64,000 bases of DNA from an uncultured Candidatus Peribacteria bacterium (GTDB lineage: Bacteria; Patescibacteriota; Gracilibacteria; UBA1369): contig CAZGSD010000001.1 in assembly GCA_964528305.1 (NCBI GenBank), positions 133,749 through 197,748 on the forward strand. Direction: 5' to 3'. The notes under the pieces are model-generated. The model did not search any database and was not told the origin of the DNA. It saw only the letters and a list, made by a program, of their open reading frames with translations. The position numbers were made by a program, and so were the translations under genes. Shown here in pieces: positions 1-64,000 of this stretch. The first letter of the stretch is position 1, and the number at the start of each line of letters is the position of its first letter.

Positions 1-1445
1 TGGGATAGATATACGTGGCCATCGGCGACGTTTTCCACTGTGGTTTCATGTTCGGTGACAGAGCCCAATTCCTCTTCAGAAACATTTTCACGTGGAACTT
101 GATAATGTAGCACTGTGCCGGGTTTGAGAGCTTCCGGTGGCAGGCCCAAGGATTTTTCCAATGCCGCTGTATCAGTGAATTTTTCTGACAAATTATTATT
201 GAGTGCCCATTTTTTGAATGCTGCTGGAGATAATTTCAAGGTTTCGCTTTCTCCGGCGCTATTAGTGATAGTGAATTCTATCATTGGGTCAAAACTGGGC
301 GTGACCAACTGTTCCTCTGGCGCTCGATCCGGATCCTGCCCGGCTTCACCAAAAGTGATATTTTGTATATTCACCCGGGTAGTCAGGTCGGCTGTCTCTT
401 TGCTGCCGGGCTGACCGCTAATCCATAAAGTCTGCCCGGGGCACAGGGTAGACAAACCGGTCTCACGGCTTAATTGACGCAGCTGAGCTGCTCTGATATG
501 GGCGATTTCGGCTTTGCTGGTTAGTTCGCGCATTTGTTTGATCAGACCACCAACCAGGGTGTTGTAAGTTTCAACGTATTCATCCAATTCAGCCACCAGC
601 TCCTCTTCCTGACGTTTAAGAGCTTTCAGAGTTTGATGGTAGGAAGTGCTTTTGGCTATGTCATGCTTCACTATTTGGGCGCCCATTGCGTCTTGAGCTC
701 TCTGTAATTCAATGTCCGATGGCGGAGCCAGTGAATTTAAACGCTGCACCTCGGTTTCATTTAACTTTCCGGCATTTACCAGATTATCCAACCTTCTGCG
801 AAACCCTTCATGATTCTGGCTGTCTCTTGTTAAATCAGCCAAATCTTCGCTGGAGAGAGGTGGGCGGGGTGGCTTGGGCGGTTCGCCATCGGCAGTCGCT
901 TCCTGAGTTGGTCTGTTTTGTAATTCTTTGAGATAGGCTTGCAGTGGAGCTGGGGAAGTGATGCCTAGATAGGTATTCATTTCCTCGGGGGTCAGATAGC
1001 CATTTTGAACCAATTCTTTATGAATATTCTCGCGCTGGCTGGATATTTTGGCTAATTTGGTATAAGTACCTTCCAGCTCCCTGCCCATTTTGAGTAAATT
1101 TTGAAGAGCCGCCTGGTTGTTTTCATAAAAATTAGCGTAATCCGGGTTCTCATCACGTTTGGCCATAAATTCATGCACGCCCTGAATTCCTCTAAATAGT
1201 CCCTGGACTCGCTTATTGATGGTCTCAGATAGGCCAGCAATTTGCTGAAACTCGCGGGGAGGGGCGGCTTGTCGCTCTGCAGCGAGGCGCTGACGTTCAG
1301 CCTGTTGCTGCCTCAGATATTGCTGGGACATGACGGCATCGGACATATCAAAATCCTCGCCTTCATCATCCTCATTATAATTCTTAGGAAGTCTGGTGCC
1401 TGTGGGGCGGTGCCGGCCTGGTTTTGAGTTGCGTGGCTTAGCCAT
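1..1445 (-). CDS. Hypothetical coiled-coil protein; start in window, 3' end cut by the left window edge (at least 481 codons). Absent from the supplied ORF track because no stop lies in the window.
   Basis: Manual reverse-strand translation from ATG at 1445-1443 (MAKPRNSKPGRHRPTGTRLPKNY...) stays open to position 1. Charged and Gln-rich, with no obvious TM segment. Same strand as the four genes upstream of it. Confidence 0.6.
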   Translation of the reverse strand, partial: MAKPRNSKPGRHRPTGTRLPKNYNEDDEGEDFDMSDAVMSQQYLRQQQAERQRLAAERQAAPPREFQQIAGLSETINKRVQGLFRGIQGVHEFMAKRDENPDYANFYENNQAALQNLLKMGRELEGTYTKLAKISSQRENIHKELVQNGYLTPEEMNTYLGITSPAPLQAYLKELQNRPTQEATADGEPPKPPRPPLSSEDLADLTRDSQNHEGFRRRLDNLVNAGKLNETEVQRLNSLAPPSDIELQRAQDAMGAQIVKHDIAKSTSYHQTLKALKRQEEELVAELDEYVETYNTLVGGLIKQMRELTSKAEIAHIRAAQLRQLSRETGLSTLCPGQTLWISGQPGSKETADLTTRVNIQNITFGEAGQDPDRAPEEQLVTPSFDPMIEFTITNSAGESETLKLSPAAFKKWALNNNLSEKFTDTAALEKSLGLPPEALKPGTVLHYQVPRENVSEEELGSVTEHETTVENVADGHVYLS

Positions 1446-1497
1446 TAATGAGGAAAGAAATCAATTATAATTATACGGGCTTGTAGGATTTGTCAAG

Positions 1498-3735
1498 TTA
1501 GGGTGAGGTGGTTGGAGATGCTGGGGTGGGAGTGAGGCCGGTGGCGGAAGAGCCATCCTTCAGAATATTGTCAACCAACGCCTCTGCATCATTCGCCTTT
1601 TTAAGGTTTTTTTTGAATTCCTGAATCAAATGCTCTCGTACTGGTTTTTTGTCGGCGTCTGTGGGTAGAGCGTCATAGGACTGTTTTAACTTTCCAGCCT
1701 TAATGCTGTCATTAATCTTGCCGTCTGGTTTAACAATATCAGCTACTTTCAAATCGCCTAAAACCGCAGTGATTTTTTCCACTTTGGTGGTGGCCTCTTT
1801 CACATCCTTGATGGCGGTGGTTGTGGCACTATTATCGCCAGAATCTTTAGCTTTTTCCAAAGCCTGGATCTTGGCTCCCAGATCTTTTGTAGCATCTCTC
1901 AAAATCGTATTGCTGGCGTTTGGTGATGTACTAGCCTTGTGTGCGACATCTTGAGCTTCTTTCAAAGCCTCAGTAGCACCGGCCGGACTGATTTTCATTT
2001 GATTATCAGCCACAAATTTCTCCAGTACCTCTTTTGCTACATTCCCGGCCTTGAGATCATCAGTGAATTTTTTTAAATCATTATTGTACTTGCTTGGTAT
2101 ATTCCTGACATCTGATTTGAATCTATTCAAAGTATCGGCTATAGCTGACTGCACTTCTTTGTTAGTAGCATGGCTGCCGCTGGAGGCTTCGGCTATGGCT
2201 TCTTGCGCCGCTTTCAAATCATTGCCACTGGCGGCTTTTTGTAGTTTATTGACTATTTCTTTTTTGGGATCCAGGCGATCCTTCTCCTGCCACTCCGCAA
2301 TCTTTTGAGCCGGCAAATTCAAACTGCTGGCCAGAGAGGCCAGGCCTTTTTTGCCACCACCATCCACGGGTAGTATTGGCGCATAGAGAGGCATTTTGGC
2401 CAGACTGGTGCCGAAGCCGCCCACTGCTCCTTTGATGGCATCGACTGCGCCCTGGGCCTTGGTGCCTTTCATGGCTTCGAAGACAGCCATCCAGATAAAG
2501 GCGGCGGTGGCCAGGCCAGCCATCAAATCTTGAATAGTACTCATGCCAGAGGTGATGGCGCCCAAATCCGCCGGATTGGTGGATAATTGCACGCCGGGAG
2601 AGATTTGTTTGAGCTGGGCTATCATAATCATGCCTATGGTGAGCACGATGGAGACTTTGACAGGCACCAGGGCATGGCTCATAAATAAGCCGAAAAATGG
2701 ATCATTGTCACTTAAAGTATCTTTTACTTTTTTGAAAGCTATGCCTAAGAAAGACAGTGGTGAAATAGCTATGGAAATCCAAAGCACTACCACGCGGGCC
2801 AGTAGTACGACGAATAGTGCTATGAAAGAAGTGCTGTAAATGGTCAGGAAAATTACGGAAAAAATAGTATTGATGGCGAGACTATCTAGACCTGTGACAT
2901 GAGTCGGATTAAGAGTGTCAATTTTACCTATATCCATCAGCTCCAGGGCCAGTACCAGGGCGACATTGCGGGAGTTGAAGGTGCTGAAAAAACTCTGGGC
3001 GCCGTTTTTTAAGGCGACGGTGGGAGATTTGGATTGGTCTGCTTGGCCTGATTGACCAGCACCTGCGGCTGGAGCCCCACTTGATTTGGTGTCAGTTTTG
3101 GCCGGGTCGCTGGCTTTGCTACAAAATGGATTCTCATGACTCTGATTTTTGACGAGAATTTTTTTACAAAGGGTGTCATCTAGTTTTTTGGCACCCTCCG
3201 GGGTAGCGTATTTTTTGAGTGAATCAGAAGCCATTGGCACGGCGAAAATGGCAGTGGTGGTGATATTGACAGTATCCAGCACCACTTTACAAAGCATGAA
3301 GGAAAAATTAACGGCAATCAGACCTATGGCGACTTTTGGTAAAACCGCTTTGATGCTGAAATCGTCACTACCGCCCACACCAACAATATTGTAAATAGCC
3401 ACAGCCAGCAGCCCCAAGACAAACATAATATTCACAAAATCCCGAACGGCGCTCCAGATATTGAGCAGGACGGTTTGCATACCACCGCTAAAGAGCAGAT
3501 CGTTGTTGAGCAGCCCTCCAATCATCAGCAGCACCGGCCAGAGAAAGACCTGCATGGCCTGGAGAATGATATCGAAAAATTTAAATGCCTCGGTGCCCCC
3601 ACTCTTTAGAGCTTGGCTAAGAGCGTCAAATCCCTCAGCGTGTGCCAGCAGAGGCATAGCCAGCATTAAAGTTGTAGCCAAGATATAAGCCAGGCGGCGG
3701 TAGCGATACTTATTGTAGAGGTTTTTAAAATTCAT
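1498..3735 (-). CDS. Polytopic membrane protein: signal peptide, about 10 hydrophobic segments over about 430 aa, then a long Lys/Ala/Asp-rich helical tail ending in a Pro/Thr/Ser stretch. Function unknown.
   Basis: 745-aa ORF. The N-terminus ...LAMPLLAHAEG looks like a signal peptide. It is followed by many hydrophobic runs, a KAxxE-rich C-terminal half and a TPTPASPTTSP end. The layout loosely recalls VirB6/TrbL-like proteins, but I cannot confirm that. Confidence 0.7.
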   Translation of the reverse strand: MNFKNLYNKYRYRRLAYILATTLMLAMPLLAHAEGFDALSQALKSGGTEAFKFFDIILQAMQVFLWPVLLMIGGLLNNDLLFSGGMQTVLLNIWSAVRDFVNIMFVLGLLAVAIYNIVGVGGSDDFSIKAVLPKVAIGLIAVNFSFMLCKVVLDTVNITTTAIFAVPMASDSLKKYATPEGAKKLDDTLCKKILVKNQSHENPFCSKASDPAKTDTKSSGAPAAGAGQSGQADQSKSPTVALKNGAQSFFSTFNSRNVALVLALELMDIGKIDTLNPTHVTGLDSLAINTIFSVIFLTIYSTSFIALFVVLLARVVVLWISIAISPLSFLGIAFKKVKDTLSDNDPFFGLFMSHALVPVKVSIVLTIGMIMIAQLKQISPGVQLSTNPADLGAITSGMSTIQDLMAGLATAAFIWMAVFEAMKGTKAQGAVDAIKGAVGGFGTSLAKMPLYAPILPVDGGGKKGLASLASSLNLPAQKIAEWQEKDRLDPKKEIVNKLQKAASGNDLKAAQEAIAEASSGSHATNKEVQSAIADTLNRFKSDVRNIPSKYNNDLKKFTDDLKAGNVAKEVLEKFVADNQMKISPAGATEALKEAQDVAHKASTSPNASNTILRDATKDLGAKIQALEKAKDSGDNSATTTAIKDVKEATTKVEKITAVLGDLKVADIVKPDGKINDSIKAGKLKQSYDALPTDADKKPVREHLIQEFKKNLKKANDAEALVDNILKDGSSATGLTPTPASPTTSP

Positions 3736-3739
3736 ATTT

Positions 3740-5446
3740 TTATGTGAGGCTATTGATAGCGGCTGCGCTGAAAGTGGCTAATAATGGTAGGCCAGTGGCG
3801 ACGGCAACGATGGCAGCGCGATAGTTTTTTGGCTGAGGTTGTTGAGTGGCAGCCACAGAAATTCCTGGGACTGGAGCTCTACCGGAGGCCTGGGTAGCAG
3901 CCATGGCCGGCTGCTGAGACATAGCAGAGGCAGATGCGCTTAACTGAGCTGGTTGGCTGGCGCTGATTTTCGGCATGATACGGCGGGGGGTGACACTGGA
4001 GAGTAGAGGCGCCGCCACGGTGCGGGGCGTGGGGATGAGGGGGAGATTTACTGAATCGCCGGGAGATTTGGTAAAAGGAATGGCGTAAGTGGCGGCGCCG
4101 GCAGGGTTTTTGGCAGTATTATGGCTGCTGGAACTATCGCTAGTAGGAAAACTGAGTGGACGATTAGGGCCAGCTGGTGGGTGCTGCGGCAAACGCTGAT
4201 CACTGCTGACTTGATACTCCTGGGCTTCCTGAAGTTTTTTATAAAGAGCCAAGAGAGGTGTGCGCAGCTGAGCTATGTCTGTCGGCGCCAATTTGAGCTG
4301 GGGATTGGCTGGAGAGTCCTGGTCTGGCTTTGGATAGATAGAAAAATGCATGGTGGGATGATCGTTGAGCCTGTCTTTGACACTGTCTATCACAACTCGG
4401 GCAGCTACTCCCTGCCCGTCCTGGACAAAAAAGACGGCATTACTGCCCTGGCCGGATTTGTCCAAATGCACTCCCGTGCCTGACAAAATGGCACTAAAAC
4501 CATCTCCAGCCACTTGAAATGGCCCAGCTGGTATAGATAAAGCATAGTCGGAAGCAGATAGGGCTGTGTATTGTAATTGCCGGGCCTGACGCTGATTGAG
4601 AATTTGTAATAATTGACTGAAAGTTCTATGAGTTGATGCAGATGTGGATTTAGTTGTAGCTATATCCGCATGTACAGCACGGCGATCCAAAGCCTTTGGT
4701 GAGATCAAAGTTTCTACCCGGCCAGTAGCTGATAAAGCCACTGCTAACCCAGGAAAACGCCGACTCACATATTCACGCAGCATAGCAGCCAACTGCTCCC
4801 CTTTTAGTCCCTGCTGGCGCAACTCGGCTTTTTGCCCGGCCAATTCCGCTAACTCGGCATGGGATAGGACAGTATCAAATTCCCCGCTGCTGCCACGCAC
4901 CAAAATCTGCTCGCCCAACCCCTGATAGGGATTGACCGGCTCGGTGCTGGTGGGCCCAGTTTTTTTGCGCCCTGCTTCCAATAGAGCTATCTCACGCTGC
5001 TCCACACTGTGCAAGAGCGGCTTGACTAAACCGTTTAATAATAATTCTTTTTGAAAAACATCAAATACTGGTTGCCCCTGATCTTTTTCGCCTCCAGCAA
5101 AGCCTGGACGCAATCTATCCAGGCGCTGAAAATTATAAGTGCAGAAGCGTAACTGTTGATGCAGTTGATCAAAGAAAAAGGCCTGATCTGTGGGAGAATT
5201 GCTGAAAGGACGGAGAGGACGGGGGGTGTTGATATTGCCGTCCAGATAAAAATACTTGCGGAAAAATAACTGTTTTTCCGGCTTGAGATTGATAAAAGGT
5301 GTCTGTTGATTAGCTGAAAAAATCACTTCATGTAGCGGAGCCAAAGTCTGGTCTTTTTTCTCGATAAATTTAGCTTCATCGATCAAAATTTCCTGTACCA
5401 GGATTTCCAGATTGCGGGTGAATTGTGCGTCTATTTTGACATTCAT
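3740..5446 (-). CDS. Hypothetical protein: soluble N-terminal region, Pro/Ser/Ala-rich linker and a single C-terminal TM (tail-anchored).
   Basis: 568-aa ORF. Its start overlaps the upstream gene's stop as ATGA (5446-5443), and it lies 4 nt from the downstream gene. The C-terminus is YRAAIVAVATGLPLLATFSAAAINSLT. Confidence 0.65.
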   Translation of the reverse strand: MNVKIDAQFTRNLEILVQEILIDEAKFIEKKDQTLAPLHEVIFSANQQTPFINLKPEKQLFFRKYFYLDGNINTPRPLRPFSNSPTDQAFFFDQLHQQLRFCTYNFQRLDRLRPGFAGGEKDQGQPVFDVFQKELLLNGLVKPLLHSVEQREIALLEAGRKKTGPTSTEPVNPYQGLGEQILVRGSSGEFDTVLSHAELAELAGQKAELRQQGLKGEQLAAMLREYVSRRFPGLAVALSATGRVETLISPKALDRRAVHADIATTKSTSASTHRTFSQLLQILNQRQARQLQYTALSASDYALSIPAGPFQVAGDGFSAILSGTGVHLDKSGQGSNAVFFVQDGQGVAARVVIDSVKDRLNDHPTMHFSIYPKPDQDSPANPQLKLAPTDIAQLRTPLLALYKKLQEAQEYQVSSDQRLPQHPPAGPNRPLSFPTSDSSSSHNTAKNPAGAATYAIPFTKSPGDSVNLPLIPTPRTVAAPLLSSVTPRRIMPKISASQPAQLSASASAMSQQPAMAATQASGRAPVPGISVAATQQPQPKNYRAAIVAVATGLPLLATFSAAAINSLT

Positions 5447-7029
5447 GCTTTTGCTGATGTTAAGCCCTGCTCTTGATGGAATTTGTCGGAATAAGCTTGT
5501 AATTTAGGCGCTTCGTCAATTTTTAATTCGGTTAAAACAATCATCACTCCCTGCAGAGACTGCTTGAAATTAATATCTTTACTACCGCCGGAAGCGTAAG
5601 CTTTCTGCAATAACTCCAATTGATGGGGACCGGCTTTGGCAACCAGTAAATTGTAATCCATTGCCACGTCTTTTCCCTGGCTTTTTTGTTCGTAGGCCAG
5701 GCTCTGTACCAGGTCCAGACCTGTTTTTTTCACGCCTCCTGGGAATTCATCTGGCGTAAGTAGAAAATCCAATAAAAAAGGATTGCGACCAATTTCATTT
5801 TTTAGAGTGGTCTCCAGCTCATTTTGGGCAATAGTCTGTTTTTCGGCTTTTTGTTTGGGGCCGTCGAAAGCTGAAACAGCAGTGGTTTTTATGTCATTGT
5901 AGGTATCAGGCGAAACTACTTTCACCACGCCCAAGGTGCCGGCGGTGGCGGCGGCTGTACCCATCCAGAAATAGGGGCCGAAACTGCCAGCTTTGGCGTT
6001 AACCAGGGCTGTAGCCAAGCCCCAAAGCGCTGTCAGCATCATCAATCCGGGCGTGCCGGCTATTTTAAGCACAGGGTTTTCGGCGGTGCGGCCCTGCTGC
6101 GTCTGAACGACGGCAGCTAGTTGTTTCTGATAATCCTCCTGTTTTTTGGCTAGATCACCATTGGTCAGCTGGGCTTGTAACAGGGCCGCGGCCTCGGCCG
6201 GCAGTTTGCCGCTACCAATCAAGGCCTGCAACTGTAAATTGTTGATTTGCCCGGACTCCAGTAAACTATTTAAAATTTCTACAGATTGATTAACCGGCTT
6301 GCTCTGCAGACAAGTTTCCATAAATTCCATTTTTTGGGCTGGTGACAAAAGGCCAATCACAACACCAACCTGGCTGGATTCAAAAATATGCCCCAAATTC
6401 TTTTGATCGACGCTACCAGACAAGCTGAGTGGCTGGGCCTGATCGACCAGAAGCTGCATTTCTTTTTTGTCCAATTGTTCATGGCGCAGGACTTTGAGAC
6501 ATAATTTTTCCAGCTCGGGATTGGCGCGTAATTTGGTCATGGCTTCCATCATGGCTTCCAGTTTGACTAAATCGGCGTCATTCAACTGCCCCAAACCACG
6601 CACATGAGCGATGATCTGCTCATAGGGCACATAGATGTTTTCCAACTGTTTATCAGTCTCCGCTAGAACCTGTTTGGCCAGCTCAGCTCGAGCTGCTGGC
6701 GCTGAATCCATCAATTCCGCAATTTGCTGGGCATATCGATTTTTTGCGTCTTGAGCGGCCTCGCGCAGACGATTGATCTGTTTGGCAGTTAATTGCTCAG
6801 CGCCGGCCTCCCCCACTGAACCGCTACTGCGAAAACGATTCTGCAAAGCTTCGATTTTCTGTTCATAGGCGGCAGCTTTCTTGTCGACCGTTTCATTGAA
6901 AGTTTGCACATCATGGCCTTCCGCTCCCGCTGCTGGAGTTGGGGCTTTGGTTTGATCCACGGCTACCGCCGCCCGCTCTACTGGCCGGCTGGGATTTTGC
7001 TCCGGAGATGTTTGGGTTTCACCTGCCAT
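5443..7029 (-). CDS. Hypothetical membrane-associated protein: disordered N-terminus, coiled-coil region, and a central pair of Gly/Ala-rich TM segments.
   Basis: 528-aa ORF, 5 nt downstream of the 190-aa gene. The hydrophobic region is GTPGLMMLTALWGLATALVNAKAGSFGPYFWMGTAAATAGTLGVVKVV. Confidence 0.65.
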   Translation of the reverse strand: MAGETQTSPEQNPSRPVERAAVAVDQTKAPTPAAGAEGHDVQTFNETVDKKAAAYEQKIEALQNRFRSSGSVGEAGAEQLTAKQINRLREAAQDAKNRYAQQIAELMDSAPAARAELAKQVLAETDKQLENIYVPYEQIIAHVRGLGQLNDADLVKLEAMMEAMTKLRANPELEKLCLKVLRHEQLDKKEMQLLVDQAQPLSLSGSVDQKNLGHIFESSQVGVVIGLLSPAQKMEFMETCLQSKPVNQSVEILNSLLESGQINNLQLQALIGSGKLPAEAAALLQAQLTNGDLAKKQEDYQKQLAAVVQTQQGRTAENPVLKIAGTPGLMMLTALWGLATALVNAKAGSFGPYFWMGTAAATAGTLGVVKVVSPDTYNDIKTTAVSAFDGPKQKAEKQTIAQNELETTLKNEIGRNPFLLDFLLTPDEFPGGVKKTGLDLVQSLAYEQKSQGKDVAMDYNLLVAKAGPHQLELLQKAYASGGSKDINFKQSLQGVMIVLTELKIDEAPKLQAYSDKFHQEQGLTSAKA

Positions 7030-7034
7030 GGATT

Positions 7035-7607
7035 TTATAATTTAAATAAACGCAAAAGATGCTCGGTCCAATGCTCTTGAACACCGGTCATTTCACTTAA
7101 GTATTGCTCCAAAAAAGCCCGCACGGCCTGGGGATTCTGATTTTCCAGCTCGATGATGAGATCAGGTAATAGGCCTTCTTTCAGACGCAATCCTAATTTC
7201 CTGACAGTAGGTGGCTGATAGAGAATCCAAAAACAGGAAATATCGGCATAGGGAATTTGACGATGGCCTATTTTCACTCCCAATTCGGATAAATTCACTT
7301 TGGTGTGACGTGGCGGATGATATTCGTGAGTGAAATAATAAACCGCTGCGAAAACCACAGTGGCCACCAGCATGGTCCAATTGCCGCTGAATGCCTCCAA
7401 AATGATAACCGCCAGCAGTATCAATGCGGCCGCCCCCCACCAGCGTAGAGACTTGGGATGCTGCAAATATTCCGGAGCTATCCAGGAAAAAACTGCTTTG
7501 TTGAAATCCGGCACAGCATGGCTTTCATCCAGATTTTCTTCGAAAACTGAAGGATGATAGAGGGGGTCTCTCTGGCCTGATTGGCGAAGGGGCCGTAAAA
7601 ATGCCAT
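7035..7607 (-). CDS. Small membrane protein with two TM segments and a C-terminal globular domain, possibly bacterial PH-like. First gene of the five-gene operon.
   Basis: 190-aa ORF with the hydrophobic pair WWGAAALILLAVIILEAF and WTMLVATVVFAAVYYF. The PH-like idea rests on architecture only. Confidence 0.6.
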   Translation of the reverse strand: MAFLRPLRQSGQRDPLYHPSVFEENLDESHAVPDFNKAVFSWIAPEYLQHPKSLRWWGAAALILLAVIILEAFSGNWTMLVATVVFAAVYYFTHEYHPPRHTKVNLSELGVKIGHRQIPYADISCFWILYQPPTVRKLGLRLKEGLLPDLIIELENQNPQAVRAFLEQYLSEMTGVQEHWTEHLLRLFKL

Positions 7608-7864
7608 AAATTGATTCTACTAAAATCCTTTAATTATAGCATAAAAACGCCCTTTTCTGAAGTCTGCCACCCCTGGACCACTACAGTTTGTATTGCCTTT
7701 TAAGCGTATTGTGGTGTCGGTATTTTTCAATTTCCTTGCCTTTACCAGATTGATTTGCTAGATTTGCTGCGCTTCTTTGTGCTTTTTGGTCAGTACCCGA
7801 GGGATTTTATCCTTGGGGAAGCTACCGGAAGGCTAAGCAAAATTATTTATTAACCAAACAAAGA

Positions 7865-8236
7865 ATGGCAGCAGAAAGCAAATATGAATTGATGTTAATC
7901 ATCGATTCAGGTATTGGCCAGGCCGATATCGACAAGCGCCTGGAAGCAGTGCGCAAACAGATTTCCAAACACGGAAAAATCTTTTTCGAGGATGTCTGGG
8001 GAGAACGCGATTTCGCCTATCCTATCAAGGGTATGAATAAGGGGTATTATGCCGTACTGGCCTTTGGATTTGACCCAGCTGAAGTGCAGGAAATGGAAAC
8101 CTCCTTGCGCTTGGAGCCGGAAGTGGTGAGACACTTGCTGGTCAAATTACCACTGAAGTACGAGCCTAAATCCTTGGACGAGCTCAAAAAAGCTCATCAG
8201 GAGGCTGCAGAAGCTGCAAAAGCTGAGCAGAAATAA
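7865..8236 (+). CDS. rpsF: 30S ribosomal protein S6
   Basis: YELMLIIDSG...FEDVWGERDFAYPIKGMNKGYYAVLAF is the typical S6 pattern, with an acidic/Lys C-terminal tail. It lies directly upstream of S18. Confidence 0.92.
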   Translation: MAAESKYELMLIIDSGIGQADIDKRLEAVRKQISKHGKIFFEDVWGERDFAYPIKGMNKGYYAVLAFGFDPAEVQEMETSLRLEPEVVRHLLVKLPLKYEPKSLDELKKAHQEAAEAAKAEQK

Positions 8237-8259
8237 TTCTTTATTAATATTATAAAATC

Positions 8260-8475
8260 ATGGCTAAAAATAAGTATAACAAGAAATGCCCTTTCACAGG
8301 GACTGGCATACAGTTTATCGACTACAAAGACGTGGATCTGCTGCGAAAATATGTTTCCAAATACGGTAAAATCGTTCCACGCTATTACACTGGCGTTAAT
8401 TTGAAGTATCAGAAAATGCTGGCACAGGCTGTGAAGAGGGCTAGACAGATGGCATTACTCAAGTTTGTACGGTAA
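8260..8475 (+). CDS. rpsR: 30S ribosomal protein S18
   Basis: [58 protein letters not shown] matches the S18 signature. Confidence 0.93.
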
Positions 8476-8507
8476 GTTGTAATGAAACAAGCTGCTAAAA
8501 TGACTAT

Positions 8508-8538
8508 AAAAACTCCTTTAAATTTGAAGGAGTTTTTT
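8508..8538 (+). terminator. Intrinsic terminator after rpsF-rpsR
   Basis: aaaaactcctt (8508-8518) pairs with aaggagttttt (8527-8537) around an 8-nt loop, and the 3' arm runs into a T6 tract. Confidence 0.75.
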
Positions 8539-8863
8539 AGTTAATTGCGCTAGAGTTAGCCAATTCTCGCGAGAATTGGCGGTAATAGCCTTGACAGAAT
8601 GTTGATTTTTTTAGGGATTCTGCTATGATGGGAAAGTATGGTAACGAATTAATGAGCTAAAAACCTGATCTATTAGCGACAAACAGTATCAATGAAGCTT
8701 CCCGTAAGCGGGCGGCTGGTGGACCAGAGACGACATTGATACAGTACACCATAAATTTACCACTATAAGTACGATAAATAGTTCCCCACTGGAAAGCACG
8801 AATTTAACGCTTTCCGCCAATCTAGAAGCTAGAAAAGCTCGCCACAAAAAAGTTTTTGCTGGC

Positions 8864-9988
8864 GTGAGTTTATTAGGCAAAGCCTGGCCAGTTGCTGGCT
8901 GGAATCGCGGTAAATATGCGGCAAAAGCTGGGACTGCTCTTAAGCGTTTATCCAATGTCTCTGCCTCTACCAAGCTATTCAGATCCTATAGCATAGCGGT
9001 AGCGGCTCTTTTTGTAATTGGGGCCATAAACCCTGAGAATGTTTATTCACAAAATGCCTACTATGCTCCAACATTGGATGGCATGGAGGATTACTACGCA
9101 ACGACACTGGTTACTAGCGATGATGGATATATCTCTAAAACTACCCCTCCTACAGAATTAGCAGATCGCTCTGGCATGACCGGCAAGATTGTACACGAGG
9201 TGGAAGCTGGAGACACTATATCCACTATAGCCGCAGAATACGGCTTAAAAACCAACACACTGCTGTGGGAGAATGGTCTAAATGCCAATTCGACTTTGAA
9301 AATAGGTCAAAAACTGGCCGTACCACCAGTAGATGGTGTGACCCATACGGTAAAAAAGGGGGAAGATTTGAAGAAAATCGCCGCTCTTTACTCAGCTGAT
9401 GCTGGGGCAATAGCCAAACAAAATCAATTAGCTTCCCCAGATGCTTTGAAGGCTGGTGAAGCTATTTTCGTACCGGGTGCTCGCCCACTACCAGTGCGCG
9501 AAGCGCCAGCTAGAATTGAATCTACATCCAGATTACGTGCCAGCACTAATATAGGTAGCACTACTTTAGTTTCTGGTGAGCAGATTGGCAGCGACTCCAA
9601 CGATGTTCCGGTAGCCGGCAAGAGCATGATTTTCCCAACTAGAGGTAAATTAACCCAAGGTTTCCATCCTGGACATTATGCCTATGACATAGCAGATTCC
9701 AGCAAACCTCCAATTTGGGCGGCCATGGGGGGTACAGTAATCAAGGCTTCTAGTGGAACTTGGGGTGGGGGCTACGGCAATCACGTCATAGTTGATCATG
9801 GTAATGGTATTAAAACCCTCTATGCCCACATGGAATATTTGTCTGTGGCTGTAGGTGACGAAGTGACTCAGGGCCAGGTTATAGGTAAAATGGGCCGCAC
9901 CGGTAATGTAAGAGGTAAAACCGGCATACATCTTCATTTTGAAGTAATACAGAATGGCGTTAAAAAATCTCCAGCTAGCTATTTCTAG
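8864..9988 (+). CDS. LysM-domain M23 family metallopeptidase (peptidoglycan hydrolase); start codon uncertain (GTG at 8864)
   Basis: An N-terminal TM is followed by two LysM-like repeats (HEVEAGDTISTIAAEYG..., HTVKKGEDLKKIAALYS...). The C-terminal M23 motifs are HPGHYAYDI, GNHVIVDHGNGIKTLYAHM and GIHLHFEV. Confidence 0.88.
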   Translation: MSLLGKAWPVAGWNRGKYAAKAGTALKRLSNVSASTKLFRSYSIAVAALFVIGAINPENVYSQNAYYAPTLDGMEDYYATTLVTSDDGYISKTTPPTELADRSGMTGKIVHEVEAGDTISTIAAEYGLKTNTLLWENGLNANSTLKIGQKLAVPPVDGVTHTVKKGEDLKKIAALYSADAGAIAKQNQLASPDALKAGEAIFVPGARPLPVREAPARIESTSRLRASTNIGSTTLVSGEQIGSDSNDVPVAGKSMIFPTRGKLTQGFHPGHYAYDIADSSKPPIWAAMGGTVIKASSGTWGGGYGNHVIVDHGNGIKTLYAHMEYLSVAVGDEVTQGQVIGKMGRTGNVRGKTGIHLHFEVIQNGVKKSPASYF

Positions 9989-10277
9989 GATTTGGCCGAC
10001 CGTCGCTGTGGCGGGGGGGCGAGCTTGGAGGCTGGCTGTCATATTGATTCGTTGGCCATTTTTAATGCTGATACGCCTGTATCAGCGCACGATTTCCCCT
10101 GACCATTCCCCCTTGCGCAGGCTTTTTCCCTATGGATATTGCCGTTTTCAGCCCAGCTGTTCCGAATATGGCTACCGAGCTATCAAAAAATATGGTTTAA
10201 TCAGGGGCGTACTTAAGGCTGGCTGGAGGATACTGCGCTGCAATCCCTGGTCGGCAGGTGGCATGGATGAACCATAG
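9954..10277 (+). CDS. yidD: Membrane protein insertion efficiency factor YidD. The real start may be the internal ATG at 10065.
   Basis: LIRLYQRTISP...CRFQPSCSEYGYRAIKKYGLIRGVLKAGWRILRCNPW is the YidD signature. The 9954 start overlaps the peptidase gene by 35 nt. Confidence 0.85.
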   Translation: MALKNLQLAISRIWPTVAVAGGRAWRLAVILIRWPFLMLIRLYQRTISPDHSPLRRLFPYGYCRFQPSCSEYGYRAIKKYGLIRGVLKAGWRILRCNPWSAGGMDEP

Positions 10278-10292
10278 ATAACGCAAGCCGCC

Positions 10293-10373
10293 GGAGCCAG
10301 GCAGGGAGTATTACCTCGCCTCCGAAGGGCCCCTACCCCAAAGTCGGCGAGGTAATACTCCCTGCCTGGCTCC
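10293..10373. repeat. Long perfect inverted repeat (28-bp arms, 25-nt centre) immediately after yidD
   Basis: ggagccaggcagggagtattacctcgcc (10293-10320) is the exact reverse complement of ggcgaggtaatactccctgcctggctcc (10346-10373). No T-tract follows. Confidence 0.9.
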
Positions 10374-10408
10374 CGCAACCTTTATGTAAAAGGATTTTAG
10401 ATGAATAT

Positions 10409-10879
10409 ATGCAAAATTCAGGTAAATACAGTCGGGAGAAAGTGTGGGGGGAGATGTATGATAAGTCCGGGGAGGAAAAAACCGGGCAGGATGATTTTCG
10501 GCCTTTTGCTGAGCAGTTTGAAGAAAGAGGAATGAAAGGTTTTGATCCGAGAGAAAAAACCATTACAGGGAAAACTGATGCACAGGAGAAGACTCGCTAC
10601 CCCAGAGATCCGGAAACCAGGCTGGATTTGCATGGGATGAAGGTAGAGGAGGGCCGCCAAGCGCTGCTTAAGTTTATACGGGAAAGTCGGGAACTGGGGA
10701 AAATGTTTGTTTTGGTCATACCGGGACTGGGACGCAATAGTGAAGGCGGCCAGGCTAAATTGAGACCAATGGCAGTGGATGAATTGGCCCGTTTGCAGCG
10801 GGATCGTGTGATTAGGGACTTCAAGACCGCTGAACCGCGCCATGGCGGTTTTGGAGCCATCTACGTATATTTGAAATAA
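10409..10879 (+). CDS. Smr (MutS2 C-terminal-like) domain protein
   Basis: RLDLHGMKVEEGRQALLKFI...VLVIPGLG... matches the Smr LDLHG motif and layout. Confidence 0.75.
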   Translation: MQNSGKYSREKVWGEMYDKSGEEKTGQDDFRPFAEQFEERGMKGFDPREKTITGKTDAQEKTRYPRDPETRLDLHGMKVEEGRQALLKFIRESRELGKMFVLVIPGLGRNSEGGQAKLRPMAVDELARLQRDRVIRDFKTAEPRHGGFGAIYVYLK

Positions 10880-10966
10880 TTTTTGTCTGGTCAAGGCTGA
10901 TAAGTGGTTTTCAGGCGGTGTTTTGACTAAGCTGGACTGGCTTTAAGTATACGTTAATTTAAGCTA

Positions 10967-11821
10967 ATGAATATTTGGCAGGCAATTATACTGGGAATTA
11001 TTCAGGGATTGACCGAATTTTTACCTATCTCCTCCTCCGGCCATCTGATACTGGGGCAATCCTGGCTTGGTATAGATGATATGCTAGCCATGAAAAGCTT
11101 TGACATAGCTGTGCATGCGGGAACTTTATTGGCAATTTTCGTCTATTTTCGGGCGGATTTCATTGCCTTGCTGCGCGTGACTGGACGATTTGCCAAATTA
11201 CAGTTGGCAAAAATCCGTCGCCGTAAGTACCACCCTTTTACACCTGCTGAGGCTGAGTTGTGGAGATTTATTGGTATTCTAATAATTGGTACCATTCCGG
11301 CTGTCCTGCTTGGGCTTTTGGGTGGCGATATGATTGATCAATTACTACTAAACCCTATGAGCGTGACTGTTATGTTGGCGGTAGGGGCGCTGGTTTTTTT
11401 GTTAGCAGAGTATGTGCATAAACATTATCACGGAACCAAAGAGATTGGTTGGCGAGAGGGCATAGTAATTGGACTGGCCCAGGCTGTGGCCCTGGTGCCT
11501 GGCGTGTCACGTTCTGGCGCTACCATATCGGCTGGATTGTTTTTGGGGGTAGACAGGGCCAGAGCGGCGCGATTTTCTTTTATACTGGGGTCAGTGGCGA
11601 TGATGGCGGCCACCGCTTATGCTACGATCAAAGTTGGAACAGGCGCTTATACACTGCCGCCTATGGATATTATGTTGATAGGGATAATCTCTTCCTTTTT
11701 GTCAGGCTGGCTGGCTATCAGTTTTCTGATTAATTTTTTAAAAAAACACACATTGGCTGTATTCGCCTGGTACAGATTATTATTGGTGGCTATGGTATGG
11801 GGTTTTTGGTGGTTGAATTAA
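10967..11821 (+). CDS. uppP: Undecaprenyl-diphosphate phosphatase (BacA/UppP)
   Basis: IIQGLTEFLPISSSGHL and PGVSRSGATISAGL motifs in a polytopic 284-aa protein. Confidence 0.92.
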   Translation: MNIWQAIILGIIQGLTEFLPISSSGHLILGQSWLGIDDMLAMKSFDIAVHAGTLLAIFVYFRADFIALLRVTGRFAKLQLAKIRRRKYHPFTPAEAELWRFIGILIIGTIPAVLLGLLGGDMIDQLLLNPMSVTVMLAVGALVFLLAEYVHKHYHGTKEIGWREGIVIGLAQAVALVPGVSRSGATISAGLFLGVDRARAARFSFILGSVAMMAATAYATIKVGTGAYTLPPMDIMLIGIISSFLSGWLAISFLINFLKKHTLAVFAWYRLLLVAMVWGFWWLN

Positions 11822-11875
11822 AACTTGCCTGCCACCCCTAGGGCGCTTACTATGTTGAGGTAAACATTAATTTCA

Positions 11876-12754
11876 ATGAGTAATACTTCCGTGAAAGCAT
11901 CAATTGTCATACTGGATTTTCGGAAAAGCCAGAGAGTTTGTGAAAACGTGGAGAGCCTACAGAGACAGCGCACTAATTTTGATTATGAAATTCTGATTAT
12001 CGACAACTCCTGCACGACCGAAAATGCGGAGAAATTGATGACTTTGAAAAAATTTCCCAATGTGCGGGACATACAGATCAACCCTGTTAATAATGGCTAT
12101 ACACGGGCCAACAATCAGGAAGCCCGTAAGGCGCGTGGCGAGTTTTTGATGATAGTGAATCCCGATATAGTTTGGGCGGCTGAAGATACCCTACAAAAGA
12201 TGGTGGATTATATGGAAAAATACCCAGAGGTTGGTATCATGGGCCCCAAGCAAATTAACGATAGCAATGGTGGAATAGCCATGTCGGTGCGAGCTTTTCC
12301 CAATTTCATATTGCAGGTAGCCAGACGCACTTTTCTGCGCCATTTGCCGATCCTGAAGCAGCTGGTAGCCTATGATGAAATGCAGCATTTGGACTATGAA
12401 AAATTGCAAACCGTGGATTGGCTGCAGTCGTCGTTCTGGATTGTACGGCGGGCATTGTGGGAGAAGTGGGGGGGGCTGGATGAATCTTATTTCATATTCA
12501 TGTCTGATCCCGCCCTTTGTTTTCGTTGCTGGGATGATGGTTATCAAGTGATTTATAATCCTGATGTAGTGGTGCATGCTGATGGACGCCGTGTCAGTAG
12601 CGGTGGTTTTATGGCTTTTTGGAAAAACTGGATATTAAGACAGCATGTAAAAGATGCCCTGGTTTATCAGCTAAAACACTGGTGGAGAGGAAATCCGCAT
12701 AAGAGGTGGCTTAAAGCGCAGGGGCTGGGGGTGCGTCGGGGACGGGAATGGTAA
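11876..12754 (+). CDS. Family 2 glycosyltransferase
   Basis: ASIVILDF...YEILIIDNS... and an IVNPD (DxD-like) motif give a GT-A type N-terminal pattern. Confidence 0.75.
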   Translation: MSNTSVKASIVILDFRKSQRVCENVESLQRQRTNFDYEILIIDNSCTTENAEKLMTLKKFPNVRDIQINPVNNGYTRANNQEARKARGEFLMIVNPDIVWAAEDTLQKMVDYMEKYPEVGIMGPKQINDSNGGIAMSVRAFPNFILQVARRTFLRHLPILKQLVAYDEMQHLDYEKLQTVDWLQSSFWIVRRALWEKWGGLDESYFIFMSDPALCFRCWDDGYQVIYNPDVVVHADGRRVSSGGFMAFWKNWILRQHVKDALVYQLKHWWRGNPHKRWLKAQGLGVRRGREW

Positions 12755-14138
12755 GATTTGCTTCTGGAGATGGTGCGTTTGGAAGTGCGGTGGAAGGGGT
12801 GGCCGCTGGTGCGACTGACGCGCTGGGTGATGGTGGAGTTATTACGGTTGCGGCGCTGTTTTGGCTGTGTAAAGCCTGTTGTAACCAAGCTTGGCCGGGG
12901 CTGTTGGGGGTGGTGGCTATGGCTGTGGGTAGGGTGTAGTTACTGAGTGCGGCTGCTGGAACCGGAGAGATGGCTGGGGTTGGGTTGGATGTTGGTGGCG
13001 CAGAAGCGGGATCGGTGGTGATTGTGGAAACTGGCTGGCTGGGAGCGCTCATATGAGGGCGTGGCGCCGGAGTGCCACCCTCCAATTTGTTGGCTAATTG
13101 CTGTCGCATTGTAGCTACACGTTTTTTAATTTCATCCTGCTGAATTTCTATTTCATCTGCCTTGTCTAATTTTACTGTTTGAATAGGATAAGGGATGTTG
13201 AAGCCGACCTGGTCGTAGGCTTTGGTTAGCTTCATGATTAATTTATTTTTGACTTTAACCATTTTGCCGCCTTTGGAATCAATCCAAACATTGATGCGGA
13301 AATTGATGGAATAATCGCCCCATTCATAAAAGATTACGCTGGGCTTGGGGCTGGCCAGGACATGAGGTACAGTTTTGATAATATCTTTAGTCAGTGTCAT
13401 GACCTGCCTGAGGTCGCTGCCGTAACCCACCCCCATGATGAAAGTGAGTTTACGGAAAGGATTGGAGGTTTTGCTAACTACGACATTTTTGAAAAGTTCA
13501 GCATTGGGGACTATGACTTTGGTGCCATCAAAAGCCTTGATGATGGTGGCGCGGGTTTGAATTTCCATGATGCGGCCAACCACACTGCCAACTTTGATCA
13601 CATCACCGATGGTGTAATGGCGGGAAGCCAGGATTAGCATGCCGGAAATGGTATTCATGATGATGTCCTGCAGGGCGAAACCGAGGCCAAAGGCACCGGC
13701 CGCGACGATGGGTTTTAAGTCTATGCCGACTATACTGAGGGAAATGGTGATACCAATGACCAGGACAATGAAATAAGCTGAGCGGCCGGCGACAATCTGA
13801 ACTTCTTTGTGTTCTTCCTCAATGCCTTTTTCGGCCATTTTATTTTCAATGCTGCGTTTGACCAGCAAAGCTGTGATATAGCTGAGCACGGCTATGACAA
13901 TGGCGGCAATCCAGAGTGGAATGGCTGTTAAAAAGCCAGCAATTAGTTTGCCTAACTCGTTGGAGGTTTGCTCCCCCACCTGATTGACGCTGTTTGCCAC
14001 TTGAGCAAAAGCGACGGGTATCCCAAGAATTTCTGTTGGATTGAACACTTTTATTTGTTTGATTAATCCTTTTATTATAACAAAATTTGACGTATTGATC
14101 AATGATTTGTGTTTGAGAAAGATCACATGGAAGAGCAT
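12711..14138 (-). CDS. MscS-family mechanosensitive channel with a long Pro/Ala/Thr/Ser-rich C-terminal tail; start uncertain
   Basis: MscS core: ...QDIIMNTISGMLILASRHYTIGDVIKVGSVVGRIMEIQTRATIIKAFDGTKVIVPNAELF. The ORF is open up to 14240, which would overlap the divergent SPFH gene. Candidate starts are ATG 14138, ATG 14174 and GTG 14048. The 3' end overlaps the convergent GT2 gene by 44 nt. Confidence 0.8.
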   Translation of the reverse strand: MLFHVIFLKHKSLINTSNFVIIKGLIKQIKVFNPTEILGIPVAFAQVANSVNQVGEQTSNELGKLIAGFLTAIPLWIAAIVIAVLSYITALLVKRSIENKMAEKGIEEEHKEVQIVAGRSAYFIVLVIGITISLSIVGIDLKPIVAAGAFGLGFALQDIIMNTISGMLILASRHYTIGDVIKVGSVVGRIMEIQTRATIIKAFDGTKVIVPNAELFKNVVVSKTSNPFRKLTFIMGVGYGSDLRQVMTLTKDIIKTVPHVLASPKPSVIFYEWGDYSINFRINVWIDSKGGKMVKVKNKLIMKLTKAYDQVGFNIPYPIQTVKLDKADEIEIQQDEIKKRVATMRQQLANKLEGGTPAPRPHMSAPSQPVSTITTDPASAPPTSNPTPAISPVPAAALSNYTLPTAIATTPNSPGQAWLQQALHSQNSAATVITPPSPSASVAPAATPSTALPNAPSPEANLTIPVPDAPPAPAL

Positions 14139-14175
14139 AATTCCCATCGGAATCATCAATTTGTTTAAAATCATT

Positions 14176-14934
14176 ATGGAAAATCTATTTTGGCTGCTGA
14201 TAGTGGTTGTGGGAGTTTTGTCCTGCGTGAGACAAGTCAATCAGTATGAAAGAGGCATAGTCCTGACTATGGGTAAATACACGTCTACACGACAGCCCGG
14301 CTGGACCTTTATCTGGCCAATATTCCAGTCTATGCAAAAAGTGGATATACGCATCAAAACTGTGGATGTGCCAGAACAGGAAACTATTACCAAAGATAAT
14401 ATCCCGGTCAGCATCAATGCGGTGATTTATTATAAAGTAATGGACCCCAATAAAGCTGTACTGGATGTGGAAAATTTCTATTCTGCCGTCAGCCAGCTCG
14501 CTCAAATCACCATGAGAAATGTGGTGGGTGAGGTCACATTGGAAGAATTGCTGCGTGATAGAGAGACTATTTCGGCTAAAATTCAGGCAAGGGTGGATGA
14601 AGCTACTGATCCCTGGGGTATCAAAGTTAATGATGTGGATTTGAAAGACGTGGTGATTCCGGCCGATCTGAAGCGCACCATAGCCAAGGTGGCTGAAGCG
14701 GAACGCGAGCGTAAAGCCGCTATTATCCGGGCAGAAGGTGAAGTGGTAGCGGCCGAAAGCATAGCCAAAGCGGCCAATATGATGGCGCAGTCCCCCGGGG
14801 CGCTGCATCTGCGTACATTGCAATCGATCAATGATATTTCTTCCGATGAGTCTAATACTACTATTTGGATGGTGCCACTGGAGGTCTTACGGGCCGTGGA
14901 GGCTGTTGGGGAGCATTTGGGGAAGAAGGGGTAG
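14176..14934 (+). CDS. SPFH/band-7 (stomatin/prohibitin-like) membrane protein
   Basis: MENLFWLLIVVVGVLSCVRQVNQYERGIVLTMGKY...TKDNIPVSINAVIYYKV...IIRAEGE... I chose the ATG at 14176 over the track's 14041 because of the typical TM and QYERG N-terminus. Confidence 0.88.
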   Translation: MENLFWLLIVVVGVLSCVRQVNQYERGIVLTMGKYTSTRQPGWTFIWPIFQSMQKVDIRIKTVDVPEQETITKDNIPVSINAVIYYKVMDPNKAVLDVENFYSAVSQLAQITMRNVVGEVTLEELLRDRETISAKIQARVDEATDPWGIKVNDVDLKDVVIPADLKRTIAKVAEAERERKAAIIRAEGEVVAAESIAKAANMMAQSPGALHLRTLQSINDISSDESNTTIWMVPLEVLRAVEAVGEHLGKKG

Positions 14935-14941
14935 ATTCGAT

Positions 14942-14971
14942 TTGACATTTTAAGTGCTTTGCAGTTATACA
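14942..14971 (+). promoter_or_regulatory. Sigma-70-like promoter (TTGACA, 17 nt, TTATAC) for a small transcription unit
   Basis: ttgaca at 14942-14947, a 17-nt spacer, then ttatac at 14965-14970 (or tataca at 14966-14971). Confidence 0.6.
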
Positions 14972-14977
14972 TTAATC

Positions 14978-15097
14978 ATGAATCAATTTAAACATCAATT
15001 AGCTGGATTTTACGCAAAAGGTGGCCTTGCCCGTACAGGAATGTACGGCGTATGGTCAGGAGTTTGCTTATTTGGCAATGGTGTTTTTACTTCGTAG
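14978..15097 (+). CDS. Candidate 39-aa small protein (MNQFKHQLAGFYAKGGLARTGMYGVWSGVCLFGNGVFTS). The unit could instead be a roughly 170-nt sRNA.
   Basis: The ATG lies 7-8 nt after the -10 box, so the mRNA would be near-leaderless, and the stop TAG is at 15095-15097. An intrinsic terminator follows 20 nt later. It falls below the ORF track's length cut-off. Confidence 0.35.
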   Translation: MNQFKHQLAGFYAKGGLARTGMYGVWSGVCLFGNGVFTS

Positions 15098-15117
15098 ATT
15101 ATAATAAATCTTAAAAA

Positions 15118-15151
15118 AGCACCTCTGCTAGACAAGCAAAGGTGCTTTTTT
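15118..15151 (+). terminator. Intrinsic terminator closing the small transcription unit, upstream of the MFS gene
   Basis: agcacctctgc (15118-15128) pairs with gcaaaggtgct (15136-15146) with one mismatch. It is followed by T-rich tttttt and preceded by aaaaaa, so it may be bidirectional. Confidence 0.7.
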
Positions 15152-15207
15152 CGAATGTGCACCAGGCCTGTCTGGATCATTTACAACCATGTTAAAGGAT
15201 AAAAACC

Positions 15208-16401
15208 ATGAAAGCTCAACAGACCATCAAGCTCTACTACCTGCTCTCGACCCTGACCAGTTTTGGTATGGGATTTGTGGCGGCTACTTACGTTATGTTC
15301 CTGCGCCAGAATCACCTGAGCTACCTGGAAACCAACCTGGTGAACCTCGTTTTCTTTGCTACTGTCATGCTTTTTGAGGTGCCGACGGGAGCGGTGGCTG
15401 ATGTTTTTGGCCGTAAGGCGTCTTATGTCATTTCATGCTTCCTGTTGGGCTTAGGGTGTCTGATTTACTCCCAGGCTACTACTTTTGCCGGCTTTGTTTT
15501 TGCGGAAGTTATTGGTGGTATAGCTCTTACTTTTGCCAGCGGGGCTTTTGAAGCCTGGCTGGTCGATAGACTGAAAGAGCTTAACCACCCGACCAAGCTG
15601 ACTGATGTTCTAGCGAGACACTCTCAATTGGAAAAATTGGCATCTATCGCTGGGGCGCTGCTGGGCGGTTGGTTGGCTGATAAAACCGATTTGACCACTC
15701 CATGGCTGGCGGCTGGCCTGCTACAACTGCTGGTTGGTGTGGTCGCTATGATTTTGATGGAGGAGGGCCGGGCGCAGCGCCGACATGTCACCATGCTGGC
15801 CGCCTGGAAGTCGATGAGAGAAACCATCTGGCTGAGCCTGAAATACTGCTTGAATCAGAAAAATGTACGCTTTGTGGTGCTTACTGGTACAATCACGGCG
15901 CTGGCGGTCCAAGGCCCAAACATGCAATGGCCGCCGTTCTTCACCAACTTTCTTGGGGAAAGCTCTACTCTGATGGGATGGGTTTGGGCAGCCCTGTCAG
16001 TATCAGTAATTATTGGGGCGGGACTGGCCTCGAAGTGGATGAGGTTTTGGAAAACCGAGCAAAAGGCTCTAATCGCGGTTCAAATGGGTATAGGTCTGGG
16101 CATTATGCTTACTGCTTATATGCCGACTTGGCCCCTTGCACTGCTGTTCTTTCTGCTTCATGAAAGCATGCGCGGGCTACAGAATCCGCTCAAGAATGCT
16201 TATATGCACGACAATATACCCTCTGCTGAGCGGGCAACGATCATTTCATTTGAATCGATGGCGAAAACGATTGGTGGGATGATCGGGCTGGTGGGGAGTG
16301 GCCTCTTGGCTCAGTATACTTCGGTTCCTTTGACTTGGTTGATATCAGGTGGGATTCTATTTTTTGCAGCCTTTGGGTTGATGAAGAATAGCAAAGCCTG
16401 A
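15208..16401 (+). CDS. MFS transporter
   Basis: 397 aa with about 12 hydrophobic segments and an MFS-like loop motif GAVADVFGRK between TM2 and TM3. Confidence 0.85.
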   Translation: MKAQQTIKLYYLLSTLTSFGMGFVAATYVMFLRQNHLSYLETNLVNLVFFATVMLFEVPTGAVADVFGRKASYVISCFLLGLGCLIYSQATTFAGFVFAEVIGGIALTFASGAFEAWLVDRLKELNHPTKLTDVLARHSQLEKLASIAGALLGGWLADKTDLTTPWLAAGLLQLLVGVVAMILMEEGRAQRRHVTMLAAWKSMRETIWLSLKYCLNQKNVRFVVLTGTITALAVQGPNMQWPPFFTNFLGESSTLMGWVWAALSVSVIIGAGLASKWMRFWKTEQKALIAVQMGIGLGIMLTAYMPTWPLALLFFLLHESMRGLQNPLKNAYMHDNIPSAERATIISFESMAKTIGGMIGLVGSGLLAQYTSVPLTWLISGGILFFAAFGLMKNSKA

Positions 16402-16404
16402 TTT

Positions 16405-16442
16405 ACAAGCGGTGAGATAATATCAAACCGCTTGTTTTTTTT
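16405..16442 (+). terminator. Intrinsic terminator after the MFS gene
   Basis: acaagcggt (16405-16413) pairs with accgcttgt (16427-16435) and is followed by a T8 run. Confidence 0.8.
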
Positions 16443-16526
16443 GTGAAACGAGATGCTCACTTGAACATCTTTGTTTTCAAAAATTTAAATATTTTTAAGG
16501 CTGCGTTAATTTTGTTGTGTAATTAT

Positions 16527-16580
16527 TTGCCTTGGGAATTAAAATACTTTATACTCAATAGTACTAGTAAAAGTATTTTA
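16527..16580 (+). promoter_or_regulatory. Promoter (TTGCCT, 17 nt, TATACT) with an overlapping 12-bp inverted repeat; probable autoregulatory operator of the TA pair
   Basis: ttgcct at 16527-16532 and tatact at 16550-16555. ttaaaatacttt (16539-16550) is the reverse complement of aaagtattttaa (16569-16580). Confidence 0.55.
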
Positions 16581-16589
16581 AATAGTGCT

Positions 16590-16847
16590 ATGAATAATAT
16601 TTTAACTGCTCAAGAATTGAAAACTAAAGGGGCACAAATAATACAGGAAAAAATTAAGGACTTTCAGGAAGTTGTAATTTCAGTGAGGGGAAAAAACACC
16701 TATGTGGTGATGACCATGGATAAATACAATTATCTGCGAAAATGTGAATTGGAAGCGGCGATTTTGGAAACTAAAAATGACTTGGCCCGGGGCAAGTACA
16801 AAAAACAGACTGTCAAAGAACATCTAAAAGATTTGAGAAATGTATGA
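16590..16847 (+). CDS. Type II antitoxin (Phd/YefM-like)
   Basis: 85 aa from the internal ATG (MNNILTAQELKTKGAQIIQEK...VVISVRGKNTYVVMTMDKYNYL). It overlaps the toxin gene by 8 nt. The upstream part of the track ORF (GTG 16443) covers the promoter region. Confidence 0.65.
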   Translation: MNNILTAQELKTKGAQIIQEKIKDFQEVVISVRGKNTYVVMTMDKYNYLRKCELEAAILETKNDLARGKYKKQTVKEHLKDLRNV

Positions 16848-17112
16848 ATTGATACTCACTGAAAGTTACAGGAAGAAAGCCAAGAAATTCTTTGCTAAAC
16901 AACAGGCTATACTTGATCAGTATGAGAAAACTTTAATATTATTATGTTTGAATCCACAGCACCCCTCTTTGCGTTGTCACAAATTAAGCGGTGGCCTGAA
17001 AGAGCTGTATAGTGTTTCGATAAACATTTCCTATCGATTGATTATTTACTTTATCATCGAGGAAAAAGCGATTGTTCCCGTAGATATTGGTTCGCATGAT
17101 CAGGTTTACTAA
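16840..17112 (+). CDS. Type II toxin, RelE/ParE superfamily (YafQ/RelE-like mRNA interferase)
   Basis: 90 aa. ...NPQHPSLRCHKLSGGLKELYSVSINISYRLIIYF...IVPVDIGSHDQVY is the typical C-terminal pattern of this family. Confidence 0.75.
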   Translation: MYELILTESYRKKAKKFFAKQQAILDQYEKTLILLCLNPQHPSLRCHKLSGGLKELYSVSINISYRLIIYFIIEEKAIVPVDIGSHDQVY

Positions 17113-17948
17113 CTCTGAAAAAAGTTGGCGCCGTCTTTGTCTTCGGGGAGAGTTTCTTGGGACTCGGCTTCTTCTTGGCTAGTGCCGGCGTATTCCACTC
17201 CATAGGTGGTGCTGGAAGCCAGGAAATCATTGCCCCAGTTGAGGTAATACCAGTAGTAAACCATGGCTAGGGAAGCCTGGAAAAAGCCGATGGCCCCCCA
17301 GGTGATGGGTAGGGCTGTGAAAAGCAGTACGGTGGGACTTTTGAATAGTTGGAAGAGGAATAAATTGGCGGCGGTGGCGATCAGTACGCCGAGTATGGTG
17401 GTGTAGACAGCCAGTAATGGATAGCGGTCGTCATTGAGGATTTCCATGATTAGAGCGGCGGCGATGGAGACCATTACCACCTGTAAACCGGCGGCGGCGG
17501 CGGTGAATTCCAGGCTGCCACTGGAGGTGGTGAGGTAGATGGGGGCAGTGAAGGCGAAAATAATCAGATTCATAATGAAAATCTGATAGATGGCTGTGAC
17601 CATCCGTGGGTAGCGCAAACGCTCAGTATAGGAGAGCAGCCAGGGCGTGAGCATACTGGAAATCAATGAGGTAGAGAAAATCATAGCCATCAAGATGACG
17701 ATGAAAATAGGGCTGATGGTGGCTCCCTCGACGGCGGCGGGGCTGAGAATTGGTTCCAGCGCGGAAGAAGCAGCCAGGAAAATCAGCAGCAATACGAGTG
17801 AACCTGCCATGCCGCCGCATAGTCCCAAAAATGTTTTAGCAAAAACGGTGAAAAGCGTCAGCTGGCGTGGACCGTAAGCTTCAGCTGCTTGAACGGCTGG
17901 AGCCGCATTAGAAGCGCTATTATCAGTTGGATTTGATGTGTTTTCCAT
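17109..17948 (-). CDS. Hypothetical polytopic membrane protein
   Basis: 279 aa with about 7 hydrophobic segments and an acidic C-terminus. No recognisable motif. Confidence 0.6.
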   Translation of the reverse strand: MENTSNPTDNSASNAAPAVQAAEAYGPRQLTLFTVFAKTFLGLCGGMAGSLVLLLIFLAASSALEPILSPAAVEGATISPIFIVILMAMIFSTSLISSMLTPWLLSYTERLRYPRMVTAIYQIFIMNLIIFAFTAPIYLTTSSGSLEFTAAAAGLQVVMVSIAAALIMEILNDDRYPLLAVYTTILGVLIATAANLFLFQLFKSPTVLLFTALPITWGAIGFFQASLAMVYYWYYLNWGNDFLASSTTYGVEYAGTSQEEAESQETLPEDKDGANFFQS

Positions 17949-17957
17949 ACGGAAATT

Positions 17958-18449
17958 TTATTTTGGTCTTTTTATTCTATCATAAAATAGCAAAAGAAGG
18001 AAGATGCTGATGGTAATAAAGCTGTCGGCCAGATTGAAAACAGGAAAGGTGCCGATGGCAATAAAATCAATCACATAGCCTCTAGCCAGTCGGTCGATCA
18101 GATTGCCCAGGGCGCCGGACAGAAGTAGGCTAAAAATAAAATGGCTTTTATATAGTGAAAAATTGAGATTTCGAAACAGATGAACGGCGATGGCTAGAAA
18201 AACAGCGATTTGTAGAATCAGTTGTTGCGCATAGGGCAAAGTCAGGCTGAAAGCCATGCCGCGATTATGTTCTAACTGCAGGCGGATCCAATCCCCTACC
18301 ACCGGAACGGGCTGGGAGAGGACCTGATTGAAAATTAATTTGGAGGCCTGATCGAGATAGAGCCCACCGAGTACTAGGGGGAGCCAGATGAGGCGGTTTT
18401 GGGGGTGGGGATGGGTGGGGGTGTTCATGGTTGAGAGGATAACAGTCAT
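17958..18449 (-). CDS. lspA: Lipoprotein signal peptidase (signal peptidase II)
   Basis: NRGMAFSL..., GALGNLIDRL..GYVIDFI and FPVFNLADSFITI motifs. Confidence 0.9.
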   Translation of the reverse strand: MTVILSTMNTPTHPHPQNRLIWLPLVLGGLYLDQASKLIFNQVLSQPVPVVGDWIRLQLEHNRGMAFSLTLPYAQQLILQIAVFLAIAVHLFRNLNFSLYKSHFIFSLLLSGALGNLIDRLARGYVIDFIAIGTFPVFNLADSFITISIFLLLLFYDRIKRPK

Positions 18450-18526
18450 CGGCTGGAAGGGCTTTTAGAAAAGATTGACAAAACGTGTTTTATCGTGTAG
18501 TTTAGCAGGGTTATAGAATTTCCTAG

Positions 18527-19990
18527 ATGCAAAGACGAAAACTTCATACTTATAAAGACTTTTTTAATTGCTCTGCTGCTGAACAGCGGCCTGAAGTTGT
18601 GGGAAAACTACGTACATACCCTCAGATTGCGATTGACTTGCAATCTTTAGTGGTGATGTTTTTGGATTTGAGGGAATCTGTTGATATTACAATAGTTAAT
18701 GAATTACACAAAAGCCCCTTTCATGAATTTCATCCGCAAATGGTTGAAGAGGTTGTTAAATTGTTGCAAAGGCCCGAACTGCATGATCATCCAGATTTAA
18801 AAGAACTGTGTTTAGACACAATTCTGGCATTTTTTCCAATTAATAAAATGCTGTGTGCAACATTCAATATAGCTGATGCGATTACTGAAACTCAAAAGAT
18901 TGCTTTTCTTCGTGCGGTACTTTTACGAAGTGGTACGGGAAACGTGGCATCAGCTGTGACTTTGGATCCAAAACTTGATTCAGAGAGACGACAAGTGGGC
19001 TACAGTGTTGGTGAGGCTCTTGCTGTTCCCAATATTCCGGAAATGCCGATGGTTTATTGTGGGGAAAATGTTCCCACTATGGCTTTTAGGGCTGATGGTA
19101 AGGATTGGCCTGTGCAGCAAAGCATAGAGCAGTTTCCACGTACAACAATCGTGGGTTGTAGCCGCCCAGTCCCACCCGCTGAAATGGAAACTACTATTGG
19201 TATGTCATTTGTGGCTGTGCGTGCATCGACTGATGGTATGAGGAATTGTCAGGATGTTGGTGGGGTAGTATTGGATGAAAAGACACAAAAAGTACGTCGT
19301 TTTGCTGTTAGTGATGGCGTGGGTAGCTGTTTTGGATCTCTGGCTGTCGCCCGAAAGGCTGTGTATGACGCTCTTTTGAAAATATATCCAGATAAATCCT
19401 ATGAAGAAGCTAGTGATTTTTTGGCAAAATACATGCAAGATGTTGCTAGCTCAGTGACTGGCGCTTATGATCCAGAAAGTTTTTTGCAATCATTGCAATC
19501 AATAGCAGACCAGGTTCCCCCCCGGTTATTATCGTATTACAAAGATACTGTTTTAAATGGTCCAAACGGGGTAGGCTCCGCGACACTGATTGCAGGGTTG
19601 ATTGAAAATGGATATTTCTATGATGCACATTTGGGAGATGGTGGCCGGATGATTTTTGACAAGTATGGGGAGGTGAAGTCTTTGGTATCAGTTGCTACTC
19701 ATAAAGATGTAGCCCCCCCACAAATCAATCTGGCCCAGAAAACCCCCATTCCTTTAGAGTGCGTAGATTGTTATGCAACTCCTGTAGTAGAAGGTGATAG
19801 AGTTTTTGTTTTTACAGATGGAGTTTTAAAATATTTAGATGAGAATGCTATTATGTTAATTATTCGGAATTTGATTAACAGAAAGGCCTCTAATGAAACT
19901 ATTTGTCGTGAACTAACCATGAGGAATACAACTGATGAGAAAAATCCTGGTTGGCCAGATGATGTCACTATACTAGGATTCACAATTTAA
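18527..19990 (+). CDS. Protein with a C-terminal PP2C/SpoIIE-like phosphatase domain and an uncharacterised N-terminal region of about 230 aa
   Basis: FAVSDGVGS..., GSATLIAGLIENGYFYDAHLGDGG, VFVFTDGV and WPDDVTILGF resemble PPM-type metal-binding motifs. Confidence 0.6.
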   Translation: MQRRKLHTYKDFFNCSAAEQRPEVVGKLRTYPQIAIDLQSLVVMFLDLRESVDITIVNELHKSPFHEFHPQMVEEVVKLLQRPELHDHPDLKELCLDTILAFFPINKMLCATFNIADAITETQKIAFLRAVLLRSGTGNVASAVTLDPKLDSERRQVGYSVGEALAVPNIPEMPMVYCGENVPTMAFRADGKDWPVQQSIEQFPRTTIVGCSRPVPPAEMETTIGMSFVAVRASTDGMRNCQDVGGVVLDEKTQKVRRFAVSDGVGSCFGSLAVARKAVYDALLKIYPDKSYEEASDFLAKYMQDVASSVTGAYDPESFLQSLQSIADQVPPRLLSYYKDTVLNGPNGVGSATLIAGLIENGYFYDAHLGDGGRMIFDKYGEVKSLVSVATHKDVAPPQINLAQKTPIPLECVDCYATPVVEGDRVFVFTDGVLKYLDENAIMLIIRNLINRKASNETICRELTMRNTTDEKNPGWPDDVTILGFTI

Positions 19991-20091
19991 TACTGAATGT
20001 TGTAACCGTGTTTGATTGCTTTGGCAGAGGTATTTTGTTAGTATTTTCTGGCTAAAAAGGGATGGCTAAAAGTCCCTGTTAAATTGATTTT

Positions 20092-21345
20092 ATGGGGCTG
20101 AAAGCTTTAATAGGCTGGGGTGGGAAAAAATTGACCAGGGAGAGAAAGGCTGGAAGCGGGAAAAGAGTGGACGCTGTTTTGCTGATATTAGTGCTGGTAT
20201 TGATGGTATTTGGGTTGGTAATGATTACCAGTATAGGCATACCGAAATCCATACAGCTGTCGGCGCCCAATGTTTTGTATCCCAATTGTGATGACCAGGG
20301 CGTGGACTGTTACCTGCTCTTTCGTAATCATTTGATCAGGTTGATAGTGGGGTTTGTGATGATGGTGATTATGGCTAAAATCCCCTATCGTTTCTGGAAA
20401 AAACTGGCGCCAGTGCTGTTTGTGATGACGATGATATTGCTCTTTGCCGTGTTATTTTTGGGATCACGTTATACTACCTTCGCTAGATCGTGGTTGGTGC
20501 TTTTCAATACTTCTTTTCAGCCCACCGAGTTTGCCAAATTGTTTATGGTTTTTTATCTGGCCAGCTGGCTGGATAAAAAACGGGATTCTTTAAAATCTTT
20601 TCAGAATGGATTTTTACCTTTTTGCGTGATTACTGGAGCGATAGTATTGCCGGTCATACTGCAGCCCGATCTGGGAGGGACGCTGGTGATAGCAATGATA
20701 GCTACTTCCATGTATTTCGTAGCTGGAGCTCGACTGCGGCATATTTTACTGGGAGGATTTGTGGTGTTTTTGGCGGCTTTTGTGTTGCTGGCTAATTTAT
20801 CGCATTTGCGCGAGAGATTTACGGCTTTTGTAACTAGTGATGTTAATTGCAAGGAGGATTATTGTTGGCAAACTGAACAATCGAAAATCGCTATAGGAAG
20901 TGGTGGATTCTGGGGAAAGGGGCTGACACAGGGTGTGCAAAAATCCTATTGGTTGCCTCAGGCTACCGATGACTTCATCTTTGCAGCCTCGGCTGAAGAA
21001 TTGGGGTTTTCACGTATTTCACTGCTGGTACTAGCTTATTTCGCTATAGGTTGGCGGGGTTATTTGATAGCGAAGGGAGCGGAGAATCGCTTTGTTAATC
21101 TGACAGCTATTGGTTTGACGGCCTGGATAGTGTTTCAGGCTTTTGTAAATATAGCGGTAAATGTGGCTTTGATGCCGGTGACTGGTATAACACTTCCTTT
21201 TATTAGTTACGGCGGATCGTCACTACTGTCTGTGCTGGTAGCGACCGGCGTTTTATTGCAACTGTCTAAGCATTCCAATTATGAAAATAATCATAGCCGG
21301 AGGCGGCAGCGGGGGGCATATTATTCCCAATATCGCCCTTCTTGA
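20092..21345 (+). CDS. ftsW: FtsW/RodA/SpoVE family peptidoglycan polymerase
   Basis: FQPTEFAKL, DDFIFA.. and TGITLPFISYGGSSLL motifs, with about 10 TM segments. Adjacent to murG. Confidence 0.9.
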   Translation: MGLKALIGWGGKKLTRERKAGSGKRVDAVLLILVLVLMVFGLVMITSIGIPKSIQLSAPNVLYPNCDDQGVDCYLLFRNHLIRLIVGFVMMVIMAKIPYRFWKKLAPVLFVMTMILLFAVLFLGSRYTTFARSWLVLFNTSFQPTEFAKLFMVFYLASWLDKKRDSLKSFQNGFLPFCVITGAIVLPVILQPDLGGTLVIAMIATSMYFVAGARLRHILLGGFVVFLAAFVLLANLSHLRERFTAFVTSDVNCKEDYCWQTEQSKIAIGSGGFWGKGLTQGVQKSYWLPQATDDFIFAASAEELGFSRISLLVLAYFAIGWRGYLIAKGAENRFVNLTAIGLTAWIVFQAFVNIAVNVALMPVTGITLPFISYGGSSLLSVLVATGVLLQLSKHSNYENNHSRRRQRGAYYSQYRPS

Positions 21346-22354
21346 AGCCTTGAGAAAACAAGATAGCGCCTCTTGGCAGGTGCTGTACCTCGGATCGGCT
21401 CGCGGCATGGAGGCCCAGCTGATACCAGCAAGCGGATATCAATTCCGGGCAATCAGCTGTGGAAAGCTGCGACGTTATTTTAGTCTGGAAAATTTTCTGG
21501 ATATATTTCGAATGCTGAAAGGGGTGATGCAGAGTTTGTTGATAATCTGGCGCTTTCAGCCGGATGTGATTTTTTGTAAAGGGGGATATGTTAGTTTACC
21601 GGTGGCTATTGCCGGAGGATTGCTGCGAAAACCTGTAATCATACACGAATCTGATGTGCGGATGGGACTGAGTAATAAACTAGCCGCCATAATGGCTACA
21701 CTAATTTGCGTTTCCTTCCCGGAGACTTTGCGAGTGATGGGCGGGGATAAGAGGGTTGTGTTGACGGGGAATCCGGTGAGGGCGGGGTTGGGTGATGGCA
21801 AAGCGGCGGCTGGCTGGAAGCTGACTGGATTAAAATCTGGGAAGCCAGTGATACTGGTGATGGGCGGAAGTCAGGGAGCTCAATTTATTAACGCATTGAT
21901 AGATGAAAATCTGTCTGTATTGCTGAAGCATTATCAAGTGATACATATACGTGGAAAAGGAAATCTGGCTGGGGCGCCGGCCCGGCCCGGCTATTTTGCC
22001 TGCGAATATCTGGGTGATGAATTACCCGATGTTTATGCTATTACTGACGCGATGATCAGCCGGGCCGGCGCCAATACTCTGGCGGAAATAGCCCATCTGA
22101 GTCTGCCCGCCGTGCTAATACCGCTGACCCAGGGCAGTCGAGGAGATCAGTTGGACAATGCCCGTGTTTTTGCGAAGACCCAGGCAGCTCTGGTACTGGA
22201 AGAAAACCAGATCGGAGGGCAGGATTTAGTGGATTTGCTGGCGAAGGTTAGGAAGCGGCATCATGCGGGGGTACAGGCCGCGCGGCCGGCGGCGGAATAT
22301 CTGGCTGAATTAATTTTAAAAACTGCTCAAAAATTCCATGCAAAAAAAGCTTAA
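21281..22354 (+). CDS. murG: UDP-GlcNAc:undecaprenyl-PP-MurNAc-pentapeptide GlcNAc transferase MurG
   Basis: MKIIIAGGGSGGHIIPNIAL... and GGSQGA... motifs. It overlaps the ftsW 3' end by 65 nt. Confidence 0.92.
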   Translation: MKIIIAGGGSGGHIIPNIALLEALRKQDSASWQVLYLGSARGMEAQLIPASGYQFRAISCGKLRRYFSLENFLDIFRMLKGVMQSLLIIWRFQPDVIFCKGGYVSLPVAIAGGLLRKPVIIHESDVRMGLSNKLAAIMATLICVSFPETLRVMGGDKRVVLTGNPVRAGLGDGKAAAGWKLTGLKSGKPVILVMGGSQGAQFINALIDENLSVLLKHYQVIHIRGKGNLAGAPARPGYFACEYLGDELPDVYAITDAMISRAGANTLAEIAHLSLPAVLIPLTQGSRGDQLDNARVFAKTQAALVLEENQIGGQDLVDLLAKVRKRHHAGVQAARPAAEYLAELILKTAQKFHAKKA

Positions 22355-23528
22355 AATTGGTGTTAATGGGCGCTTTTTTTGCCAGCCATATACCGGCGTG
22401 GGATGCTATGTGCTGGGGATTTTGCCGGAGCTGGCCCGCCAAAATCCTAAATGGGAAATAGTGATAGCTGTTCCATCGACGCCGCCGCAATGGGTGATGG
22501 AAAAGATGGCTGGGCTGGATAATATTCGTTTTGAGCTGATAGTGGAATCTGGCTTGCTGCGGCGGCTGCATAGCGGTCTGGCCAAGGCTTATTGGGAAAA
22601 ATATCAGCTGGGGCGGCTGTGGGTTAGGGAAAAAATTGATTTACTACATCTGCCCTATCCGGCGCTATTTCGTGCGCCCAACCGCTGTCCGGTGGTGATG
22701 ACAGCGCATGATGCCATCCCCTGGGATGATAGCGAGTATGGGCGGCGCAATGCGCTCAGCGCTCTGTATAATCGGGCGACTTTGCGGGCGGCCGCCTGCT
22801 GCGATCAGTTGATTACGGTGTCGCGGGCGGCGGCGGATGAGATAGAAAGACTGCCCCGCGTTGCGGGGCCGCTGGAAGTGATTCATCTGTCTGGAGAATT
22901 ACCGGATGGTGGTGAAATGGAAGCGGAAATTGCCGGCATGATGTGGGCCAGGTTGGGCATTGATGCTGAAACACCATATCTGTTTTATATGGGTGGTTAT
23001 GATAAGCGTAAAAATGTGACCAGGCTGGTGAGGATTTTTTTGCAGCAGATAGCCCCACATTCCTCATTGAAGCTGCTACTGGGTGGCAATGCCGTCCTGC
23101 AAAACAGCCTGTTTGAGCGACCAGACTATGCCGATTCTCCTTATGCTGACCGCGTCATACCCACTGGCTTTCTGCCTGGCACAGAGGTTAGACTGCTGCT
23201 GAAAAGTGCCCGGGCGTATTTCTCACTGACTAAACGTGAAGGATTTAATCTGCCTCTACTGGAGGCTTTGACAGCCGGCTGTCCCGCGCTGGTAAGCGAT
23301 TTGCCGGTGCATCGTGAAGTGGCGGATAAGGACATCCCCGTATTTTTAGATCTACAATCCAGTGACGGCGAAATTGCTACGCAAGTACTGACTTTGCTGA
23401 ATGATAAAAATGCGTATAATAAGTGGCGTAAAGACTGCCACTCTGCCTCCACTACTTTTAGCTCACATTATAGCTGGGCAAAAAGTGCTAGGCTGCTTGG
23501 CAAGGTATATGAAAAATTTTTAAAATAG
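22338..23528 (+). CDS. Family 4 (GT-B) glycosyltransferase
   Basis: ...SLTKREGFNLPLLEALTAGCPALVSD... is the EX7E-type GT4 motif. Confidence 0.8.
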   Translation: MQKKLKIGVNGRFFCQPYTGVGCYVLGILPELARQNPKWEIVIAVPSTPPQWVMEKMAGLDNIRFELIVESGLLRRLHSGLAKAYWEKYQLGRLWVREKIDLLHLPYPALFRAPNRCPVVMTAHDAIPWDDSEYGRRNALSALYNRATLRAAACCDQLITVSRAAADEIERLPRVAGPLEVIHLSGELPDGGEMEAEIAGMMWARLGIDAETPYLFYMGGYDKRKNVTRLVRIFLQQIAPHSSLKLLLGGNAVLQNSLFERPDYADSPYADRVIPTGFLPGTEVRLLLKSARAYFSLTKREGFNLPLLEALTAGCPALVSDLPVHREVADKDIPVFLDLQSSDGEIATQVLTLLNDKNAYNKWRKDCHSASTTFSSHYSWAKSARLLGKVYEKFLK

Positions 23529-23534
23529 TCTTAA

Positions 23535-24044
23535 ATGAACTCTCTACTGATTTTATTGCCAGCCCTGATCACGCTACTTGCCATGGTGGGTATTTTCCTG
23601 GGGCTGCAGATGCGCAGCATGCAAACGAGACTCGATTTGTTGGCTTATCGATTATATTTTGAAGTTACGCGTAAAGCTGATTTGCTACCGGGACTGATAG
23701 AAAAAGTGGCCCCCGTACTAGGCAAGGAGAGATTATCTCCATTAATCGCGGCGCGAGCGAGTAGTGCGGCCAATAATCACTTTAACGCTGACAAATCTCT
23801 ACAGGAGGAGACTTTGTGGCGACTTTTTGATGAAATCTGGCGGGAAGTTATGCAAAATCCAGTATTGCAAAAGGATTTAGTTTTAGTTGCTCTGAAGCGT
23901 GACCTGAGCGATGCTGATCAAAGAATTGAAATTATACGTAATTCTTATAATCAATTGGCGCAACATTATAATAATCTGGTGGGGAACCCTCTGCTATTGG
24001 TGGTGAGCCGGATAGTGAAAGCCAAACCAGCAAACACATTTTAG
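23535..24044 (+). CDS. LemA-like membrane protein (divergent)
   Basis: An N-terminal TM, then ...RKADLLPGLIEKV...IAAR... and ...IEIIRNSYNQLAQHYNNLVGNP... follow the LemA pattern. Confidence 0.5.
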   Translation: MNSLLILLPALITLLAMVGIFLGLQMRSMQTRLDLLAYRLYFEVTRKADLLPGLIEKVAPVLGKERLSPLIAARASSAANNHFNADKSLQEETLWRLFDEIWREVMQNPVLQKDLVLVALKRDLSDADQRIEIIRNSYNQLAQHYNNLVGNPLLLVVSRIVKAKPANTF

Positions 24045-24086
24045 CCTCTTTCTGCTGCTGAAATCTTTAACTTTGGCAAAAAAGTA

Positions 24087-24115
24087 TTGACGGTGAGTAA
24101 ACACTCACCTATACT
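24087..24115 (+). promoter_or_regulatory. lexA promoter (TTGACG, 17 nt, TATACT) whose spacer is entirely an 18-bp palindrome; candidate LexA operator
   Basis: ttgacg at 24087-24092 and tatact at 24110-24115. The palindrome GGTGAGT-AAAC-ACTCACC occupies 24092-24109. Confidence 0.55.
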
Positions 24116-24147
24116 TGGTTTGAAAGTAAATATAAAAAATCAACTCC

Positions 24148-24771
24148 ATGGAAAATCTATTAACCGAAAAACAGGAGGCCTTACTGAATTTTATTGAGTC
24201 ATATCAGATGGCACATGGAGGCTCCCCTACTTTGCGCGAAATGAGAGAGTATTTTGGAGTCAGTTCAGATAATAGTATTTTGAAATTATTGAAAGCTTTA
24301 GAGGAAAAAGGTCGCATTGAAAAAGATGAACGTCATCGCGGAATAAGGTTACTTTCCAATATTAGAGAAAAATTAGAAAGTGCCTCCTTGCGACTGCCAA
24401 TACTGGGGAGCATCCCCGCTGGTAGACCAGTGGATGCCCAGGAACAGATTGATGGATATATGGCTGTGGGAGAAGAAATGGTTTTACCAGGTAAACAATC
24501 GTTTTTGCTGAGAGTTACCGGCAATAGCATGATAGATGTGGGGATTTACGAGGGCGATTTGTTGATTGTTTGTTCTGAACAGAAACCTAGAATCGGTGAC
24601 GTGGTAGCGGCCTTGGTTGATGGTCAAAGCACTGTCAAAACTTACATTGTGCGCGACGGTAAAGTGGTTTTGAAAGCTGAGAACAAAGAATATGAAGATA
24701 TTTATCCGGAGAATGAATTATGTATTCAAGGTGTAGTGACGGGTTTATTCCGATATTACAAACGGCGGTGA
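24148..24771 (+). CDS. lexA: LexA repressor
   Basis: Winged-helix N-terminus (LTEKQEALLNFIESY...SPTLREM) and the cleavage/peptidase S24 region (LPILGSIPAGRP..., VTGNSMIDVGIYEGDLLIV, ...VKTY). Confidence 0.92.
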   Translation: MENLLTEKQEALLNFIESYQMAHGGSPTLREMREYFGVSSDNSILKLLKALEEKGRIEKDERHRGIRLLSNIREKLESASLRLPILGSIPAGRPVDAQEQIDGYMAVGEEMVLPGKQSFLLRVTGNSMIDVGIYEGDLLIVCSEQKPRIGDVVAALVDGQSTVKTYIVRDGKVVLKAENKEYEDIYPENELCIQGVVTGLFRYYKRR

Positions 24772-25088
24772 ATAGGAGTGATTGAGTAGAGATAAATTTT
24801 AGGAGAGGGAAAAGGGTCTATTTGGACGCGCTATTTAAACAGCTTATTTAATTTACAATTTAATTTTACCAATATGTTAAAAATCACCATTACCAGAACT
24901 CCAACTGTTAGACTTTTTGATCGCATGCCTATGCCGAGGGGGCGCGTACGCAGCATCGGCATCTCACGTCCGAGATTGGTGGCGATTCCTGTGGGTGGAA
25001 GTTTTCAGAGGCGAGTGGCTAGGATACGTTAGAGCGCACAGGGCTACGGTATTAACAAACTTTATCAAAATATTAACCAATCAACATT

Positions 25089-25292
25089 ATGACAGCTACA
25101 CAATTTAGAAAAGTATTGCAGGATTTAACCAGCGCTGAGAAACGCCGGCTGGTGATACGGGTGGAGGCTGACGGTTGGCAGCGTGGACTGGATAAGTCCC
25201 GTGAATTGATAAGTAAAATGGAAAGAGAGATGCGTATACAAAAATTAGAGTTGGCGGTGAAGAGGTTGAATTTGAGGAGGGATTGGGTGTGA
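25089..25292 (+). CDS. Hypothetical small basic protein (67 aa)
   Basis: An ORF in an otherwise non-coding 650-nt gap. Helical and charged sequence with no recognisable family. Confidence 0.3.
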   Translation: MTATQFRKVLQDLTSAEKRRLVIRVEADGWQRGLDKSRELISKMEREMRIQKLELAVKRLNLRRDWV

Positions 25293-25428
25293 TGATAATA
25301 AATTACTTTAGGATATGCACGTGAATATGCGTGAGGCAATGTTATCTAAAAAAATCAAATGGCAGGGGGAAGAAATTTTGATATGATTGCTGCACAAATT
25401 CATTCAGCAATTTTATCAGCAATTAACA

Positions 25429-28257
25429 ATGGCGGAAATGACTCCCATGATGCGGCAATATTGGGAAATTAAAAAAGAGGCGGCGGACTGTATACTGTTT
25501 TTTCGGCTGGGGGATTTTTATGAGATGTTTGAGCAGGATGCTTTGACTGCCGCCGAGATGCTCGGCATCACTCTGACTGCCCGTAGCAAAGGCGATAATC
25601 GCATCCCCATGTGTGGTATCCCCTATCATTCGGCGGCCGGGTATATAGCTAAACTGACACGGGCCGGGCGGAAAGTGGCTATTTGTGAACAGGTGAGCGA
25701 TCCGAGTTTGCCGGGTATAGTGAAGCGGGAAATTGTGCGGGTGATTACACCCGGCACCACGGTGGATGAAAATGTACTGGATGATAAAACTTCTAATTAT
25801 TTATTGGCGCTGGGGTGGACAGGGGGCCGAGATGTGGCAGGTAGTGGAGAGCCTGTGGGAACATTGTCCGGTGCCAGGTTGCATGGCGCTCTAGCAGATG
25901 CCCTGACTGAGGCGGGCCGAGGCGAGCTGATTGGGGCGGGTGACGCGCAAGGTTGTGGTATTGGCCTGGCCTGGGTGGAAGCTAGTACGGGCGAGTTTTT
26001 TACTGAAATTGTCGGTTCTGTAGCGGAGTTGGTTAATGCCTTGAAAAAATATCGCCCCAGAGAAGTTATTTATGACCCTGCCGCTGAAAACGAGGGATTC
26101 AACTATTTGGTGGCCGAAGCCCGGAAGCATTTTCCCCAAGCTTTTTGGCATGTAGAACGAGGGCCGGCCGCCGCCATAGAACTGTTGGAAAAGCATTTTG
26201 GTGCGGGGCAATCAGGATATGGGCAGCTCTCGGCGGTGGAGCGTGGGGCGGCCGGCCTGGCTTTGGGATTTTTGTCTGCCACTCAAAAAACACAGCCCGG
26301 GGCGGAAAATTTGCGCCATTTAAAAAATTTGGCCCAGCGTCCACAACGTCTGATGACCCTAGACGAGAATACCATTGCCCATCTGGAAATTCTGGAAAAT
26401 GCCCGCGAGAAAAAACTGGAAGGATCTCTGCTCGATATATTGGATAAAACCGTTACCAGCGCCGGTGGTCGTTTGATCAAAAAACTAATAGTAGAACCAC
26501 TAGCTGATCTGCAGATTATTGAGAATAGACTAATGATCATAGACTTTTTCCTGACGCATCAAAATCTGTTGCTGGACATACGCCTGATGCTGAAAAAAGT
26601 TATGGATATAGAAAGAATACTGGGCAGACTCAATCTGGGCAGCGGCAATGCCCGTGATTTGCGTGGACTGATTAATTCTTTTCAGGCCCTGACTGAAATA
26701 CGTCAAAAACTCGATAGAGAAGCCCCCGTACTGGCTGAAGAAATTGGTAATAAGATAGATTTGCAAACAGATTTGATGGCGGAATTGGAGAGAGCCATAG
26801 TGGATGAGCCGCCTTTTTCCACCAAAGAAGGTGGTTTGATACGACCCGGATTCCACCCTGAATTGGATGAACTGCGTGGACTATCCCGTGATGGTAAAAA
26901 TTTTATTGCCGCTTTGCAGGCCAGAGAAATTGAACGCAGTGGGATTAACTCCCTCAAAGTGAAATTCAATAAAGTTTTTGGATATTACATAGAGATCAGC
27001 AATGCCAATTTGGCCCAGGTGCCGCCTGATTATACCCGCAAGCAAACTCTGGCTAATGCTGAGCGCTTCACCACTCCGGAATTAAAAGAATATGAAGAAA
27101 AAATACTGACGGCCGAGGAAAAAATTACCACTTTGGAGGCGCGGCTGTTTGAGGAATTAAGGCAAAAAGTTTTGCAGAAAACCAGCGAATTGAAAACCAG
27201 CGCGGCCGCCAGCGCTTATTTGGATGTGATGAGCGGACTGGCTTTGACCAGCTGGGAAAATCGCTATGTGCGACCACAATTCACCCCAAATTATGATCTA
27301 AAAATCGTGGGCGGCCGCCATCCGGTAATTGAAAAATTGAATCCACAGGATAAATTTATTCCCAATGACACGATGCTGACAGATGATCAGCGGATGATAC
27401 TGATTACCGGGCCGAATATGGGAGGCAAATCGACTTTTCTCCGACAAACCGCCTTGATCGTATTGATGGCCCATCTGGGTATGTATGTGCCGGCGGATAG
27501 TGCTGAAATCCCTCTGGTTGATAGAATTTTTACACGGGTGGGAGCGTCGGACAATCTGGTCAAGGGACAAAGCACTTTTTGGTTGGAAATGGAGGAAACT
27601 GCGACGATTTTAGGCAATGCTACTGAAAAAAGTTTGATTGTGCTGGATGAAATTGGGCGAGGCACCTCCACTTTTGATGGGGTGAGTATTGCCTGGGGTA
27701 TCATGGAGTTTTTGCATGAAAAAGTTCAGGCTAAAACTCTGTTTGCCAGCCATTATCATGAATTGATTAAATTGGCGGATACTTTGCCACGGGCGGCTAA
27801 TTTCAGTGTGAAGGTTGAGGAACATGGGCAGGATGGTGTGACTTTTTTATACACCATCACGCCTGGTGGCATTAATCGCAGTTATGGTATACAGGTGGCC
27901 AAACTGGCCGGCCTGCCGGAGGCTGTGATTACCCGGGCCAGGGAGATTTTACAGGATTTGGAAAAAGAGCAGATTGGCACGGGGCAGCAAAGTTTCGAGT
28001 TTGGGGTGGAGGGCGGTGTGGGCCAAAAGTCTGCGCGCGCAGACTTGGAAACTCGAGAGAGCTCTGCGGATGAAAAAGGCCTTTCTGATCAGTTAAAAGA
28101 TGGCCTAAAGTCTGTGCACACAGACTTTGGTGACCGAGAAATGCCTGTGCGCAGCCATCGCAGTCTGGAGGAATTGAAAAAACTGGATTTGAATACCTTG
28201 ACGCCGCTGGAGGCTTTGAATAAATTGCATCACTTAAAAACTCTCAGTAATGAATAA
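25429..28257 (+). CDS. mutS: DNA mismatch repair protein MutS
   Basis: MAEMTPMMRQYWEIKKE...FFRLGDFYEMF, Walker A GPNMGGKST, and DEIGRGTSTFDG. I prefer the ATG at 25429 over the track's TTG at 25387. Confidence 0.93.
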   Translation: MAEMTPMMRQYWEIKKEAADCILFFRLGDFYEMFEQDALTAAEMLGITLTARSKGDNRIPMCGIPYHSAAGYIAKLTRAGRKVAICEQVSDPSLPGIVKREIVRVITPGTTVDENVLDDKTSNYLLALGWTGGRDVAGSGEPVGTLSGARLHGALADALTEAGRGELIGAGDAQGCGIGLAWVEASTGEFFTEIVGSVAELVNALKKYRPREVIYDPAAENEGFNYLVAEARKHFPQAFWHVERGPAAAIELLEKHFGAGQSGYGQLSAVERGAAGLALGFLSATQKTQPGAENLRHLKNLAQRPQRLMTLDENTIAHLEILENAREKKLEGSLLDILDKTVTSAGGRLIKKLIVEPLADLQIIENRLMIIDFFLTHQNLLLDIRLMLKKVMDIERILGRLNLGSGNARDLRGLINSFQALTEIRQKLDREAPVLAEEIGNKIDLQTDLMAELERAIVDEPPFSTKEGGLIRPGFHPELDELRGLSRDGKNFIAALQAREIERSGINSLKVKFNKVFGYYIEISNANLAQVPPDYTRKQTLANAERFTTPELKEYEEKILTAEEKITTLEARLFEELRQKVLQKTSELKTSAAASAYLDVMSGLALTSWENRYVRPQFTPNYDLKIVGGRHPVIEKLNPQDKFIPNDTMLTDDQRMILITGPNMGGKSTFLRQTALIVLMAHLGMYVPADSAEIPLVDRIFTRVGASDNLVKGQSTFWLEMEETATILGNATEKSLIVLDEIGRGTSTFDGVSIAWGIMEFLHEKVQAKTLFASHYHELIKLADTLPRAANFSVKVEEHGQDGVTFLYTITPGGINRSYGIQVAKLAGLPEAVITRAREILQDLEKEQIGTGQQSFEFGVEGGVGQKSARADLETRESSADEKGLSDQLKDGLKSVHTDFGDREMPVRSHRSLEELKKLDLNTLTPLEALNKLHHLKTLSNE

Positions 28258-30241
28258 AATAGCCCTGCTGCCAGAACAGCTGATCAATCAAATCGCCGCC
28301 GGTGAAGTGGTAGAGCGACCGGCTTCCATAGTCAAAGAAATGCTGGAGAATTCCGTGGATGCGGGCGCGCGCAAAATCGTGGTGGAAATCGGGAATGGCG
28401 GTGTTTCCAGAATCAAAATTACTGATGATGGTTGTGGTATGTCAGAAGAAGATTCGCTGCTGGCCTTGCAGCGGCATGCCACTTCCAAGATTCGTTCGCT
28501 GGAGGATTTACTGGCTGTGCAGAGCATGGGATTTCGGGGTGAAGCCCTGGCCAGTATCGCTTCGGTATCTAAATTGACTTTGCGTACGCGCCCACGCGCA
28601 TCTGAGACTGTGGCCGATTCATCCGGCACGGAAGTCTATGCCGAAGGTGGAAAAATTCTGCGGGTGCAACCGGCGGGCCTTTCTGCTGGTACGGAAATTG
28701 ATGTAGTGGATTTGTTTTACAATACTCCGGCGCGTTTTAAATTTTTAAAATCCATTAGTACTGAATATCAGAATATCCTGGACACAGTGTTGAACGCGGC
28801 TCTCAGTTGGCCGGAAATTGCTTTTAAACTGATTAGTGTGGATGAGCAAGGGGAGATGAAAATACCGCTGGATTTGCCGGCGACGGATGATTGGCTGGTG
28901 CGACTGCGGGGAGCGCTGGGCAAAGGCATCAGTGATGATTTGATACCAGTTTATTATGGTGGAGTGAATTTGAAAATCAGTGGATTTATAGGTAAGCCAG
29001 CCTTGTCACGGGCCAATCGCAGCATGCAGTATTTTTTTGTGAATAATCGTCCGATCAGCTCGCATGTTTTGTCCTATGCCGTGAAGCAGGCTTATCATTC
29101 ATTGCTGCCAAAAGAGCGCCATCCAGTGTTTGTGATTAAATTTGATCTGGATCCGTCACTGGTCGATGTCAATTGCCACCCCCGCAAGACTGAGGTGAAA
29201 TTTCGCGATGAGAGAGAGGTCTATCGGGTGCTAAGTATGGCCTGTGGGAAGGCTTTGGAGGAAGCAGTATTGGCGCCGAAATTTGAGCAGCATAATTTGA
29301 ATTATTATCAGGAGCGGCGGCCGGGGGCGGTAGGGCCGGTGGGAGTGCGGCCGGAAGTGCGGGAGTTGAACCCCGTGATAGCCGCGAATTTACCTGCTAT
29401 GGCGGAAGTAAATGCTGATGTCAGTTATCAGAATGAACAGGTGGTGACATTTCCACATCCGCCAGAATTTAAAACAGTGGAGGGAGCTCTTAGTGGAAGC
29501 CAATTGGGAGGCGTGAATCAGATGAATAGCCAGGCAGAGCAATTATCCTGGCAGGGACAGGACAGGACAGATGTAGACAGCCCAGAGGATCAGATCAATC
29601 AGCCAACACTGACTGTCCTAGGACAGCTTAATAATAGTTTTATATTATGCCAGCGGGGAAACGATTTGGCTATTGTCGATCAACACGCGGCGCATGAACG
29701 CATTCGTTACAATAGTCTGATGGCGGATGGCGCGGATTTGGAACGCGTGATTCAGCCACTGTTAATGCCCATCAATATTGAGCTCTCCCCTGCTGATATT
29801 GCCGTGCTCGATGCTAACAAAACTGTGCTGGATGAGGTGGGTTTGAAATTGGAACATTTTGGTGGGAATACTTTTGCCATTAGTGAGGTGCCCGGGTTTT
29901 TGGTGAAAAGCGACGTGGAAAAACTGCTGCTGGGACTCGTGGATGATTTGCGCAATAGTGAAGGTAGTTTGCAGGGTCATAAAGGCGATTTATTTGCCCG
30001 TAAAGAAAAAATTCTTACCTATATGGCCTGCAGGTCGGCGGTGAAATTTGGCGACCCTTTGAGCCGCGAAGAAATGGTGGCGCTGGTGGAACAATTGGAA
30101 AAAACCACTTTTGGCAATGCCACCTGCCCGCATGGCCGGCCAATTATGGTAGTGCTGGAAAATGGAGAATTGTGGAGCCGGTTTGGGCGGCGTTATACTG
30201 GGTTTTTTGAAAAGGAGAGGTTTGGCGGGGTGAATTGTTGA
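28250..30241 (+). CDS. mutL: DNA mismatch repair protein MutL
   Basis: LPEQLINQIAAGEVVERPASIVKEMLENSVDAGA, DDGCGM and GFRGEAL motifs. It overlaps the mutS stop by 8 nt. Confidence 0.93.
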   Translation: MNKIALLPEQLINQIAAGEVVERPASIVKEMLENSVDAGARKIVVEIGNGGVSRIKITDDGCGMSEEDSLLALQRHATSKIRSLEDLLAVQSMGFRGEALASIASVSKLTLRTRPRASETVADSSGTEVYAEGGKILRVQPAGLSAGTEIDVVDLFYNTPARFKFLKSISTEYQNILDTVLNAALSWPEIAFKLISVDEQGEMKIPLDLPATDDWLVRLRGALGKGISDDLIPVYYGGVNLKISGFIGKPALSRANRSMQYFFVNNRPISSHVLSYAVKQAYHSLLPKERHPVFVIKFDLDPSLVDVNCHPRKTEVKFRDEREVYRVLSMACGKALEEAVLAPKFEQHNLNYYQERRPGAVGPVGVRPEVRELNPVIAANLPAMAEVNADVSYQNEQVVTFPHPPEFKTVEGALSGSQLGGVNQMNSQAEQLSWQGQDRTDVDSPEDQINQPTLTVLGQLNNSFILCQRGNDLAIVDQHAAHERIRYNSLMADGADLERVIQPLLMPINIELSPADIAVLDANKTVLDEVGLKLEHFGGNTFAISEVPGFLVKSDVEKLLLGLVDDLRNSEGSLQGHKGDLFARKEKILTYMACRSAVKFGDPLSREEMVALVEQLEKTTFGNATCPHGRPIMVVLENGELWSRFGRRYTGFFEKERFGGVNC

Positions 30242-30270
30242 GATTTGTTACTAATCTTTTAAAGATTAAA

Positions 30271-30750
30271 ATGATGACGTCAATTTATCAAAATATTGTT
30301 GATCTTCTGCAGAAACATCAGATTTCTTACCGAGAATTTGATCATGAGCCTATTTTGAATTATGAGGATGCGGAGCGTGAGAAAAAGCGCTTTGCCTGGA
30401 CTGGAGTGGAAAGCAAGAATGTTTTTTTGAGTGGCTCGGATGGTAAATATTATCTTTATGTTACGGTGCAGGGCCAGAAAGTTGATTTCAAGAAATTGAA
30501 AGATTGGCTGGGGGTCAAGCTTTCCATAGCTTCCGCCGATGAAGTGATTAATGTAATTCACTGTGTACCTGGTTGTGTGGCTCCTTTTGGCTTTGATCAA
30601 TCGATTATAGTATTAATTGATCCGCTAATTTTTCAGCATGATGACTATTTATTTTCACCTGGTGTCACCACCAAAACTATTCAGGCGAATGTTCAGGATT
30701 TGAAGAAAATATGGGTGGATTTGCCGAATGAAGTGAAGGAGGTGAAATAA
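30271..30750 (+). CDS. YbaK/ProX-like aminoacyl-tRNA deacylase domain protein
   Basis: ...GVESKNVFL...KVDFKKLKDWLG.KLSIASADEV......PGCVAPFG follows the YbaK/EbsC pattern. The ATG at 30271 lies inside the track ORF that begins at 30235. Confidence 0.65.
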   Translation: MMTSIYQNIVDLLQKHQISYREFDHEPILNYEDAEREKKRFAWTGVESKNVFLSGSDGKYYLYVTVQGQKVDFKKLKDWLGVKLSIASADEVINVIHCVPGCVAPFGFDQSIIVLIDPLIFQHDDYLFSPGVTTKTIQANVQDLKKIWVDLPNEVKEVK

Positions 30751-30784
30751 AAAAGAGCCGGATACGATGTAAGCGGCTCTTTTT
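30751..30784. terminator. Bidirectional intrinsic terminator between convergent genes
   Basis: aaaagagccg (30751-30760) and cggctctttt (30774-30783) form an A/T-flanked stem around a 13-nt loop. Confidence 0.75.
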
Positions 30785-30802
30785 AAAATGGGATGTATTA
30801 AA

Positions 30803-31735
30803 TTAATATGACAGCAAAAGAGCATCGACTGGGACATTGGTGGTAGCCGTACCAGCATCCATGGACTGGAGAGTGACTAATAAATGATCATCCACACCCG
30901 CCTGTTCATTGAGCAGCGTGGCTGTGTCTGTAAAGACATGAATTGGATTAGTGGTATTTTTATCCAATTGCCATGGCCGGTGGAGGGTATAAAGAATTTC
31001 GGCATGCCCGGCATCTATATTAACTATGGAGCTAGTTCCACGCATTGGATTACCAAAGTTATCCATTAATTCCACGTTCACTCCGCTACCAGGATCTATA
31101 GATCCTGTATCACTAACAAAATTAAAGCTGATTTGTCTGATGGAAGCGTAGCCATTGTCTGTGCTTATATTAAATCCTGCAACACGGTCCTTTGCTGATA
31201 CAGGACGTGCTCCACTTGGAGAGGTAGAACTGACGTTGATTAAGACTTGGTGGGGAGAACAATTTATCCAATCAGGATGTAGTGATCCGATGGTATAATG
31301 CTCACCGTCCGCCTCCCACCAATGGGTACCAGATTCTCTCAAATAGGATCCTTCTGGGTATTTGGAGCAAAATGTCGCACCAAGTGTAGTGAGAATTTCT
31401 TCTGTACAGCTGTCGTCCACTTCTTTTGTTGAATAGAAATTGGTACCTGTGGAAATTTTTTCATAACCAAGCCCGGAATCTGGATCAGCATATAGTGGGA
31501 AAGTGGGGCTGGTAGCATGTAAATCCCTGACAATACAGACACCTTTATACGGTGTGTAGGGATTTCTAGAATCAAGCACTTGTTTTAAAATAGGGGCTTT
31601 CTGTATTTGCAGCCAATCTCGTAATGACCCTTTGAATAAATCACCATTGGCGTTGGAGATGAGAACTCCGCCGACGGCGATGGCCAGGACCAGACCGATA
31701 ATGATATAGAACGTTTTTTTGTTTGCTGATTTCAT
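30803..31735 (-). CDS. Hypothetical secreted or membrane-anchored protein
   Basis: 310 aa with the N-terminal anchor KTFYIIIGLVLAIAVGGVLI. The remainder is Cys-containing and beta-rich. No recognisable motif. Confidence 0.6.
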   Translation of the reverse strand: MKSANKKTFYIIIGLVLAIAVGGVLISNANGDLFKGSLRDWLQIQKAPILKQVLDSRNPYTPYKGVCIVRDLHATSPTFPLYADPDSGLGYEKISTGTNFYSTKEVDDSCTEEILTTLGATFCSKYPEGSYLRESGTHWWEADGEHYTIGSLHPDWINCSPHQVLINVSSTSPSGARPVSAKDRVAGFNISTDNGYASIRQISFNFVSDTGSIDPGSGVNVELMDNFGNPMRGTSSIVNIDAGHAEILYTLHRPWQLDKNTTNPIHVFTDTATLLNEQAGVDDHLLVTLQSMDAGTATTNVPVDALLLSY

Positions 31736-31814
31736 GTGTTTTTTATTTTTGATAATTATTTCTTTAATTATACCACCCCCCCCGTGAGCGTCAAGATGGA
31801 TATCCTACTCTGCT

Positions 31815-34100
31815 TCACCTCGCCACCACCGCGCGCAGTTGATAGATGTCGTGCAGATTGACCACTTCTTCGCTGCGCGCGGTGGTGGCTTCGTCCTGGC
31901 GGCTGGTGGCGAGCAGCGTGAGTGCCGGCGACAGTTGGAGAGTTTTTTTGAGTTGCGTGGGGACCAGGGTTAGCTGATTTTGTGCGGTGAAGCGATATAG
32001 TGTCGCCGGCGATAGGTCGAGACGGAAAGGCAGGCGATAGCGCAAAGTGATTTGATTTTCCGTGCCGGCCGCTACCGTCATGGGGAATAGCAAAGTGGTT
32101 TTTTTAAGTTCGCTATCATGCCGCACGAGGATATCCTGGCGGGCTACGCCTTGGCTGGTTTCCAGCTCGGCTCCCAGGGGCAGGTAGACTTTTAGATAAA
32201 CTTTATTGTCCCCTCGTCCCAAAATTTGCTGCCAGCCCTCTGCCATTTCGCCAAAACCAAAACGTTTCAAAACCGAATTATACCGATGTAATTCATTTTC
32301 CGTCCAATTGTGACGCCGCTCGATAGTGAGCTCGTCATAGACTGTCCCGTCCGGCTCGATAAAGGTGTTATGGGTCAGATTTTGAGTGATATACAAATCA
32401 CTTTTATTACCTCCGATAGATGTAGCCACCACCTGCAAAAAATCCTCCTGCGGCTCCAGCGCCGATTGATGGGGCGTCAGATGATAGCGTTCAAAAAAGG
32501 CCTGAACCACTTCATCACGGGAATAAAAAATAATTTTTTGCTTACGAATAAGCCCAATGGCTGTCTGCAAAATAGCGGCCGGATTGTTGCTCTGCAGAAT
32601 TTTATCTCGGAAAGCCTCAATAGTTTTGCCCAGGATAACTTTCGGATGATCCTCACCAAAATATTTAGATTCAATCAAATACCCCAAAATCATTTGGAAG
32701 TTATTGCTGTCCAGATCGGCATGCAGCGGTGGCACGCGCAGTGGCCCCAGATCAGCTAGTATCTCCCCAATGGCGCTTTGATTAATGGCTATGACAGTAT
32801 CGACTGATGGCCCTTTGGACTTTTGCAGAAACCAGGCCGCTTTTTCAGCAGAAATGGCGAAGTCGGGAGAATAATTACTATCGCGCAACCGCCAATTATC
32901 CGTGATACGGGCTATTTCTTCGGGGGCGGCGATGTCTTCATTCAACTGACCATCGTATTGATAAACATCATGAAAATCGGCGCGGCTGACCAGCCCGTCA
33001 TTGATATCTACTATGAGCAGGGACCCGATAAAACCGCCGGTGGGACGGGCTTCCGTGTCATTTTGCAGCAGTAGCAGGTAGCGATGTGGATAGCGGTCGC
33101 CCAAAAGTTCTAGAATAGCGGGGAAATGTTCAGAAAGATCACTTAAGAAGTTGTCGATTTTATCGAGACGCTCTTTCAGTCCACCCAGCCCTTCACGATA
33201 CTGTTCCGGAAGCATGGTGATATTGACATCGGCCAATAAATTTTTGGCGGCAGCGATTTTGCCTGAAGCCTGACTGATATTGGCTAAATCCTGGCGTAGC
33301 TGATCGGTGAGCGAGGGGGTACGATTGGCTGGATCGACTTCGGGAGCCTCAGGCTGTTGTGAAACGCCCGCTGGTGGTGGATTATTGCCTATATGTACAG
33401 CTTGATTGGCCTGTAAAAATAGTGTTGGCCATTCCTGTAGACGTCCGGCTGAGGCAGTAAAAAGTTGACCGGCTTCAGCTATGTATTGACCGGCAGACAG
33501 CATGTTTTCGAGAGAACGCACATCCGCCTGTTGACTAAAAATATTGGAAGTGCGCAGAAAGGAGATTTTTTCCAGAGCCTGATTGAAATTATTTTCGGCT
33601 TCACCAAAAGCTGTCTGGGCTTGGTTGGGACTTTGCTGCGTGACCTGCTGAACACCGGCCAAAATACCATCCACCCCGCTGGAAGCACTGGAAATCAGTG
33701 TGGACTGTACTCGCAGTGAGCTGCTGAAAATCTGGCCTAGATTAATCACAAATACTACCAGCAAGCCGGCCGCTACCAATTGGGATAAATGCCAGACGTG
33801 GGAGAGGCGCGGCCTCGCGGCGCCACTGGGGGTGGGCAGTTCCGGTCGATTGATCAGATGAAAGGCTGGGGCTGGTTGGGACGCTGCGATGCTGTCCAGG
33901 CGCCGCGTGGCCGCGCGAGCCCGATGCTGCCGAGGCCCTTCAGCCTGGCCGACCTGAAAAGCCTTCAAATCCAAGATGTGATTAGATGTATTGGGAGTAT
34001 CAGCGCGCGCGGCAGCGGCACCAGTAGATGGAGTGTTTTTGAGATCAAGTTGCTCTATTTGTTTTACTTTGCTCAAGTCATTGAGCTTGTAAAGCGCCAT
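31815..34100 (-). CDS. Large membrane-anchored extracytoplasmic protein, possibly DUF4012 family
   Basis: 761 aa with an Arg/Ala-rich N-terminus and one TM (LVAAGLLVVFVINL). The internal motif ...NDTEARPTGGFIGSLLIV... is one I associate with DUF4012, from memory only. Confidence 0.5.
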   Translation of the reverse strand: MALYKLNDLSKVKQIEQLDLKNTPSTGAAAARADTPNTSNHILDLKAFQVGQAEGPRQHRARAATRRLDSIAASQPAPAFHLINRPELPTPSGAARPRLSHVWHLSQLVAAGLLVVFVINLGQIFSSSLRVQSTLISSASSGVDGILAGVQQVTQQSPNQAQTAFGEAENNFNQALEKISFLRTSNIFSQQADVRSLENMLSAGQYIAEAGQLFTASAGRLQEWPTLFLQANQAVHIGNNPPPAGVSQQPEAPEVDPANRTPSLTDQLRQDLANISQASGKIAAAKNLLADVNITMLPEQYREGLGGLKERLDKIDNFLSDLSEHFPAILELLGDRYPHRYLLLLQNDTEARPTGGFIGSLLIVDINDGLVSRADFHDVYQYDGQLNEDIAAPEEIARITDNWRLRDSNYSPDFAISAEKAAWFLQKSKGPSVDTVIAINQSAIGEILADLGPLRVPPLHADLDSNNFQMILGYLIESKYFGEDHPKVILGKTIEAFRDKILQSNNPAAILQTAIGLIRKQKIIFYSRDEVVQAFFERYHLTPHQSALEPQEDFLQVVATSIGGNKSDLYITQNLTHNTFIEPDGTVYDELTIERRHNWTENELHRYNSVLKRFGFGEMAEGWQQILGRGDNKVYLKVYLPLGAELETSQGVARQDILVRHDSELKKTTLLFPMTVAAGTENQITLRYRLPFRLDLSPATLYRFTAQNQLTLVPTQLKKTLQLSPALTLLATSRQDEATTARSEEVVNLHDIYQLRAVVAR

Positions 34101-34120
34101 AGGATGATTTTTGGTGTTTT

Positions 34121-35785
34121 TTAAAATTTAAGCTGATAAACGCCGAGCACGCCAATTTCAGTAAATTTTTTGGCCATGGAAACGGACTTTAGTGGATGCA
34201 GATCAGAGTTGAGAGGTGATAAATCGCTGATATTCATCTGATAGACTTCCAGCGGTTTATCCAAACCATAGTTAGAGACAGATTTGCTACTGGGTTTAAG
34301 GGAAATCATATCTTCTAAAAGCGGACTGGAGGTTGTGATAAGCAGATAATGCTCAGCGCTATTTACCAGCGCATAGATATTGAAGCTTGGAGAAATATTT
34401 AATTGTTCAACAGGATGGCCAGCGATATTGATAGTACTGAAGGTTGCGGCTGTTAATTCAGGAGAAAGTTCCTCTCCCACGGTGCCATCTGGCAAAGTAA
34501 AAGATCGTGCCTGGCCATACAGTATACCAGCTAATTGTGAGCCGATGGCGCGAAGGAAAGGCTGTAAAGTCAGTAAATTGTCAGCTGGACTATCACTCTG
34601 GATAATCATTCCAAACTCAAATTCATTATCCACTGCCCGCCCAAAGATTAAAACCTCTTGGCTCAATATGGAAAAGAACTTATCTAAATCCACCGGTTCT
34701 CCACCTGGAATGGTTAAAAAATCCTGTAAAGCCTGTCGAACCCCTGCTCGCATAACCTTATCCAAAGCCGATTGTCCGCTCATGGCTGCCTGCAGTTTAT
34801 TAGTCTGATCTGGTATATTAACTCCTCCCCAATAAAATCCCGTACCGGCCGGCAACAGGGATTCCAAGTATCCATGATAAAAATAATCCACGTTGAATAG
34901 ATTGGGTGGCGATAATTTATCTCGATTAAATAAAGCTAAATGCTTAAACTCCAACTGCTTTGCTCCTCCAACAGTATCCGTCAACTGAATAGAAACTGCT
35001 TCAGAATTGAATAGTCGAAGCATTGGCAAGAGGAGCTGAAAAAACGCTTTATCGCCGGTTGCCAAAGCGCTACTGCGGCTGAGCATATTGATGATCTGAC
35101 TGCGATTCAGATAGAGCCAGCCGATATTTTGATCGGGCAAAGCGGAGGCCAGCTTCAGATAATTTGGCGATTTGCGCAATGATTGATGCTGACCAGAGAG
35201 TGTGCCAGCAATTAATTTTAAATTGTCGCGATTTTCAGTCAGAATTAACCAGTCACCGCTGAGCATGAGATGATAGACTAGCCCGCTGCGAAAAGACAGC
35301 AATTTCTGGCCCTGATAAGTTTCTTCCAGCAAACTATCATTGCCTGGATCCAGCACCAGCTCATTGATCCAGTCTAAAACTTTTCCATGATCTTTCTGTT
35401 GCAAGAAAATAAGCAATTCAGGCCGTTGCCCATAACTGTCGGACAGTACAGCCAATCCCCCACGCCCGCTCCACCATTGATGAAAAAGATCGCTATGCGG
35501 TATATATTGCTGCAGCTGCTGAAAATGATTATTCAGTGTTTGATTCTGCCCAAGCCACTCGGATAATTGTGCCGTTTCGCGATGGGATGGATCCAGGTTA
35601 AACTCAACAAATCCCAGCGTACGCTGCTCTGGAAGAAAACTAGCCAAGCGACCACTGTTGGTGATTTTTTGCCAATAGAGCAGTGTAAAAATAGCGCTCA
35701 CCCCCAGTACAGCCAGCAAAATCAATACCCCGTAAAAGCGCTTAGTGATGAGATTTTTTAGATTAATTAAAGTTTTTTTCGACAT
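34121..35785 (-). CDS. Hypothetical membrane-anchored protein
   Basis: 554 aa with the N-terminal TM YGVLILLAVLGVSAIFTLLYW. It lies 20 nt downstream of the previous gene on the same strand. Confidence 0.6.
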   Translation of the reverse strand: MSKKTLINLKNLITKRFYGVLILLAVLGVSAIFTLLYWQKITNSGRLASFLPEQRTLGFVEFNLDPSHRETAQLSEWLGQNQTLNNHFQQLQQYIPHSDLFHQWWSGRGGLAVLSDSYGQRPELLIFLQQKDHGKVLDWINELVLDPGNDSLLEETYQGQKLLSFRSGLVYHLMLSGDWLILTENRDNLKLIAGTLSGQHQSLRKSPNYLKLASALPDQNIGWLYLNRSQIINMLSRSSALATGDKAFFQLLLPMLRLFNSEAVSIQLTDTVGGAKQLEFKHLALFNRDKLSPPNLFNVDYFYHGYLESLLPAGTGFYWGGVNIPDQTNKLQAAMSGQSALDKVMRAGVRQALQDFLTIPGGEPVDLDKFFSILSQEVLIFGRAVDNEFEFGMIIQSDSPADNLLTLQPFLRAIGSQLAGILYGQARSFTLPDGTVGEELSPELTAATFSTINIAGHPVEQLNISPSFNIYALVNSAEHYLLITTSSPLLEDMISLKPSSKSVSNYGLDKPLEVYQMNISDLSPLNSDLHPLKSVSMAKKFTEIGVLGVYQLKF

Positions 35786-36007
35786 GAATAAAAATAACAG
35801 GAAAGGCAGTGGAAATTATGGCAGATTTGAGTGGGGAATCCAAGGGGGAAAAGCTGGGAAAAACACAAAAGCCACTAGCGCCTTGTCGACAGCACGAGAC
35901 ACCAACTAGGTATTCGTGATAACTTTTAAAACTACCAACAAAATAATTCCAATCAAATGCTCTAAAAGTATCCTTATAGAGCCTTTGAAGATTGACAGAA
36001 CTAGATA

Positions 36008-36727
36008 TTACTCCTCCGTGGTTGTGATATATGTACTGGGAGTATTATTTGGCGTCCCGATAATATTGGAAATATTATTCCCAGCTCCATCCTCCGCAGT
36101 TACATTAGCAGTAGAGGTTATACCGAAACCAATATTTTCACTATCACCATTGGCAAAAGCATTATCGGAAATATCCCCAACAACATATGCCGTGACGGTG
36201 TTACCCGCTGAAATAATCCAATTCATGTCCGTGAATGTTACGCTTCCATCGTTTTGAACACTTTGAGAAGTAGCAATAACTGATCCTGTTGAGTCTTCGA
36301 GATATACACTTCCAACATAAGAATTGAGCAGAGTGCTGTTATCAGAACCCGTACCTGTAGAGCTGAAAGCAGAGGCGTTACCGTTATCATCCAAGTAACC
36401 TGTCAAAGTCAGGTCAGTAACTTTACAATAGGTTCTAGCCGAGCAGGCGAATGAAAGACCAACAAATTTAACATTACTGCTTCCTTTGACCACAGTATGA
36501 ATCCCTGGAGTGCTAGCAAGATGTAAATTTAAGGCCGTGCGTCCTGGTCTCCGAATAATCTCCTCCATATTGGAGGGAACAGCAACTCTTTTAACTACCA
36601 TTATATTTTCTAACCTTCCTTGTAGAATCCACCCATTCTGCAAGCCGGCTACCACACTTATAACAACAACCCCTACTACTGAAACAACCACTGCGACAAT
36701 CTTTTTTGTTTTTGAATTCATACTCAT
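36008..36727 (-). CDS. Hypothetical membrane-anchored surface protein (Asn/Ser/Thr/Gly-rich, beta-rich)
   Basis: 239 aa with the N-terminal anchor KKIVAVVVSVVGVVVISVVAGL. Confidence 0.55.
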   Translation of the reverse strand: MSMNSKTKKIVAVVVSVVGVVVISVVAGLQNGWILQGRLENIMVVKRVAVPSNMEEIIRRPGRTALNLHLASTPGIHTVVKGSSNVKFVGLSFACSARTYCKVTDLTLTGYLDDNGNASAFSSTGTGSDNSTLLNSYVGSVYLEDSTGSVIATSQSVQNDGSVTFTDMNWIISAGNTVTAYVVGDISDNAFANGDSENIGFGITSTANVTAEDGAGNNISNIIGTPNNTPSTYITTTEE

Positions 36728-36887
36728 GTTTATGATTAAATCCTTGTATTATACCACATTTCCTATTCACATCAAAACTAGTACAAATGACAGCCTCTAC
36801 TTTTACATTACACTCTTGTACGGGTAGTGCATTTGCCTTGCTAAGCAAAGCTATAGTAGTATGGCAGCTTATTGTTAATATATTGTT

Positions 36888-37976
36888 ATGATCAAAAAAC
36901 CTGATCGCCCTAAGTTGGCCCCATTAAGCCGAGATAGGCGGCCAGAAAGGCGCCTACCCGCCAGGACAACGGGGACTGATTCTGATCAACCACAAAGAAT
37001 CAGCGTAAATACGAAGAGACTATTGGTAGTGGCACTTTTAGCCATGGGAGGATATGAAGTAGTGAAGTTTGGGCAATCTTCTCCGACACCAGAACATTCT
37101 GGCACAAGGCCCCCGTTACTACCAACCTCATCCAACCCAGACATCTCTAAGGTTCAAACTAATTTTGGCGTCATGGCAGAGATGGTTTCTCCTGAAAATG
37201 AAGAAAAAACCAATCAAATAATTACCGAACTGACGCGGGAGTTTGGTGAATTTCAACAACGTTTAATTCCCAAAATTCAGCAAGTGAGTGATCCTAACCT
37301 CAGAGCCTGCCTACTGAGGCCATTTGATACTTGGAACTATAATCAAAAAAATAATCCCGATACTAATGGAGTCCGCATCCAAAGAGTTTTAGTTAATGGA
37401 GGTAAAATGAATGTTCACAGTCATGGGGAGTTTTATTATATGGCTGGCCAAGACAAGAAAGTCCCCAATCACTCAGCAGCATACTCACCAGCTGGAAAAT
37501 TAATAATGATTCCCGCAGGTACTCGTTTCAAAAGTGATATAGCTAAATTAGTAGTATTTCACGAATTGCAACATGCGACTTTTGATATAGTCCAAAGAAA
37601 AAGTTTTCGAACCCAAGCAGACCTGGATCAGTATAATGATTTCAATAAAAATAAAATCGATTTAGCTGATGAAGCAATGGCTTTTGCTTTAGAAATTGAA
37701 CTTTTGAATATTTTACTAGAAGGAAAATTACGCGAATCTGTTATGAACAAGTCACCTTTAAATCTAGCCGAAATACGGACAAGATTAAATGCTACTCAGA
37801 CAGATTATCAAGACTTTTTAACTCTCTGGAGATTAAGCCAGTCCTATTACCCTCAAGGGTTTTCCTCAGTTGGACCAGCTGGAAATTTTATCCAAGAACT
37901 GGCTCTACTCTATAAAGATGAGCCACTTTATATTCGGCATGCCGATGGAGGCGTTACGCCTTATCAAAATAAATAA
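36888..37976 (+). CDS. Hypothetical membrane-anchored protein with an HEXXH motif (putative zinc metalloprotease)
   Basis: 362 aa with the TM LLVVALLAMGGY and the motif VVFHELQHATFD. Confidence 0.45.
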   Translation: MIKKPDRPKLAPLSRDRRPERRLPARTTGTDSDQPQRISVNTKRLLVVALLAMGGYEVVKFGQSSPTPEHSGTRPPLLPTSSNPDISKVQTNFGVMAEMVSPENEEKTNQIITELTREFGEFQQRLIPKIQQVSDPNLRACLLRPFDTWNYNQKNNPDTNGVRIQRVLVNGGKMNVHSHGEFYYMAGQDKKVPNHSAAYSPAGKLIMIPAGTRFKSDIAKLVVFHELQHATFDIVQRKSFRTQADLDQYNDFNKNKIDLADEAMAFALEIELLNILLEGKLRESVMNKSPLNLAEIRTRLNATQTDYQDFLTLWRLSQSYYPQGFSSVGPAGNFIQELALLYKDEPLYIRHADGGVTPYQNK

Positions 37977-38087
37977 GCTATCATTTATCATCTGATAAGT
38001 GGGCGATTCGTGGGTATTTAATAGATTTGCTTGCCTCCCAAGGGGTAAAAACTTTAAGATAGTGGCCTGAAACTTAAGCGCTATCCC

Positions 38088-40154
38088 ATGCCCACAGCTA
38101 ATGAAATTCGCCAGAGATATATTGATTTTTTTGTAAAAAAACATGGTCATCAGCAGATTGCCTCGGCTTCGCTGCTGCCCGAGAATGATCCAACCGTGCT
38201 TTTCACCACCGCCGGCATGCAGCCACTGGTGCCCTATCTGATGGGCGAAAAGCATCCTGCCGGGACTCGATTGGTGGATTCGCAAAAATGTATTCGTACT
38301 GATGATATAGAGGAGGTGGGCGACGCCACGCATTGTACTTTTTTTGAAATGCTGGGGAATTGGTCGCTGGGAGATTATTTCAAAAAAGAATCGATTGCCA
38401 TGAGCTACGAGCTGCTGACTACTCCTTGGGCGGATGGTGGATTTGGGCTGAATGCTGAGCGTTTGCGGGTGACTTGTTTTGAGGGTGACTCCAATGTGGA
38501 GCGAGATTTGGAAGCGGCTGGATATTGGAAAGAATTGGGTTTTGTGGACAGCTCCGAGGCGGCTGAAAGTGATAGGCGACTCATTTATTTTTATGAAAAA
38601 AAGAAAAACTGGTGGGGACCGGCCGGATTGACTGGACCTTGTGGGCCGGATACGGAGATTTTCTTTGATCGCAATCCGGAGCTTTCTCCGCATGAGCACG
38701 CACCGAACTCTTCGGATGAATTGAGAGAGAAATATCCTCTGCCCGACGGCTCAGGCCGCTGCCATCCGAACTGCGAATGTGGGCGTTATACGGAAATTTG
38801 GAATAATGTTTTCATGCAGTTCAATAAAAAAGCTGATGGTAGTTTTGAGGAATTGGCTCAGAAAAACGTTGATACGGGCATGGGTTTTGAAAGAATTGTG
38901 GCGGTGCTGCAGGGGAAAACCAATCATTATGAGACGGAGCTGTTTGCGCCGGTGATTAAGAATGTGCTGGGATTAGCAGGGAAAGATTATAGGTATGCTG
39001 CTCTACCAGATAGATTGAATTCTAAAACAATGGATGTAGTAAATCAGTTTATTGAGGAGGATGGTAGCATGAGCTTCGATAATTCCGAAAAAGTCTTTGA
39101 AGAAATGTCTAAGGGCCTAGCAGGAGAGGTGTCTGTCGTGAATGATGAAATTGTGTCCTCCAGAATTATCGCTGATCATCTGCGCGCGGCGGTGTTTATA
39201 CTGGGGGATAAAATGGCTGTGACTCCCAGTAATACTGATCAGGGATATATCTTGCGCCGCTTGATCCGCCGCGCGATTCGGCATGGCAGGAAGCTGGGAA
39301 TCAATGAAAATTTCACTGATAAAATCGCGGCCATGTTTATCAGTGATTACTCTGATGTATATCCTGAATTGGCCCAGAATCGTGAACGCATCCTGAATGA
39401 ATTAAAGAAAGAAGAAGAAAAATTTCAAAAAACTTTGGAGAATGGTTTGAGGGAAATGAAGAAAATCTTCAGTGAGGCGGGAGGGTTGTCAGCTCAGCAG
39501 TTAGCGGAAAAGGCTTTTTTCCTCTATGAATCTTATGGCTTCCCCCAGGAAATGATTGTAGAAGAATTGCTAGCTACTGGTTTAGATTTGGATGTAAAAA
39601 CTTTTGCCACAGCTTTTGATGGAAAATTCAAGGCGCATCAAGATTTGTCACGCCTGGGGGCGGAACAGAAATTCGCTGGCGGCTTGGCTGATCATTCTGA
39701 CGAAAGCCGCAAATTACATACCGCCACTCACCTGCTCCATGAAGCCCTTAAACAGGTTTTGGGGCGTGAGGTCGAACAAAGAGGTTCCAATATCACGGCT
39801 GAGCGATTGCGTTTTGATTTTAATTATCCACAGAAAATGACGCCTGAGCAGATCAAACAGGTGGAGGATATTGTGAACTCAGCGATTGCGAGAAAGCTGC
39901 CTATTAGTTTTGAAGTGATGACAGTGGCGGAAGCCAAGGCTGCAGGTGCTATTGGCCTGTTTGAAGAAAAATATGGTGATCAGATTAAAGTCTATCGTAT
40001 GGGTGATTTTTCGCTGGAGATTTGTGGAGGGCCGCATGCGGATAATACTGGTGATTTGAAGGCTTTTAAAATTCAGAAAGAAGAGGCTTCCTCGGCCGGT
40101 GTGCGCCGCATCAAGGCAGTGATTGGAGAGGCGGCTTTGGCTGGGGGCAAATAA
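38088..40154 (+). CDS. alaS: Alanine--tRNA ligase, short form (688 aa)
   Basis: FTTAGMQPLVPYLMG, KCIRTDDIEEVGD..HCTFFEMLGNWSLGDYFK, and the editing-domain motifs HTATHLLH and CGGPH. It ends shortly after the editing domain. Confidence 0.93.
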   Translation: MPTANEIRQRYIDFFVKKHGHQQIASASLLPENDPTVLFTTAGMQPLVPYLMGEKHPAGTRLVDSQKCIRTDDIEEVGDATHCTFFEMLGNWSLGDYFKKESIAMSYELLTTPWADGGFGLNAERLRVTCFEGDSNVERDLEAAGYWKELGFVDSSEAAESDRRLIYFYEKKKNWWGPAGLTGPCGPDTEIFFDRNPELSPHEHAPNSSDELREKYPLPDGSGRCHPNCECGRYTEIWNNVFMQFNKKADGSFEELAQKNVDTGMGFERIVAVLQGKTNHYETELFAPVIKNVLGLAGKDYRYAALPDRLNSKTMDVVNQFIEEDGSMSFDNSEKVFEEMSKGLAGEVSVVNDEIVSSRIIADHLRAAVFILGDKMAVTPSNTDQGYILRRLIRRAIRHGRKLGINENFTDKIAAMFISDYSDVYPELAQNRERILNELKKEEEKFQKTLENGLREMKKIFSEAGGLSAQQLAEKAFFLYESYGFPQEMIVEELLATGLDLDVKTFATAFDGKFKAHQDLSRLGAEQKFAGGLADHSDESRKLHTATHLLHEALKQVLGREVEQRGSNITAERLRFDFNYPQKMTPEQIKQVEDIVNSAIARKLPISFEVMTVAEAKAAGAIGLFEEKYGDQIKVYRMGDFSLEICGGPHADNTGDLKAFKIQKEEASSAGVRRIKAVIGEAALAGGK

Positions 40155-40163
40155 AAAATTATC

Positions 40164-40436
40164 ATGAAAGAAATCAATCAACCCTATGAAAAGCATATTT
40201 TTGTCTGCTGCAATGTCAAAGCGGACGGGACTGGCTGTGGGGCCCGTGGTGGGGAGGAATTGCGAGCGAAATTAAAAAAACAGGGGTTGGAAAAAGGATT
40301 GGCAAAGCTGCGAGTCAATAAAGCTGGCTGTCTGGGGTTTTGCGAGGAATCGGTAGCCGTGGGGGTTTATCCAGAGGGAAAGTTTTTTGTCGAGGTGAAG
40401 CCGGAGGAGGCTAGGCTGGAGGATTTCTTGATTTGA
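40164..40436 (+). CDS. Thioredoxin-like [2Fe-2S] ferredoxin domain protein
   Basis: HIFVCCNVK...GCGARGGEEL...AGCLGFCEESVAVGVYPEG shows the family's four-Cys pattern. Confidence 0.55.
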   Translation: MKEINQPYEKHIFVCCNVKADGTGCGARGGEELRAKLKKQGLEKGLAKLRVNKAGCLGFCEESVAVGVYPEGKFFVEVKPEEARLEDFLI

Positions 40437-40698
40437 TATTTTTGCTAATGGAGCAAATTTATCGTAATCACATGTGCCCGGGCACACTAAATTGCGATCC
40501 TTTTTACTGACTGGCAATTATATGGTAAATAGGAATGCACGTGCAGATGTGTATTGCCAGGTTTTTGTAAACATAACAAGTCTCTTGTAAATTACGCGTG
40601 CACTTGTATTGAGATTTGGCGAAATTAAGGCAATGGCTAGGTTGACTCCTTCTGCACTTGTGTTATACTATATATAGTATTACCTTCAAGTTTATATT

Positions 40699-41061
40699 AT
40701 GGCTGGATTTAAAAAACATCTGGAATCTGTGACTGCTGCTGCAGCTATAGCTCTGGCGGCCGTACCAACCGTGGCTTGTTCAACTGAAAACTGCTCGGTC
40801 AAAGGTGGGACGGTGGAAGCTCAAGCATATGATGGAAAACCTCTGGATATAGACGCCCAATGCGCCGCCAATAAAAAACTGGTTTATAAATGTTTAGCTG
40901 TGGGAGATGGCATTGTTGAGGGGTCACAATTACATGTTTTGCGCTGCGATGATGCTGATAGAAAAGCTAAAGCAGCTGATTTGAGCGCTAATAGCGATTA
41001 TGTTAAATGTCATGGAAGCGAAAATCCTGATGACATAGTTGCCAGCTGCACTACAAAATAG
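40699..41061 (+). CDS. Small Cys-rich putative lipoprotein
   Basis: The signal peptide ends in the lipobox-like PTVAC. The mature part contains 7 further Cys residues. Confidence 0.5.
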   Translation: MAGFKKHLESVTAAAAIALAAVPTVACSTENCSVKGGTVEAQAYDGKPLDIDAQCAANKKLVYKCLAVGDGIVEGSQLHVLRCDDADRKAKAADLSANSDYVKCHGSENPDDIVASCTTK

Positions 41062-41089
41062 ATTTAGGGCCTACTGATGGCCGTTGATC

Positions 41090-41164
41090 TGGTAGTCCCA
41101 AGGGGAATCGAACCCCTATTTCCACCGTGAGAGGGTGGCGTCCTAACCGTTAGACGATGGGACC
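41090..41164 (-). tRNA. tRNA-Glu (anticodon CUC), CCA encoded
   Basis: The reverse complement GGTCCCATCGTCTAACGGTTAGGACGCCACCCTCTCACGGTGGAAATAGGGGTTCGATTCCCCTTGGGACTACCA folds by hand into a cloverleaf. The anticodon loop is CTCTCAC. Confidence 0.9.
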
Positions 41165-41179
41165 ACAGGACAGTCTAAA

Positions 41180-41255
41180 TGGTGCAACCAAGAGGATTCG
41201 AACCTCTGACCTTCTCGACGTCAACGAGACGCTCTACCAACTGAGCTATGGTTGC
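41180..41255 (-). tRNA. tRNA-Val (anticodon GAC), CCA encoded
   Basis: The reverse complement GCAACCATAGCTCAGTTGGTAGAGCGTCTCGTTGACGTCGAGAAGGTCAGAGGTTCGAATCCTCTTGGTTGCACCA folds into a cloverleaf. The anticodon loop is TTGACGT. Confidence 0.9.
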
Positions 41256-41391
41256 ACAAATGCCGGACCGTGTTTACTGATGGCCCCGTGATTGTGCCTG
41301 AGCCGAGCGGAAAATTCAAGAAAATTTTAGTATGACTTGAGCAGTCTTTAGCAATCTGATAAATTAAGTGCCAGTTTAATACTACTACCGA

Positions 41392-42333
41392 ATGGCTAAA
41401 GATTTTTATGAAATTTTAGGCGTGAAAAAGGACGCCAATGATCAGGATATCAAGCGGGCCTACCGTAAAATGGCCATGGAGTGGCATCCAGATAAACATA
41501 AAGGTGACAAGGCTGCCGAAGCTAAATTCAAGGAAATCAACAAAGCTTATGAAACGCTGAGTGACCCGCAAAAACGAGCTGGCTATGATCAATTTGGCGA
41601 GGCGGGGGCTAATTTTGCCGGTGGCGGCGGATTTGGTGGTGGATACAGTGGCGGGGGGTTTGATTTCAATAACATGCAGGGAAATTTTGATGGCCAGGGA
41701 TTTGCCGATATTTTTGAGGCGTTTTTTACAGGCTTTGGAGCACAGCGTAATGGTCCGCGCAAAGGACGCAATCTGGAATTTGAATTACGGGTGACTTTTG
41801 AAGAAGCGGTATTTGGGTGTGAAAAAGAATTGATGATTACCAGACCGGGGCGGGGCGGGGAGAAAAGTACTGAAAGCATTAAAGTAAAAATTCCGGCGGG
41901 CGTGGACAATGATTCCGTGGTTCGATTGTCCGGCAAGGGTGAGCCCGGTGTTAATAATGGCCCCATGGGTGATTTGTATGTGCATATACGCGTATCCCCA
42001 CACAAAGAATTTGTGCGTCAAAACTCCGATGTACATAGCGCGCTGGAAATCAGTCTACTGATGGCGGTGCTTGGTGATGAAGTGCAGGTGAAAACTGTGC
42101 ATGGTGAAGTGACATTGAAAATACCCGCCGGTACTCAGCCCGGAAAAGTTTTTAAATTGAAAGGTTATGGAATACAAAAACTGCATAGCGAGGAAAAAGG
42201 TGATCATTATGTGAAGGTGCAGGTGGCTATACCGACAAAACTATCTAAAAAAGAGCGCGAACTTTATCTGGAATTGGCCAATGAATCCCCAGGTGGTGCT
42301 CAAAAAAAGGGCGGGAAGGGGTTTTGGAAATAA
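41392..42333 (+). CDS. dnaJ: DnaJ-family co-chaperone lacking the Cys-rich zinc-finger domain (type II / CbpA-like)
   Basis: J-domain (DFYEILGV...[16 protein letters not shown]), a G/F-rich region and C-terminal substrate-binding domains. No CxxCxGxG repeats. Confidence 0.88.
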
Positions 42334-42452
42334 GCGGCGCGAATTTGTAATACTTTTTATCTCGTGGCAGTTTTACTAGTGTGAACCAATCACGGTTATA
42401 CAATTTTGTTGCTTGTCTTCACCAGTAATCTAGCCTATAAATAAGAAGTCTT

Positions 42453-43022
42453 TTGCTTGCCGCCTTGACACAAAAAACTGAATTGGAATCAGAAATAATT
42501 GAATCAGCTAAAACTGATAGCGATGCTTTTGCGCGGCTCTATGATTTTTATTTCCCACGGGTATACGCTTTTACCATGTCCAAAGTGAGTGATCGTGAAT
42601 TGGCAGAAGATATAGTCAGCGAGATTTTTATAAAGGTGTTGGATAATTTGCCAAAATATCAGGACAGAGGCCTGCCTTTCACAGCTTGGCTATTCACGAT
42701 TAGTCGCCATGTGATTTTTGATCATTATGCTAAAAGGCAAAAGCAGCAGTCCGTGCCACTGGAAGAAAATCTGGATCAGCGTGATGATGACGCCGAGCGC
42801 TCCCCTGCCCATACTGCCGCGCACAGCGAACTTTCTGAGCAAGTGCGAGCGGTGATGGCTAAACTTCCCGAAAGGGATTTGACCATAGTACAACTGAAAT
42901 TTTTTGCCGGTTTGAATAATCGGGAAATCGCCGCCACGCTCAATCTATCGGAAAGCAATGTGGGAATAATACTGTTTCGCGTACTGAGAAAGATAAAACC
43001 TGATTTAGCTAATCTCTATTAG
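42453..43022 (+). CDS. ECF-type sigma-70 family RNA polymerase sigma factor (TTG start)
   Basis: Region 2 (AFARLYDFYFPRVYAF...AEDIVSEIFIKV) and region 4 HTH (LKFFAGLNNREIAATLNLSESNVGIILFRVLRKI). Confidence 0.85.
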   Translation: MLAALTQKTELESEIIESAKTDSDAFARLYDFYFPRVYAFTMSKVSDRELAEDIVSEIFIKVLDNLPKYQDRGLPFTAWLFTISRHVIFDHYAKRQKQQSVPLEENLDQRDDDAERSPAHTAAHSELSEQVRAVMAKLPERDLTIVQLKFFAGLNNREIAATLNLSESNVGIILFRVLRKIKPDLANLY

Positions 43023-43024
43023 AT

Positions 43025-46000
43025 ATGTTTAAAAGAAATCAAAAAATCAGGGATTTGGAAAAGGCTCTACAGGATGGCATAAAAAATCCCGCCATGGCTG
43101 AGCTTTTGGAGGCTATAAATAAAAATGCTCCTAAGCAGGCTAGAGCAGAATTTCGTGATAATTTGAAAGCTAAATTATTAAATAGTTTTAACATGCGCAA
43201 AGCTGAAAAACATGACCGAGAGGCTGGGCTGGGATTTCAGTTGTGGCGAGATTTGCGATTCCGTGGTTGGGCGGTAGCGTTGGCTGGACTGATATTGGTA
43301 GTACTTGGAGCGGTGATTTCTTATCCATTGATACCAGCGCCAACGGTTCAAGGTTATTTATTAAAAGGTGCTACTAGAGAAATGTCTGCCAATGCGCCTT
43401 TTCAAATTACTTTTAGTCAATTGATGGATCATGGGTCAGTGGAGAAAAATTTCCAGATCGAGCCGATTATCCCAGGTAAATTCCGCTGGAAAGGCAATAC
43501 CATGATTTATGAAACAGGGCAGACTTTGAAAGATGGCGATGTTTACAAAATCACCATTGGAGAAGGGGCGCTGAGCTTGCTGCGTAAACCACTAGCCAGT
43601 GAATACAGTGAGTTTTATAAAATAGTGAAAAGCCCACAGGTGGCCTTGATTACTCCCAATGATGGTTCTGTGGCTGTGCCAGTGGACAGTAAAATCAATA
43701 TTATGTTTGATCGGCCAATGACTGGCCTGACTACTTTGGGGGCCGGTCGGCAGAATTTCCCGGCAGTAAAGCTGGAACCAGCAGTGCGGGGACGCTGGAA
43801 ATGGCTGGGGACCAGTACCATGCAATTCATACCGGAAAGTCTGCAGGAAGCGACCAGCTATCGCGTGGTGGTGCCGGCCGGCACCGAGGTGCTAGATGGA
43901 GGCCGCACGGAAAACGAAGTGGTGGCTAGTTTTGAAACGGCGCGTCCTGAACTGATACAAATGTGGGCGACTGATTCGCAAACTCCTACTGAATTTTCAC
44001 CACGCAGCAAAATTAAACTTACTTTCAATCAAAAAGTTGATCTAGCTAGCGCTACTTCCCTAATCAAATTGAAACGTTTGGAAAAAGGACAGGAAGTGGA
44101 AGAAGTATTGCGAGTAAGGTATTTCACTGAACAAGATTATCGGGATGAGCAGAATCAGAGCATGGATCTGCAGGCTATGAATCAGATGGAAGAAATAAAA
44201 GAAGAAAGCGGAGTTAATACAGCAGTGCTGCCACCAAGTAAACCGACACAGGCTGAACTTTCCAAAAGTTTAATTGTGGAAAGCCAGTCAAATTTACAAG
44301 TCGGCCTCCCCTATCGTTTGACTGTAATGGCTGGCATACGTGGAGCGGCCGGCCCATTGACTACCCTGGCTGATCAGAATTTCGAAATCCCGGCTATGAT
44401 GGATTTGCAGATGACTGGGGCTGGAAATGTTGAGATTGCTCCGGACTCTGATGTTACTTTGGCTAGAGTGACTTTGCCATATAACGCCCGCATGGATTTG
44501 CGCAGCTTCCGGGACAAAATAACTGTTAATCCACCAGTAAAAGATGAAAAAGGATTGCTGGTGAAGGCTAATGTAACTACGGCTGACTCCCCCAATAATA
44601 TACGAATTGATTATGATTATCAGCCAGCTACTGATTACACCATCACGGTGGCGGCCGGAGTGAAGGATATATTTGGACGCAGCTGGAATCAGCCCGCTGA
44701 GATTAAATTCCGTACGCCTAACTTCCGTCCAGCTCTGCTGCTGGAGACTGGTACTGATATAAGCGTAGTGGACGGTTCCAAACCTAGTCATTTTTATCTA
44801 AAATCCACCAATATTGATTATGCCGACGTGAAATTAAAAAATCTCAGCCGTGATGAGTTTGTGAGTTTTTATGGTAGTGGCTGGCTGGACTATGCTGCCA
44901 TCAATATATCAGGTGAGGGAAATCTCTGGACTGGCCGTTTACCTATTAAACTGGCCACCAATCAGCGTGGGCATACTTTGCTGGATTTGGATAAATTGAC
45001 TGGAGCCAAACTTTCACCCGGTTTTTATCAAATGGAAATTTCCAATCCGGCAGTGCTAAAGAATCAGTGTGATTATCAAGGAGTTTGTCAGAAAAAAATG
45101 AAAGTGGAAAAAACTTTGTTTGTGGTATCGAAATCGGCTTTAGCTGTGAAATTTAACACTAAAGAAATGCTGGTCTGGTCTACCAATTTAAGTAAAGGTG
45201 AACCGGTAAAAGATATGAAAATATCAGTATTAGGCATTGGAGGAAATGCCACCAGTGACGCCAGTGGATTGGCCCGCATAACTCTAGCAGATACTGATGC
45301 GGATGGTGGATATAGAGATTATTTGATTTTTGGTGAGACGGCTGATGGTGATATTAGTTTTGCCCACTCGACCTGGAGTGAAGGTATTGCTCCTTGGAAT
45401 TTTGGAATTAATAGCGAAAGTATTGCTCCTGAATATTATGGCTATGTTTATACTGATAGGCCGATTTATCGCCCTGATCAGGAAGTGTTTTTCAAAGGTA
45501 TAGTGAGACAGGAAAAACAGGATAAATTCCGCTTGCCTACAGCCAAAACTGTGCAGGTAACAATAGACGATCCATTGGGTAATCGCGTGCTGACCAAAGA
45601 TTTGCCGCTGAGCTCCAATGGGACTTTCAGTGGCAGCCTGAAACTGGGTAAAAACATTAATAGTGGAGATTATTATATGAGGGCCATGCTAACCGATGTG
45701 ACCGGCCCGGAATGGCTCCGGCAATTTACTAGCAGCTTCCGGGTTTATGAATATCGCAAACCGGAATATAAATTGGATTTGATTACGGACCGGCCGGAAT
45801 ACGTCAATGGTGAACAGGCTAAAGTTACTGTTAATGCTGGTTATTTCTTTGGGGCGCCTTTGCCGAAAGCCAAAGTTTCCTGGAATCTACAGGCCAAGGA
45901 CTATTATTTTATCTTGCCGGAAGAATTGGCGGGTAAACTGGCGGGCAGCTGGTTTAGTTTCGCTAGTGAAGGACTTTTTTGCTACTGGGGTTGCCAGTCT

Positions 46001-49000
46001 GATAGCCGCGTGGTGAGCCAGGGAGAGGTGCAGACGGACGAAAAAGGAAATGCTCAAATTGTTTTGCCGCTGAATTTGAATGATCAGAAAATTAGCCAGA
46101 TTTATACATTGGAGGTGAGAGTGCAGGATGCTAATAATCAGGGAGTGAGCAGTCGTATCAGCATACCGGTACATAAAGGTGAAATTTATGTGGGTGTGCG
46201 CAGCCGAGATTATGTGGTGAATGCGGGGCAGCCGGCAGCAGTGGAGGTGCTCGCGGTCAGCCGTGAGGGCCGGCTGCAGGGTGGGCAGGCGGTGGAACTC
46301 TCTCTGTTTGAACGCAATTGGAATACGGTGAAGCGTAAAAATGTGGATGGAGATTTCTATTTTGAAAATAGTTATGAAGATAAGTTGGTGGAGAAAAAAC
46401 AAGTGACTACTAGTAGCGAGGGATTAGCGGTGGCTGAATTTAATTTGAAGAAAGGTGGGAATTATTTAGTTGAAGCCGTGGGCCGCGATAGCCGTGGCAA
46501 TGTGGTGAGCAGCTCGACTAGTATTTATGCCAGTACGGGAGAATTTGTGAATTGGGGTAATGCCAATAATGATAAAATTGAATTGATAGCTGACAAGATG
46601 GAATATCAGGTGGGTGAGACGGCCCGTGTTTTGATCAAATCTCCTTATCGTGGCGTGTATGCGTTGGTGACTTATGAAAAAGACCGCGTGCTCGATCAGA
46701 AAGTGATTAAACTCAATTCCAACACGCAAACAATAGAAATACCCGTGACGGAAAAGTTTTTGCCCAATGTTTTTGTATCAGTAGTGCTAGCCAAAGGGAA
46801 TAGTTATGATGCTGGATTAATGGCTCCGCCCAATGGTGAAGTTGATGATAGAAAAGTGGCTGGCTTCAAGGTTGGTTACACAACTTTGCAAGTGAACACT
46901 GCCAGTAAACGTTTGAATGTGAATATAAAGAGTGATAAAGAGCGCTACGCTCCCGGAGAAAAAGTGCGGTTACAACTGAATAGTACTGATTTAAATGGTA
47001 AACCAGTGCCAGCCGAACTGTCCGTGGCAGTGGTGGATGAAAGCGTTTTATCTCTGACAGAAAGCGTCACTGCTGACTTGCTGAATGTGTTTTACCGCCG
47101 CCGGTTGCTGGCGGTAAATATTGCTCATACTTTGACCAAGGCTATTTCGCGCGTCAATGTGCAGGTGGAAGCGGGACTCAAAGGCGGCGGTGGTGGGTCT
47201 GCGGCTAAACGAGGTACTTTTAAGGATACTGCTTATTTCCAAGCTAATTTACAGACTGACGCTAATGGGCAAGGTGCTTTGGAATTTACTTTGCCGGATA
47301 ATTTAACAACCTGGAAGGTGGCGGCTATCGGCATCAGTAATGATAGCGGTCGAGAGGCTCGCAGCCTGGTTGGTAGTGGACAGCATTCTTTCCTTGCTAA
47401 TAAAGATATTTTACTGCGCCCAGTTTTGCCACGCTTTGCTACCAGTGGAGATGAGATGGAAGTGGCGGCTATAGTGCATAATTATACAAGTAGTGAGCAA
47501 CGAGTACGGGTCGGACTGGATGCTCAGGGAATGAAATTACGTGAAAGTCGAGAAAAAATAGTAAATATTAAATCTGGGCAATCAAGCAAAGTGACTTGGA
47601 AAGTTTTAGTAGAATCAGCTCCTCTGGCTAGTGTGAATTATCAAGTACTAGATGACAAAGGTGGTGTGGCTGATAGTGTGGCCCAGGCTTTACCACTAAA
47701 AGCCGGCAGCCTGCCAGAGGAAGTGGCTATGAATACTGTGGTCAGTGGTGAAAATAAGGAAATAGAAAAAGTTTGGCTGCCAGCCGGCCTGGATTTGTCT
47801 CAAGGTCAGCTGCGCATAGAAATTGCTGCCACATTGAGTGGGGCTTTGCAGCGTATGATAGATGAATTGCGCGCCATGCCCTATGGTCATACTGAAGCGT
47901 TGAGTAGTTCATTACTGGCGAATTCTGCCCTGAAGAAATTAACTACCACCAGCAAATGGGCTGCTGATAAATGGCCGGCCAAAGATTTGGATGCCCGCAT
48001 ACAATCTGATTTGCAGCAACTGTATAAACTGCAGCATCCGGATGGTAGTTTTGGCATGTGGATGAATTCTATGTCTTCCCCCTACTTAACGGCACAAGTG
48101 CTTAATGCTATGCAGGAAGCACGCGCGGCTGGAATGGCAATTGATGAGAATATTTGGAAAAACACCTTGGCTTATCTGAATAAGCAAGCTGATAGACCAT
48201 TGAATCAAGAAGGTCTGACTCCCGATGAAAAAGCTTTTATTTTGTATGCTTTGAGTGAAGCTGGACAAAATGTCACGGCTTTCAACAATAATTTATATGC
48301 ACAGCTAGCTGCTCTGGATGTGACTGGGCGGGCCTATCTGGCTATGGCTTATCAACTGTCCGGGCAAGGTGACGCTGCGGCAGCGGAAAAAGTTAATGCT
48401 CTCAAAAAAGCTCTAGAAAATGCCGCTCAACAAACTCCACGTGGCGTGAGTTTTAGAATGGAAAAATTCCAATATTCTTATTTTGATACGCAGGTGAAAA
48501 CTGATGCTATCGCTCTCAAAACTCTGCAAAGACTGGATAGCAATAATCCGCTAATACCGAAAATAATATCTTCGCTGTTTACCGAAAGAAAGGGCGGCCG
48601 CTTTGCTACCAGCCAAGAAAATGCGCTGGCCTTGGAGGCTTTGCTGGAATATCTGGGAAGCTCAGGCGAACTAGCGGCCGCCTATCAGGCACAGGTCATG
48701 TTGAATGGCCGGGAGGTGTTGAAGGAAAAGTTCACCAGTGAAAATTTGACCGCCGGAAAAACTGTGGACATTGCCCTGCGTGATCTCTTGGCTGATAATC
48801 TGGATAATGAAATTGCCCTGCAGAAAACAGGCCTGGGCAAAATGTATACAGATATTACCTTGAAATACTTCTTGCCACTATTGGAGCAGGTTGCTGCCAA
48901 TGAAGGCCTGGAAGTGGAGCAGGAATATTTCACATTGGAAGACTTGAAAATGGAAAAGCCGTTGGATAAGGGACCGGCCGGCGCTACGCTGCGGGCCAAG

Positions 49001-49354
49001 ATGACTGTGATTGTACCGGAGGATAGGCATTATGTGTTGGTGGAGGATATGTTGCCGGCCGGCCTGGAAGGCATTGATTTCAATCTGAAGACCTCTGATC
49101 AAAGTTTAGATGATGGCAAGATCAATGATTGTATTTATGATTGTGCCGACTGGTATTTCAATCATTTCGAAGTGAAAGATGATCGCGTGACTTATTTTGC
49201 CGACTTCCTGCCTCGCGGTGTCTATGAGATAGAATATTATGTACGGGCTACCACTCCTGGAAAGTTTGCCGACTTGCCGGCGGTGGCCAAAGAGAATTTC
49301 TATCCGGAAGTGTTTGGTCGCAGTAGCGGTAAAGAATTCGTTATTACTCCCTAA
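43025..49354 (+). CDS. Giant alpha-2-macroglobulin-like surface protein (2109 aa) with an N-terminal cytoplasmic segment and a single TM; thioester motif absent
   Basis: About 80 cytoplasmic residues precede the TM (WAVALAGLILVVLGAVISYPLI). Ig/MG-like repeats follow, then a TED-like region in which the expected PYGCxEQ reads MPYGHTEALSS (HTEA at 47888-47899). The start lies 3 nt after the sigma factor stop. Confidence 0.75.
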   Translation: MFKRNQKIRDLEKALQDGIKNPAMAELLEAINKNAPKQARAEFRDNLKAKLLNSFNMRKAEKHDREAGLGFQLWRDLRFRGWAVALAGLILVVLGAVISYPLIPAPTVQGYLLKGATREMSANAPFQITFSQLMDHGSVEKNFQIEPIIPGKFRWKGNTMIYETGQTLKDGDVYKITIGEGALSLLRKPLASEYSEFYKIVKSPQVALITPNDGSVAVPVDSKINIMFDRPMTGLTTLGAGRQNFPAVKLEPAVRGRWKWLGTSTMQFIPESLQEATSYRVVVPAGTEVLDGGRTENEVVASFETARPELIQMWATDSQTPTEFSPRSKIKLTFNQKVDLASATSLIKLKRLEKGQEVEEVLRVRYFTEQDYRDEQNQSMDLQAMNQMEEIKEESGVNTAVLPPSKPTQAELSKSLIVESQSNLQVGLPYRLTVMAGIRGAAGPLTTLADQNFEIPAMMDLQMTGAGNVEIAPDSDVTLARVTLPYNARMDLRSFRDKITVNPPVKDEKGLLVKANVTTADSPNNIRIDYDYQPATDYTITVAAGVKDIFGRSWNQPAEIKFRTPNFRPALLLETGTDISVVDGSKPSHFYLKSTNIDYADVKLKNLSRDEFVSFYGSGWLDYAAINISGEGNLWTGRLPIKLATNQRGHTLLDLDKLTGAKLSPGFYQMEISNPAVLKNQCDYQGVCQKKMKVEKTLFVVSKSALAVKFNTKEMLVWSTNLSKGEPVKDMKISVLGIGGNATSDASGLARITLADTDADGGYRDYLIFGETADGDISFAHSTWSEGIAPWNFGINSESIAPEYYGYVYTDRPIYRPDQEVFFKGIVRQEKQDKFRLPTAKTVQVTIDDPLGNRVLTKDLPLSSNGTFSGSLKLGKNINSGDYYMRAMLTDVTGPEWLRQFTSSFRVYEYRKPEYKLDLITDRPEYVNGEQAKVTVNAGYFFGAPLPKAKVSWNLQAKDYYFILPEELAGKLAGSWFSFASEGLFCYWGCQSDSRVVSQGEVQTDEKGNAQIVLPLNLNDQKISQIYTLEVRVQDANNQGVSSRISIPVHKGEIYVGVRSRDYVVNAGQPAAVEVLAVSREGRLQGGQAVELSLFERNWNTVKRKNVDGDFYFENSYEDKLVEKKQVTTSSEGLAVAEFNLKKGGNYLVEAVGRDSRGNVVSSSTSIYASTGEFVNWGNANNDKIELIADKMEYQVGETARVLIKSPYRGVYALVTYEKDRVLDQKVIKLNSNTQTIEIPVTEKFLPNVFVSVVLAKGNSYDAGLMAPPNGEVDDRKVAGFKVGYTTLQVNTASKRLNVNIKSDKERYAPGEKVRLQLNSTDLNGKPVPAELSVAVVDESVLSLTESVTADLLNVFYRRRLLAVNIAHTLTKAISRVNVQVEAGLKGGGGGSAAKRGTFKDTAYFQANLQTDANGQGALEFTLPDNLTTWKVAAIGISNDSGREARSLVGSGQHSFLANKDILLRPVLPRFATSGDEMEVAAIVHNYTSSEQRVRVGLDAQGMKLRESREKIVNIKSGQSSKVTWKVLVESAPLASVNYQVLDDKGGVADSVAQALPLKAGSLPEEVAMNTVVSGENKEIEKVWLPAGLDLSQGQLRIEIAATLSGALQRMIDELRAMPYGHTEALSSSLLANSALKKLTTTSKWAADKWPAKDLDARIQSDLQQLYKLQHPDGSFGMWMNSMSSPYLTAQVLNAMQEARAAGMAIDENIWKNTLAYLNKQADRPLNQEGLTPDEKAFILYALSEAGQNVTAFNNNLYAQLAALDVTGRAYLAMAYQLSGQGDAAAAEKVNALKKALENAAQQTPRGVSFRMEKFQYSYFDTQVKTDAIALKTLQRLDSNNPLIPKIISSLFTERKGGRFATSQENALALEALLEYLGSSGELAAAYQAQVMLNGREVLKEKFTSENLTAGKTVDIALRDLLADNLDNEIALQKTGLGKMYTDITLKYFLPLLEQVAANEGLEVEQEYFTLEDLKMEKPLDKGPAGATLRAKMTVIVPEDRHYVLVEDMLPAGLEGIDFNLKTSDQSLDDGKINDCIYDCADWYFNHFEVKDDRVTYFADFLPRGVYEIEYYVRATTPGKFADLPAVAKENFYPEVFGRSSGKEFVITP

Positions 49355-49357
49355 ATT

Positions 49358-50011
49358 ATGGACAATAAAAAGGCTTTGCGCCGGGAAATTTTACGTAAAT
49401 GTATTCATTTGCTGGAGCTGCCAGTACTGCTTGGTTATACAATTATTGCTGCTTTATACGGACATAAAGTTGGTATCCTGGCCCTGACCATACTACTGAT
49501 AATTCTTTTGGAAATTGAATACATCAGACTGGAATACAAGCTAAGGCTGCCAGCGGTAATAGATATATTGCGCCGCCATGAAAAAGATCATATTACCGGC
49601 AGTATCTTTTTTGTGGCTTCCACCATCATCTGCTTCGCGGCCTTTGACTATCCTATCGCCCTGCTGGCCATGCTGCTGACCGTTTTTGGTGATCTGATGT
49701 CCGCTCTGGTGGGCATAATCGCCGGCCGCACCAGAATATACCGCCGCAAAACATTGGAGGGATTTCTAGCCGGGCTACTGACCAATATGCTGGTGGGCTA
49801 CGCCGTCATGCCCGGCGAGTGGCAAATGTTTTTGCCGATGGCTTTGACTGCCAGTGTCGTGGAACTCTGGACTGGCAAATTGGATGACAATTTGACCGTG
49901 CCACTCGCTGCTTCTTTTGTTGGACAGACTGTGCTGTTTTTTGGGCTGAGTAGTCTGACTAGTTTCCCGGGACCTCTGCTGCAGATGATTATGAGGATTT
50001 GGCCTTTTTAG
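49358..50011 (+). CDS. Polytopic membrane protein, dolichol kinase / CdsA-like cytidylyltransferase family
   Basis: ...FGDLMSALVGIIAGRTRIYRRKTLEGFLAGLL... resembles the C-terminal motif of the CTP-dependent polyprenol kinase / CdsA family. Confidence 0.45.
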   Translation: MDNKKALRREILRKCIHLLELPVLLGYTIIAALYGHKVGILALTILLIILLEIEYIRLEYKLRLPAVIDILRRHEKDHITGSIFFVASTIICFAAFDYPIALLAMLLTVFGDLMSALVGIIAGRTRIYRRKTLEGFLAGLLTNMLVGYAVMPGEWQMFLPMALTASVVELWTGKLDDNLTVPLAASFVGQTVLFFGLSSLTSFPGPLLQMIMRIWPF

Positions 50012-51311
50012 AGTTTCTGCTTTTTTTTACTGATTTGGTTTTTCCAGATTTGGCGATTGGAGTGTCTGGGGGAGTATTATCTTCGGCGATAGTGGTAAGG
50101 GGTGGCAATTCAAGACGATGCTGGGACTCTGGCTCAGCTGGTTGAGATTCAACGAGCGAAGAGGCAGGAGGATTTTCTACTGTTGAAACTGGCGTGGCCT
50201 GCAGCTCGGACTCGAGACTGGCGATAGTGTCCAGGACTATGGCCGCAGAACGCTGCCAATTGAATTTACGGGCGTGATGAAAGCCTTTTTCCAGCAAGGT
50301 ATTACGCAATTGTGGATTTTCAATCAGGCTGATGATGGCATCGGCAATTTTTGGTGAATTTTTGGGATCGATGAGCAAGCCGGCGTCTCCGATAACTTCC
50401 GGCATAGCTGAGACGTTGGAAGCGATCACTGGACAGCCGCTGGACATGGCCTCCAGTGGTGGGATGCCAAAGCCCTCATATAGAGAGGGGAAAACAAAAA
50501 CTTCGGCGGCGTTATAGATATGATGTAAATCCTGATCTCCGACATAACCTGTGAAAATGACGTCTTCACCCAATTGATGTTCATGGACCAGACGATGCAA
50601 CTCCTGCCATTGCCAGCCATTTTTCCCTACTATGACCAGTTTATATTCCGGGAATTTTCTTTTGACTATAACGAAACTTTTGATGAGGGCGGCAAAATTT
50701 TTGCGTGGTTCTAGAGTACCAACGCCCAGGATAAATTTTTCTGGTAATTGATATTTTTTGATAACTTTGGCGGTGTTGGCAGGCACAATTTCACGCGTGT
50801 AAATGTGGTGAGGCGCGCAGGGAACCTCGACAAAGAGAGATTTAGGGCGGTTAAACAGGCGGATAATATCGTTTTGGGTATTTTCGGAAACCACCAGGAT
50901 GCGCGCTGATTTTTTTAAAGTGAGTCTGAGAGTTACTTTTTCAATCAAGACAGCTTTTTTGGAATGATTTTTGGGGAAAAGAAAAGCTACAGCGTCATGC
51001 ACCACTGGCATGATTTTCAACCAGCGTGGAGCGAGGCTGGGAATAATATAACTGGTGGGAGCCAGATAGAGGTCGGGGCGCAATAATTTCAGATCTTTGA
51101 GCACATTCAAATGCCATTTCAAACCATTACCACCGATTTGCCGAAATTCAACATTATCATAAGATGGAAAAGGTGATTTGGGTTGATGAGAATAAAGTAT
51201 GTATTGATTATGCCTGTCCTGTGCCAACATCTCCCCTACCAAACCGAATGTCAAAAAACCTTTGCCCGCTTTTTCGCCGTCAGCATCGCGAATATCTATG
51301 GCAATTTTCAT
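49989..51311 (-). CDS. Family 4 glycosyltransferase with a disordered Pro/Ser/Lys-rich C-terminal tail
   Basis: FVFPSLYEGFGIPPLEAMSSGCPVIASN is a GT4 EX7E motif. It overlaps the convergent upstream gene by 23 nt. Confidence 0.8.
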   Translation of the reverse strand: MKIAIDIRDADGEKAGKGFLTFGLVGEMLAQDRHNQYILYSHQPKSPFPSYDNVEFRQIGGNGLKWHLNVLKDLKLLRPDLYLAPTSYIIPSLAPRWLKIMPVVHDAVAFLFPKNHSKKAVLIEKVTLRLTLKKSARILVVSENTQNDIIRLFNRPKSLFVEVPCAPHHIYTREIVPANTAKVIKKYQLPEKFILGVGTLEPRKNFAALIKSFVIVKRKFPEYKLVIVGKNGWQWQELHRLVHEHQLGEDVIFTGYVGDQDLHHIYNAAEVFVFPSLYEGFGIPPLEAMSSGCPVIASNVSAMPEVIGDAGLLIDPKNSPKIADAIISLIENPQLRNTLLEKGFHHARKFNWQRSAAIVLDTIASLESELQATPVSTVENPPASSLVESQPAEPESQHRLELPPLTTIAEDNTPPDTPIAKSGKTKSVKKSRNSKKAKSS

Positions 51312-51374
51312 ATTGTTCCTGAGGTATTAATCTAGTAAATTCTGGTAGTGTGATGGTAATCGATTTCTGTTAAT

Positions 51375-52355
51375 TTGTCACTAATGAAAAATATACACAA
51401 AAATTTATGGGGAGGTTTGTCAAGCAGTCAGAAATTAAATTTGATTGGAGCCGGGCTGCTGATCATCAGTTTATTTTTGGACTGGTATAGCGATAAGGAT
51501 ATTTTCCGCAGTGGTGATAGTTATTCCGCCATGTCCGGGCCGCTTTATCTGGCTGGGGTGACTATGCTGGTGCTGGCTGGGGCTCATGTGCTGCTGACGT
51601 TGGCGCCGACACTGCGATTGCCGGTGTTGAAACATTGGTCGTCTAAAAAAAGTGGAGGTTGGCAAATGGCTGCTGGAGCGGCAACTATGTATTTGCTGAT
51701 GCTGGTGAATTCGGTTTATTTTCATCCGCAATTTGGATTGAATATTTTGAGCAAACGCTCTGAAATAGGGGTAATTGTGGCGCTTTCTGCCACAGTGATG
51801 ATGTGTCTGGGTGGGTATTTGGTTTGGCGGAAATCGGCGCAGGGAAATTCTTTGGCAGCGGCGGCTGTTGTAAAAATTGACGAAACTCCTGCTCCTGTGA
51901 GCGTGCCGGAAATTACAGCACGGGAAATGATAGCTCGGAATAGAGTACATCAGAGAGTCGAAGTTGCTCCGGCTGTTACTGAGCCACAGCCAATGATAGC
52001 ACCGGAGAATATGCCGACGGTTGAGGTCTCAGCTACTTCGCCTGATGCTGAAAAAATGGATACTGTTTACAAAGTCGAACAAGATAGAAGTAAACTTTAT
52101 GAGAATTTGCGCAAAACCATGCTGCGTGACACCATGACTCCACAACAACGTAAAAAGGAGCGAGCTAGAGAAAATCAAATTAATGCTTTTTCAGCTAATT
52201 TTGGGAAAGGGCAAAAACTACCTGTAAGTGCCCCCTCTGGTGGAGCTAGTGTGGGTGAATTGCAAGGAGCCCGTGAGCGGGTAGCGACGGTTGCGGCTGG
52301 CCAAGCGGCAACAACGGCCGTGAAGAAACCACAGATGTATCGCATGGATTTATAA
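51375..52355 (+). CDS. Hypothetical membrane protein (4 TM N-terminal half, disordered C-terminal half)
   Basis: 326-aa ORF with hydrophobic segments in residues about 20-150. No recognisable motif. Confidence 0.55.
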   Translation: MSLMKNIHKNLWGGLSSSQKLNLIGAGLLIISLFLDWYSDKDIFRSGDSYSAMSGPLYLAGVTMLVLAGAHVLLTLAPTLRLPVLKHWSSKKSGGWQMAAGAATMYLLMLVNSVYFHPQFGLNILSKRSEIGVIVALSATVMMCLGGYLVWRKSAQGNSLAAAAVVKIDETPAPVSVPEITAREMIARNRVHQRVEVAPAVTEPQPMIAPENMPTVEVSATSPDAEKMDTVYKVEQDRSKLYENLRKTMLRDTMTPQQRKKERARENQINAFSANFGKGQKLPVSAPSGGASVGELQGARERVATVAAGQAATTAVKKPQMYRMDL

Positions 52356-52358
52356 TTT

Positions 52359-52769
52359 TTGTTTATGAATAGAATGTCAGGAAATACAGATAGGCGCCGG
52401 GGGCGTGGCGGCAGCAGACCACCAGTCGGCCGCCGTGGAGACCGCCGTGGGTATCGCCCCAGAGGTGGTGCGGCGGCTAATAGCCAGCCAGCAGACCAGA
52501 GCCCCATGCCCGAAGGAATGGTGTTTTATTGCAAGAGTTGCAAACAGATAGTGGATTACAAACCAACGGATTTTAATTTTAAATATCCCATTGAAAACTG
52601 CCTGAAAGAAAAATCTGATGCCCCGGCAGAAAAAAAGGCGGAGATGATGTGCGATTTGGCCTATGGCAGTGAGCGCAGCATCAAACATTATTATAAAATC
52701 AAAGATGATAGACTGGATGCGGAGCGGCGGGAGAGGGAGGAAAAGGCGGCGCGGGCGGATAAGTTGTAG
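52359..52769 (+). CDS. Hypothetical protein with an Arg/Gly-rich N-terminus
   Basis: 136 aa (RRRGRGGSRPPVGRRGDRRGYRPRGG...), starting 3 nt after the previous gene. One CxxC is present. Confidence 0.5.
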   Translation: MFMNRMSGNTDRRRGRGGSRPPVGRRGDRRGYRPRGGAAANSQPADQSPMPEGMVFYCKSCKQIVDYKPTDFNFKYPIENCLKEKSDAPAEKKAEMMCDLAYGSERSIKHYYKIKDDRLDAERREREEKAARADKL

Positions 52770-52792
52770 GGGGATGATTTAAGTAGCTAATT

Positions 52793-53176
52793 ATGCCGAG
52801 ACCCAGAGAAATAGATTTTGGTTTCATGTATGAAAGTCCCAAAATATGGAGATTGAATATTCCAGATGAAGAAATTTCAATATCTGAATTAGAGTCTAAC
52901 TTGGATATTCCTTATTTAGAAAAAGAAGCTACGGATGACTGGAATCTCACTTTAAGAGAATTAGTCACCAATCCAGAAAAAGAGCCTACTCACTATAGAC
53001 GTGTTAAAAATGTGCAGCTGGAATATCCAATCGAAATTTATTTCTTTGAAGGATCCTGGAAAATTTTAGATGGGGTACATCGATTTTGCAAAGCTATTCT
53101 TGAAGGAAAAAAGACAATCAGGGTAAGAAAAGTAACAGATGCTATGATCCCAAAGATTTTGAAAGATGATGCTTAA
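52793..53176 (+). CDS. Hypothetical protein, possibly ParB/sulfiredoxin-like fold
   Basis: 127 aa. ...YPIEIYFFEGSWKILDGVHRFCKAILEG... resembles the DGxHR motif of ParB N-terminal-like domains. It sits in the AT-rich segment. Confidence 0.35.
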   Translation: MPRPREIDFGFMYESPKIWRLNIPDEEISISELESNLDIPYLEKEATDDWNLTLRELVTNPEKEPTHYRRVKNVQLEYPIEIYFFEGSWKILDGVHRFCKAILEGKKTIRVRKVTDAMIPKILKDDA

Positions 53177-53296
53177 ATTACCTACTTTGGATTATTTAGG
53201 CTGGATTTGGTTGTTACAGCTGAAATAACTTGATATCCCTAAAAACCATGGATAAGTTGTAGTTAGGTTAAATATTATTCAATATTTTTATGAAAA

Positions 53297-53830
53297 ATGA
53301 ACAAAATTATTACAATAATGTTAGTGATTAGTTCTATGCTTCTAACTGGCTGTGTTGGCAATCAAGAAAAACAAACAACTGTAATTAAAGAAAGGAATAT
53401 CTTTGAACATGAACAATTTTCTATTGTATTACCAGCACCGTATACAGTAGATGCCAATAGCATTCACCCCAAGAAAGAAAATGCTTTTCTCCCTATTGTT
53501 TTTGGCAGCTCAAAAGAAGAAATTGAAACAACTAAACTCCTAGAGTTTACAGAAGAGTGGTTCAAAAATTTATGTGACCAAACAGATGTTTGTGGCAAAA
53601 TTATCAGTAGCGAGACTAAGATAATTGATGCTAACAATGCCCTCAAATTTACTGTTCAATATCAAGGTAGAAGTCTGGAAGACAGGAATGGTTATCTAAA
53701 TGAATATCATTATTCTATTCTGAAAGGTGGGAATCTCCTTCAGTTCTGGACATCAGCATCTGATCTAGAAAATCCAGAAAAAATAAGCAAATCATTTGAT
53801 GACATAATAGAGACTATCTTGTTTAAATAA
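53297..53830 (+). CDS. Putative lipoprotein
   Basis: MNKIITIMLVISSMLLTGC contains the lipobox LTGC. The gene is in the AT-rich segment. Confidence 0.6.
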   Translation: MNKIITIMLVISSMLLTGCVGNQEKQTTVIKERNIFEHEQFSIVLPAPYTVDANSIHPKKENAFLPIVFGSSKEEIETTKLLEFTEEWFKNLCDQTDVCGKIISSETKIIDANNALKFTVQYQGRSLEDRNGYLNEYHYSILKGGNLLQFWTSASDLENPEKISKSFDDIIETILFK

Positions 53831-53871
53831 AGTGTTTTGGCATATCATCTAATAGTGTGTATGGAGTGATT

Positions 53872-55131
53872 ATGAGAAAAAGAACTGTAAAAAATACAGC
53901 AAAAAACATCTTTAAAATAATGGAAAAGGAAAATTGTAGGCAAATAACTTTCCATTATAATGCAAAAACAGGACTAAAATTAATCTGGGTTGTTGATTCT
54001 ATACCTGAAAAAAGAGACAAAGACGGAAAACTGACGCAAGAAGTTTCTGCATCTGGTGGAACGAGATTTGCACATAAAGATGCCGATATCGCTTTACAAG
54101 ATGCTTTGAAATTAGCAAGGGCTATGACTAGAAAAGCCAGTGTCCTCGGAATAGAAGAGGGAGGATGTAAAGCAGTTGCTTTAGCAACTACCAAAAAGAG
54201 TATGAAGTTTTTGCGTTCCATAGGGGATTTTATTCAAATTCATAAAGGATTATTCAAAACGGCAATTGATTTGGGATTTGTTATGAATGATGGTGAAAAA
54301 ATTGCCTCAAAATCAGAGTATGTTGACTCGTTATCTCACTTGGAAAAAGTATTGGAAAGTCTGGGCTTAACTGAGAAGGAAGTAGTTATTTACCTGGCCC
54401 TGCTCCCGCTGGGCAACGCTCCAGCTTCGGCTTTGGGTAATAGAACCGGCGTGAATCGTTCGACTGCGCAGTATATTTGCCAGCAATTAACTAAAAAGGG
54501 CATTATTCGCTCGCTGCAAAAGAATAACACCTTTATCTACAGCCCAGAGTCGCCGGAGAAATTGCTGTATTTGATTGATCAGGAGAAAAAGCAGTTGGAG
54601 GAGAAGACTGAGCAGACCAATAGAATTATTGGTCAATTGAAAGGCATGATCAATCCGCAGGCGGTTTTGCCCAAGGTGAAGTTTTTTGAAGGGGTGGAGG
54701 GGTTGATAGAGATGTTTGAAGATGCTTTAGCAGAGAAAAAGACTCTTTACGGGGCTGCTAAATTGGATAACTCAGTGGACGAGAGAATTTTTCAATATGT
54801 AACCGATAGATATGTACCGGAAAGAATTAAGCTGAAATTTCAGGCTTTTATGCTTTTCAATGATGATGAAATGAGCAAACAATATCAGCAGAATGATACT
54901 GCTATGAATCGTATCTCTATGCTAATGCCGCTGGAAGAATTTCCATTTGAGTCTAGTTGCCATATTTATGGGGACAAAGTGGCTTATTACTCCTGGCATA
55001 AAAATGATTTGTCCGGAGTGATTATTCAAAACACCCATATACATAACACCGCTTTATCAATATTCAAGGCGGCTTGGCGATACGCTAAAAGCGTGCCCGC
55101 CAATAAGAAACATCGGGCGGTGGAGATTTAG
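53872..55131 (+). CDS. Chimeric ORF: truncated Glu/Leu/Phe/Val-dehydrogenase N-terminal (substrate) domain followed by a TrmB-like HTH regulator
   Basis: The N-terminal half, ...SGGTRFAHKDADIALQDALKLARAMTRKASVLGIEEGGCKAV...FLRSIGDFIQIHKGLFKTAIDLG, parallels the LeuDH/GDH domain I, and no GxGxxG Rossmann motif follows. The C-terminal half, LESLGLTEKEVVIYLALLPLGNAPASALGNRTGVNRSTAQYICQQLTKKGII, is a TrmB-type wHTH. I prefer the ATG at 53872 over the track's GTG at 53857. Confidence 0.55.
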   Translation: MRKRTVKNTAKNIFKIMEKENCRQITFHYNAKTGLKLIWVVDSIPEKRDKDGKLTQEVSASGGTRFAHKDADIALQDALKLARAMTRKASVLGIEEGGCKAVALATTKKSMKFLRSIGDFIQIHKGLFKTAIDLGFVMNDGEKIASKSEYVDSLSHLEKVLESLGLTEKEVVIYLALLPLGNAPASALGNRTGVNRSTAQYICQQLTKKGIIRSLQKNNTFIYSPESPEKLLYLIDQEKKQLEEKTEQTNRIIGQLKGMINPQAVLPKVKFFEGVEGLIEMFEDALAEKKTLYGAAKLDNSVDERIFQYVTDRYVPERIKLKFQAFMLFNDDEMSKQYQQNDTAMNRISMLMPLEEFPFESSCHIYGDKVAYYSWHKNDLSGVIIQNTHIHNTALSIFKAAWRYAKSVPANKKHRAVEI

Positions 55132-57503
55132 GTGGCAGATTGGGAGGGTTTTTCAAAAACCAAGTAGAGGTAGGATTGGCCTCGATGTTTAGGAGAAGGG
55201 GTGGAAAAAAATCTAGTGAGGTGATAGCCCTTGGTGAAATACTCTTGAGAGAGCTCCACCAAAGCCTTTTGATCGAGTGGTTGAGCAGGAATTTGTTTTA
55301 TGGTGATGGGGTGCTTGGGAGACGGTTTATCCAATTGCTCTCGTCCTTCGGCAATAGCAACAACCTTTTCCCTACTTAAACTGGCAGTATTTTTACTAAC
55401 AAAACGGGGATCACGGCGAAAATTAAGCTTAAACAGCTCTTTGCTGCGATGATTTTTATCACCTTCAAAAACTATTTCACTGGCGGTAGCGCCAGCGTGT
55501 TCGATATGCCTACTAACAGCGGGGTTGGCCACGGCAGCACTGCCCCAATAGGGCGCGTTAGGGGGCAAATTATTTTCGGCAATTTGCTGGAGATAATCGC
55601 CTAAGCCAAAATCTTTTTGATATTCGCTATTTACATACATGGTACCGATATAATACTCGCCCGGATGAGCAGAATCTGGTTTGGTTTTAACCAGGCCAAT
55701 TAGTTTGTTTTGCTTATCCCGTATAGTAATAAAAGTAACTTGGGGATTGCTTAAATCCCTGGTGATATTATCAATGAGATAAGCCAACCAATCGGGGTCC
55801 AAGTGTGCATAGGACTTACGCAGATTGTCCACAACCATTTGGACATCTTCGACACTAAAGAGTTTAGGCTGTGGATAGTTGCTGGCTTGAAATAATTGAG
55901 AAGGATGATTATTGCGGACTAATTGACCCGCTGGAACGACTTTAACCTGAGCGCCCTGTAAAATTTGATTTAATTCATCTGTTGAACGTACTTGAGGGCG
56001 GGTAAGCGTGGTTTTGCCAACTAACTCAGCTCCCCGGAGAATAACTTCTGTATCAAATTGCTTAGACTTTTGTAAATAATCGGAGAAATTTGTGCCAATA
56101 GGTAAAGCGGCCACTTCCTTGACTAGACTGGCAGCGCGATTAGTTACTGCGGTGTAGAATTTGGTTTGATCTAGAGTATGAGCATTAGCAATGAAATTAG
56201 ATTTTTTATCTACTAGGGCAAAGATCTCCATTAATTGGCTGAAAATTGGCAAAGCAGCTGCACCATGCTTCTCAGCAATACGCAGAACCTCCTCACCATT
56301 ACTGAGCTGCTGTTCACAGGCTTGGAAAGCTATAAAGAAAGTGACACCCAAAGTTTGGAGATAATAATTAATTTTTTGGCGACTTTCTAGGGACTGAGAT
56401 TGATAGAAAACAGCGAAGGTCAGTTGTTGTTTAAGTGGATAGCTTTGGAGTTCGAAACCCGCTTGATCCAATAAGTGACGATAGAGTCTGGTTAAATTAT
56501 CCAGATCCGCATATTTGATCACTTTTCTGGCATATTGTTGAGGCGTTTCATTGGAGCGAGGATTGACAAACTCGGTGACATCAAATGGTTTGAGGCGACT
56601 AGCGGTTTCTGTTGTCGAGACTACTGCCATTTTATGTTTCTGAATAGATTGTTTTTGAACAGGTGTAAGCTCGTCTGGAATGATTGTTCTCAGCAAATAA
56701 TGCTGCTTAACGCCATCCCTCTCCACGCGTAAGGAACAATAGTCCGTGGAAAGAGTAACAAAACGATCTAATTCGGGATTAACAGTCAATGATTCGCCAG
56801 AATCTCCTACAGCAAAACCTGCAGTTGGGAAATAATAGATTAATTGATTAACTAAATGAGTTTTATTTTTTGCCCCAAGCGGTCTAGCTTCATATGACAA
56901 TGGGGCTATGTCACTTCTACGTAAATCAGCAGCCGGATCGCGTAACAGTTGATACAGGTCCGGCGGACGTAAACTCAAAGCATCCTCAATCTCATCAAAA
57001 GTAACCTTGCGATAGGCTTGTAGCGCTCGATCATATAGACATAAATAGCCATTTTCTGCATCTACTCTACTGTCTGCTATAGCTTGGGGGACGATTTCGG
57101 AACGGGATTTTAATAGGAGGCGCTTCGGAGACTTGGAGGCTAAATAATCATTCAACTTTTTAACATATCTACTCAGGACTAAAGGATCAGTATCTGGACT
57201 GAATCTTGGGTTGCGAATTCTTTTAGAATGGGAAGATTTAGTCTGGACCAAAACCTGGTCGGATTTAGGCGACTCTGCTATAGCTCGATGGATTTCTTGG
57301 TGGACTTCTTGGCTAATTTGAACAGAGCGCTGCCCTGATCGTGTAGATGAAAGAGACCCAGGAGGTTCCTTAGAGCTTCTATCAAGGCGGCCATCGTGAA
57401 CAGTTATGACACCAGAGCCAGTTTTTTTCCTATAAATAACTCGCGCAGGAGTATTGGAAAATTCTGAGGGCGAGAGATTGGCTGGATAGTATCGATCAAT
57501 CAT
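55128..57503 (-). CDS. Large hypothetical cytoplasmic protein (791 aa); the C-terminal third is possibly GNAT-like
   Basis: No TM segments. ...KLIGLVKTKPDSAHPGEYYIGTMYVNSEYQKDFGLGDYLQQ... weakly resembles an acetyltransferase core. Confidence 0.5.
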   Translation of the reverse strand: MIDRYYPANLSPSEFSNTPARVIYRKKTGSGVITVHDGRLDRSSKEPPGSLSSTRSGQRSVQISQEVHQEIHRAIAESPKSDQVLVQTKSSHSKRIRNPRFSPDTDPLVLSRYVKKLNDYLASKSPKRLLLKSRSEIVPQAIADSRVDAENGYLCLYDRALQAYRKVTFDEIEDALSLRPPDLYQLLRDPAADLRRSDIAPLSYEARPLGAKNKTHLVNQLIYYFPTAGFAVGDSGESLTVNPELDRFVTLSTDYCSLRVERDGVKQHYLLRTIIPDELTPVQKQSIQKHKMAVVSTTETASRLKPFDVTEFVNPRSNETPQQYARKVIKYADLDNLTRLYRHLLDQAGFELQSYPLKQQLTFAVFYQSQSLESRQKINYYLQTLGVTFFIAFQACEQQLSNGEEVLRIAEKHGAAALPIFSQLMEIFALVDKKSNFIANAHTLDQTKFYTAVTNRAASLVKEVAALPIGTNFSDYLQKSKQFDTEVILRGAELVGKTTLTRPQVRSTDELNQILQGAQVKVVPAGQLVRNNHPSQLFQASNYPQPKLFSVEDVQMVVDNLRKSYAHLDPDWLAYLIDNITRDLSNPQVTFITIRDKQNKLIGLVKTKPDSAHPGEYYIGTMYVNSEYQKDFGLGDYLQQIAENNLPPNAPYWGSAAVANPAVSRHIEHAGATASEIVFEGDKNHRSKELFKLNFRRDPRFVSKNTASLSREKVVAIAEGREQLDKPSPKHPITIKQIPAQPLDQKALVELSQEYFTKGYHLTRFFSTPSPKHRGQSYLYLVFEKPSQSAT

Positions 57504-57576
57504 TATAAATAAGCTTAGATCTGATCATTATACCATAACAAGCATAGTAAATTATAGAAAAAGATTGCGATATACC

Positions 57577-59925
57577 TCACCCCAAGCGCCGCAGGGGGGC
57601 GACCGAGAGGGCTAGTTTTTTGATGCCGTGATGCAGGGAGTCGAATTTGACGGTGACCACGCCCCCCTGCGCCGCTAGTACCCAGCCCGGGCCGAATTTG
57701 TCATGCGTGACGCGATCGCCCTGTTGCAGTGGGAGATCGTCGGTGATGGAGTGGCTGTCGGATGCTGAGGTTGTTGATTGGAGGCCATGAGCTGTGCTGG
57801 TACGATTTGCAGATGTAGGAGTGGCCGCGCCGCTGGAGTGGGCTGGTATGGATGGTAAATCTCCAGAAAAATCTACCGATTCATCTGGCAAAGGTCGTAT
57901 GCCGCGCGGCGCGGCTGAGGCCATGCCACCGAAAAAGCGGCTGGATTCCCAAGAAATGTCCCTGCCCCCCACCGGCTCATCGCGATGTAAAATTTCCTCC
58001 GGTATATCCCGCAAAAATTGGGAAGCGGCATTGCTTTGTGATTCTCCATAGAGCAGCCGATTTTCTGCGTGCAGCAGATATAATTTATGTTTGGCGCGGG
58101 TAATGGCTACATACATCAGACGGCGCTCTTCTTCCAGCTCTTTTCTCTCCAGCAGGGAACGAGAATGTGGAAAAATGCCATCTTCCAGCCCCACTAAAAA
58201 AACAGTGGGGAATTCCAAACCTTTGGCGGCATGAACTGTCATGAGAGTGACGGCATTATCGCTTTCATCCAATTTATCTATGTCGGCGATCAAGGAAATT
58301 TCTTCTAAAAAAATCCCCAGAGATTCTCCGGCGGGCAGACCGTCATATTTGCCAGCCACGGAAATCAATTCATGGACATTTTGCAGACGGGACTCGCCCT
58401 CGGCCGTACCATCATCCAGCATTTTTTTGTATCCTGAAAGATCCAGAGCATGTTTGATCACACCGGAGGCCGGGAACTCCTGATTGATGGCTTGCAAATG
58501 GCTGATGAGATTTACAAATTCTTCCAGGGCTTTGGTTTTGGAATCACGCAGACTTTCGATACTGTCCATTTCTTTTAAGGCCGACCAAAAACTACAATCA
58601 TGCGTACTGGCGTACTGCTGCACGGCTTCGATGGTTTTCTGGCCGATTTTGCGGGCCGGCGTGTTGATGATACGCAGCAGGCTGATGGAGTCGTGTGGAT
58701 TTTGCACTACGCGCAAATAGGCTACCAGGTCGCGTATTTCCTTGCGTTCGTAAAATTTGATGCCGCCGATGATTTTGTAGGGAATGGCATAGCGCAAAAA
58801 AGCTTCTTCCAGCACGCGGGATTGGGCATTGGTGCGATAGAGCACCACGAAATTACGATAGTCGGCTGGCCCATCGTGGGCTTCACGATTTTCCATGGAC
58901 TGTCTGATGGTTTTGACTACAAATTCTCCCTCCTCCCGCTCATTGTGTAGAGTTTTTAGAGTAATTTTGTCCCCGCCCTCGCGCTCGGTCCAGAGTTTTT
59001 TATCACGGCGCTGAGTGTTTTTGACTATGACATGATGAGCCGCGTCCAGGATGATTTGGGTAGAGCGGTAATTCTGCTCCAGGAAGACCACCTTGGCCTC
59101 GGGATAATCTTTTTCGAAATTGAGAATATTTTGAATATTGGCACCGCGAAAAGCGTAAATGGATTGATCCGAATCCCCTATCACGCAGAGATTGCGATGG
59201 CGGGCCGCCAGCAGATTGGTGAGTATATACTGAGCGTGATTGGTGTCCTGATATTCATCGACGGAAATGTACTGAAATAAATCCTGATAATAAGCCAAGA
59301 TGTCTGGAAAATCCTGGAAAAGCTGAACTGTTTTCATAATGATATCATCGAAATCCAGGGCGTTGCTCTGCTGCAGCTGGCGCTGATAGTGACGATAACA
59401 GAGCGCCACTTTTTCAGTGAAATAATTGTTGGCGAAACGATTGTACTCTTCCGGACCGACCAATTCGTTTTTGGCGCCGGAGATGAAATTCAAAACAGCT
59501 TTGGGATTGATTTTTTTGGGGTCGATTAGTTGATCTTCCAGAATTTTTTTGATCAATAATTGCTGATCGGCGGTGTCATAAATGACAAAATTGCGATCAT
59601 AGCCCAGTTGATGAATTTGCCGGCGCAGTATGCGCACGCAGATGGAGTGAAAGGTGCCGATATTGGGCGCGAAAGTAGCGCTGTTTTCACCCAGCAGGCG
59701 TAGGACGCGCTCTTTCATTTCATTGGCGGCTTTGTTGGTGAAAGTGACGGCCAGGATGCGCCCGGGCTCGACGCCCAGATGCTTGATCTGATAGGCGATG
59801 CGGGTGGTGAGTGCGCTGGTTTTGCCAGAACCGGCGCCGGCCAATACCAATAGCGGACCAGTGGCCTGTAAAACCACTTCTTTTTGCATATCATTGAGAT
59901 TTTTCAGCATATCGGAGTCGGGCAT
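57577..59925 (-). CDS. pcrA: UvrD/PcrA-type ATP-dependent DNA helicase
   Basis: GPLLVLAGAGSGKT, VTFTNKAANEM, SVDEYQDTN and VTLMTVHAAKGLEF motifs. The start is probably ATG 59925 or 59910. The track start at 60009 runs into the repeat element. Confidence 0.92.
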   Translation of the reverse strand: MPDSDMLKNLNDMQKEVVLQATGPLLVLAGAGSGKTSALTTRIAYQIKHLGVEPGRILAVTFTNKAANEMKERVLRLLGENSATFAPNIGTFHSICVRILRRQIHQLGYDRNFVIYDTADQQLLIKKILEDQLIDPKKINPKAVLNFISGAKNELVGPEEYNRFANNYFTEKVALCYRHYQRQLQQSNALDFDDIIMKTVQLFQDFPDILAYYQDLFQYISVDEYQDTNHAQYILTNLLAARHRNLCVIGDSDQSIYAFRGANIQNILNFEKDYPEAKVVFLEQNYRSTQIILDAAHHVIVKNTQRRDKKLWTEREGGDKITLKTLHNEREEGEFVVKTIRQSMENREAHDGPADYRNFVVLYRTNAQSRVLEEAFLRYAIPYKIIGGIKFYERKEIRDLVAYLRVVQNPHDSISLLRIINTPARKIGQKTIEAVQQYASTHDCSFWSALKEMDSIESLRDSKTKALEEFVNLISHLQAINQEFPASGVIKHALDLSGYKKMLDDGTAEGESRLQNVHELISVAGKYDGLPAGESLGIFLEEISLIADIDKLDESDNAVTLMTVHAAKGLEFPTVFLVGLEDGIFPHSRSLLERKELEEERRLMYVAITRAKHKLYLLHAENRLLYGESQSNAASQFLRDIPEEILHRDEPVGGRDISWESSRFFGGMASAAPRGIRPLPDESVDFSGDLPSIPAHSSGAATPTSANRTSTAHGLQSTTSASDSHSITDDLPLQQGDRVTHDKFGPGWVLAAQGGVVTVKFDSLHHGIKKLALSVAPLRRLG

Positions 59926-60002
59926 GAGTAAAGAAAAAGAAAGATGCCCGGTTAGTATAGAAGAGCGGGGGTGGAGAAGGAAGTCTTTTTCTACACCGAA
60001 GC

Positions 60003-60147
60003 CGCCCAAACCAGGCTAGTGCTGCTCCCGGGCACGCTCGGCCGCCCCAGCGGCGGCCTCGCTATTGCTGCGGTGGGCTGCCGCTTCGCGGACCAGGCCA
60101 GCCCACCTTCGCAAATGCCCGGGAGCAGCACTAGCCTGGTTTGGGCG
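60003..60147. repeat. Structured repeat element, copy A: 32-bp near-perfect outer stem enclosing an 81-nt conserved core
   Basis: Arms 60004-60034 and 60116-60146 are exact reverse complements, and 60003 pairs with 60147. The core at 60035-60115 contains the hairpins ggccgcc/ggcggcc, ggtgggctg/cagcccacc and ccgc-ttc-gcgg. It lies between the ldt stop and the pcrA start. Confidence 0.9.
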
Positions 60148-60178
60148 CTCGCTTTTTCTAAATAAAGAACCAGCTTCC

Positions 60179-61219
60179 TCACCACACTATATCCAGTGGC
60201 GTGCCGACGTCGGCGAATTGATAGGTGAAATCAGCGTCATCTGGTAGCAATCTGATGCAGCCGTGGCTGCGGGGGCTGCCGATGTGATTCCAGGCTTCGC
60301 GCCAAAAAACGCCGCGGTCATTGGCCAGGCTGGGTAGAGCGTGTATGCCGTAGCCGCCTTTGCGGAATTGCATAAATTTGGGCATGATGTAGTGAGGGTA
60401 GGTGCCGGCCACGCGCACATCCTGTTTGAATTGAATTTTATAGCTGCCGCGTGGAGTCGGAGTGGCGCGCTTGCCGCTGGAGACGGGAAAAGTTTTGATT
60501 ATTGTTTCACCTAATTGCAAATACATTTTCTGCTCGGACAAATCTACTCGGATTTTTTTACCGCCGGCCAGTTTTGGGTCCAGCAGATTGAGACTCATCG
60601 GTAGATCTTTGCTGTAGCGGTAAATGTCACTATTGATATCGGGCTGGCCAACATTGATGTCAAAACTGAATTCGGCACTCTTATCCATCCAGGTGACGCC
60701 CTCTACCACTGGCGCTAGATATTCACGATAGATACCGGGTTCTGCCGGAGCGTGGGCTAGGAATTCAAATTCGGCTATCTCACCTGGTTCGACACGAAGA
60801 CTTTTCATTTTGATGCGACTCCCACCCAGCCACTGAGTCTGACCGAAAACCAGCGGGGCGAAAAAAGCGCTCTCACGGTCGCGACTACGGGCTGTGCCCA
60901 GATAGACGGGTGGCTGGGTGCCACAACCACTCAGGTCACTAAACCATGGGACAGTGCCGGTGTTTTTGACTGTGATATTGCCCTGAAAAAGCTGATTGGG
61001 TTCGACCTGTCCAGGCATGACGATAGACTGCAACTGACCGGAGTAGACAGGCGTGATGCCGCTGTCGACCAGACAGGATAGAGTCATACGATCGACAGTG
61101 TCCAGCACCTGAGCTTTTAAAAGAAAAGCCTGCCTGGACAGTGGCGGACAGATGGTGACAAGAGCTGTCAGGACAAGGGCGGACAGTAGTAATGGAAGAA
61201 AATATTTTTTAGTGCGCAT
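60179..61219 (-). CDS. L,D-transpeptidase (YkuD domain) with an N-terminal signal/anchor
   Basis: C-terminal ...YGIHALPS...IGSPRSHGCIRLLPDDA... is the catalytic His/Cys motif of YkuD. Confidence 0.88.
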   Translation of the reverse strand: MRTKKYFLPLLLSALVLTALVTICPPLSRQAFLLKAQVLDTVDRMTLSCLVDSGITPVYSGQLQSIVMPGQVEPNQLFQGNITVKNTGTVPWFSDLSGCGTQPPVYLGTARSRDRESAFFAPLVFGQTQWLGGSRIKMKSLRVEPGEIAEFEFLAHAPAEPGIYREYLAPVVEGVTWMDKSAEFSFDINVGQPDINSDIYRYSKDLPMSLNLLDPKLAGGKKIRVDLSEQKMYLQLGETIIKTFPVSSGKRATPTPRGSYKIQFKQDVRVAGTYPHYIMPKFMQFRKGGYGIHALPSLANDRGVFWREAWNHIGSPRSHGCIRLLPDDADFTYQFADVGTPLDIVW

Positions 61220-61286
61220 ATTTTTGTTTTTGACAAATCATGTAATTATAACATAATTTGTCTTTTAAACAAAATCCAATCTCCGA

Positions 61287-61417
61287 GAATCAGTACTGCG
61301 GCTGGCAGGCATTTGCGGAGGTGTTTTGGCCAGGTCCGCGAAGCGGCAAAACACCGTAGCAATAGTGAGGCCGCCGCTGGGGCGGCCGAGCGTGCCTGCC
61401 AGTTGCAGTACTGATTC
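61287..61417. repeat. Structured repeat element, copy B (inverted relative to copy A): 25-bp outer stem enclosing the same 81-nt core
   Basis: Arms 61287-61311 and 61393-61417 pair, with 23 Watson-Crick pairs plus two G:T pairs on the + strand. The reverse complement of the core (61312-61392) matches the copy A core at 71/81 positions by hand alignment. Confidence 0.9.
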
Positions 61418-61472
61418 GTCCTTGTATTTACTGAATTTCTGAATTACAGTATTACTGTAGTAATAAATTTTT

Positions 61473-61709
61473 ATGGAAACTGAGCAGATTTTGGAAATAT
61501 CAGAGCGGGGGCAGATTACTATTCCGAAAAAGATTCGGGGGCTTTTGAAAGGGCAATTTATTACCTTGAAAGTTGTGAAGGATCAGGTGATTTTGAGTCC
61601 CTTGCAAACAGTGGATAGATTTTTGGATGAATTGGATGAAAGGCATGATGACTGGAAAAAACATGGTGGGACGAGTTTGGCTGAAATAAAAGATAAATAT
61701 GAGCTCTAA
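61473..61709 (+). CDS. AbrB/MazE/SpoVT-type antitoxin
   Basis: ...LEISERGQITIPKKIRGLL... is a looped-hinge-helix motif. It overlaps the toxin gene by 11 nt. Confidence 0.7.
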   Translation: METEQILEISERGQITIPKKIRGLLKGQFITLKVVKDQVILSPLQTVDRFLDELDERHDDWKKHGGTSLAEIKDKYEL

Positions 61710-61983
61710 ACAGCAATACAAAATACAATTTTCCCGTCCTGCAGAAAAAGATTTTGCTAAATTGGATAAAGCGGTTCAGAGATTTTTGTGGAGGAAATTA
61801 GCGGCAATGGAAAAAAGAGCCGATCCCTTGAAGGGCGCGGCAAAATTAGTGAATCAGAGGGATTTGTGGCGTTGGCGTTTTGGAGATTATCGGGTGATTT
61901 TTGCTGTGGATAGAAAAGGACGAGTGGTGATATTGGTGGTACTGAGAGTGGGGCACAGGAGAGAGGTTTATGCAAAGCAATAA
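61699..61983 (+). CDS. RelE/ParE family toxin
   Basis: ...FSRPAEKDFAKLDK...LWRWRFGDYRVIFAVDRKGRVVILVVLRVGHRREVY is the typical RelE/StbE pattern. Confidence 0.8.
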   Translation: MSSKQQYKIQFSRPAEKDFAKLDKAVQRFLWRKLAAMEKRADPLKGAAKLVNQRDLWRWRFGDYRVIFAVDRKGRVVILVVLRVGHRREVYAKQ

Positions 61984-62010
61984 TCAGAGTAGCCGCGTGT
62001 GCACAAGCGT

Positions 62011-62412
62011 CTATGACTTGCTTGTTGCAGCACTAGGTATAGCTTTTAAAAGACTGGCTTTAATACCGCTACTAGTCTTATCTATATTAGGCATATACTC
62101 CGTCAGATAGGTCATATACTCCTCCAGCCATTGGCGTAACTGGTTTATGCGCTCTGGAGTGAGCACTCTTAGAGATGGGTCTGTTACCTGGCCATTTTCC
62201 ATAGCTGTTAAAAACTCGCCTATCTTATCCACATCGCTGACGCTTAAGGCGTTATCGGCGAGATAGTCAAGCCGATCTTCCAGCTTATTATAGCCATAGG
62301 CTATTAATTCAGAGTAGAGCACAACCAATGGGTGGCGGCCTGGTATAAATTCTGATGTGGTCATGATGTCCAGGCCGTCGTCCAGGCCGTCAGGGGCATT
62401 TGTATTACTCAT
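62011..62412 (-). CDS. Hypothetical acidic protein (133 aa)
   Basis: ORF only. No recognisable motif. Confidence 0.45.
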   Translation of the reverse strand: MSNTNAPDGLDDGLDIMTTSEFIPGRHPLVVLYSELIAYGYNKLEDRLDYLADNALSVSDVDKIGEFLTAMENGQVTDPSLRVLTPERINQLRQWLEEYMTYLTEYMPNIDKTSSGIKASLLKAIPSAATSKS

Positions 62413-62506
62413 CTTTGGAAAAATTATAACGGGCGCATTATAAACACCGCGTTGTCAAAACGCAATATTGTTTTCCCGCTTAGTTCGATATACCTTTCGA
62501 GCAAAG

Positions 62507-62953
62507 TCACCCTAATAATTTGAGGAATTCCCTTCGGAAGGTTTCGATATCTTTGAATTGGCGGTAGACGCTGGCGAAGCGGATGTAGGCCACTTCGTCG
62601 ATGTCGCGGAGGGCGTTCATGACATCTTCGCCTATTACTTTGGTGGAGACTTCTTTGCCCAGATTGGACCACTGGCTTTCCAGTCTATCCAGCAGGTCGG
62701 TGACTTGTTCCACGGTAACGGGGCGTTTCTCGCAGGCTTTCCAGATGCCGAATTCCAGTTTTTGTCTGTCATAGGGTTCGCGGGACTGGTCTTTTTTGAT
62801 CACGACAAAATTAGTGTATTCGACGCGCTCGAAAGTGGTGAAACGGAAATTGCATTTATGGCAGGCGCGGCGGCGGCGTATTTCGCGCTGCTCATTGGTG
62901 TCGCGGGAGTCCAGCACGCGGGTGTCGTCATGTTTACATTTGGGACAAAGCAT
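62507..62953 (-). CDS. nrdR: Transcriptional repressor NrdR
   Basis: MLCPKCKHDDTRVLDSRDT...RRRRACHKCNFRFTTFERVE is the zinc ribbon, followed by an ATP-cone. Confidence 0.93.
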   Translation of the reverse strand: MLCPKCKHDDTRVLDSRDTNEQREIRRRRACHKCNFRFTTFERVEYTNFVVIKKDQSREPYDRQKLEFGIWKACEKRPVTVEQVTDLLDRLESQWSNLGKEVSTKVIGEDVMNALRDIDEVAYIRFASVYRQFKDIETFRREFLKLLG

Positions 62954-63064
62954 GGGTGCAAATTTTTATTGTGGCTACAGTATAGTGTTTTTTGGGCTGT
63001 TGGCAAAATGGGCGGGATTATTCATGACTGATCAGGCTAGGATATGGTAATCTAACGATGGAAT

Positions 63065-64000
63065 ATGAAAAATAAAAAGCAGCTGTCATTAAAGGAGGCT
63101 ATTGAGAAATTCTTGGAATATTCAGAAATTACCAAGAATCAATCCGCCAAAACACTGGAGAATTATCGGCATTATTTGGCTAGACTGATGGGTTTTGCTG
63201 GGAAGGATTTGTTGATTGAGAAAATCGATTTAGAGCTGGTGCATAAATATCGGCTTTATCTAAATAGACTGGTGGATGAAAACAAAGCCCCGCTACTAAC
63301 TGTCAAAACGCAATTTTATCATTTGATTGCCCTGAGGGCTTTTTTGAAATTTTTGATACGGCAGGACTACTCCACCTTGGCGCCGGAAAAGATTGAACTC
63401 GGTAAAATGCCCGATCGTACGGTGGATTTTTTGGAAAGGGATGAGTTGGCCGCTCTGTTTGCCGCTGTGGATCGGAATGCGGTTACCGGGCTGCGGGATT
63501 ATGCGATATTGCGGATGCTGTATTCTACAGGATTGCGCATTAGTGAATTGGTTGGCTTAAATAAAGATCAAATCAATTTGGATACGCGGGAATTTCGGGT
63601 GATGGGTAAAGGCGGGAAATACCGCATAGTTTTTTTGTCGCCGGAGGCCGCCGGGGCTATAGATCAATATTGGCGGGCCAGGCGGGATGAATTTGCGCCG
63701 GCTTTTATCAATCATGGGCGAGGGGGAAAGGTGGCCAGCCGGTTGGAGCCAGGTGCTAAGGTTAATGAAAATGAAAGAAAGAGACTATCCCCCACCATGG
63801 TGCAATATTTGATCAGAAATTATGCCAAAAGAGCTGGACTGGTCAAAAAAGTGACGCCGCATAAATTGCGACACAGTTTTGCCACGGAATTGTTGAAAAA
63901 TGGGGCTGACATACGTTCCGTGCAGGAAATGCTGGGCCACAGCTCCATCACCACTACGCAAATTTATACACATCTGACCAATAAACGGCTGCGTGAGACG
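63065..64000 (+). CDS. Tyrosine recombinase (XerC/XerD-like), 3' end cut by the window edge. Absent from the ORF track because no stop lies in the window.
   Basis: Manual translation from ATG 63065 stays open for 312 codons. The N-terminal SAM-like domain (LENYRHYLARL) is followed by the catalytic motifs ...GLRISEL..., ...LRHSFATELLKNGADIRSVQEMLGHSSITTTQIYTH. Confidence 0.85.
   Translation, partial: MKNKKQLSLKEAIEKFLEYSEITKNQSAKTLENYRHYLARLMGFAGKDLLIEKIDLELVHKYRLYLNRLVDENKAPLLTVKTQFYHLIALRAFLKFLIRQDYSTLAPEKIELGKMPDRTVDFLERDELAALFAAVDRNAVTGLRDYAILRMLYSTGLRISELVGLNKDQINLDTREFRVMGKGGKYRIVFLSPEAAGAIDQYWRARRDEFAPAFINHGRGGKVASRLEPGAKVNENERKRLSPTMVQYLIRNYAKRAGLVKKVTPHKLRHSFATELLKNGADIRSVQEMLGHSSITTTQIYTHLTNKRLRET

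What the first reader, a model, noticed from the sequence alone, without database searches (positions are those of the whole stretch)
1..7607. Tightly coupled five-gene operon of orphan membrane and coiled-coil proteins; candidate envelope complex
Five co-directional minus-strand genes are joined by 5-nt and 4-nt gaps, an ATGA start/stop overlap (5443-5446) and a 52-nt gap. This implies co-translation and stoichiometric assembly. The components, in transcription order, are:
- A 2-TM small protein (7035-7607).
- A coiled-coil protein with a central Gly/Ala-rich TM hairpin (5443-7029).
- A tail-anchored protein with a Pro/Ser/Ala linker (3740-5446).
- A 745-aa polytopic protein with a signal peptide and a roughly 300-aa Lys/Ala-rich helical extension (1498-3735).
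- A soluble coiled-coil protein that runs off the window (1-1445).

None carries a motif I can assign. The polytopic protein's layout loosely recalls VirB6/TrbL or ICE transmembrane proteins, but no ATPase, pilin or coupling protein is visible here. In a reduced, probably host-associated genome, 7.6 kb devoted to one unknown membrane assembly is notable.
Basis: partly seen in the sequence, partly recalled or inferred. Interest (0 to 1): 0.6.

Follow-up and report, generated by a model that had tools for sequence, protein, structure and literature searches.

The report
Diverged VirB6 secretion-channel operon
This five-gene operon of a tiny Peregrinibacteria-like bacterium encodes the highly diverged VirB6 channel protein of its type IV secretion system, a component reported missing in this class, together with four partner proteins of unknown role.

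Summary
The five tightly spaced minus-strand genes are real, at the stated coordinates. The fifth is 1278 aa in full, and no ATPase lies beyond it.

They are not orphans:
- The 745-aa polytopic protein (g4) occurs in 41/41 genomes of the order and 142/151 of the class.
- Gene order is kept in the order: 17/20 loci intact, and g1-x-x-g4 in 19/20.

g4 is a VirB6/TrbL homologue:
- Its family profile aligns to Patescibacteria proteins that pass Pfam TrbL (hhalign 99.8%, E 1.8e-27).
- Its model matches TrwI/VirB6 and DotA above all other solved chains (Z 9.1-9.8).
- In one lineage of the same class it sits in a VirB6-PrgI-TrsD-VirB4 cluster.

Pfam misses g4 directly. A 2025 survey called VirB6 absent in Gracilibacteria (PMC12102498).

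The genome also has VirB4 and two VirD4-like genes, on other contigs.

The other four proteins:
- g1 belongs to a phylum-wide DUF5673-like family.
- g2, g3 and g5 match nothing known. g5 gives a confident all-helical model without a structural match.

Verdict: the VirB6 operon of a dispersed chromosomal T4SS, with unexplained partners.

The parts
7035..7607 (-). g1: 190-aa protein with two TM segments (about residues 52-98) and a conserved C-terminal domain. It belongs to a phylum-wide DUF5673-like (PH-like) family and is the first gene of the operon.
   Evidence: ORF; hydrophobic segments; 19-sequence alignment A3. Found in 147/201 Patescibacteria genomes, single copy. Atlas neighbours are named DUF5673. 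Pfam DUF5673 is hit by 11/20 other-class homologues at E<=0.1, 2/20 over the cut-off. It is not PrgI-like (hhalign 3%).
5443..7029 (-). g2: 528-aa protein with a helical N-terminal part, a Gly/Ala-rich hydrophobic hairpin (about residues 322-375) and a C-terminal domain. The family is lineage-specific and evolves fast.
   Evidence: ORF. tblastn finds it in 11/20 same-order loci, and a positional equivalent in 19/20. No Pfam or NCBIfam family. No PDB sequence match below E 0.002, and those only designed helical proteins. No profile match to VirB6 neighbours of other classes.
3740..5446 (-). g3: 568-aa protein with one C-terminal TM segment (544-564) behind a Pro/Ser/Ala-rich linker. Its start overlaps the g2 stop by 4 nt. 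The family is lineage-specific and evolves fast.
   Evidence: ORF; TM. tblastn finds it in 8/20 same-order loci, and a positional equivalent in 19/20. No family or PDB match. Its middle part (window about 4352-4685) differs between strains in contigs of run X1.
1498..3735 (-). g4: 745-aa 'extended' VirB6/TrbL-type polytopic membrane protein. It has a signal-like N-terminus, about 7 TM helices with a Cys-pair loop (residues 1 to about 460), and a Lys/Ala-rich helical tail of about 290 aa.
   Evidence: hhalign of its family (A2) against TrbL-positive Patescibacteria proteins (A4): 99.8%, E 1.8e-27. Its HMM hits 19 VirB6-like ORFs beside VirB4 in other classes. AF2 model: pLDDT 77. The best solved chains are DotA (Z 9.3) and TrwI/VirB6 (Z 9.1-9.8, 243-256 residues aligned); the next is 5.7-7.9. 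Found in 41/41 genomes of the order and 142/151 of the class.
1..1445 (-). g5: the N-terminal 481 aa of a 1278-aa soluble all-helical protein. The gene continues 2392 nt beyond the left window edge (L003:3609-7445).
   Evidence: Full ORF; no TM and no Walker A motif. The C-terminal profile finds 660 cluster representatives, nearly all 1100-1550 aa. No Pfam hit in 17 of them. AF2 of residues 640-1278: pLDDT 82, pTM 0.75. No structural match: Foldseek best E 0.02, VIA best Z 7.0 over 59 residues.
7633..7661 (-). Promoter-like site (TTCAGA-17-TATAAT with TG) 26 nt upstream of the g1 start, in the divergent gap to rpsF.
   Evidence: L003 13661-13633. The scan as a whole found no more sites than shuffles give (20 against 15.1 +/- 3.6), so this is weak.
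1467..1496 (-). Promoter-like site (TTGACA-18-AATTAT) inside the 52-nt gap between g4 and g5. It is a possible separate start for g5.
   Evidence: (L003 7496-7467), with the same caveat as above.

Best explanation
The block is the VirB6 operon of the chromosomal, Patescibacteria-type (monoderm, MPF-FATA-related) type IV secretion system of this Peregrinibacteria-like organism.

Shown:
- g4 is a strongly diverged, C-terminally extended homologue of VirB6/TrbL, the polytopic subunit that forms the base of the translocation channel in the cytoplasmic membrane.
- It is near-universal and single-copy in its class.
- The genome also keeps the signature VirB4 ATPase and two VirD4-like coupling proteins, scattered on other contigs.

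Inferred:
- The four co-transcribed proteins build the membrane and cytoplasmic face of the machine around VirB6. They are g1 (2-TM, DUF5673/PH-like), g2 (TM hairpin with cytoplasmic helical arms), g3 (tail-anchored) and g5 (1278-aa cytoplasmic helical protein).
- VirB4 and the coupling proteins dock on that platform.
- As in Saccharimonadia, the system would serve the host-dependent lifestyle rather than conjugation.
For: g4 is VirB6:
- Profile-profile hit of 99.8%, E 1.8e-27, over 201 columns (g4 residues 85-379). The target is 12 Patescibacteria proteins that pass Pfam TrbL PF04610 at 27.7-44.3 bits against a cut-off of 25.9.
- Plain hmmsearch with the g4 HMM hits 19 ORFs of 7-9 TM at E 8e-21 to 2.5e-7, in 16 loci of other classes. 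In 12 of those loci a VirB4 gene lies 2-5 kb away.
- Of 48,161 solved chains, only DotA (Z 9.3, 262 aligned) and TrwI/VirB6 (Z 9.1, 255 of 261) reach Z>=8.
- In the second look, three TrwI entries score 9.4-9.8 and the next chain 5.7.
- For comparison, the equally helical g5 model reaches only Z 7.0 over 59 residues.

Same-class context:
- In L096 a 1644-aa g4-family protein (E 3.9e-36) is followed by PrgI-like (6.5e-24), TrsD-like (4.4e-74) and VirB4 (62% identical to this genome's).
- In 7 genomes of three families, the g4 and VirB4 hits lie 4-5 kb apart.

Partner machinery:
- VirB4-like gene at G000:C10: P-loop_TraG 4.6e-25, AAA_10 and DUF87. It is 50-60% identical to 11 of the VirB4 genes next to VirB6 elsewhere and 38% to a twelfth.
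- Class-wide counts: VirB4 146/151, TrsD-like 142/151, g4 142/151.
- Two VirD4-like genes on C2.

Operon:
- Spacings of 5, -4, 4 and 52 nt.
- Order conserved in 17/20 loci of the order, while the flanks differ: purL, mutS, or here rpsF and a thrS-like ORF, both read by eye.
- g1 lies upstream of g4 in 12/20 loci of other orders.

Literature:
- PMC12102498 (section 13 read) reports that VirB6 is 'absent' in Gracilibacteria, 'suggesting extreme sequence divergence', and that TrsD and VirB3 are not near virB4 there.
Against: - g4 and 36 family members give no hit to Pfam TrbL or TrbL_3 by hmmscan. Precomputed faint TrbL_3 labels on some homologues were not reproduced.
- Foldseek finds no match at E<=0.001 (TrwI is rank 11, E 1.9). 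Z near 9 is within what helical models can reach by chance, according to the tool's note.
- In this genome and in all 20 same-order loci, VirB4 is not within about 10 kb of g4.
- One complete same-order genome (G029) has g4 and TrsD-like but no VirB4 hit.
- TrsD-like and PrgI-like genes were not found in this genome, which is 96% complete.
- g1, g2, g3 and g5 have no detectable homologue near VirB6 in 16 loci of other classes.
- In other classes g1 stands apart from VirB6, often beside recG.
- g5 may have its own promoter, and outside the order it follows g4 in only 1/20 loci.
- No physical interaction was tested.
Confidence: 0.6

Rival explanations
1. The VirB6-like protein has been taken out of the T4SS. 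Together with g1, g2, g3 and g5 it forms a different, VirB4-independent envelope complex, for example a membrane scaffold or surface-attachment platform specific to this order.
For: - g4 is unlinked from VirB4 in this genome and in 20/20 same-order loci.
- Its operon partners have no T4SS homologues.
- G029 is 100% complete and has g4 but no VirB4 hit.
- TrsD-like and PrgI-like genes were not found in this genome.
Against: - VirB4, TrsD-like and g4 are each kept in 142-146 of the same 151 genomes.
- VirB4 is 43-74% identical across the class, which means strong purifying selection on a protein with no other known partner than the VirB3/6/8 membrane core.
- A same-class lineage keeps the g4 family in the canonical VirB6-PrgI-TrsD-VirB4 order.
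- Dispersal of T4SS genes is already reported for this class (PMC12102498).
Confidence: 0.2
2. The block is a transcription unit of convenience. g4 is VirB6, but g1 (a phylum-wide DUF5673 membrane protein) and g5 (possibly with its own promoter) have unrelated functions, and only g2 and g3, if any, work with VirB6.
For: - g1 occurs in 147/201 genomes of the phylum. In other classes it stands alone, beside a 665-693-aa ORF in 10/20 loci; that ORF was RecG in 3/3 scanned.
- g5 is found after g4 in only 1/20 loci of other orders.
- A promoter-like site lies in the 52-nt g4/g5 gap.
Against: - g1 sits on the same strand just upstream of g4 in 19/20 loci of the order and 12/20 of other orders, although the flanks differ.
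- Among 18 genomes of other classes with g1 and a TrbL hit on one contig, 13 have them within 27 kb. This is my own count. Related genomes are not independent, and requiring both on one contig biases the count.
- g5 follows g4 in 16/20 loci of the order by tblastn.
Confidence: 0.15
3. The block is part of a mobile conjugative element (ICE or plasmid remnant) carrying a T4SS.
For: VirB6 homology as such, and the MPF-FATA ancestry proposed for the Patescibacteria T4SS (PMC12102498, abstract).
Against: - Single copy in 41/41 genomes of the order.
- Housekeeping flanks: rpsF and rpsR (read by eye), a thrS-like ORF (by eye), and purL and mutS in relatives.
- GC content of 0.47-0.485 lies inside the window's range of 0.386-0.502.
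- No VirB4 or T4CP in the block.
- All five genes are single copy in the genome.
- Relaxases were not searched for here.
Confidence: 0.03

Closest known systems
TrwI/VirB6 of plasmid R388 (PDB 7o3v, 8rt9, 8rtd), and VirB6/TrbL proteins in general
   Same: - Polytopic, all-helical membrane protein.
- The g4 model aligns over 243-256 residues, nearly the whole TrwI chain (residues 2-267), at Z 9.1-9.8.
- Homology is shown through TrbL-positive intermediates.
   Different: - 9-12% identity in the structural alignment.
- No direct Pfam TrbL hit.
- g4 is 745 aa, with an inserted loop of about 130 aa holding two invariant Cys, and a Lys/Ala-rich tail of about 290 aa.
- No VirB5 partner is known in monoderm systems (the last point is recalled).
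The Patescibacteria T4SS (Quinonero-Coronel et al. 2025, PMC12102498, sections read; Wang et al. 2023 on Southlakia epibionticum, known to me only through those texts and PMC12857230 passages)
   Same: - Chromosomal, relaxase-poor T4SS of monoderm type with VirB4, TrsD, PrgI/VirB3, VirB6 and distant T4CP.
- This genome's VirB4 is 50-60% identical to 11 of the VirB4 genes of such clusters (38% to a twelfth), and g4 hits their VirB6 genes.
   Different: - In those clusters VirB6 lies 2-5 kb from virB4, in the order pilins-VirB6-soluble proteins-PrgI-TrsD-VirB4.
- Here VirB6 sits in a separate five-gene operon with four other proteins.
- The paper found no VirB6 in Gracilibacteria.
'Extended VirB6' proteins (FEMS Microbiol Rev 2025, PMC12857230, passage read)
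   Same: Five or more hydrophobic helices plus large central or C-proximal hydrophilic domains. g4 has both a central loop and a C-terminal hydrophilic tail.
   Different: The review describes them for Gram-negative systems and states that their role is not known. No sequence comparison with them was made here.
DotA of the Legionella Dot/Icm system (PDB 9ngy)
   Same: Top structural match of the g4 model (Z 9.3, 262 residues aligned, rmsd 6.6). It is the polytopic channel-forming T4SS subunit.
   Different: It belongs to a type IVB system of a diderm, is 857 residues in the chain, shows 10% identity, and no sequence-level link was shown.
Scattered T4SS genes of Rickettsia (mentioned in PMC12102498, section 13)
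   Same: T4SS components are dispersed over the chromosome instead of forming one cluster.
   Different: It is a diderm MPF-T system with duplicated VirB6-like genes. Here there is a single VirB6 in a monoderm system.

Membership tests
VirB6/TrbL (g4) | Homology to recognised TrbL/VirB6 proteins | tested here: met
   hhalign of A2 against A4 (12 proteins over the Pfam TrbL cut-off): 99.8%, E 1.8e-27, 201 columns. The g4 HMM hits 19 VirB6-like ORFs at E 8e-21 to 2.5e-7.
VirB6/TrbL (g4) | Direct match to the curated Pfam models TrbL (PF04610) or TrbL_3 (PF19590). This is a detection criterion, not a property of the protein. | tested here: not met
   - No hit for g4 or 36 family members at E<=10.
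- PF19590: none in the own genome or in 201 phylum genomes.
- PF04610: 0 of the 11 genomes of the own class in the phylum sample.
VirB6/TrbL (g4) | Polytopic membrane protein with five or more TM helices | tested here: met
   A signal-like segment plus about seven hydrophobic segments; long helices in the AF2 model.
VirB6/TrbL (g4) | Fold like a solved VirB6 | tested here: met
   TrwI at Z 9.1-9.8 with 243-256 residues aligned; the next unrelated chain scores 5.7-7.9. Caveats: the model is helical, and Foldseek gives only E 1.9.
VirB6/TrbL (g4) | Encoded beside virB4 and other T4SS genes | tested here: inconclusive
   Not so in this genome or in 20/20 same-order loci. It is so in L096 and in 7 genomes of three families of the same class.
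VirB6/TrbL (g4) | Part of the translocation channel and needed for substrate transfer | not testable with these tools
   Needs genetics or structure in a cultured relative.
Patescibacteria-type T4SS (the genome) | VirB4 signature ATPase | tested here: met
   G000:C10, 845 aa: P-loop_TraG at 88.5 bits, AAA_10 at 35.5 and DUF87 at 31.5, all over their cut-offs. It is 50-60% identical to 11 VirB4 genes of other classes and 38% to a twelfth.
Patescibacteria-type T4SS (the genome) | TrsD and PrgI/VirB3 components | tested here: not met
   Not found in G000 with HMMs, Pfam PrgI or same-class queries. TrsD-like is present in 13/15 same-order genomes, and G000 is 96% complete, so an assembly gap is possible.
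Patescibacteria-type T4SS (the genome) | Coupling protein (VirD4-like) | tested here: met
   Two ORFs on C2 pass PF02534 (46.7 and 33.3 bits against a cut-off of 20.1). One of them also passes PF10412.
Patescibacteria-type T4SS (the genome) | VirB2-like pilin array | not tested
   No search was made.
PrgI/VirB3 (g1) | Homology to the PrgI-like 2-TM proteins next to VirB4 | tested here: not met
   hhalign of A3 against A5: probability 3%.
DUF5673, PH-like (g1) | Match to Pfam PF18923 in the domain behind the two TM helices | tested here: inconclusive
   - g1 itself has no hit at E<=1.
- Among homologues of other classes, 11/20 hit at E<=0.1 and 2/20 pass the cut-off.
- Atlas neighbours at 0.97 are named DUF5673.
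Conjugative mobile element | Patchy presence, mobile-element flanks, and T4SS with relaxase in one block | tested here: not met
   Single copy in 41/41 genomes, with housekeeping flanks. Relaxases were not searched for.

The most novel reading that the evidence does not exclude
g1, g2, g3 and g5 are previously unrecognised structural subunits of a monoderm T4SS. They would form a lineage-specific cytoplasmic-membrane platform around VirB6 that takes over the roles of the VirB8- and VirB3-type components that cannot be found. In this reading the 1278-aa g5, with a helical fold that has no solved counterpart, acts as a cytoplasmic docking or substrate-selecting scaffold for VirB4 and the coupling proteins. 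The phylum-wide DUF5673 family (g1) would then be a general, so far overlooked T4SS-associated membrane protein of Patescibacteria.
Probability: 0.3. Interest if true: 0.75.

Novelty: new variant of a known kind. Interest (0 to 1): 0.55.

Why it matters
The T4SS is reported to be the first secretion system essential for the growth of an epibiotic Patescibacterium (PMC12857230, passage read). The only phylum-wide survey could not find its channel subunit VirB6 in the class Gracilibacteria (PMC12102498).

This finding does three things:
- It supplies that missing subunit for a whole class (142/151 genomes).
- It shows that the gene sits in its own conserved operon, far from virB4.
- It names four co-transcribed proteins as concrete candidates for the unknown rest of the machine. 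One of them is a large family with a confident but unmatched fold.

That makes the architecture of a monoderm, non-conjugative T4SS directly testable.

Tried and rejected
**g2, g3 and g5 as replacements for TrsD and PrgI**
- Rejected. TrsD-like genes are present in 142/151 genomes of the class and 13/15 of the order. Only this genome lacks a hit.

**g1 as VirB3/PrgI**
- Rejected (hhalign 3%).

**VirB4 next to the block in relatives**
- The roughly 790-aa gene upstream of g1 in several loci is purL; in one locus the gene there is mutS.
- tblastn with VirB4 found nothing in the 20 loci.

**N-terminal 240 aa of this genome's VirB4 as a fused TrsD**
- No hit. The region is low-complexity, or the start codon is called too early.

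**Homology of g1, g2, g3 and g5 to positional neighbours of VirB6 in other classes**
- hmmsearch found nothing.
- hhalign gave under 1% in every case. The neighbour sets were grouped by position and may be mixed.

**Sequence searches with no informative result**
- Pfam and NCBIfam on the five proteins.
- PDB by sequence for g4, g5, g1, g2 and g3. Only compositional helical matches appeared.
- Atlas for g5: no usable hit.
- Word-indexed homologue search for the g5 C-terminus: 2 hits only, limited by the candidate cap.

**Structure search for the g5 C-terminus**
- Foldseek best E 0.02, to alpha-solenoid proteins at TM 0.08-0.18.
- VIA best Z 7.0, on one helical hairpin.
- This does not show that the fold is new. 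The model has 639 residues, and single domains were not searched.

**Complex prediction**
- The tool answered that it was not available. Nothing was folded.

**Expression**
- No RNA holder is listed.
- The one holder, X1, is 'probably DNA', kept as contigs, and covers the block with strain differences. This says nothing about expression.

**Other**
- Earlier findings of this scan: nothing near the place.
- Promoter and terminator scan: totals not above shuffles.

Full report
**The observation**

One search lists five minus-strand ORFs at the coordinates given:
- g1: 7035-7607, 190 aa.
- g2: 5443-7029, 528 aa.
- g3: 3740-5446, 568 aa.
- g4: 1498-3735, 745 aa.
- g5: 3-1445, open at the edge.

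They are separated by 5 nt, a 4-nt overlap, 4 nt and 52 nt.

The window is G000:C1:133749-197748, in a 960-kb assembly that is 96% complete. Reading leftwards, g5 is 1278 aa in full (L003:3609-7445). Beyond it come only small ORFs and a 668-aa ORF on the other strand. I read that ORF by eye as threonyl-tRNA synthetase and did not scan it. There is no ATPase there.

It finds no TM segment and no Walker A motif in g5, and only a sub-threshold Gly/Ala-rich hairpin in g2. None of the five passes a Pfam or NCBIfam cut-off.

**Not orphans, and syntenic**

g4 has a match in 41 of 41 genomes of the same order, spanning 17 families. Named homologues come from Candidatus Peregrinibacteria and Gracilibacteria.

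I fetched 20 loci around g4 from 20 genomes of the order: 14 of the same family and 6 of other families. tblastn found:
- g1 in 19/20.
- g5 in 16/20.
- g2 in 11/20.
- g3 in 8/20.

By position, 19/20 loci have g1, then two ORFs, then g4, on one strand. Of these, 17/20 also have a last gene of 1056-1452 aa. The exceptions are L022 (in pieces), L026 (no large last gene) and L032 (a variant). The flanks differ: purL, mutS, or here rpsF and the thrS-like ORF. So the block moves as a unit.

In 20 loci from other orders of the class:
- g1 lies just upstream of g4 in 12.
- g5 follows g4 in 1.
- The middle genes are not recognisable (three loci were read with code 25).

**What g4 is**

The TM domain of g4 occurs in 142/151 sampled genomes of the class (128/132 of good quality), including TGA-recoded lineages.

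Some homologues carried a faint precomputed Pfam label, PF19590, which is TrbL_3. hmmscan did not reproduce it. Neither TrbL_3 nor TrbL hits the class directly.

I therefore took proteins of other Patescibacteria classes that do pass Pfam TrbL. One search returned 20 best loci. I used 12. I dropped 7 that were cut by locus ends, and 1 from a genome flagged as unpublished. The g4 family profile (65 sequences) aligns to them with probability 99.8% and E 1.8e-27, over g4 residues 85-379. The shared motifs are visible in the two consensus lines.

A plain HMM of the g4 family hits 19 ORFs of 7-9 TM in 16 loci of other classes. In 12 of those loci a VirB4 gene lies 2-5 kb away.

An AlphaFold2 model of residues 1-480 has pLDDT 77 and pTM 0.72. 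The structure searches gave:
- Foldseek: no significant match. TrwI/VirB6 is rank 11 at E 1.9.
- Exhaustive alignment to 48,161 chains: DotA (Z 9.3, 262 aligned) and TrwI/VirB6 (Z 9.1, 255 of 261) come first, and are the only chains with Z>=8.
- Second look: three TrwI entries at 9.4-9.8, against 5.7 for the next chain.

The tool warns that helical models can reach such Z by chance. The g5 model, equally helical, reached only 7.0 over 59 residues.

Taken together, g4 is a VirB6/TrbL homologue of the 'extended' kind: a central Cys-pair loop and a hydrophilic tail of about 290 aa (compare the passage in PMC12857230).

**The rest of the machine**

This genome has:
- A VirB4-like gene on contig C10, between gyrA and an S41 peptidase gene. 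It is 50-60% identical to 11 of the VirB4 genes beside VirB6 in other classes and 38% to a twelfth.
- Two VirD4-like genes on C2.

Across the same 151 genomes:
- VirB4 is found in 146, at 43-74% identity.
- A TrsD-like gene is found in 142.

In families f36, f38 and f45 of the class, the g4 and VirB4 hits lie 4-5 kb apart in 7 genomes. In L096 the order is VirB6 (1644 aa) - PrgI-like - TrsD-like - VirB4. So the class holds both the canonical cluster and the dispersed state seen here.

This fits PMC12102498 (abstract and section 13 read). That paper found VirB6 'absent' in Gracilibacteria, 'suggesting extreme sequence divergence', and found TrsD and VirB3 away from virB4 there. A full-text search for VirB6 together with names of this class found only that paper. 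The Vampirococcus paper has no T4SS terms.

Points against a complete system here:
- TrsD-like and PrgI-like genes were not found in this genome, although 13/15 same-order genomes have TrsD.
- G029, a complete genome, has no VirB4 hit.

**The four partners**

*g1.* It belongs to a family present in 147/201 genomes of the phylum, in single copy.
- Its language-model neighbours are called DUF5673.
- Among 20 homologues of other classes, 11 hit Pfam DUF5673 at E<=0.1 and 2 pass the cut-off. There are also weak PH-domain hits.
- It is not PrgI.
- In other classes it stands apart from VirB6. It lies beside a 665-693-aa gene in 10/20 loci, and that gene was RecG in the 3 scanned.
- Of 18 genomes with g1 and a TrbL hit on one contig, 13 have them within 27 kb.

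*g2 and g3.* They evolve fast and match nothing.

*g5.*
- The family has 660 cluster representatives, nearly all 1100-1550 aa.
- No Pfam domain in the 17 scanned, and no PDB sequence match.
- Its C-terminal 639 residues give a confident all-helical model (pLDDT 82) without a structural match.

**How it most likely works**

Shown: g4 is the VirB6 subunit, and VirB4 and T4CP genes are present.

Inferred:
- The five genes are co-transcribed from a promoter upstream of g1. A promoter-like site lies at 7661-7633, but this is weak evidence.
- By their predicted topologies, most of the mass of g1, g2, g3 and g5 faces the cytoplasm.
- They could therefore form the cytoplasmic-membrane platform on which VirB4 and the coupling proteins act. 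These are roles that VirB3 and VirB8 have elsewhere.

I give this 0.6. The rivals are:
- A VirB4-independent complex built on an exapted VirB6: 0.2.
- An operon of convenience, in which g1 or g5 is unrelated: 0.15.
- A mobile element: 0.03.

No expression data could be had.

**Verdict**

- The block is the VirB6 operon of an already described kind of system. It is in a new arrangement, and it supplies a component reported missing for this class.
- It comes with four unexplained, conserved partners.

Noticed in passing
G000:C10 (L043:9356-11893, + strand): This genome's VirB4-like ORF is 845 aa, against about 600-680 aa for VirB4 in other classes. The extra 240 N-terminal residues are low-complexity and match no TrsD profile. 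The TTG start may be called too early.
   Followed up: partly
G000, whole genome: No TrsD-like gene was found in this 96%-complete assembly, although 13 of 15 same-order genomes and 142/151 of the class have one. This may be an assembly gap or a real loss.
   Followed up: partly
G029 (same order, 100% complete): This genome has the g4 block and a TrsD-like gene but gave no VirB4 candidate at all. It would be the only complete genome seen with VirB6 and without VirB4.
   Followed up: no
window 4352-4685 (g3, about residues 254-365): In contigs of run X1, two stretches of 198 and 87 nt of g3 are replaced or skipped, and many single differences cluster nearby. This is a strain-variable middle region, in line with its low conservation among relatives.
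   Followed up: no
loci L113, L118, L128 and seven more of L112-L131: In other Patescibacteria classes the g1 (DUF5673-like) gene lies next to a 665-693-aa gene in 10 of 20 loci. The three scanned are RecG helicases. The reason for this pairing is unknown.
   Followed up: partly
window 43025-49354 (+): A 2109-aa bacterial alpha-2-macroglobulin-like protein (Big_5, MG2, A2M, TED and bMG10 domains). It is a very large gene for a genome of about 1 Mb.
   Followed up: no
window 31815-35785 (-): Two adjacent large proteins of unknown function: DUF4012 (761 aa) and DUF3352 (554 aa).
   Followed up: no
G000:C10 (L043:15293-17295, +): gyrB appears as two overlapping ORFs. One of 424 aa carries the HATPase_c and DNA_gyraseB domains; one of 289 aa carries Toprim and GyrB_C. 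This is either a frameshift or assembly error, or a split gene.
   Followed up: no
L096 and G058, G084, G095, G125 (family f36 of the class): The VirB6 homologue there is about 1650 aa, twice the size of g4, and sits in the canonical cluster with PrgI-like, TrsD-like and VirB4 genes. No g1 hit lies in the one locus read (L096).
   Followed up: partly
window 63065-64000 (+): A tyrosine recombinase (Phage_integrase with SAM-like N-terminal domains) runs off the right edge of the window. It may be XerC/D-like housekeeping or the edge of a mobile element.
   Followed up: no

Follow-up and report, generated by a model that had tools for sequence, protein, structure and literature searches.

Two GC-rich hairpins that conserve their fold around an ldt gene may be diverged copies of a small palindromic insertion element

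The 64,000-nt stretch of Candidatus Peribacteria DNA analysed here (the window) carries the gene order NrdR-hyp-ldt-pcrA together with an AbrB/RelE toxin-antitoxin operon. Two hairpins, copies A and B, lie in intergenic DNA 1.1 kb apart, inverted around the cell-wall gene ldt. Copy A (60003-60147, minus strand) is a 145-nt hairpin in which a perfect 32-bp closing stem, P1, leads into a three-way junction with arms P2 and P3; its two repeats (60003-60034 and 60116-60147) are 32 nt long, 100% complementary and separated by the 81-nt core (60035-60115). Copy B (61287-61417, plus strand) is a 131-nt hairpin with the same fold. Its 25-nt repeats (61287-61311 and 61393-61417) are 92% complementary, forming a 25-bp closing stem with two G:U pairs, and likewise enclose 81 nt (61312-61392). 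The feature is 120-160 nt long and GC-rich (62-72% GC compared with 46% for the window), with a long stem enclosing two inner hairpins. An inverted-repeat search bore out the original prediction of two oppositely oriented hairpins with outer stems of 32 and 25 bp on either side of ldt, and the positions of A between ldt and pcrA and of B ending 55 nt before the AbrB-like start codon were also correct. Because the closing stem is palindromic, the term 'opposite orientation' applies only to the 81-nt core. Relative to the downstream operon, A and B have the same orientation.

Alignment of the two cores reproduced the predicted identity of 71/81, with differences at alignment columns 32, 38-40, 46, 63-65, 71 and 80. 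The accompanying claim that the stems share no sequence proved wrong. Homology extends over 117 nt at 82% identity (A 60017-60133, minus strand; B 61294-61410) and takes in the core and the first 18 bp of each stem next to it, where 13/18 bp are identical and five compensated pairs occur. Unrelated sequence is confined to the outer stem ends (14 bp in A, 7 bp in B), and conservation falls outward from the core (88%) through the inner stem (72%) to the unrelated outer stem. The triple compensation described for the 9-bp helix, where GGC/GCC in A becomes TTT/AAA in B, was verified. At columns 32 and 71 an A.C to G.U switch occurs inside a 3x3 internal loop flanked by G.A/A.G. Transversions account for 13/21 differences and lie in adjacent clusters, the blocks of difference being columns 18-19, 38-40/63-65, 113-114 and 117-118. 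Substitutions affect 3/27 unpaired and 18/90 paired columns, small counts to which no significance test was applied.

Despite the 21 differences 45/45 pairs are intact, with eight doubly compensated pairs in the homologous part and none broken. When 21 substitutions were placed at random 10^6 times, no placement kept all 45 pairs and the minimum was two broken pairs. Folding energies compared with shuffled sequences gave z = -12 for A and -9.6 for B. The retained pairing is far beyond chance, and these results support the earlier view that the two copies keep secondary structure and not primary sequence. Compensation alone is nevertheless no proof of selection on RNA. Templated correction, in which template switching converts quasi-palindromes to perfect inverted repeats, acts at the DNA level (PMC7202029).

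The choice of RNA strand, minus for A and plus for B, is favoured by both G:U asymmetry and folding energy. There is one G:U pair in A (minus) and four in B (plus), all of which would be A.C on the other strand; as predicted, two G:T pairs on the plus strand are the only imperfections in B's closing stem. RNA folding gave -122.9 kcal/mol for A(-) versus -116.1 kcal/mol for its opposite strand, and -87.9 versus -74.5 kcal/mol for B(+). RNA-typical motifs, namely tandem GA/GA, G.A-flanked loops and a GAA-capped hairpin, occur on the favoured strand. Folded as DNA, both strands of A behave alike (-73.8 versus -72.5 kcal/mol) and adopt the same fold.

Comparison with five related Peregrinibacteria bears on the history of the locus. 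In all five the NrdR-hyp-ldt-pcrA order is kept, and both copies as well as the AbrB/RelE operon are absent, leaving gaps of ~80 nt between ldt and pcrA and ~100 nt between hyp and ldt. The ldt gene itself is syntenic and vertically inherited, with 60-66% identity to the relatives compared with 73-76% for pcrA. Relative to these genomes, the segment inserted at site A is 59994-60151 (minus strand), 158 nt in which the hairpin is flanked on its two sides by 4 and 9 nt that imperfectly extend the stem. The repeat search and empty-site alignment identified a 9-nt direct repeat on either side of it, CTTTTTCTA at 59985-59993 (TAGAAAAAG on the minus strand) and again at 60152-60160, as a candidate target-site duplication. 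Deletion of 59994-60160 makes the spacer colinear with those of the relatives in a clean empty-site alignment. A direct repeat of this kind has a background frequency of 0.33% of window positions, and we regard it as suggestive of a target-site duplication, not as proof. No flanking direct repeat of at least 5 nt was found at B, whose position coincides with the junction formed by insertion of the toxin-antitoxin operon. Both copies are present in two strains that are 99% identical to each other, and same-species Logan contigs all break inside the hairpins. Because five relatives lack the copies, A has its 9-nt repeat and its removal restores colinearity, both copies look like lineage-specific insertions that entered after the split from the known relatives. 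The empty sites and the repeat also undercut the earlier argument against a mobile element. A long hairpin insertion around a homologous toxin-antitoxin operon was seen in one relative locus, L136, and is absent from another, L137.

Both insertion sites lie close to predicted promoters. Copy A begins 31 nt after the ldt stop codon, is sense to ldt and pcrA, and sits just upstream of the predicted pcrA -35 element. The putative pcrA promoter (TTCCTT-N17-TATACT, 59954-59982, minus strand) comes with GCTCTTCTATACT, conserved in relatives, and its -35 would be separated from A by 20 nt and from the nearer repeat by 2 nt. Copy B occupies the gap between the ldt and AbrB/RelE promoters. By eye, the probable ldt promoter (TTGTTT-N16-TATAAT, 61245-61272, minus strand) is conserved with the relatives, and its -35 is 14 nt from the edge of B. 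Its mirror image, a promoter-like TTGACA-N16-CATAAT (61230-61257, plus strand), lies 30 nt upstream of B and could drive a B-containing plus-strand transcript; a comparable mirror site is readable by eye in the relative L139. We saw no own promoter for A and no clear U-tract terminator after A or B.

A lack of additional copies, in this genome or in relatives, was named at the outset as counting against the original prediction, and so far that lack holds for the DNA searched. Similarity and covariance-model searches found no third copy in ~68 kb of this genome, covariance models found none in ~74 kb of the five relatives, syntenic loci included, and none was present at the toxin-antitoxin homologue loci. 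Searches by blastn against plasmids and phages gave no similarity, and four pattern scans of viral collections yielded nothing real. A scan of genome contigs with the pattern GGTCCGCGAAGCGGN{20,40}GGCCGCC was too loose, returning at least 117 chance matches in high-GC genomes; none was real by blastn, and model R2 likewise found none among the first 100 loci. The metagenome pattern, GGTCCGCGAAGCGGN{10,16}GCAATAG, required 21 exact bases, so that diverged copies would escape it, and gave six matches with no similarity beyond the pattern, four of which fall where a single conserved gene ends (3'). The negative result of the genome and metagenome pattern scans is weak because the patterns were poorly chosen. 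Among the Rfam 15 covariance models no family reached its gathering threshold, in line with the prediction that the core is not a known RNA family. The best match, to Ms1, covers only the long stem and scored 26.7 bits, where gathering requires 162, and with the elements alone nothing other than chance miRNA and sRNA matches appeared at E<=10.

We compared the copies with a range of described elements. Terminal inverted repeat conservation as in miniature inverted-repeat transposable elements (MITEs) was not found, since the outer stem ends (14 bp in A, 7 bp in B) are unrelated and the inner 18 bp match at 13/18. No parent transposase was detected among the window ORFs scanned with Pfam. For other MITE hallmarks, A has the 9-nt repeat with its empty-site alignment, B has no repeat of at least 5 nt, and the dispersed copies number two in ~68 kb of genome. 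A REPIN/RAYT assignment was rejected on the reversed pattern of conservation and the lack of a RAYT/Y1 gene in the window. Integron attC sites occur in same-direction arrays near an intI gene and are marked by R''/R' boxes (RYYYAAC...GTTRRRY), extrahelical bases and an unpaired central spacer. Here A's GCCCAAAC/GTTTGGGC is one base off the consensus, B has no boxes, the stems are free of bulges, the copies are inverted and the nearby tyrosine recombinase is syntenic in relatives. By eye GCUGGCCUGGUCCGCGAAGCGGCAGCC resembles SRP helix 8, but the SRP models give no support and this register conflicts with the compensated-pair helix; tmRNA and Ms1 gave no match at the Rfam gathering threshold. 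The template and variable repeats of a diversity-generating retroelement do not fit, the 21 differences spanning all four bases (adenine in copy B five times and in copy A twice) instead of being confined to the adenines of one copy, and there is no reverse transcriptase in the window. Of the features of a retron msr-msd a closing repeat is present, but pcrA and AbrB/RelE lie downstream and the window has no reverse transcriptase. As for an inverton, the repeats flank ldt and its promoter, no lineage-specific invertase was found, and the Logan contigs break inside the elements.

Toxin homologues at 77%, 76% and 57% identity share the promoter/operator and lack the element, which argues against its belonging to the AbrB/RelE module, and the synteny and vertical inheritance of ldt (60-66% versus 73-76% for pcrA) argue against a composite element with ldt as its cargo. 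Within pcrA, the inverted repeat of the C-terminal region encodes a protein motif conserved in relatives, with AQGG and APLR as antisense codon partners, and was not classed as an inserted element. A long hairpin insertion of similar design lies at 10290-10376 in the window; long hairpins of the window other than A and B have no similarity to these two and were not placed in their family.

The reading we prefer, tentatively and with somewhat less than even confidence, is that A and B are old, diverged copies of an undescribed small non-coding GC-rich palindromic insertion element whose fold has been maintained. The copies would share ~117 nt, with ~158 nt inserted at site A. We infer the function of such an element as follows. 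The fold would be what the element needs, for its own propagation via a single-stranded intermediate, as RNA, or both, and the closing-stem sequence would drift because only pairing matters there. Where transcribed, the element would act in cis. Copy A would form part of the ldt mRNA at its 3' end, its perfect 32-bp duplex serving as an RNase III-type cleavage site or a 3' stabilizer and uncoupling ldt from pcrA, and B, transcribable from the TTGACA-N16-CATAAT site, may serve, in front of the toxin-antitoxin promoter, as a barrier or a site of processing. Against an insertion element stand the low count of two copies in ~68 kb of genome with none elsewhere in the DNA searched, the lack of a flanking repeat of at least 5 nt at B, and outermost stem ends, the usual transposase recognition site, that are unrelated between copies. 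Nor did the Pfam scan of window ORFs find a RAYT or other transposase, or a reverse transcriptase, and a clear U-tract terminator follows neither A nor B.

A rival explanation, which we consider unlikely, is a structured small RNA encoded by two paralogous genes. In it the 81-nt three-way-junction core is functional, and the 25-32-bp duplex is an RNase III processing stem that frees the core from read-through transcripts and drifts while paired; precursor stems of rRNA and of the Bacillus subtilis scRNA are cut by RNase III. The eight compensated pairs, the A.C to G.U switch and the one-strand-only G:U pairs point this way, as do the outward fall in conservation (88%, 72%, unrelated), the tandem GA and GAA-capped hairpin on the favoured strand, the promoter-like site 30 nt upstream of B and the sense orientation of A to ldt and pcrA. 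The lower rate of change in unpaired than in paired columns (3/27 versus 18/90) is in keeping with it, though on small counts. An RNA gene is harder to reconcile with its absence from the syntenic sites, from the ~74 kb covered in the five relatives and from loci with toxin-antitoxin homologues, with the lack of any Rfam family for the elements alone even at E<=10, with the lack of an own promoter at A and of a clear terminator at either copy, and with A's flanking duplication, which is typical of insertion. We think it improbable that the copies represent a new class of structured RNA in candidate-phyla-radiation bacteria, a ~85-nt three-way-junction core in a sequence-free, strictly paired 25-32-bp RNase III-type excision cassette that spreads as a small insertion.

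Compensated pairs would also arise if a single insertion had been copied locally in inverted form and each inverted repeat, in the outer stem and the inner helices alike, had since stayed perfect through intramolecular template switching or conversion of one arm by the other at replication hairpins, giving a DNA palindrome with no selected function that mimics compensatory evolution. Template switching is able to perfect quasi-palindromes (PMC7202029), and the clustered multi-nucleotide blocks and 13/21 transversions would be hard to reach via G:U intermediates. The flawless 32-bp stem of A, the equal folding of both its DNA strands (-73.8 versus -72.5 kcal/mol) and several other unusually long GC-rich inverted repeats in the window, some within genes, are consistent with such a process. 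We nonetheless rate it as improbable. Loops and junctions show no less conservation than stems, B's four G:T positions are all on one strand, and the switch in the 3x3 loop is left unexplained; long perfect palindromes are moreover normally unstable in bacteria, and persistence in two 99%-identical strains suggests tolerance or benefit. Very unlikely, in our estimation, is a single-stranded-DNA recombination or replication site whose folded hairpin is read by an integrase, HUH nuclease or primase, as at attC, IS200/IS605 ends or single-strand origins. In its favour, structure is conserved over sequence, the fold branches at its end and is just as stable in DNA, the core holds GCGAAGC, which forms a very stable DNA mini-hairpin, and B lies exactly at the junction of the inserted operon. 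But no RYYYAAC/GTTRRRY boxes are common to both copies, extrahelical bases and an unpaired central spacer are lacking, the copies are inverted instead of forming a same-direction array, and the sole nearby tyrosine recombinase is at a conserved syntenic position in relatives. The window has no HUH or Rep gene, and toxin-antitoxin homologues elsewhere lack the element.

If A and B form an insertion element as it appears, small palindromic insertions in candidate-phyla-radiation bacteria can have a plan opposite to that of classical MITEs and REPINs, with a conserved branched interior inside a free-drifting, perfectly paired duplex, and the question raised is what recognizes or uses that interior. 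A strong dsRNA signal would then separate the gene for peptidoglycan cross-linking, the one for the repair helicase and the toxin-antitoxin operon, and the locus would offer a testable example, from an uncultivated lineage, of transcript processing rewired by insertion. Were the structured-RNA class real, any read-through transcript would yield the same small RNA, and tmRNA-like mini-genes in relatives could be a second example of such packaging. If the locus is only a template-switch palindrome, it would be a useful caution that perfect 'compensatory' two-copy patterns on their own fall short of demonstrating RNA selection.

The proposed insertion element invites comparison with several known systems. 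Transcripts of the Correia/NEMIS elements of Neisseria, which are bacterial MITEs, form long stem-loops proposed to be RNase III targets (PMC2229807). Like A and B, these elements are ~100-155 bp long, non-coding, intergenic and often near promoters, with ends that pair in the transcript, a target duplication, for which A offers a candidate, and a hairpin whose proposed cleavage by RNase III would modulate adjacent mRNAs (PMC2229807). Correia elements differ in that they number in the hundreds and are A+T-rich, with a duplicated TA and with terminal inverted repeats of 24-26 bp that are conserved, whereas here the ends differ and the interior is conserved, the duplication, if real, is 9 bp, the GC content is 62-72% and two copies are known. 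YPAL/RU-2 of Yersinia resembles A and B in size (~168 bp), in not being A+T-rich, in having internal, not terminal, inverted repeats and in showing filled and empty sites between relatives; it inserts by regions of dyad symmetry, with target duplications of variable length (3-26 bp) (PMC2229807). Unlike A and B it is multi-copy and is not described with a branched core inside a perfect 25-32-bp duplex. REPINs, REP doublets mobilized by RAYT transposases, are likewise extragenic units that form hairpins, and a change on one side of the hairpin is commonly compensated on the other (PMC3116915). Their REP 16-mer ends are near-invariant around a variable spacer, whereas here the core is conserved and the ends vary, copy number is tiny and a RAYT/Y1 transposase is absent from the window. 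In RNase III processing stems, such as those of rRNA precursors and 23S intervening sequences, a long duplex flanks a conserved RNA and only pairing matters; for the core here, Rfam offers no family and the relatives have no counterpart. We also noticed a parallel, not a described family, in hairpin-wrapped tmRNA-like mini-genes that adjoin the homologous toxin-antitoxin operon of relatives at L136 and L137. These have no sequence similarity to A and B, and their core is tRNA-like with a terminator. They nevertheless resemble A and B in that closing stems which are perfect but unrelated (18 versus 14 bp) surround a conserved core, an inner helix carries a compensatory change, the pair lies inverted about a gene module, and one copy occurs in only one of the two relatives.

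Copy A (60003–60147, minus strand) and copy B (61287–61417, plus strand) were present as originally predicted: a perfect 32-bp inverted repeat in A and a 25-bp repeat, 92% complementary, in B, each enclosing 81 nt. When the minus strand of A was compared with the plus strand of B, we obtained the same core identity of 71/81. The earlier claim that the closing stems share no sequence was wrong, however. A repeat finder extended the homology to 117 nt (60017–60133 versus 61294–61410, 82%), and the inner 18 bp of the stems are identical at 13 of 18 positions, with all five differing positions compensated. Unrelated sequence is confined to the outermost 14 bp of A and 7 bp of B, and conservation declines steadily from core to outer stem. 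The GC content of the copies is elevated (62–72% versus 46%).

Both copies adopt the same fold, with z-scores of −12.0 (A) and −9.6 (B) against dinucleotide shuffles. A tight three-way junction with just two unpaired bases joins the long closing stem P1, arm P2 (UUGC/GCAA, a 3×3 loop, a 9-bp helix, a 7-nt bulge GCCWGGU and a CCGC-GAA-GCGG tip) and arm P3 (2 bp, tandem GA/GA and GGCCGCC-GCUGG-GGCGGCC). The copies differ at 21 of the 117 homologous columns; 18 of the differences lie in paired columns, and no pair is broken. Eight pairs are altered on both sides, five in P1 and three consecutively in P2b, the latter being the compensatory pairs originally predicted in the 9-bp helix; two one-sided changes in paired columns lead to G:U. 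Of the three ‘unpaired’ differences, two (columns 32 and 71) constitute an A·C to G·U switch between G·A and A·G in the 3×3 loop. When the observed numbers of transitions and transversions were placed randomly in 10^6 simulations, no run kept all 45 pairs and the minimum was two broken. G:U pairs are restricted to the A(−)/B(+) strand (one in A, four in B), and RNA folding energies also favour the predicted strand choice (−122.9 kcal/mol for A(−) versus −116.1 for its opposite strand; −87.9 for B(+) versus −74.5). With DNA parameters the two strands fold nearly equally.

The organism belongs to Candidatus Peregrinibacteria. Five relatives (Peregrinibacteria) retain NrdR, a small hypothetical gene, ldt and pcrA in this order, at identities of 80–90% for NrdR, 60–66% for ldt (66% for its best homologues) and 73–76% for pcrA, with spacers of ∼80 nt between ldt and pcrA and ∼100 nt upstream of ldt. 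At this locus all five lack both the hairpins and the operon of an AbrB/MazE-like antitoxin and a RelE/ParE toxin (61473–61983). Judged by these comparisons, ldt is vertically inherited; since the relatives keep the gene order without hairpins or operon, A, B and the toxin–antitoxin operon appear to be lineage-specific insertions. At site A a 9-nt direct repeat CTTTTTCTA (59985–59993 and 60152–60160) brackets a 158-nt segment containing the hairpin; a repeat like this around a similarly sized gap occurs at only 0.33% of window positions. Deleting 59994–60160 renders the spacer colinear with four relatives as far as the conserved pcrA promoter GCTCTTCTATACT. A lies on the same strand as ldt, 31 nt past its stop codon. 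Site B has no flanking direct repeat and is placed exactly between two homology blocks: on one side the promoter region of ldt picks up again within 10 nt, and on the other the toxin–antitoxin promoter and operator, common to homologous operons in two relatives (L136 and L137), do so within 2 nt. A strong promoter-like site, TTGACA-N16-CATAAT, precedes B by 30 nt. Each copy is followed within 20 nt by a −35 box, and relative to the operon downstream the two are oriented alike. Toxin–antitoxin homologues at 77%, 76% and 57% identity are without the element, which rules out B as a part of that module.

The ldt promoter region (61230–61275) is quasi-palindromic and so presents a promoter-like TTGACA-N16-CATAAT on the opposite strand, facing away from ldt. 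A comparable mirror site in one relative (L139, TTGACA-N17-CATAAT) suggests conserved divergent transcription. A strain ∼99% identical to the window (SRR29927283) carries both A and B. At 60147, the outermost base of the A stem, it has T in place of G, and three further differences (61260, 61261 and 61264) fall between B and the ldt promoter; left of 54343, in the region of a TrmB-like gene, it diverges completely.

The toxin–antitoxin promoter contains a palindromic operator-like sequence, TACAGTATTACTGTA, largely conserved as ACAGTATTAC in the homologous operons of L136 and L137 (other Peregrinibacteria) and partly in the homologous locus L146. In the relatives the operon is followed by a 71-nt tmRNA-like mini-gene consisting of a tRNA-like domain only (for the mini-gene and the inverted copy described below: L136 2508–2619 and 1692–1782, and L137 946–1057). 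It scored 22–23 bits against Rfam tmRNA, below threshold, gave no ARAGORN match, and is wrapped by an 18-bp perfect stem followed by a terminator. Upstream in L136, but not in L137, is a partial copy in inverted orientation, with a 14-bp perfect stem of unrelated sequence and a compensated change in the T-stem. The mini-genes share the design of A and B, a conserved core within unrelated perfect closing stems, but their sequences are unrelated.

As proposed in the original prediction, we scanned the copies against Rfam 15 and found no family for the element. The sole notable match was to Ms1, at 26.7 bits versus a gathering score of 162, and is carried by the long stem only; scanning A and B by themselves gave only chance matches. 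Covariance models of the full element (R1) and the core (R2), run with filters off, recovered only A and B in the 64-kb window, and no copy in another 4.4 kb of this genome or in ∼74 kb from relatives and toxin–antitoxin homologue loci. Phage and plasmid collections gave no match, and four viral pattern scans nothing real. A pattern scan of genome collections, with too loose a pattern, gave only chance matches in high-GC genomes among the matches listed; a metagenome scan gave six chance matches, four at the end of one conserved gene. Because the patterns of the two large scans were poorly chosen or strict, absence from genome and metagenome collections is only weakly established.

Another GC-rich hairpin (10290–10376; 31-bp near-perfect stem, 25-nt loop) lies between a YidD-like ORF, which ends 11 nt before it, and an Smr-domain gene, which starts 33 nt after it; Logan assemblies break within it. 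It has the motif ACCTCGCCTCC(G/T)AA(A)GG in common with a hairpin of 26-bp stem ∼4 kb left of the window start (L143 13677–13736), and the two may represent a second hairpin family of this genome. Unusually long GC-rich inverted repeats with arms of ∼14–18 bp also occur in coding regions (57585–57676, 31822–31889, 33807–33916 and 21974–22071), in the pcrA C-terminus, a DUF4012 gene (twice) and murG. The pcrA repeat arises from codon choice: AQGG and APLR, the peptides encoded by its arms, are antisense codon partners, and relatives without the repeat conserve the protein motif.

On the most economical reading, A and B belong to an undescribed family of small palindromic insertion elements with a maintained fold. 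Such an element explains the signs of insertion, the GC excess, the intergenic positions close to promoters and why relatives lack it. It leaves the differing ends, the visible number of only two copies and the mobilising agent unexplained, and no transposase, reverse transcriptase or RAYT is encoded in the window. The main rival, a true small RNA freed from a processing stem, would explain the conservation gradient and the RNA-like motifs, yet fails to explain the absence from relatives and the missing transcription unit at A.

Thirteen of the 21 differences are transversions, and the differences are grouped in adjacent blocks, which is not the usual route of RNA compensatory evolution via G:U intermediates. 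Templated correction of quasi-palindromes would yield such block changes (PMC7202029), and a DNA palindrome kept perfect through template switching would explain both these and the flawless stems, but leaves the conserved loops and the one-strand G:U bias unexplained. With only two sequences available, covariation statistics cannot tell selection and templated repair apart. A single-strand site, attC-like or HUH-type, is the least supported reading.

What we infer of function is that the insertion element, in its present positions, would act in cis as RNA. Its long perfect duplex would lie at the 3′ end of the ldt mRNA and in front of the toxin–antitoxin operon as a putative RNase III-type substrate or 3′ stabiliser, a mechanism also proposed for Correia elements (PMC2229807). 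Conserved termini define MITEs, and those of A and B differ; the REPIN pattern (PMC3116915) is reversed in them. For these reasons we file A and B as elements that work like MITEs and REPINs, without membership in either family.
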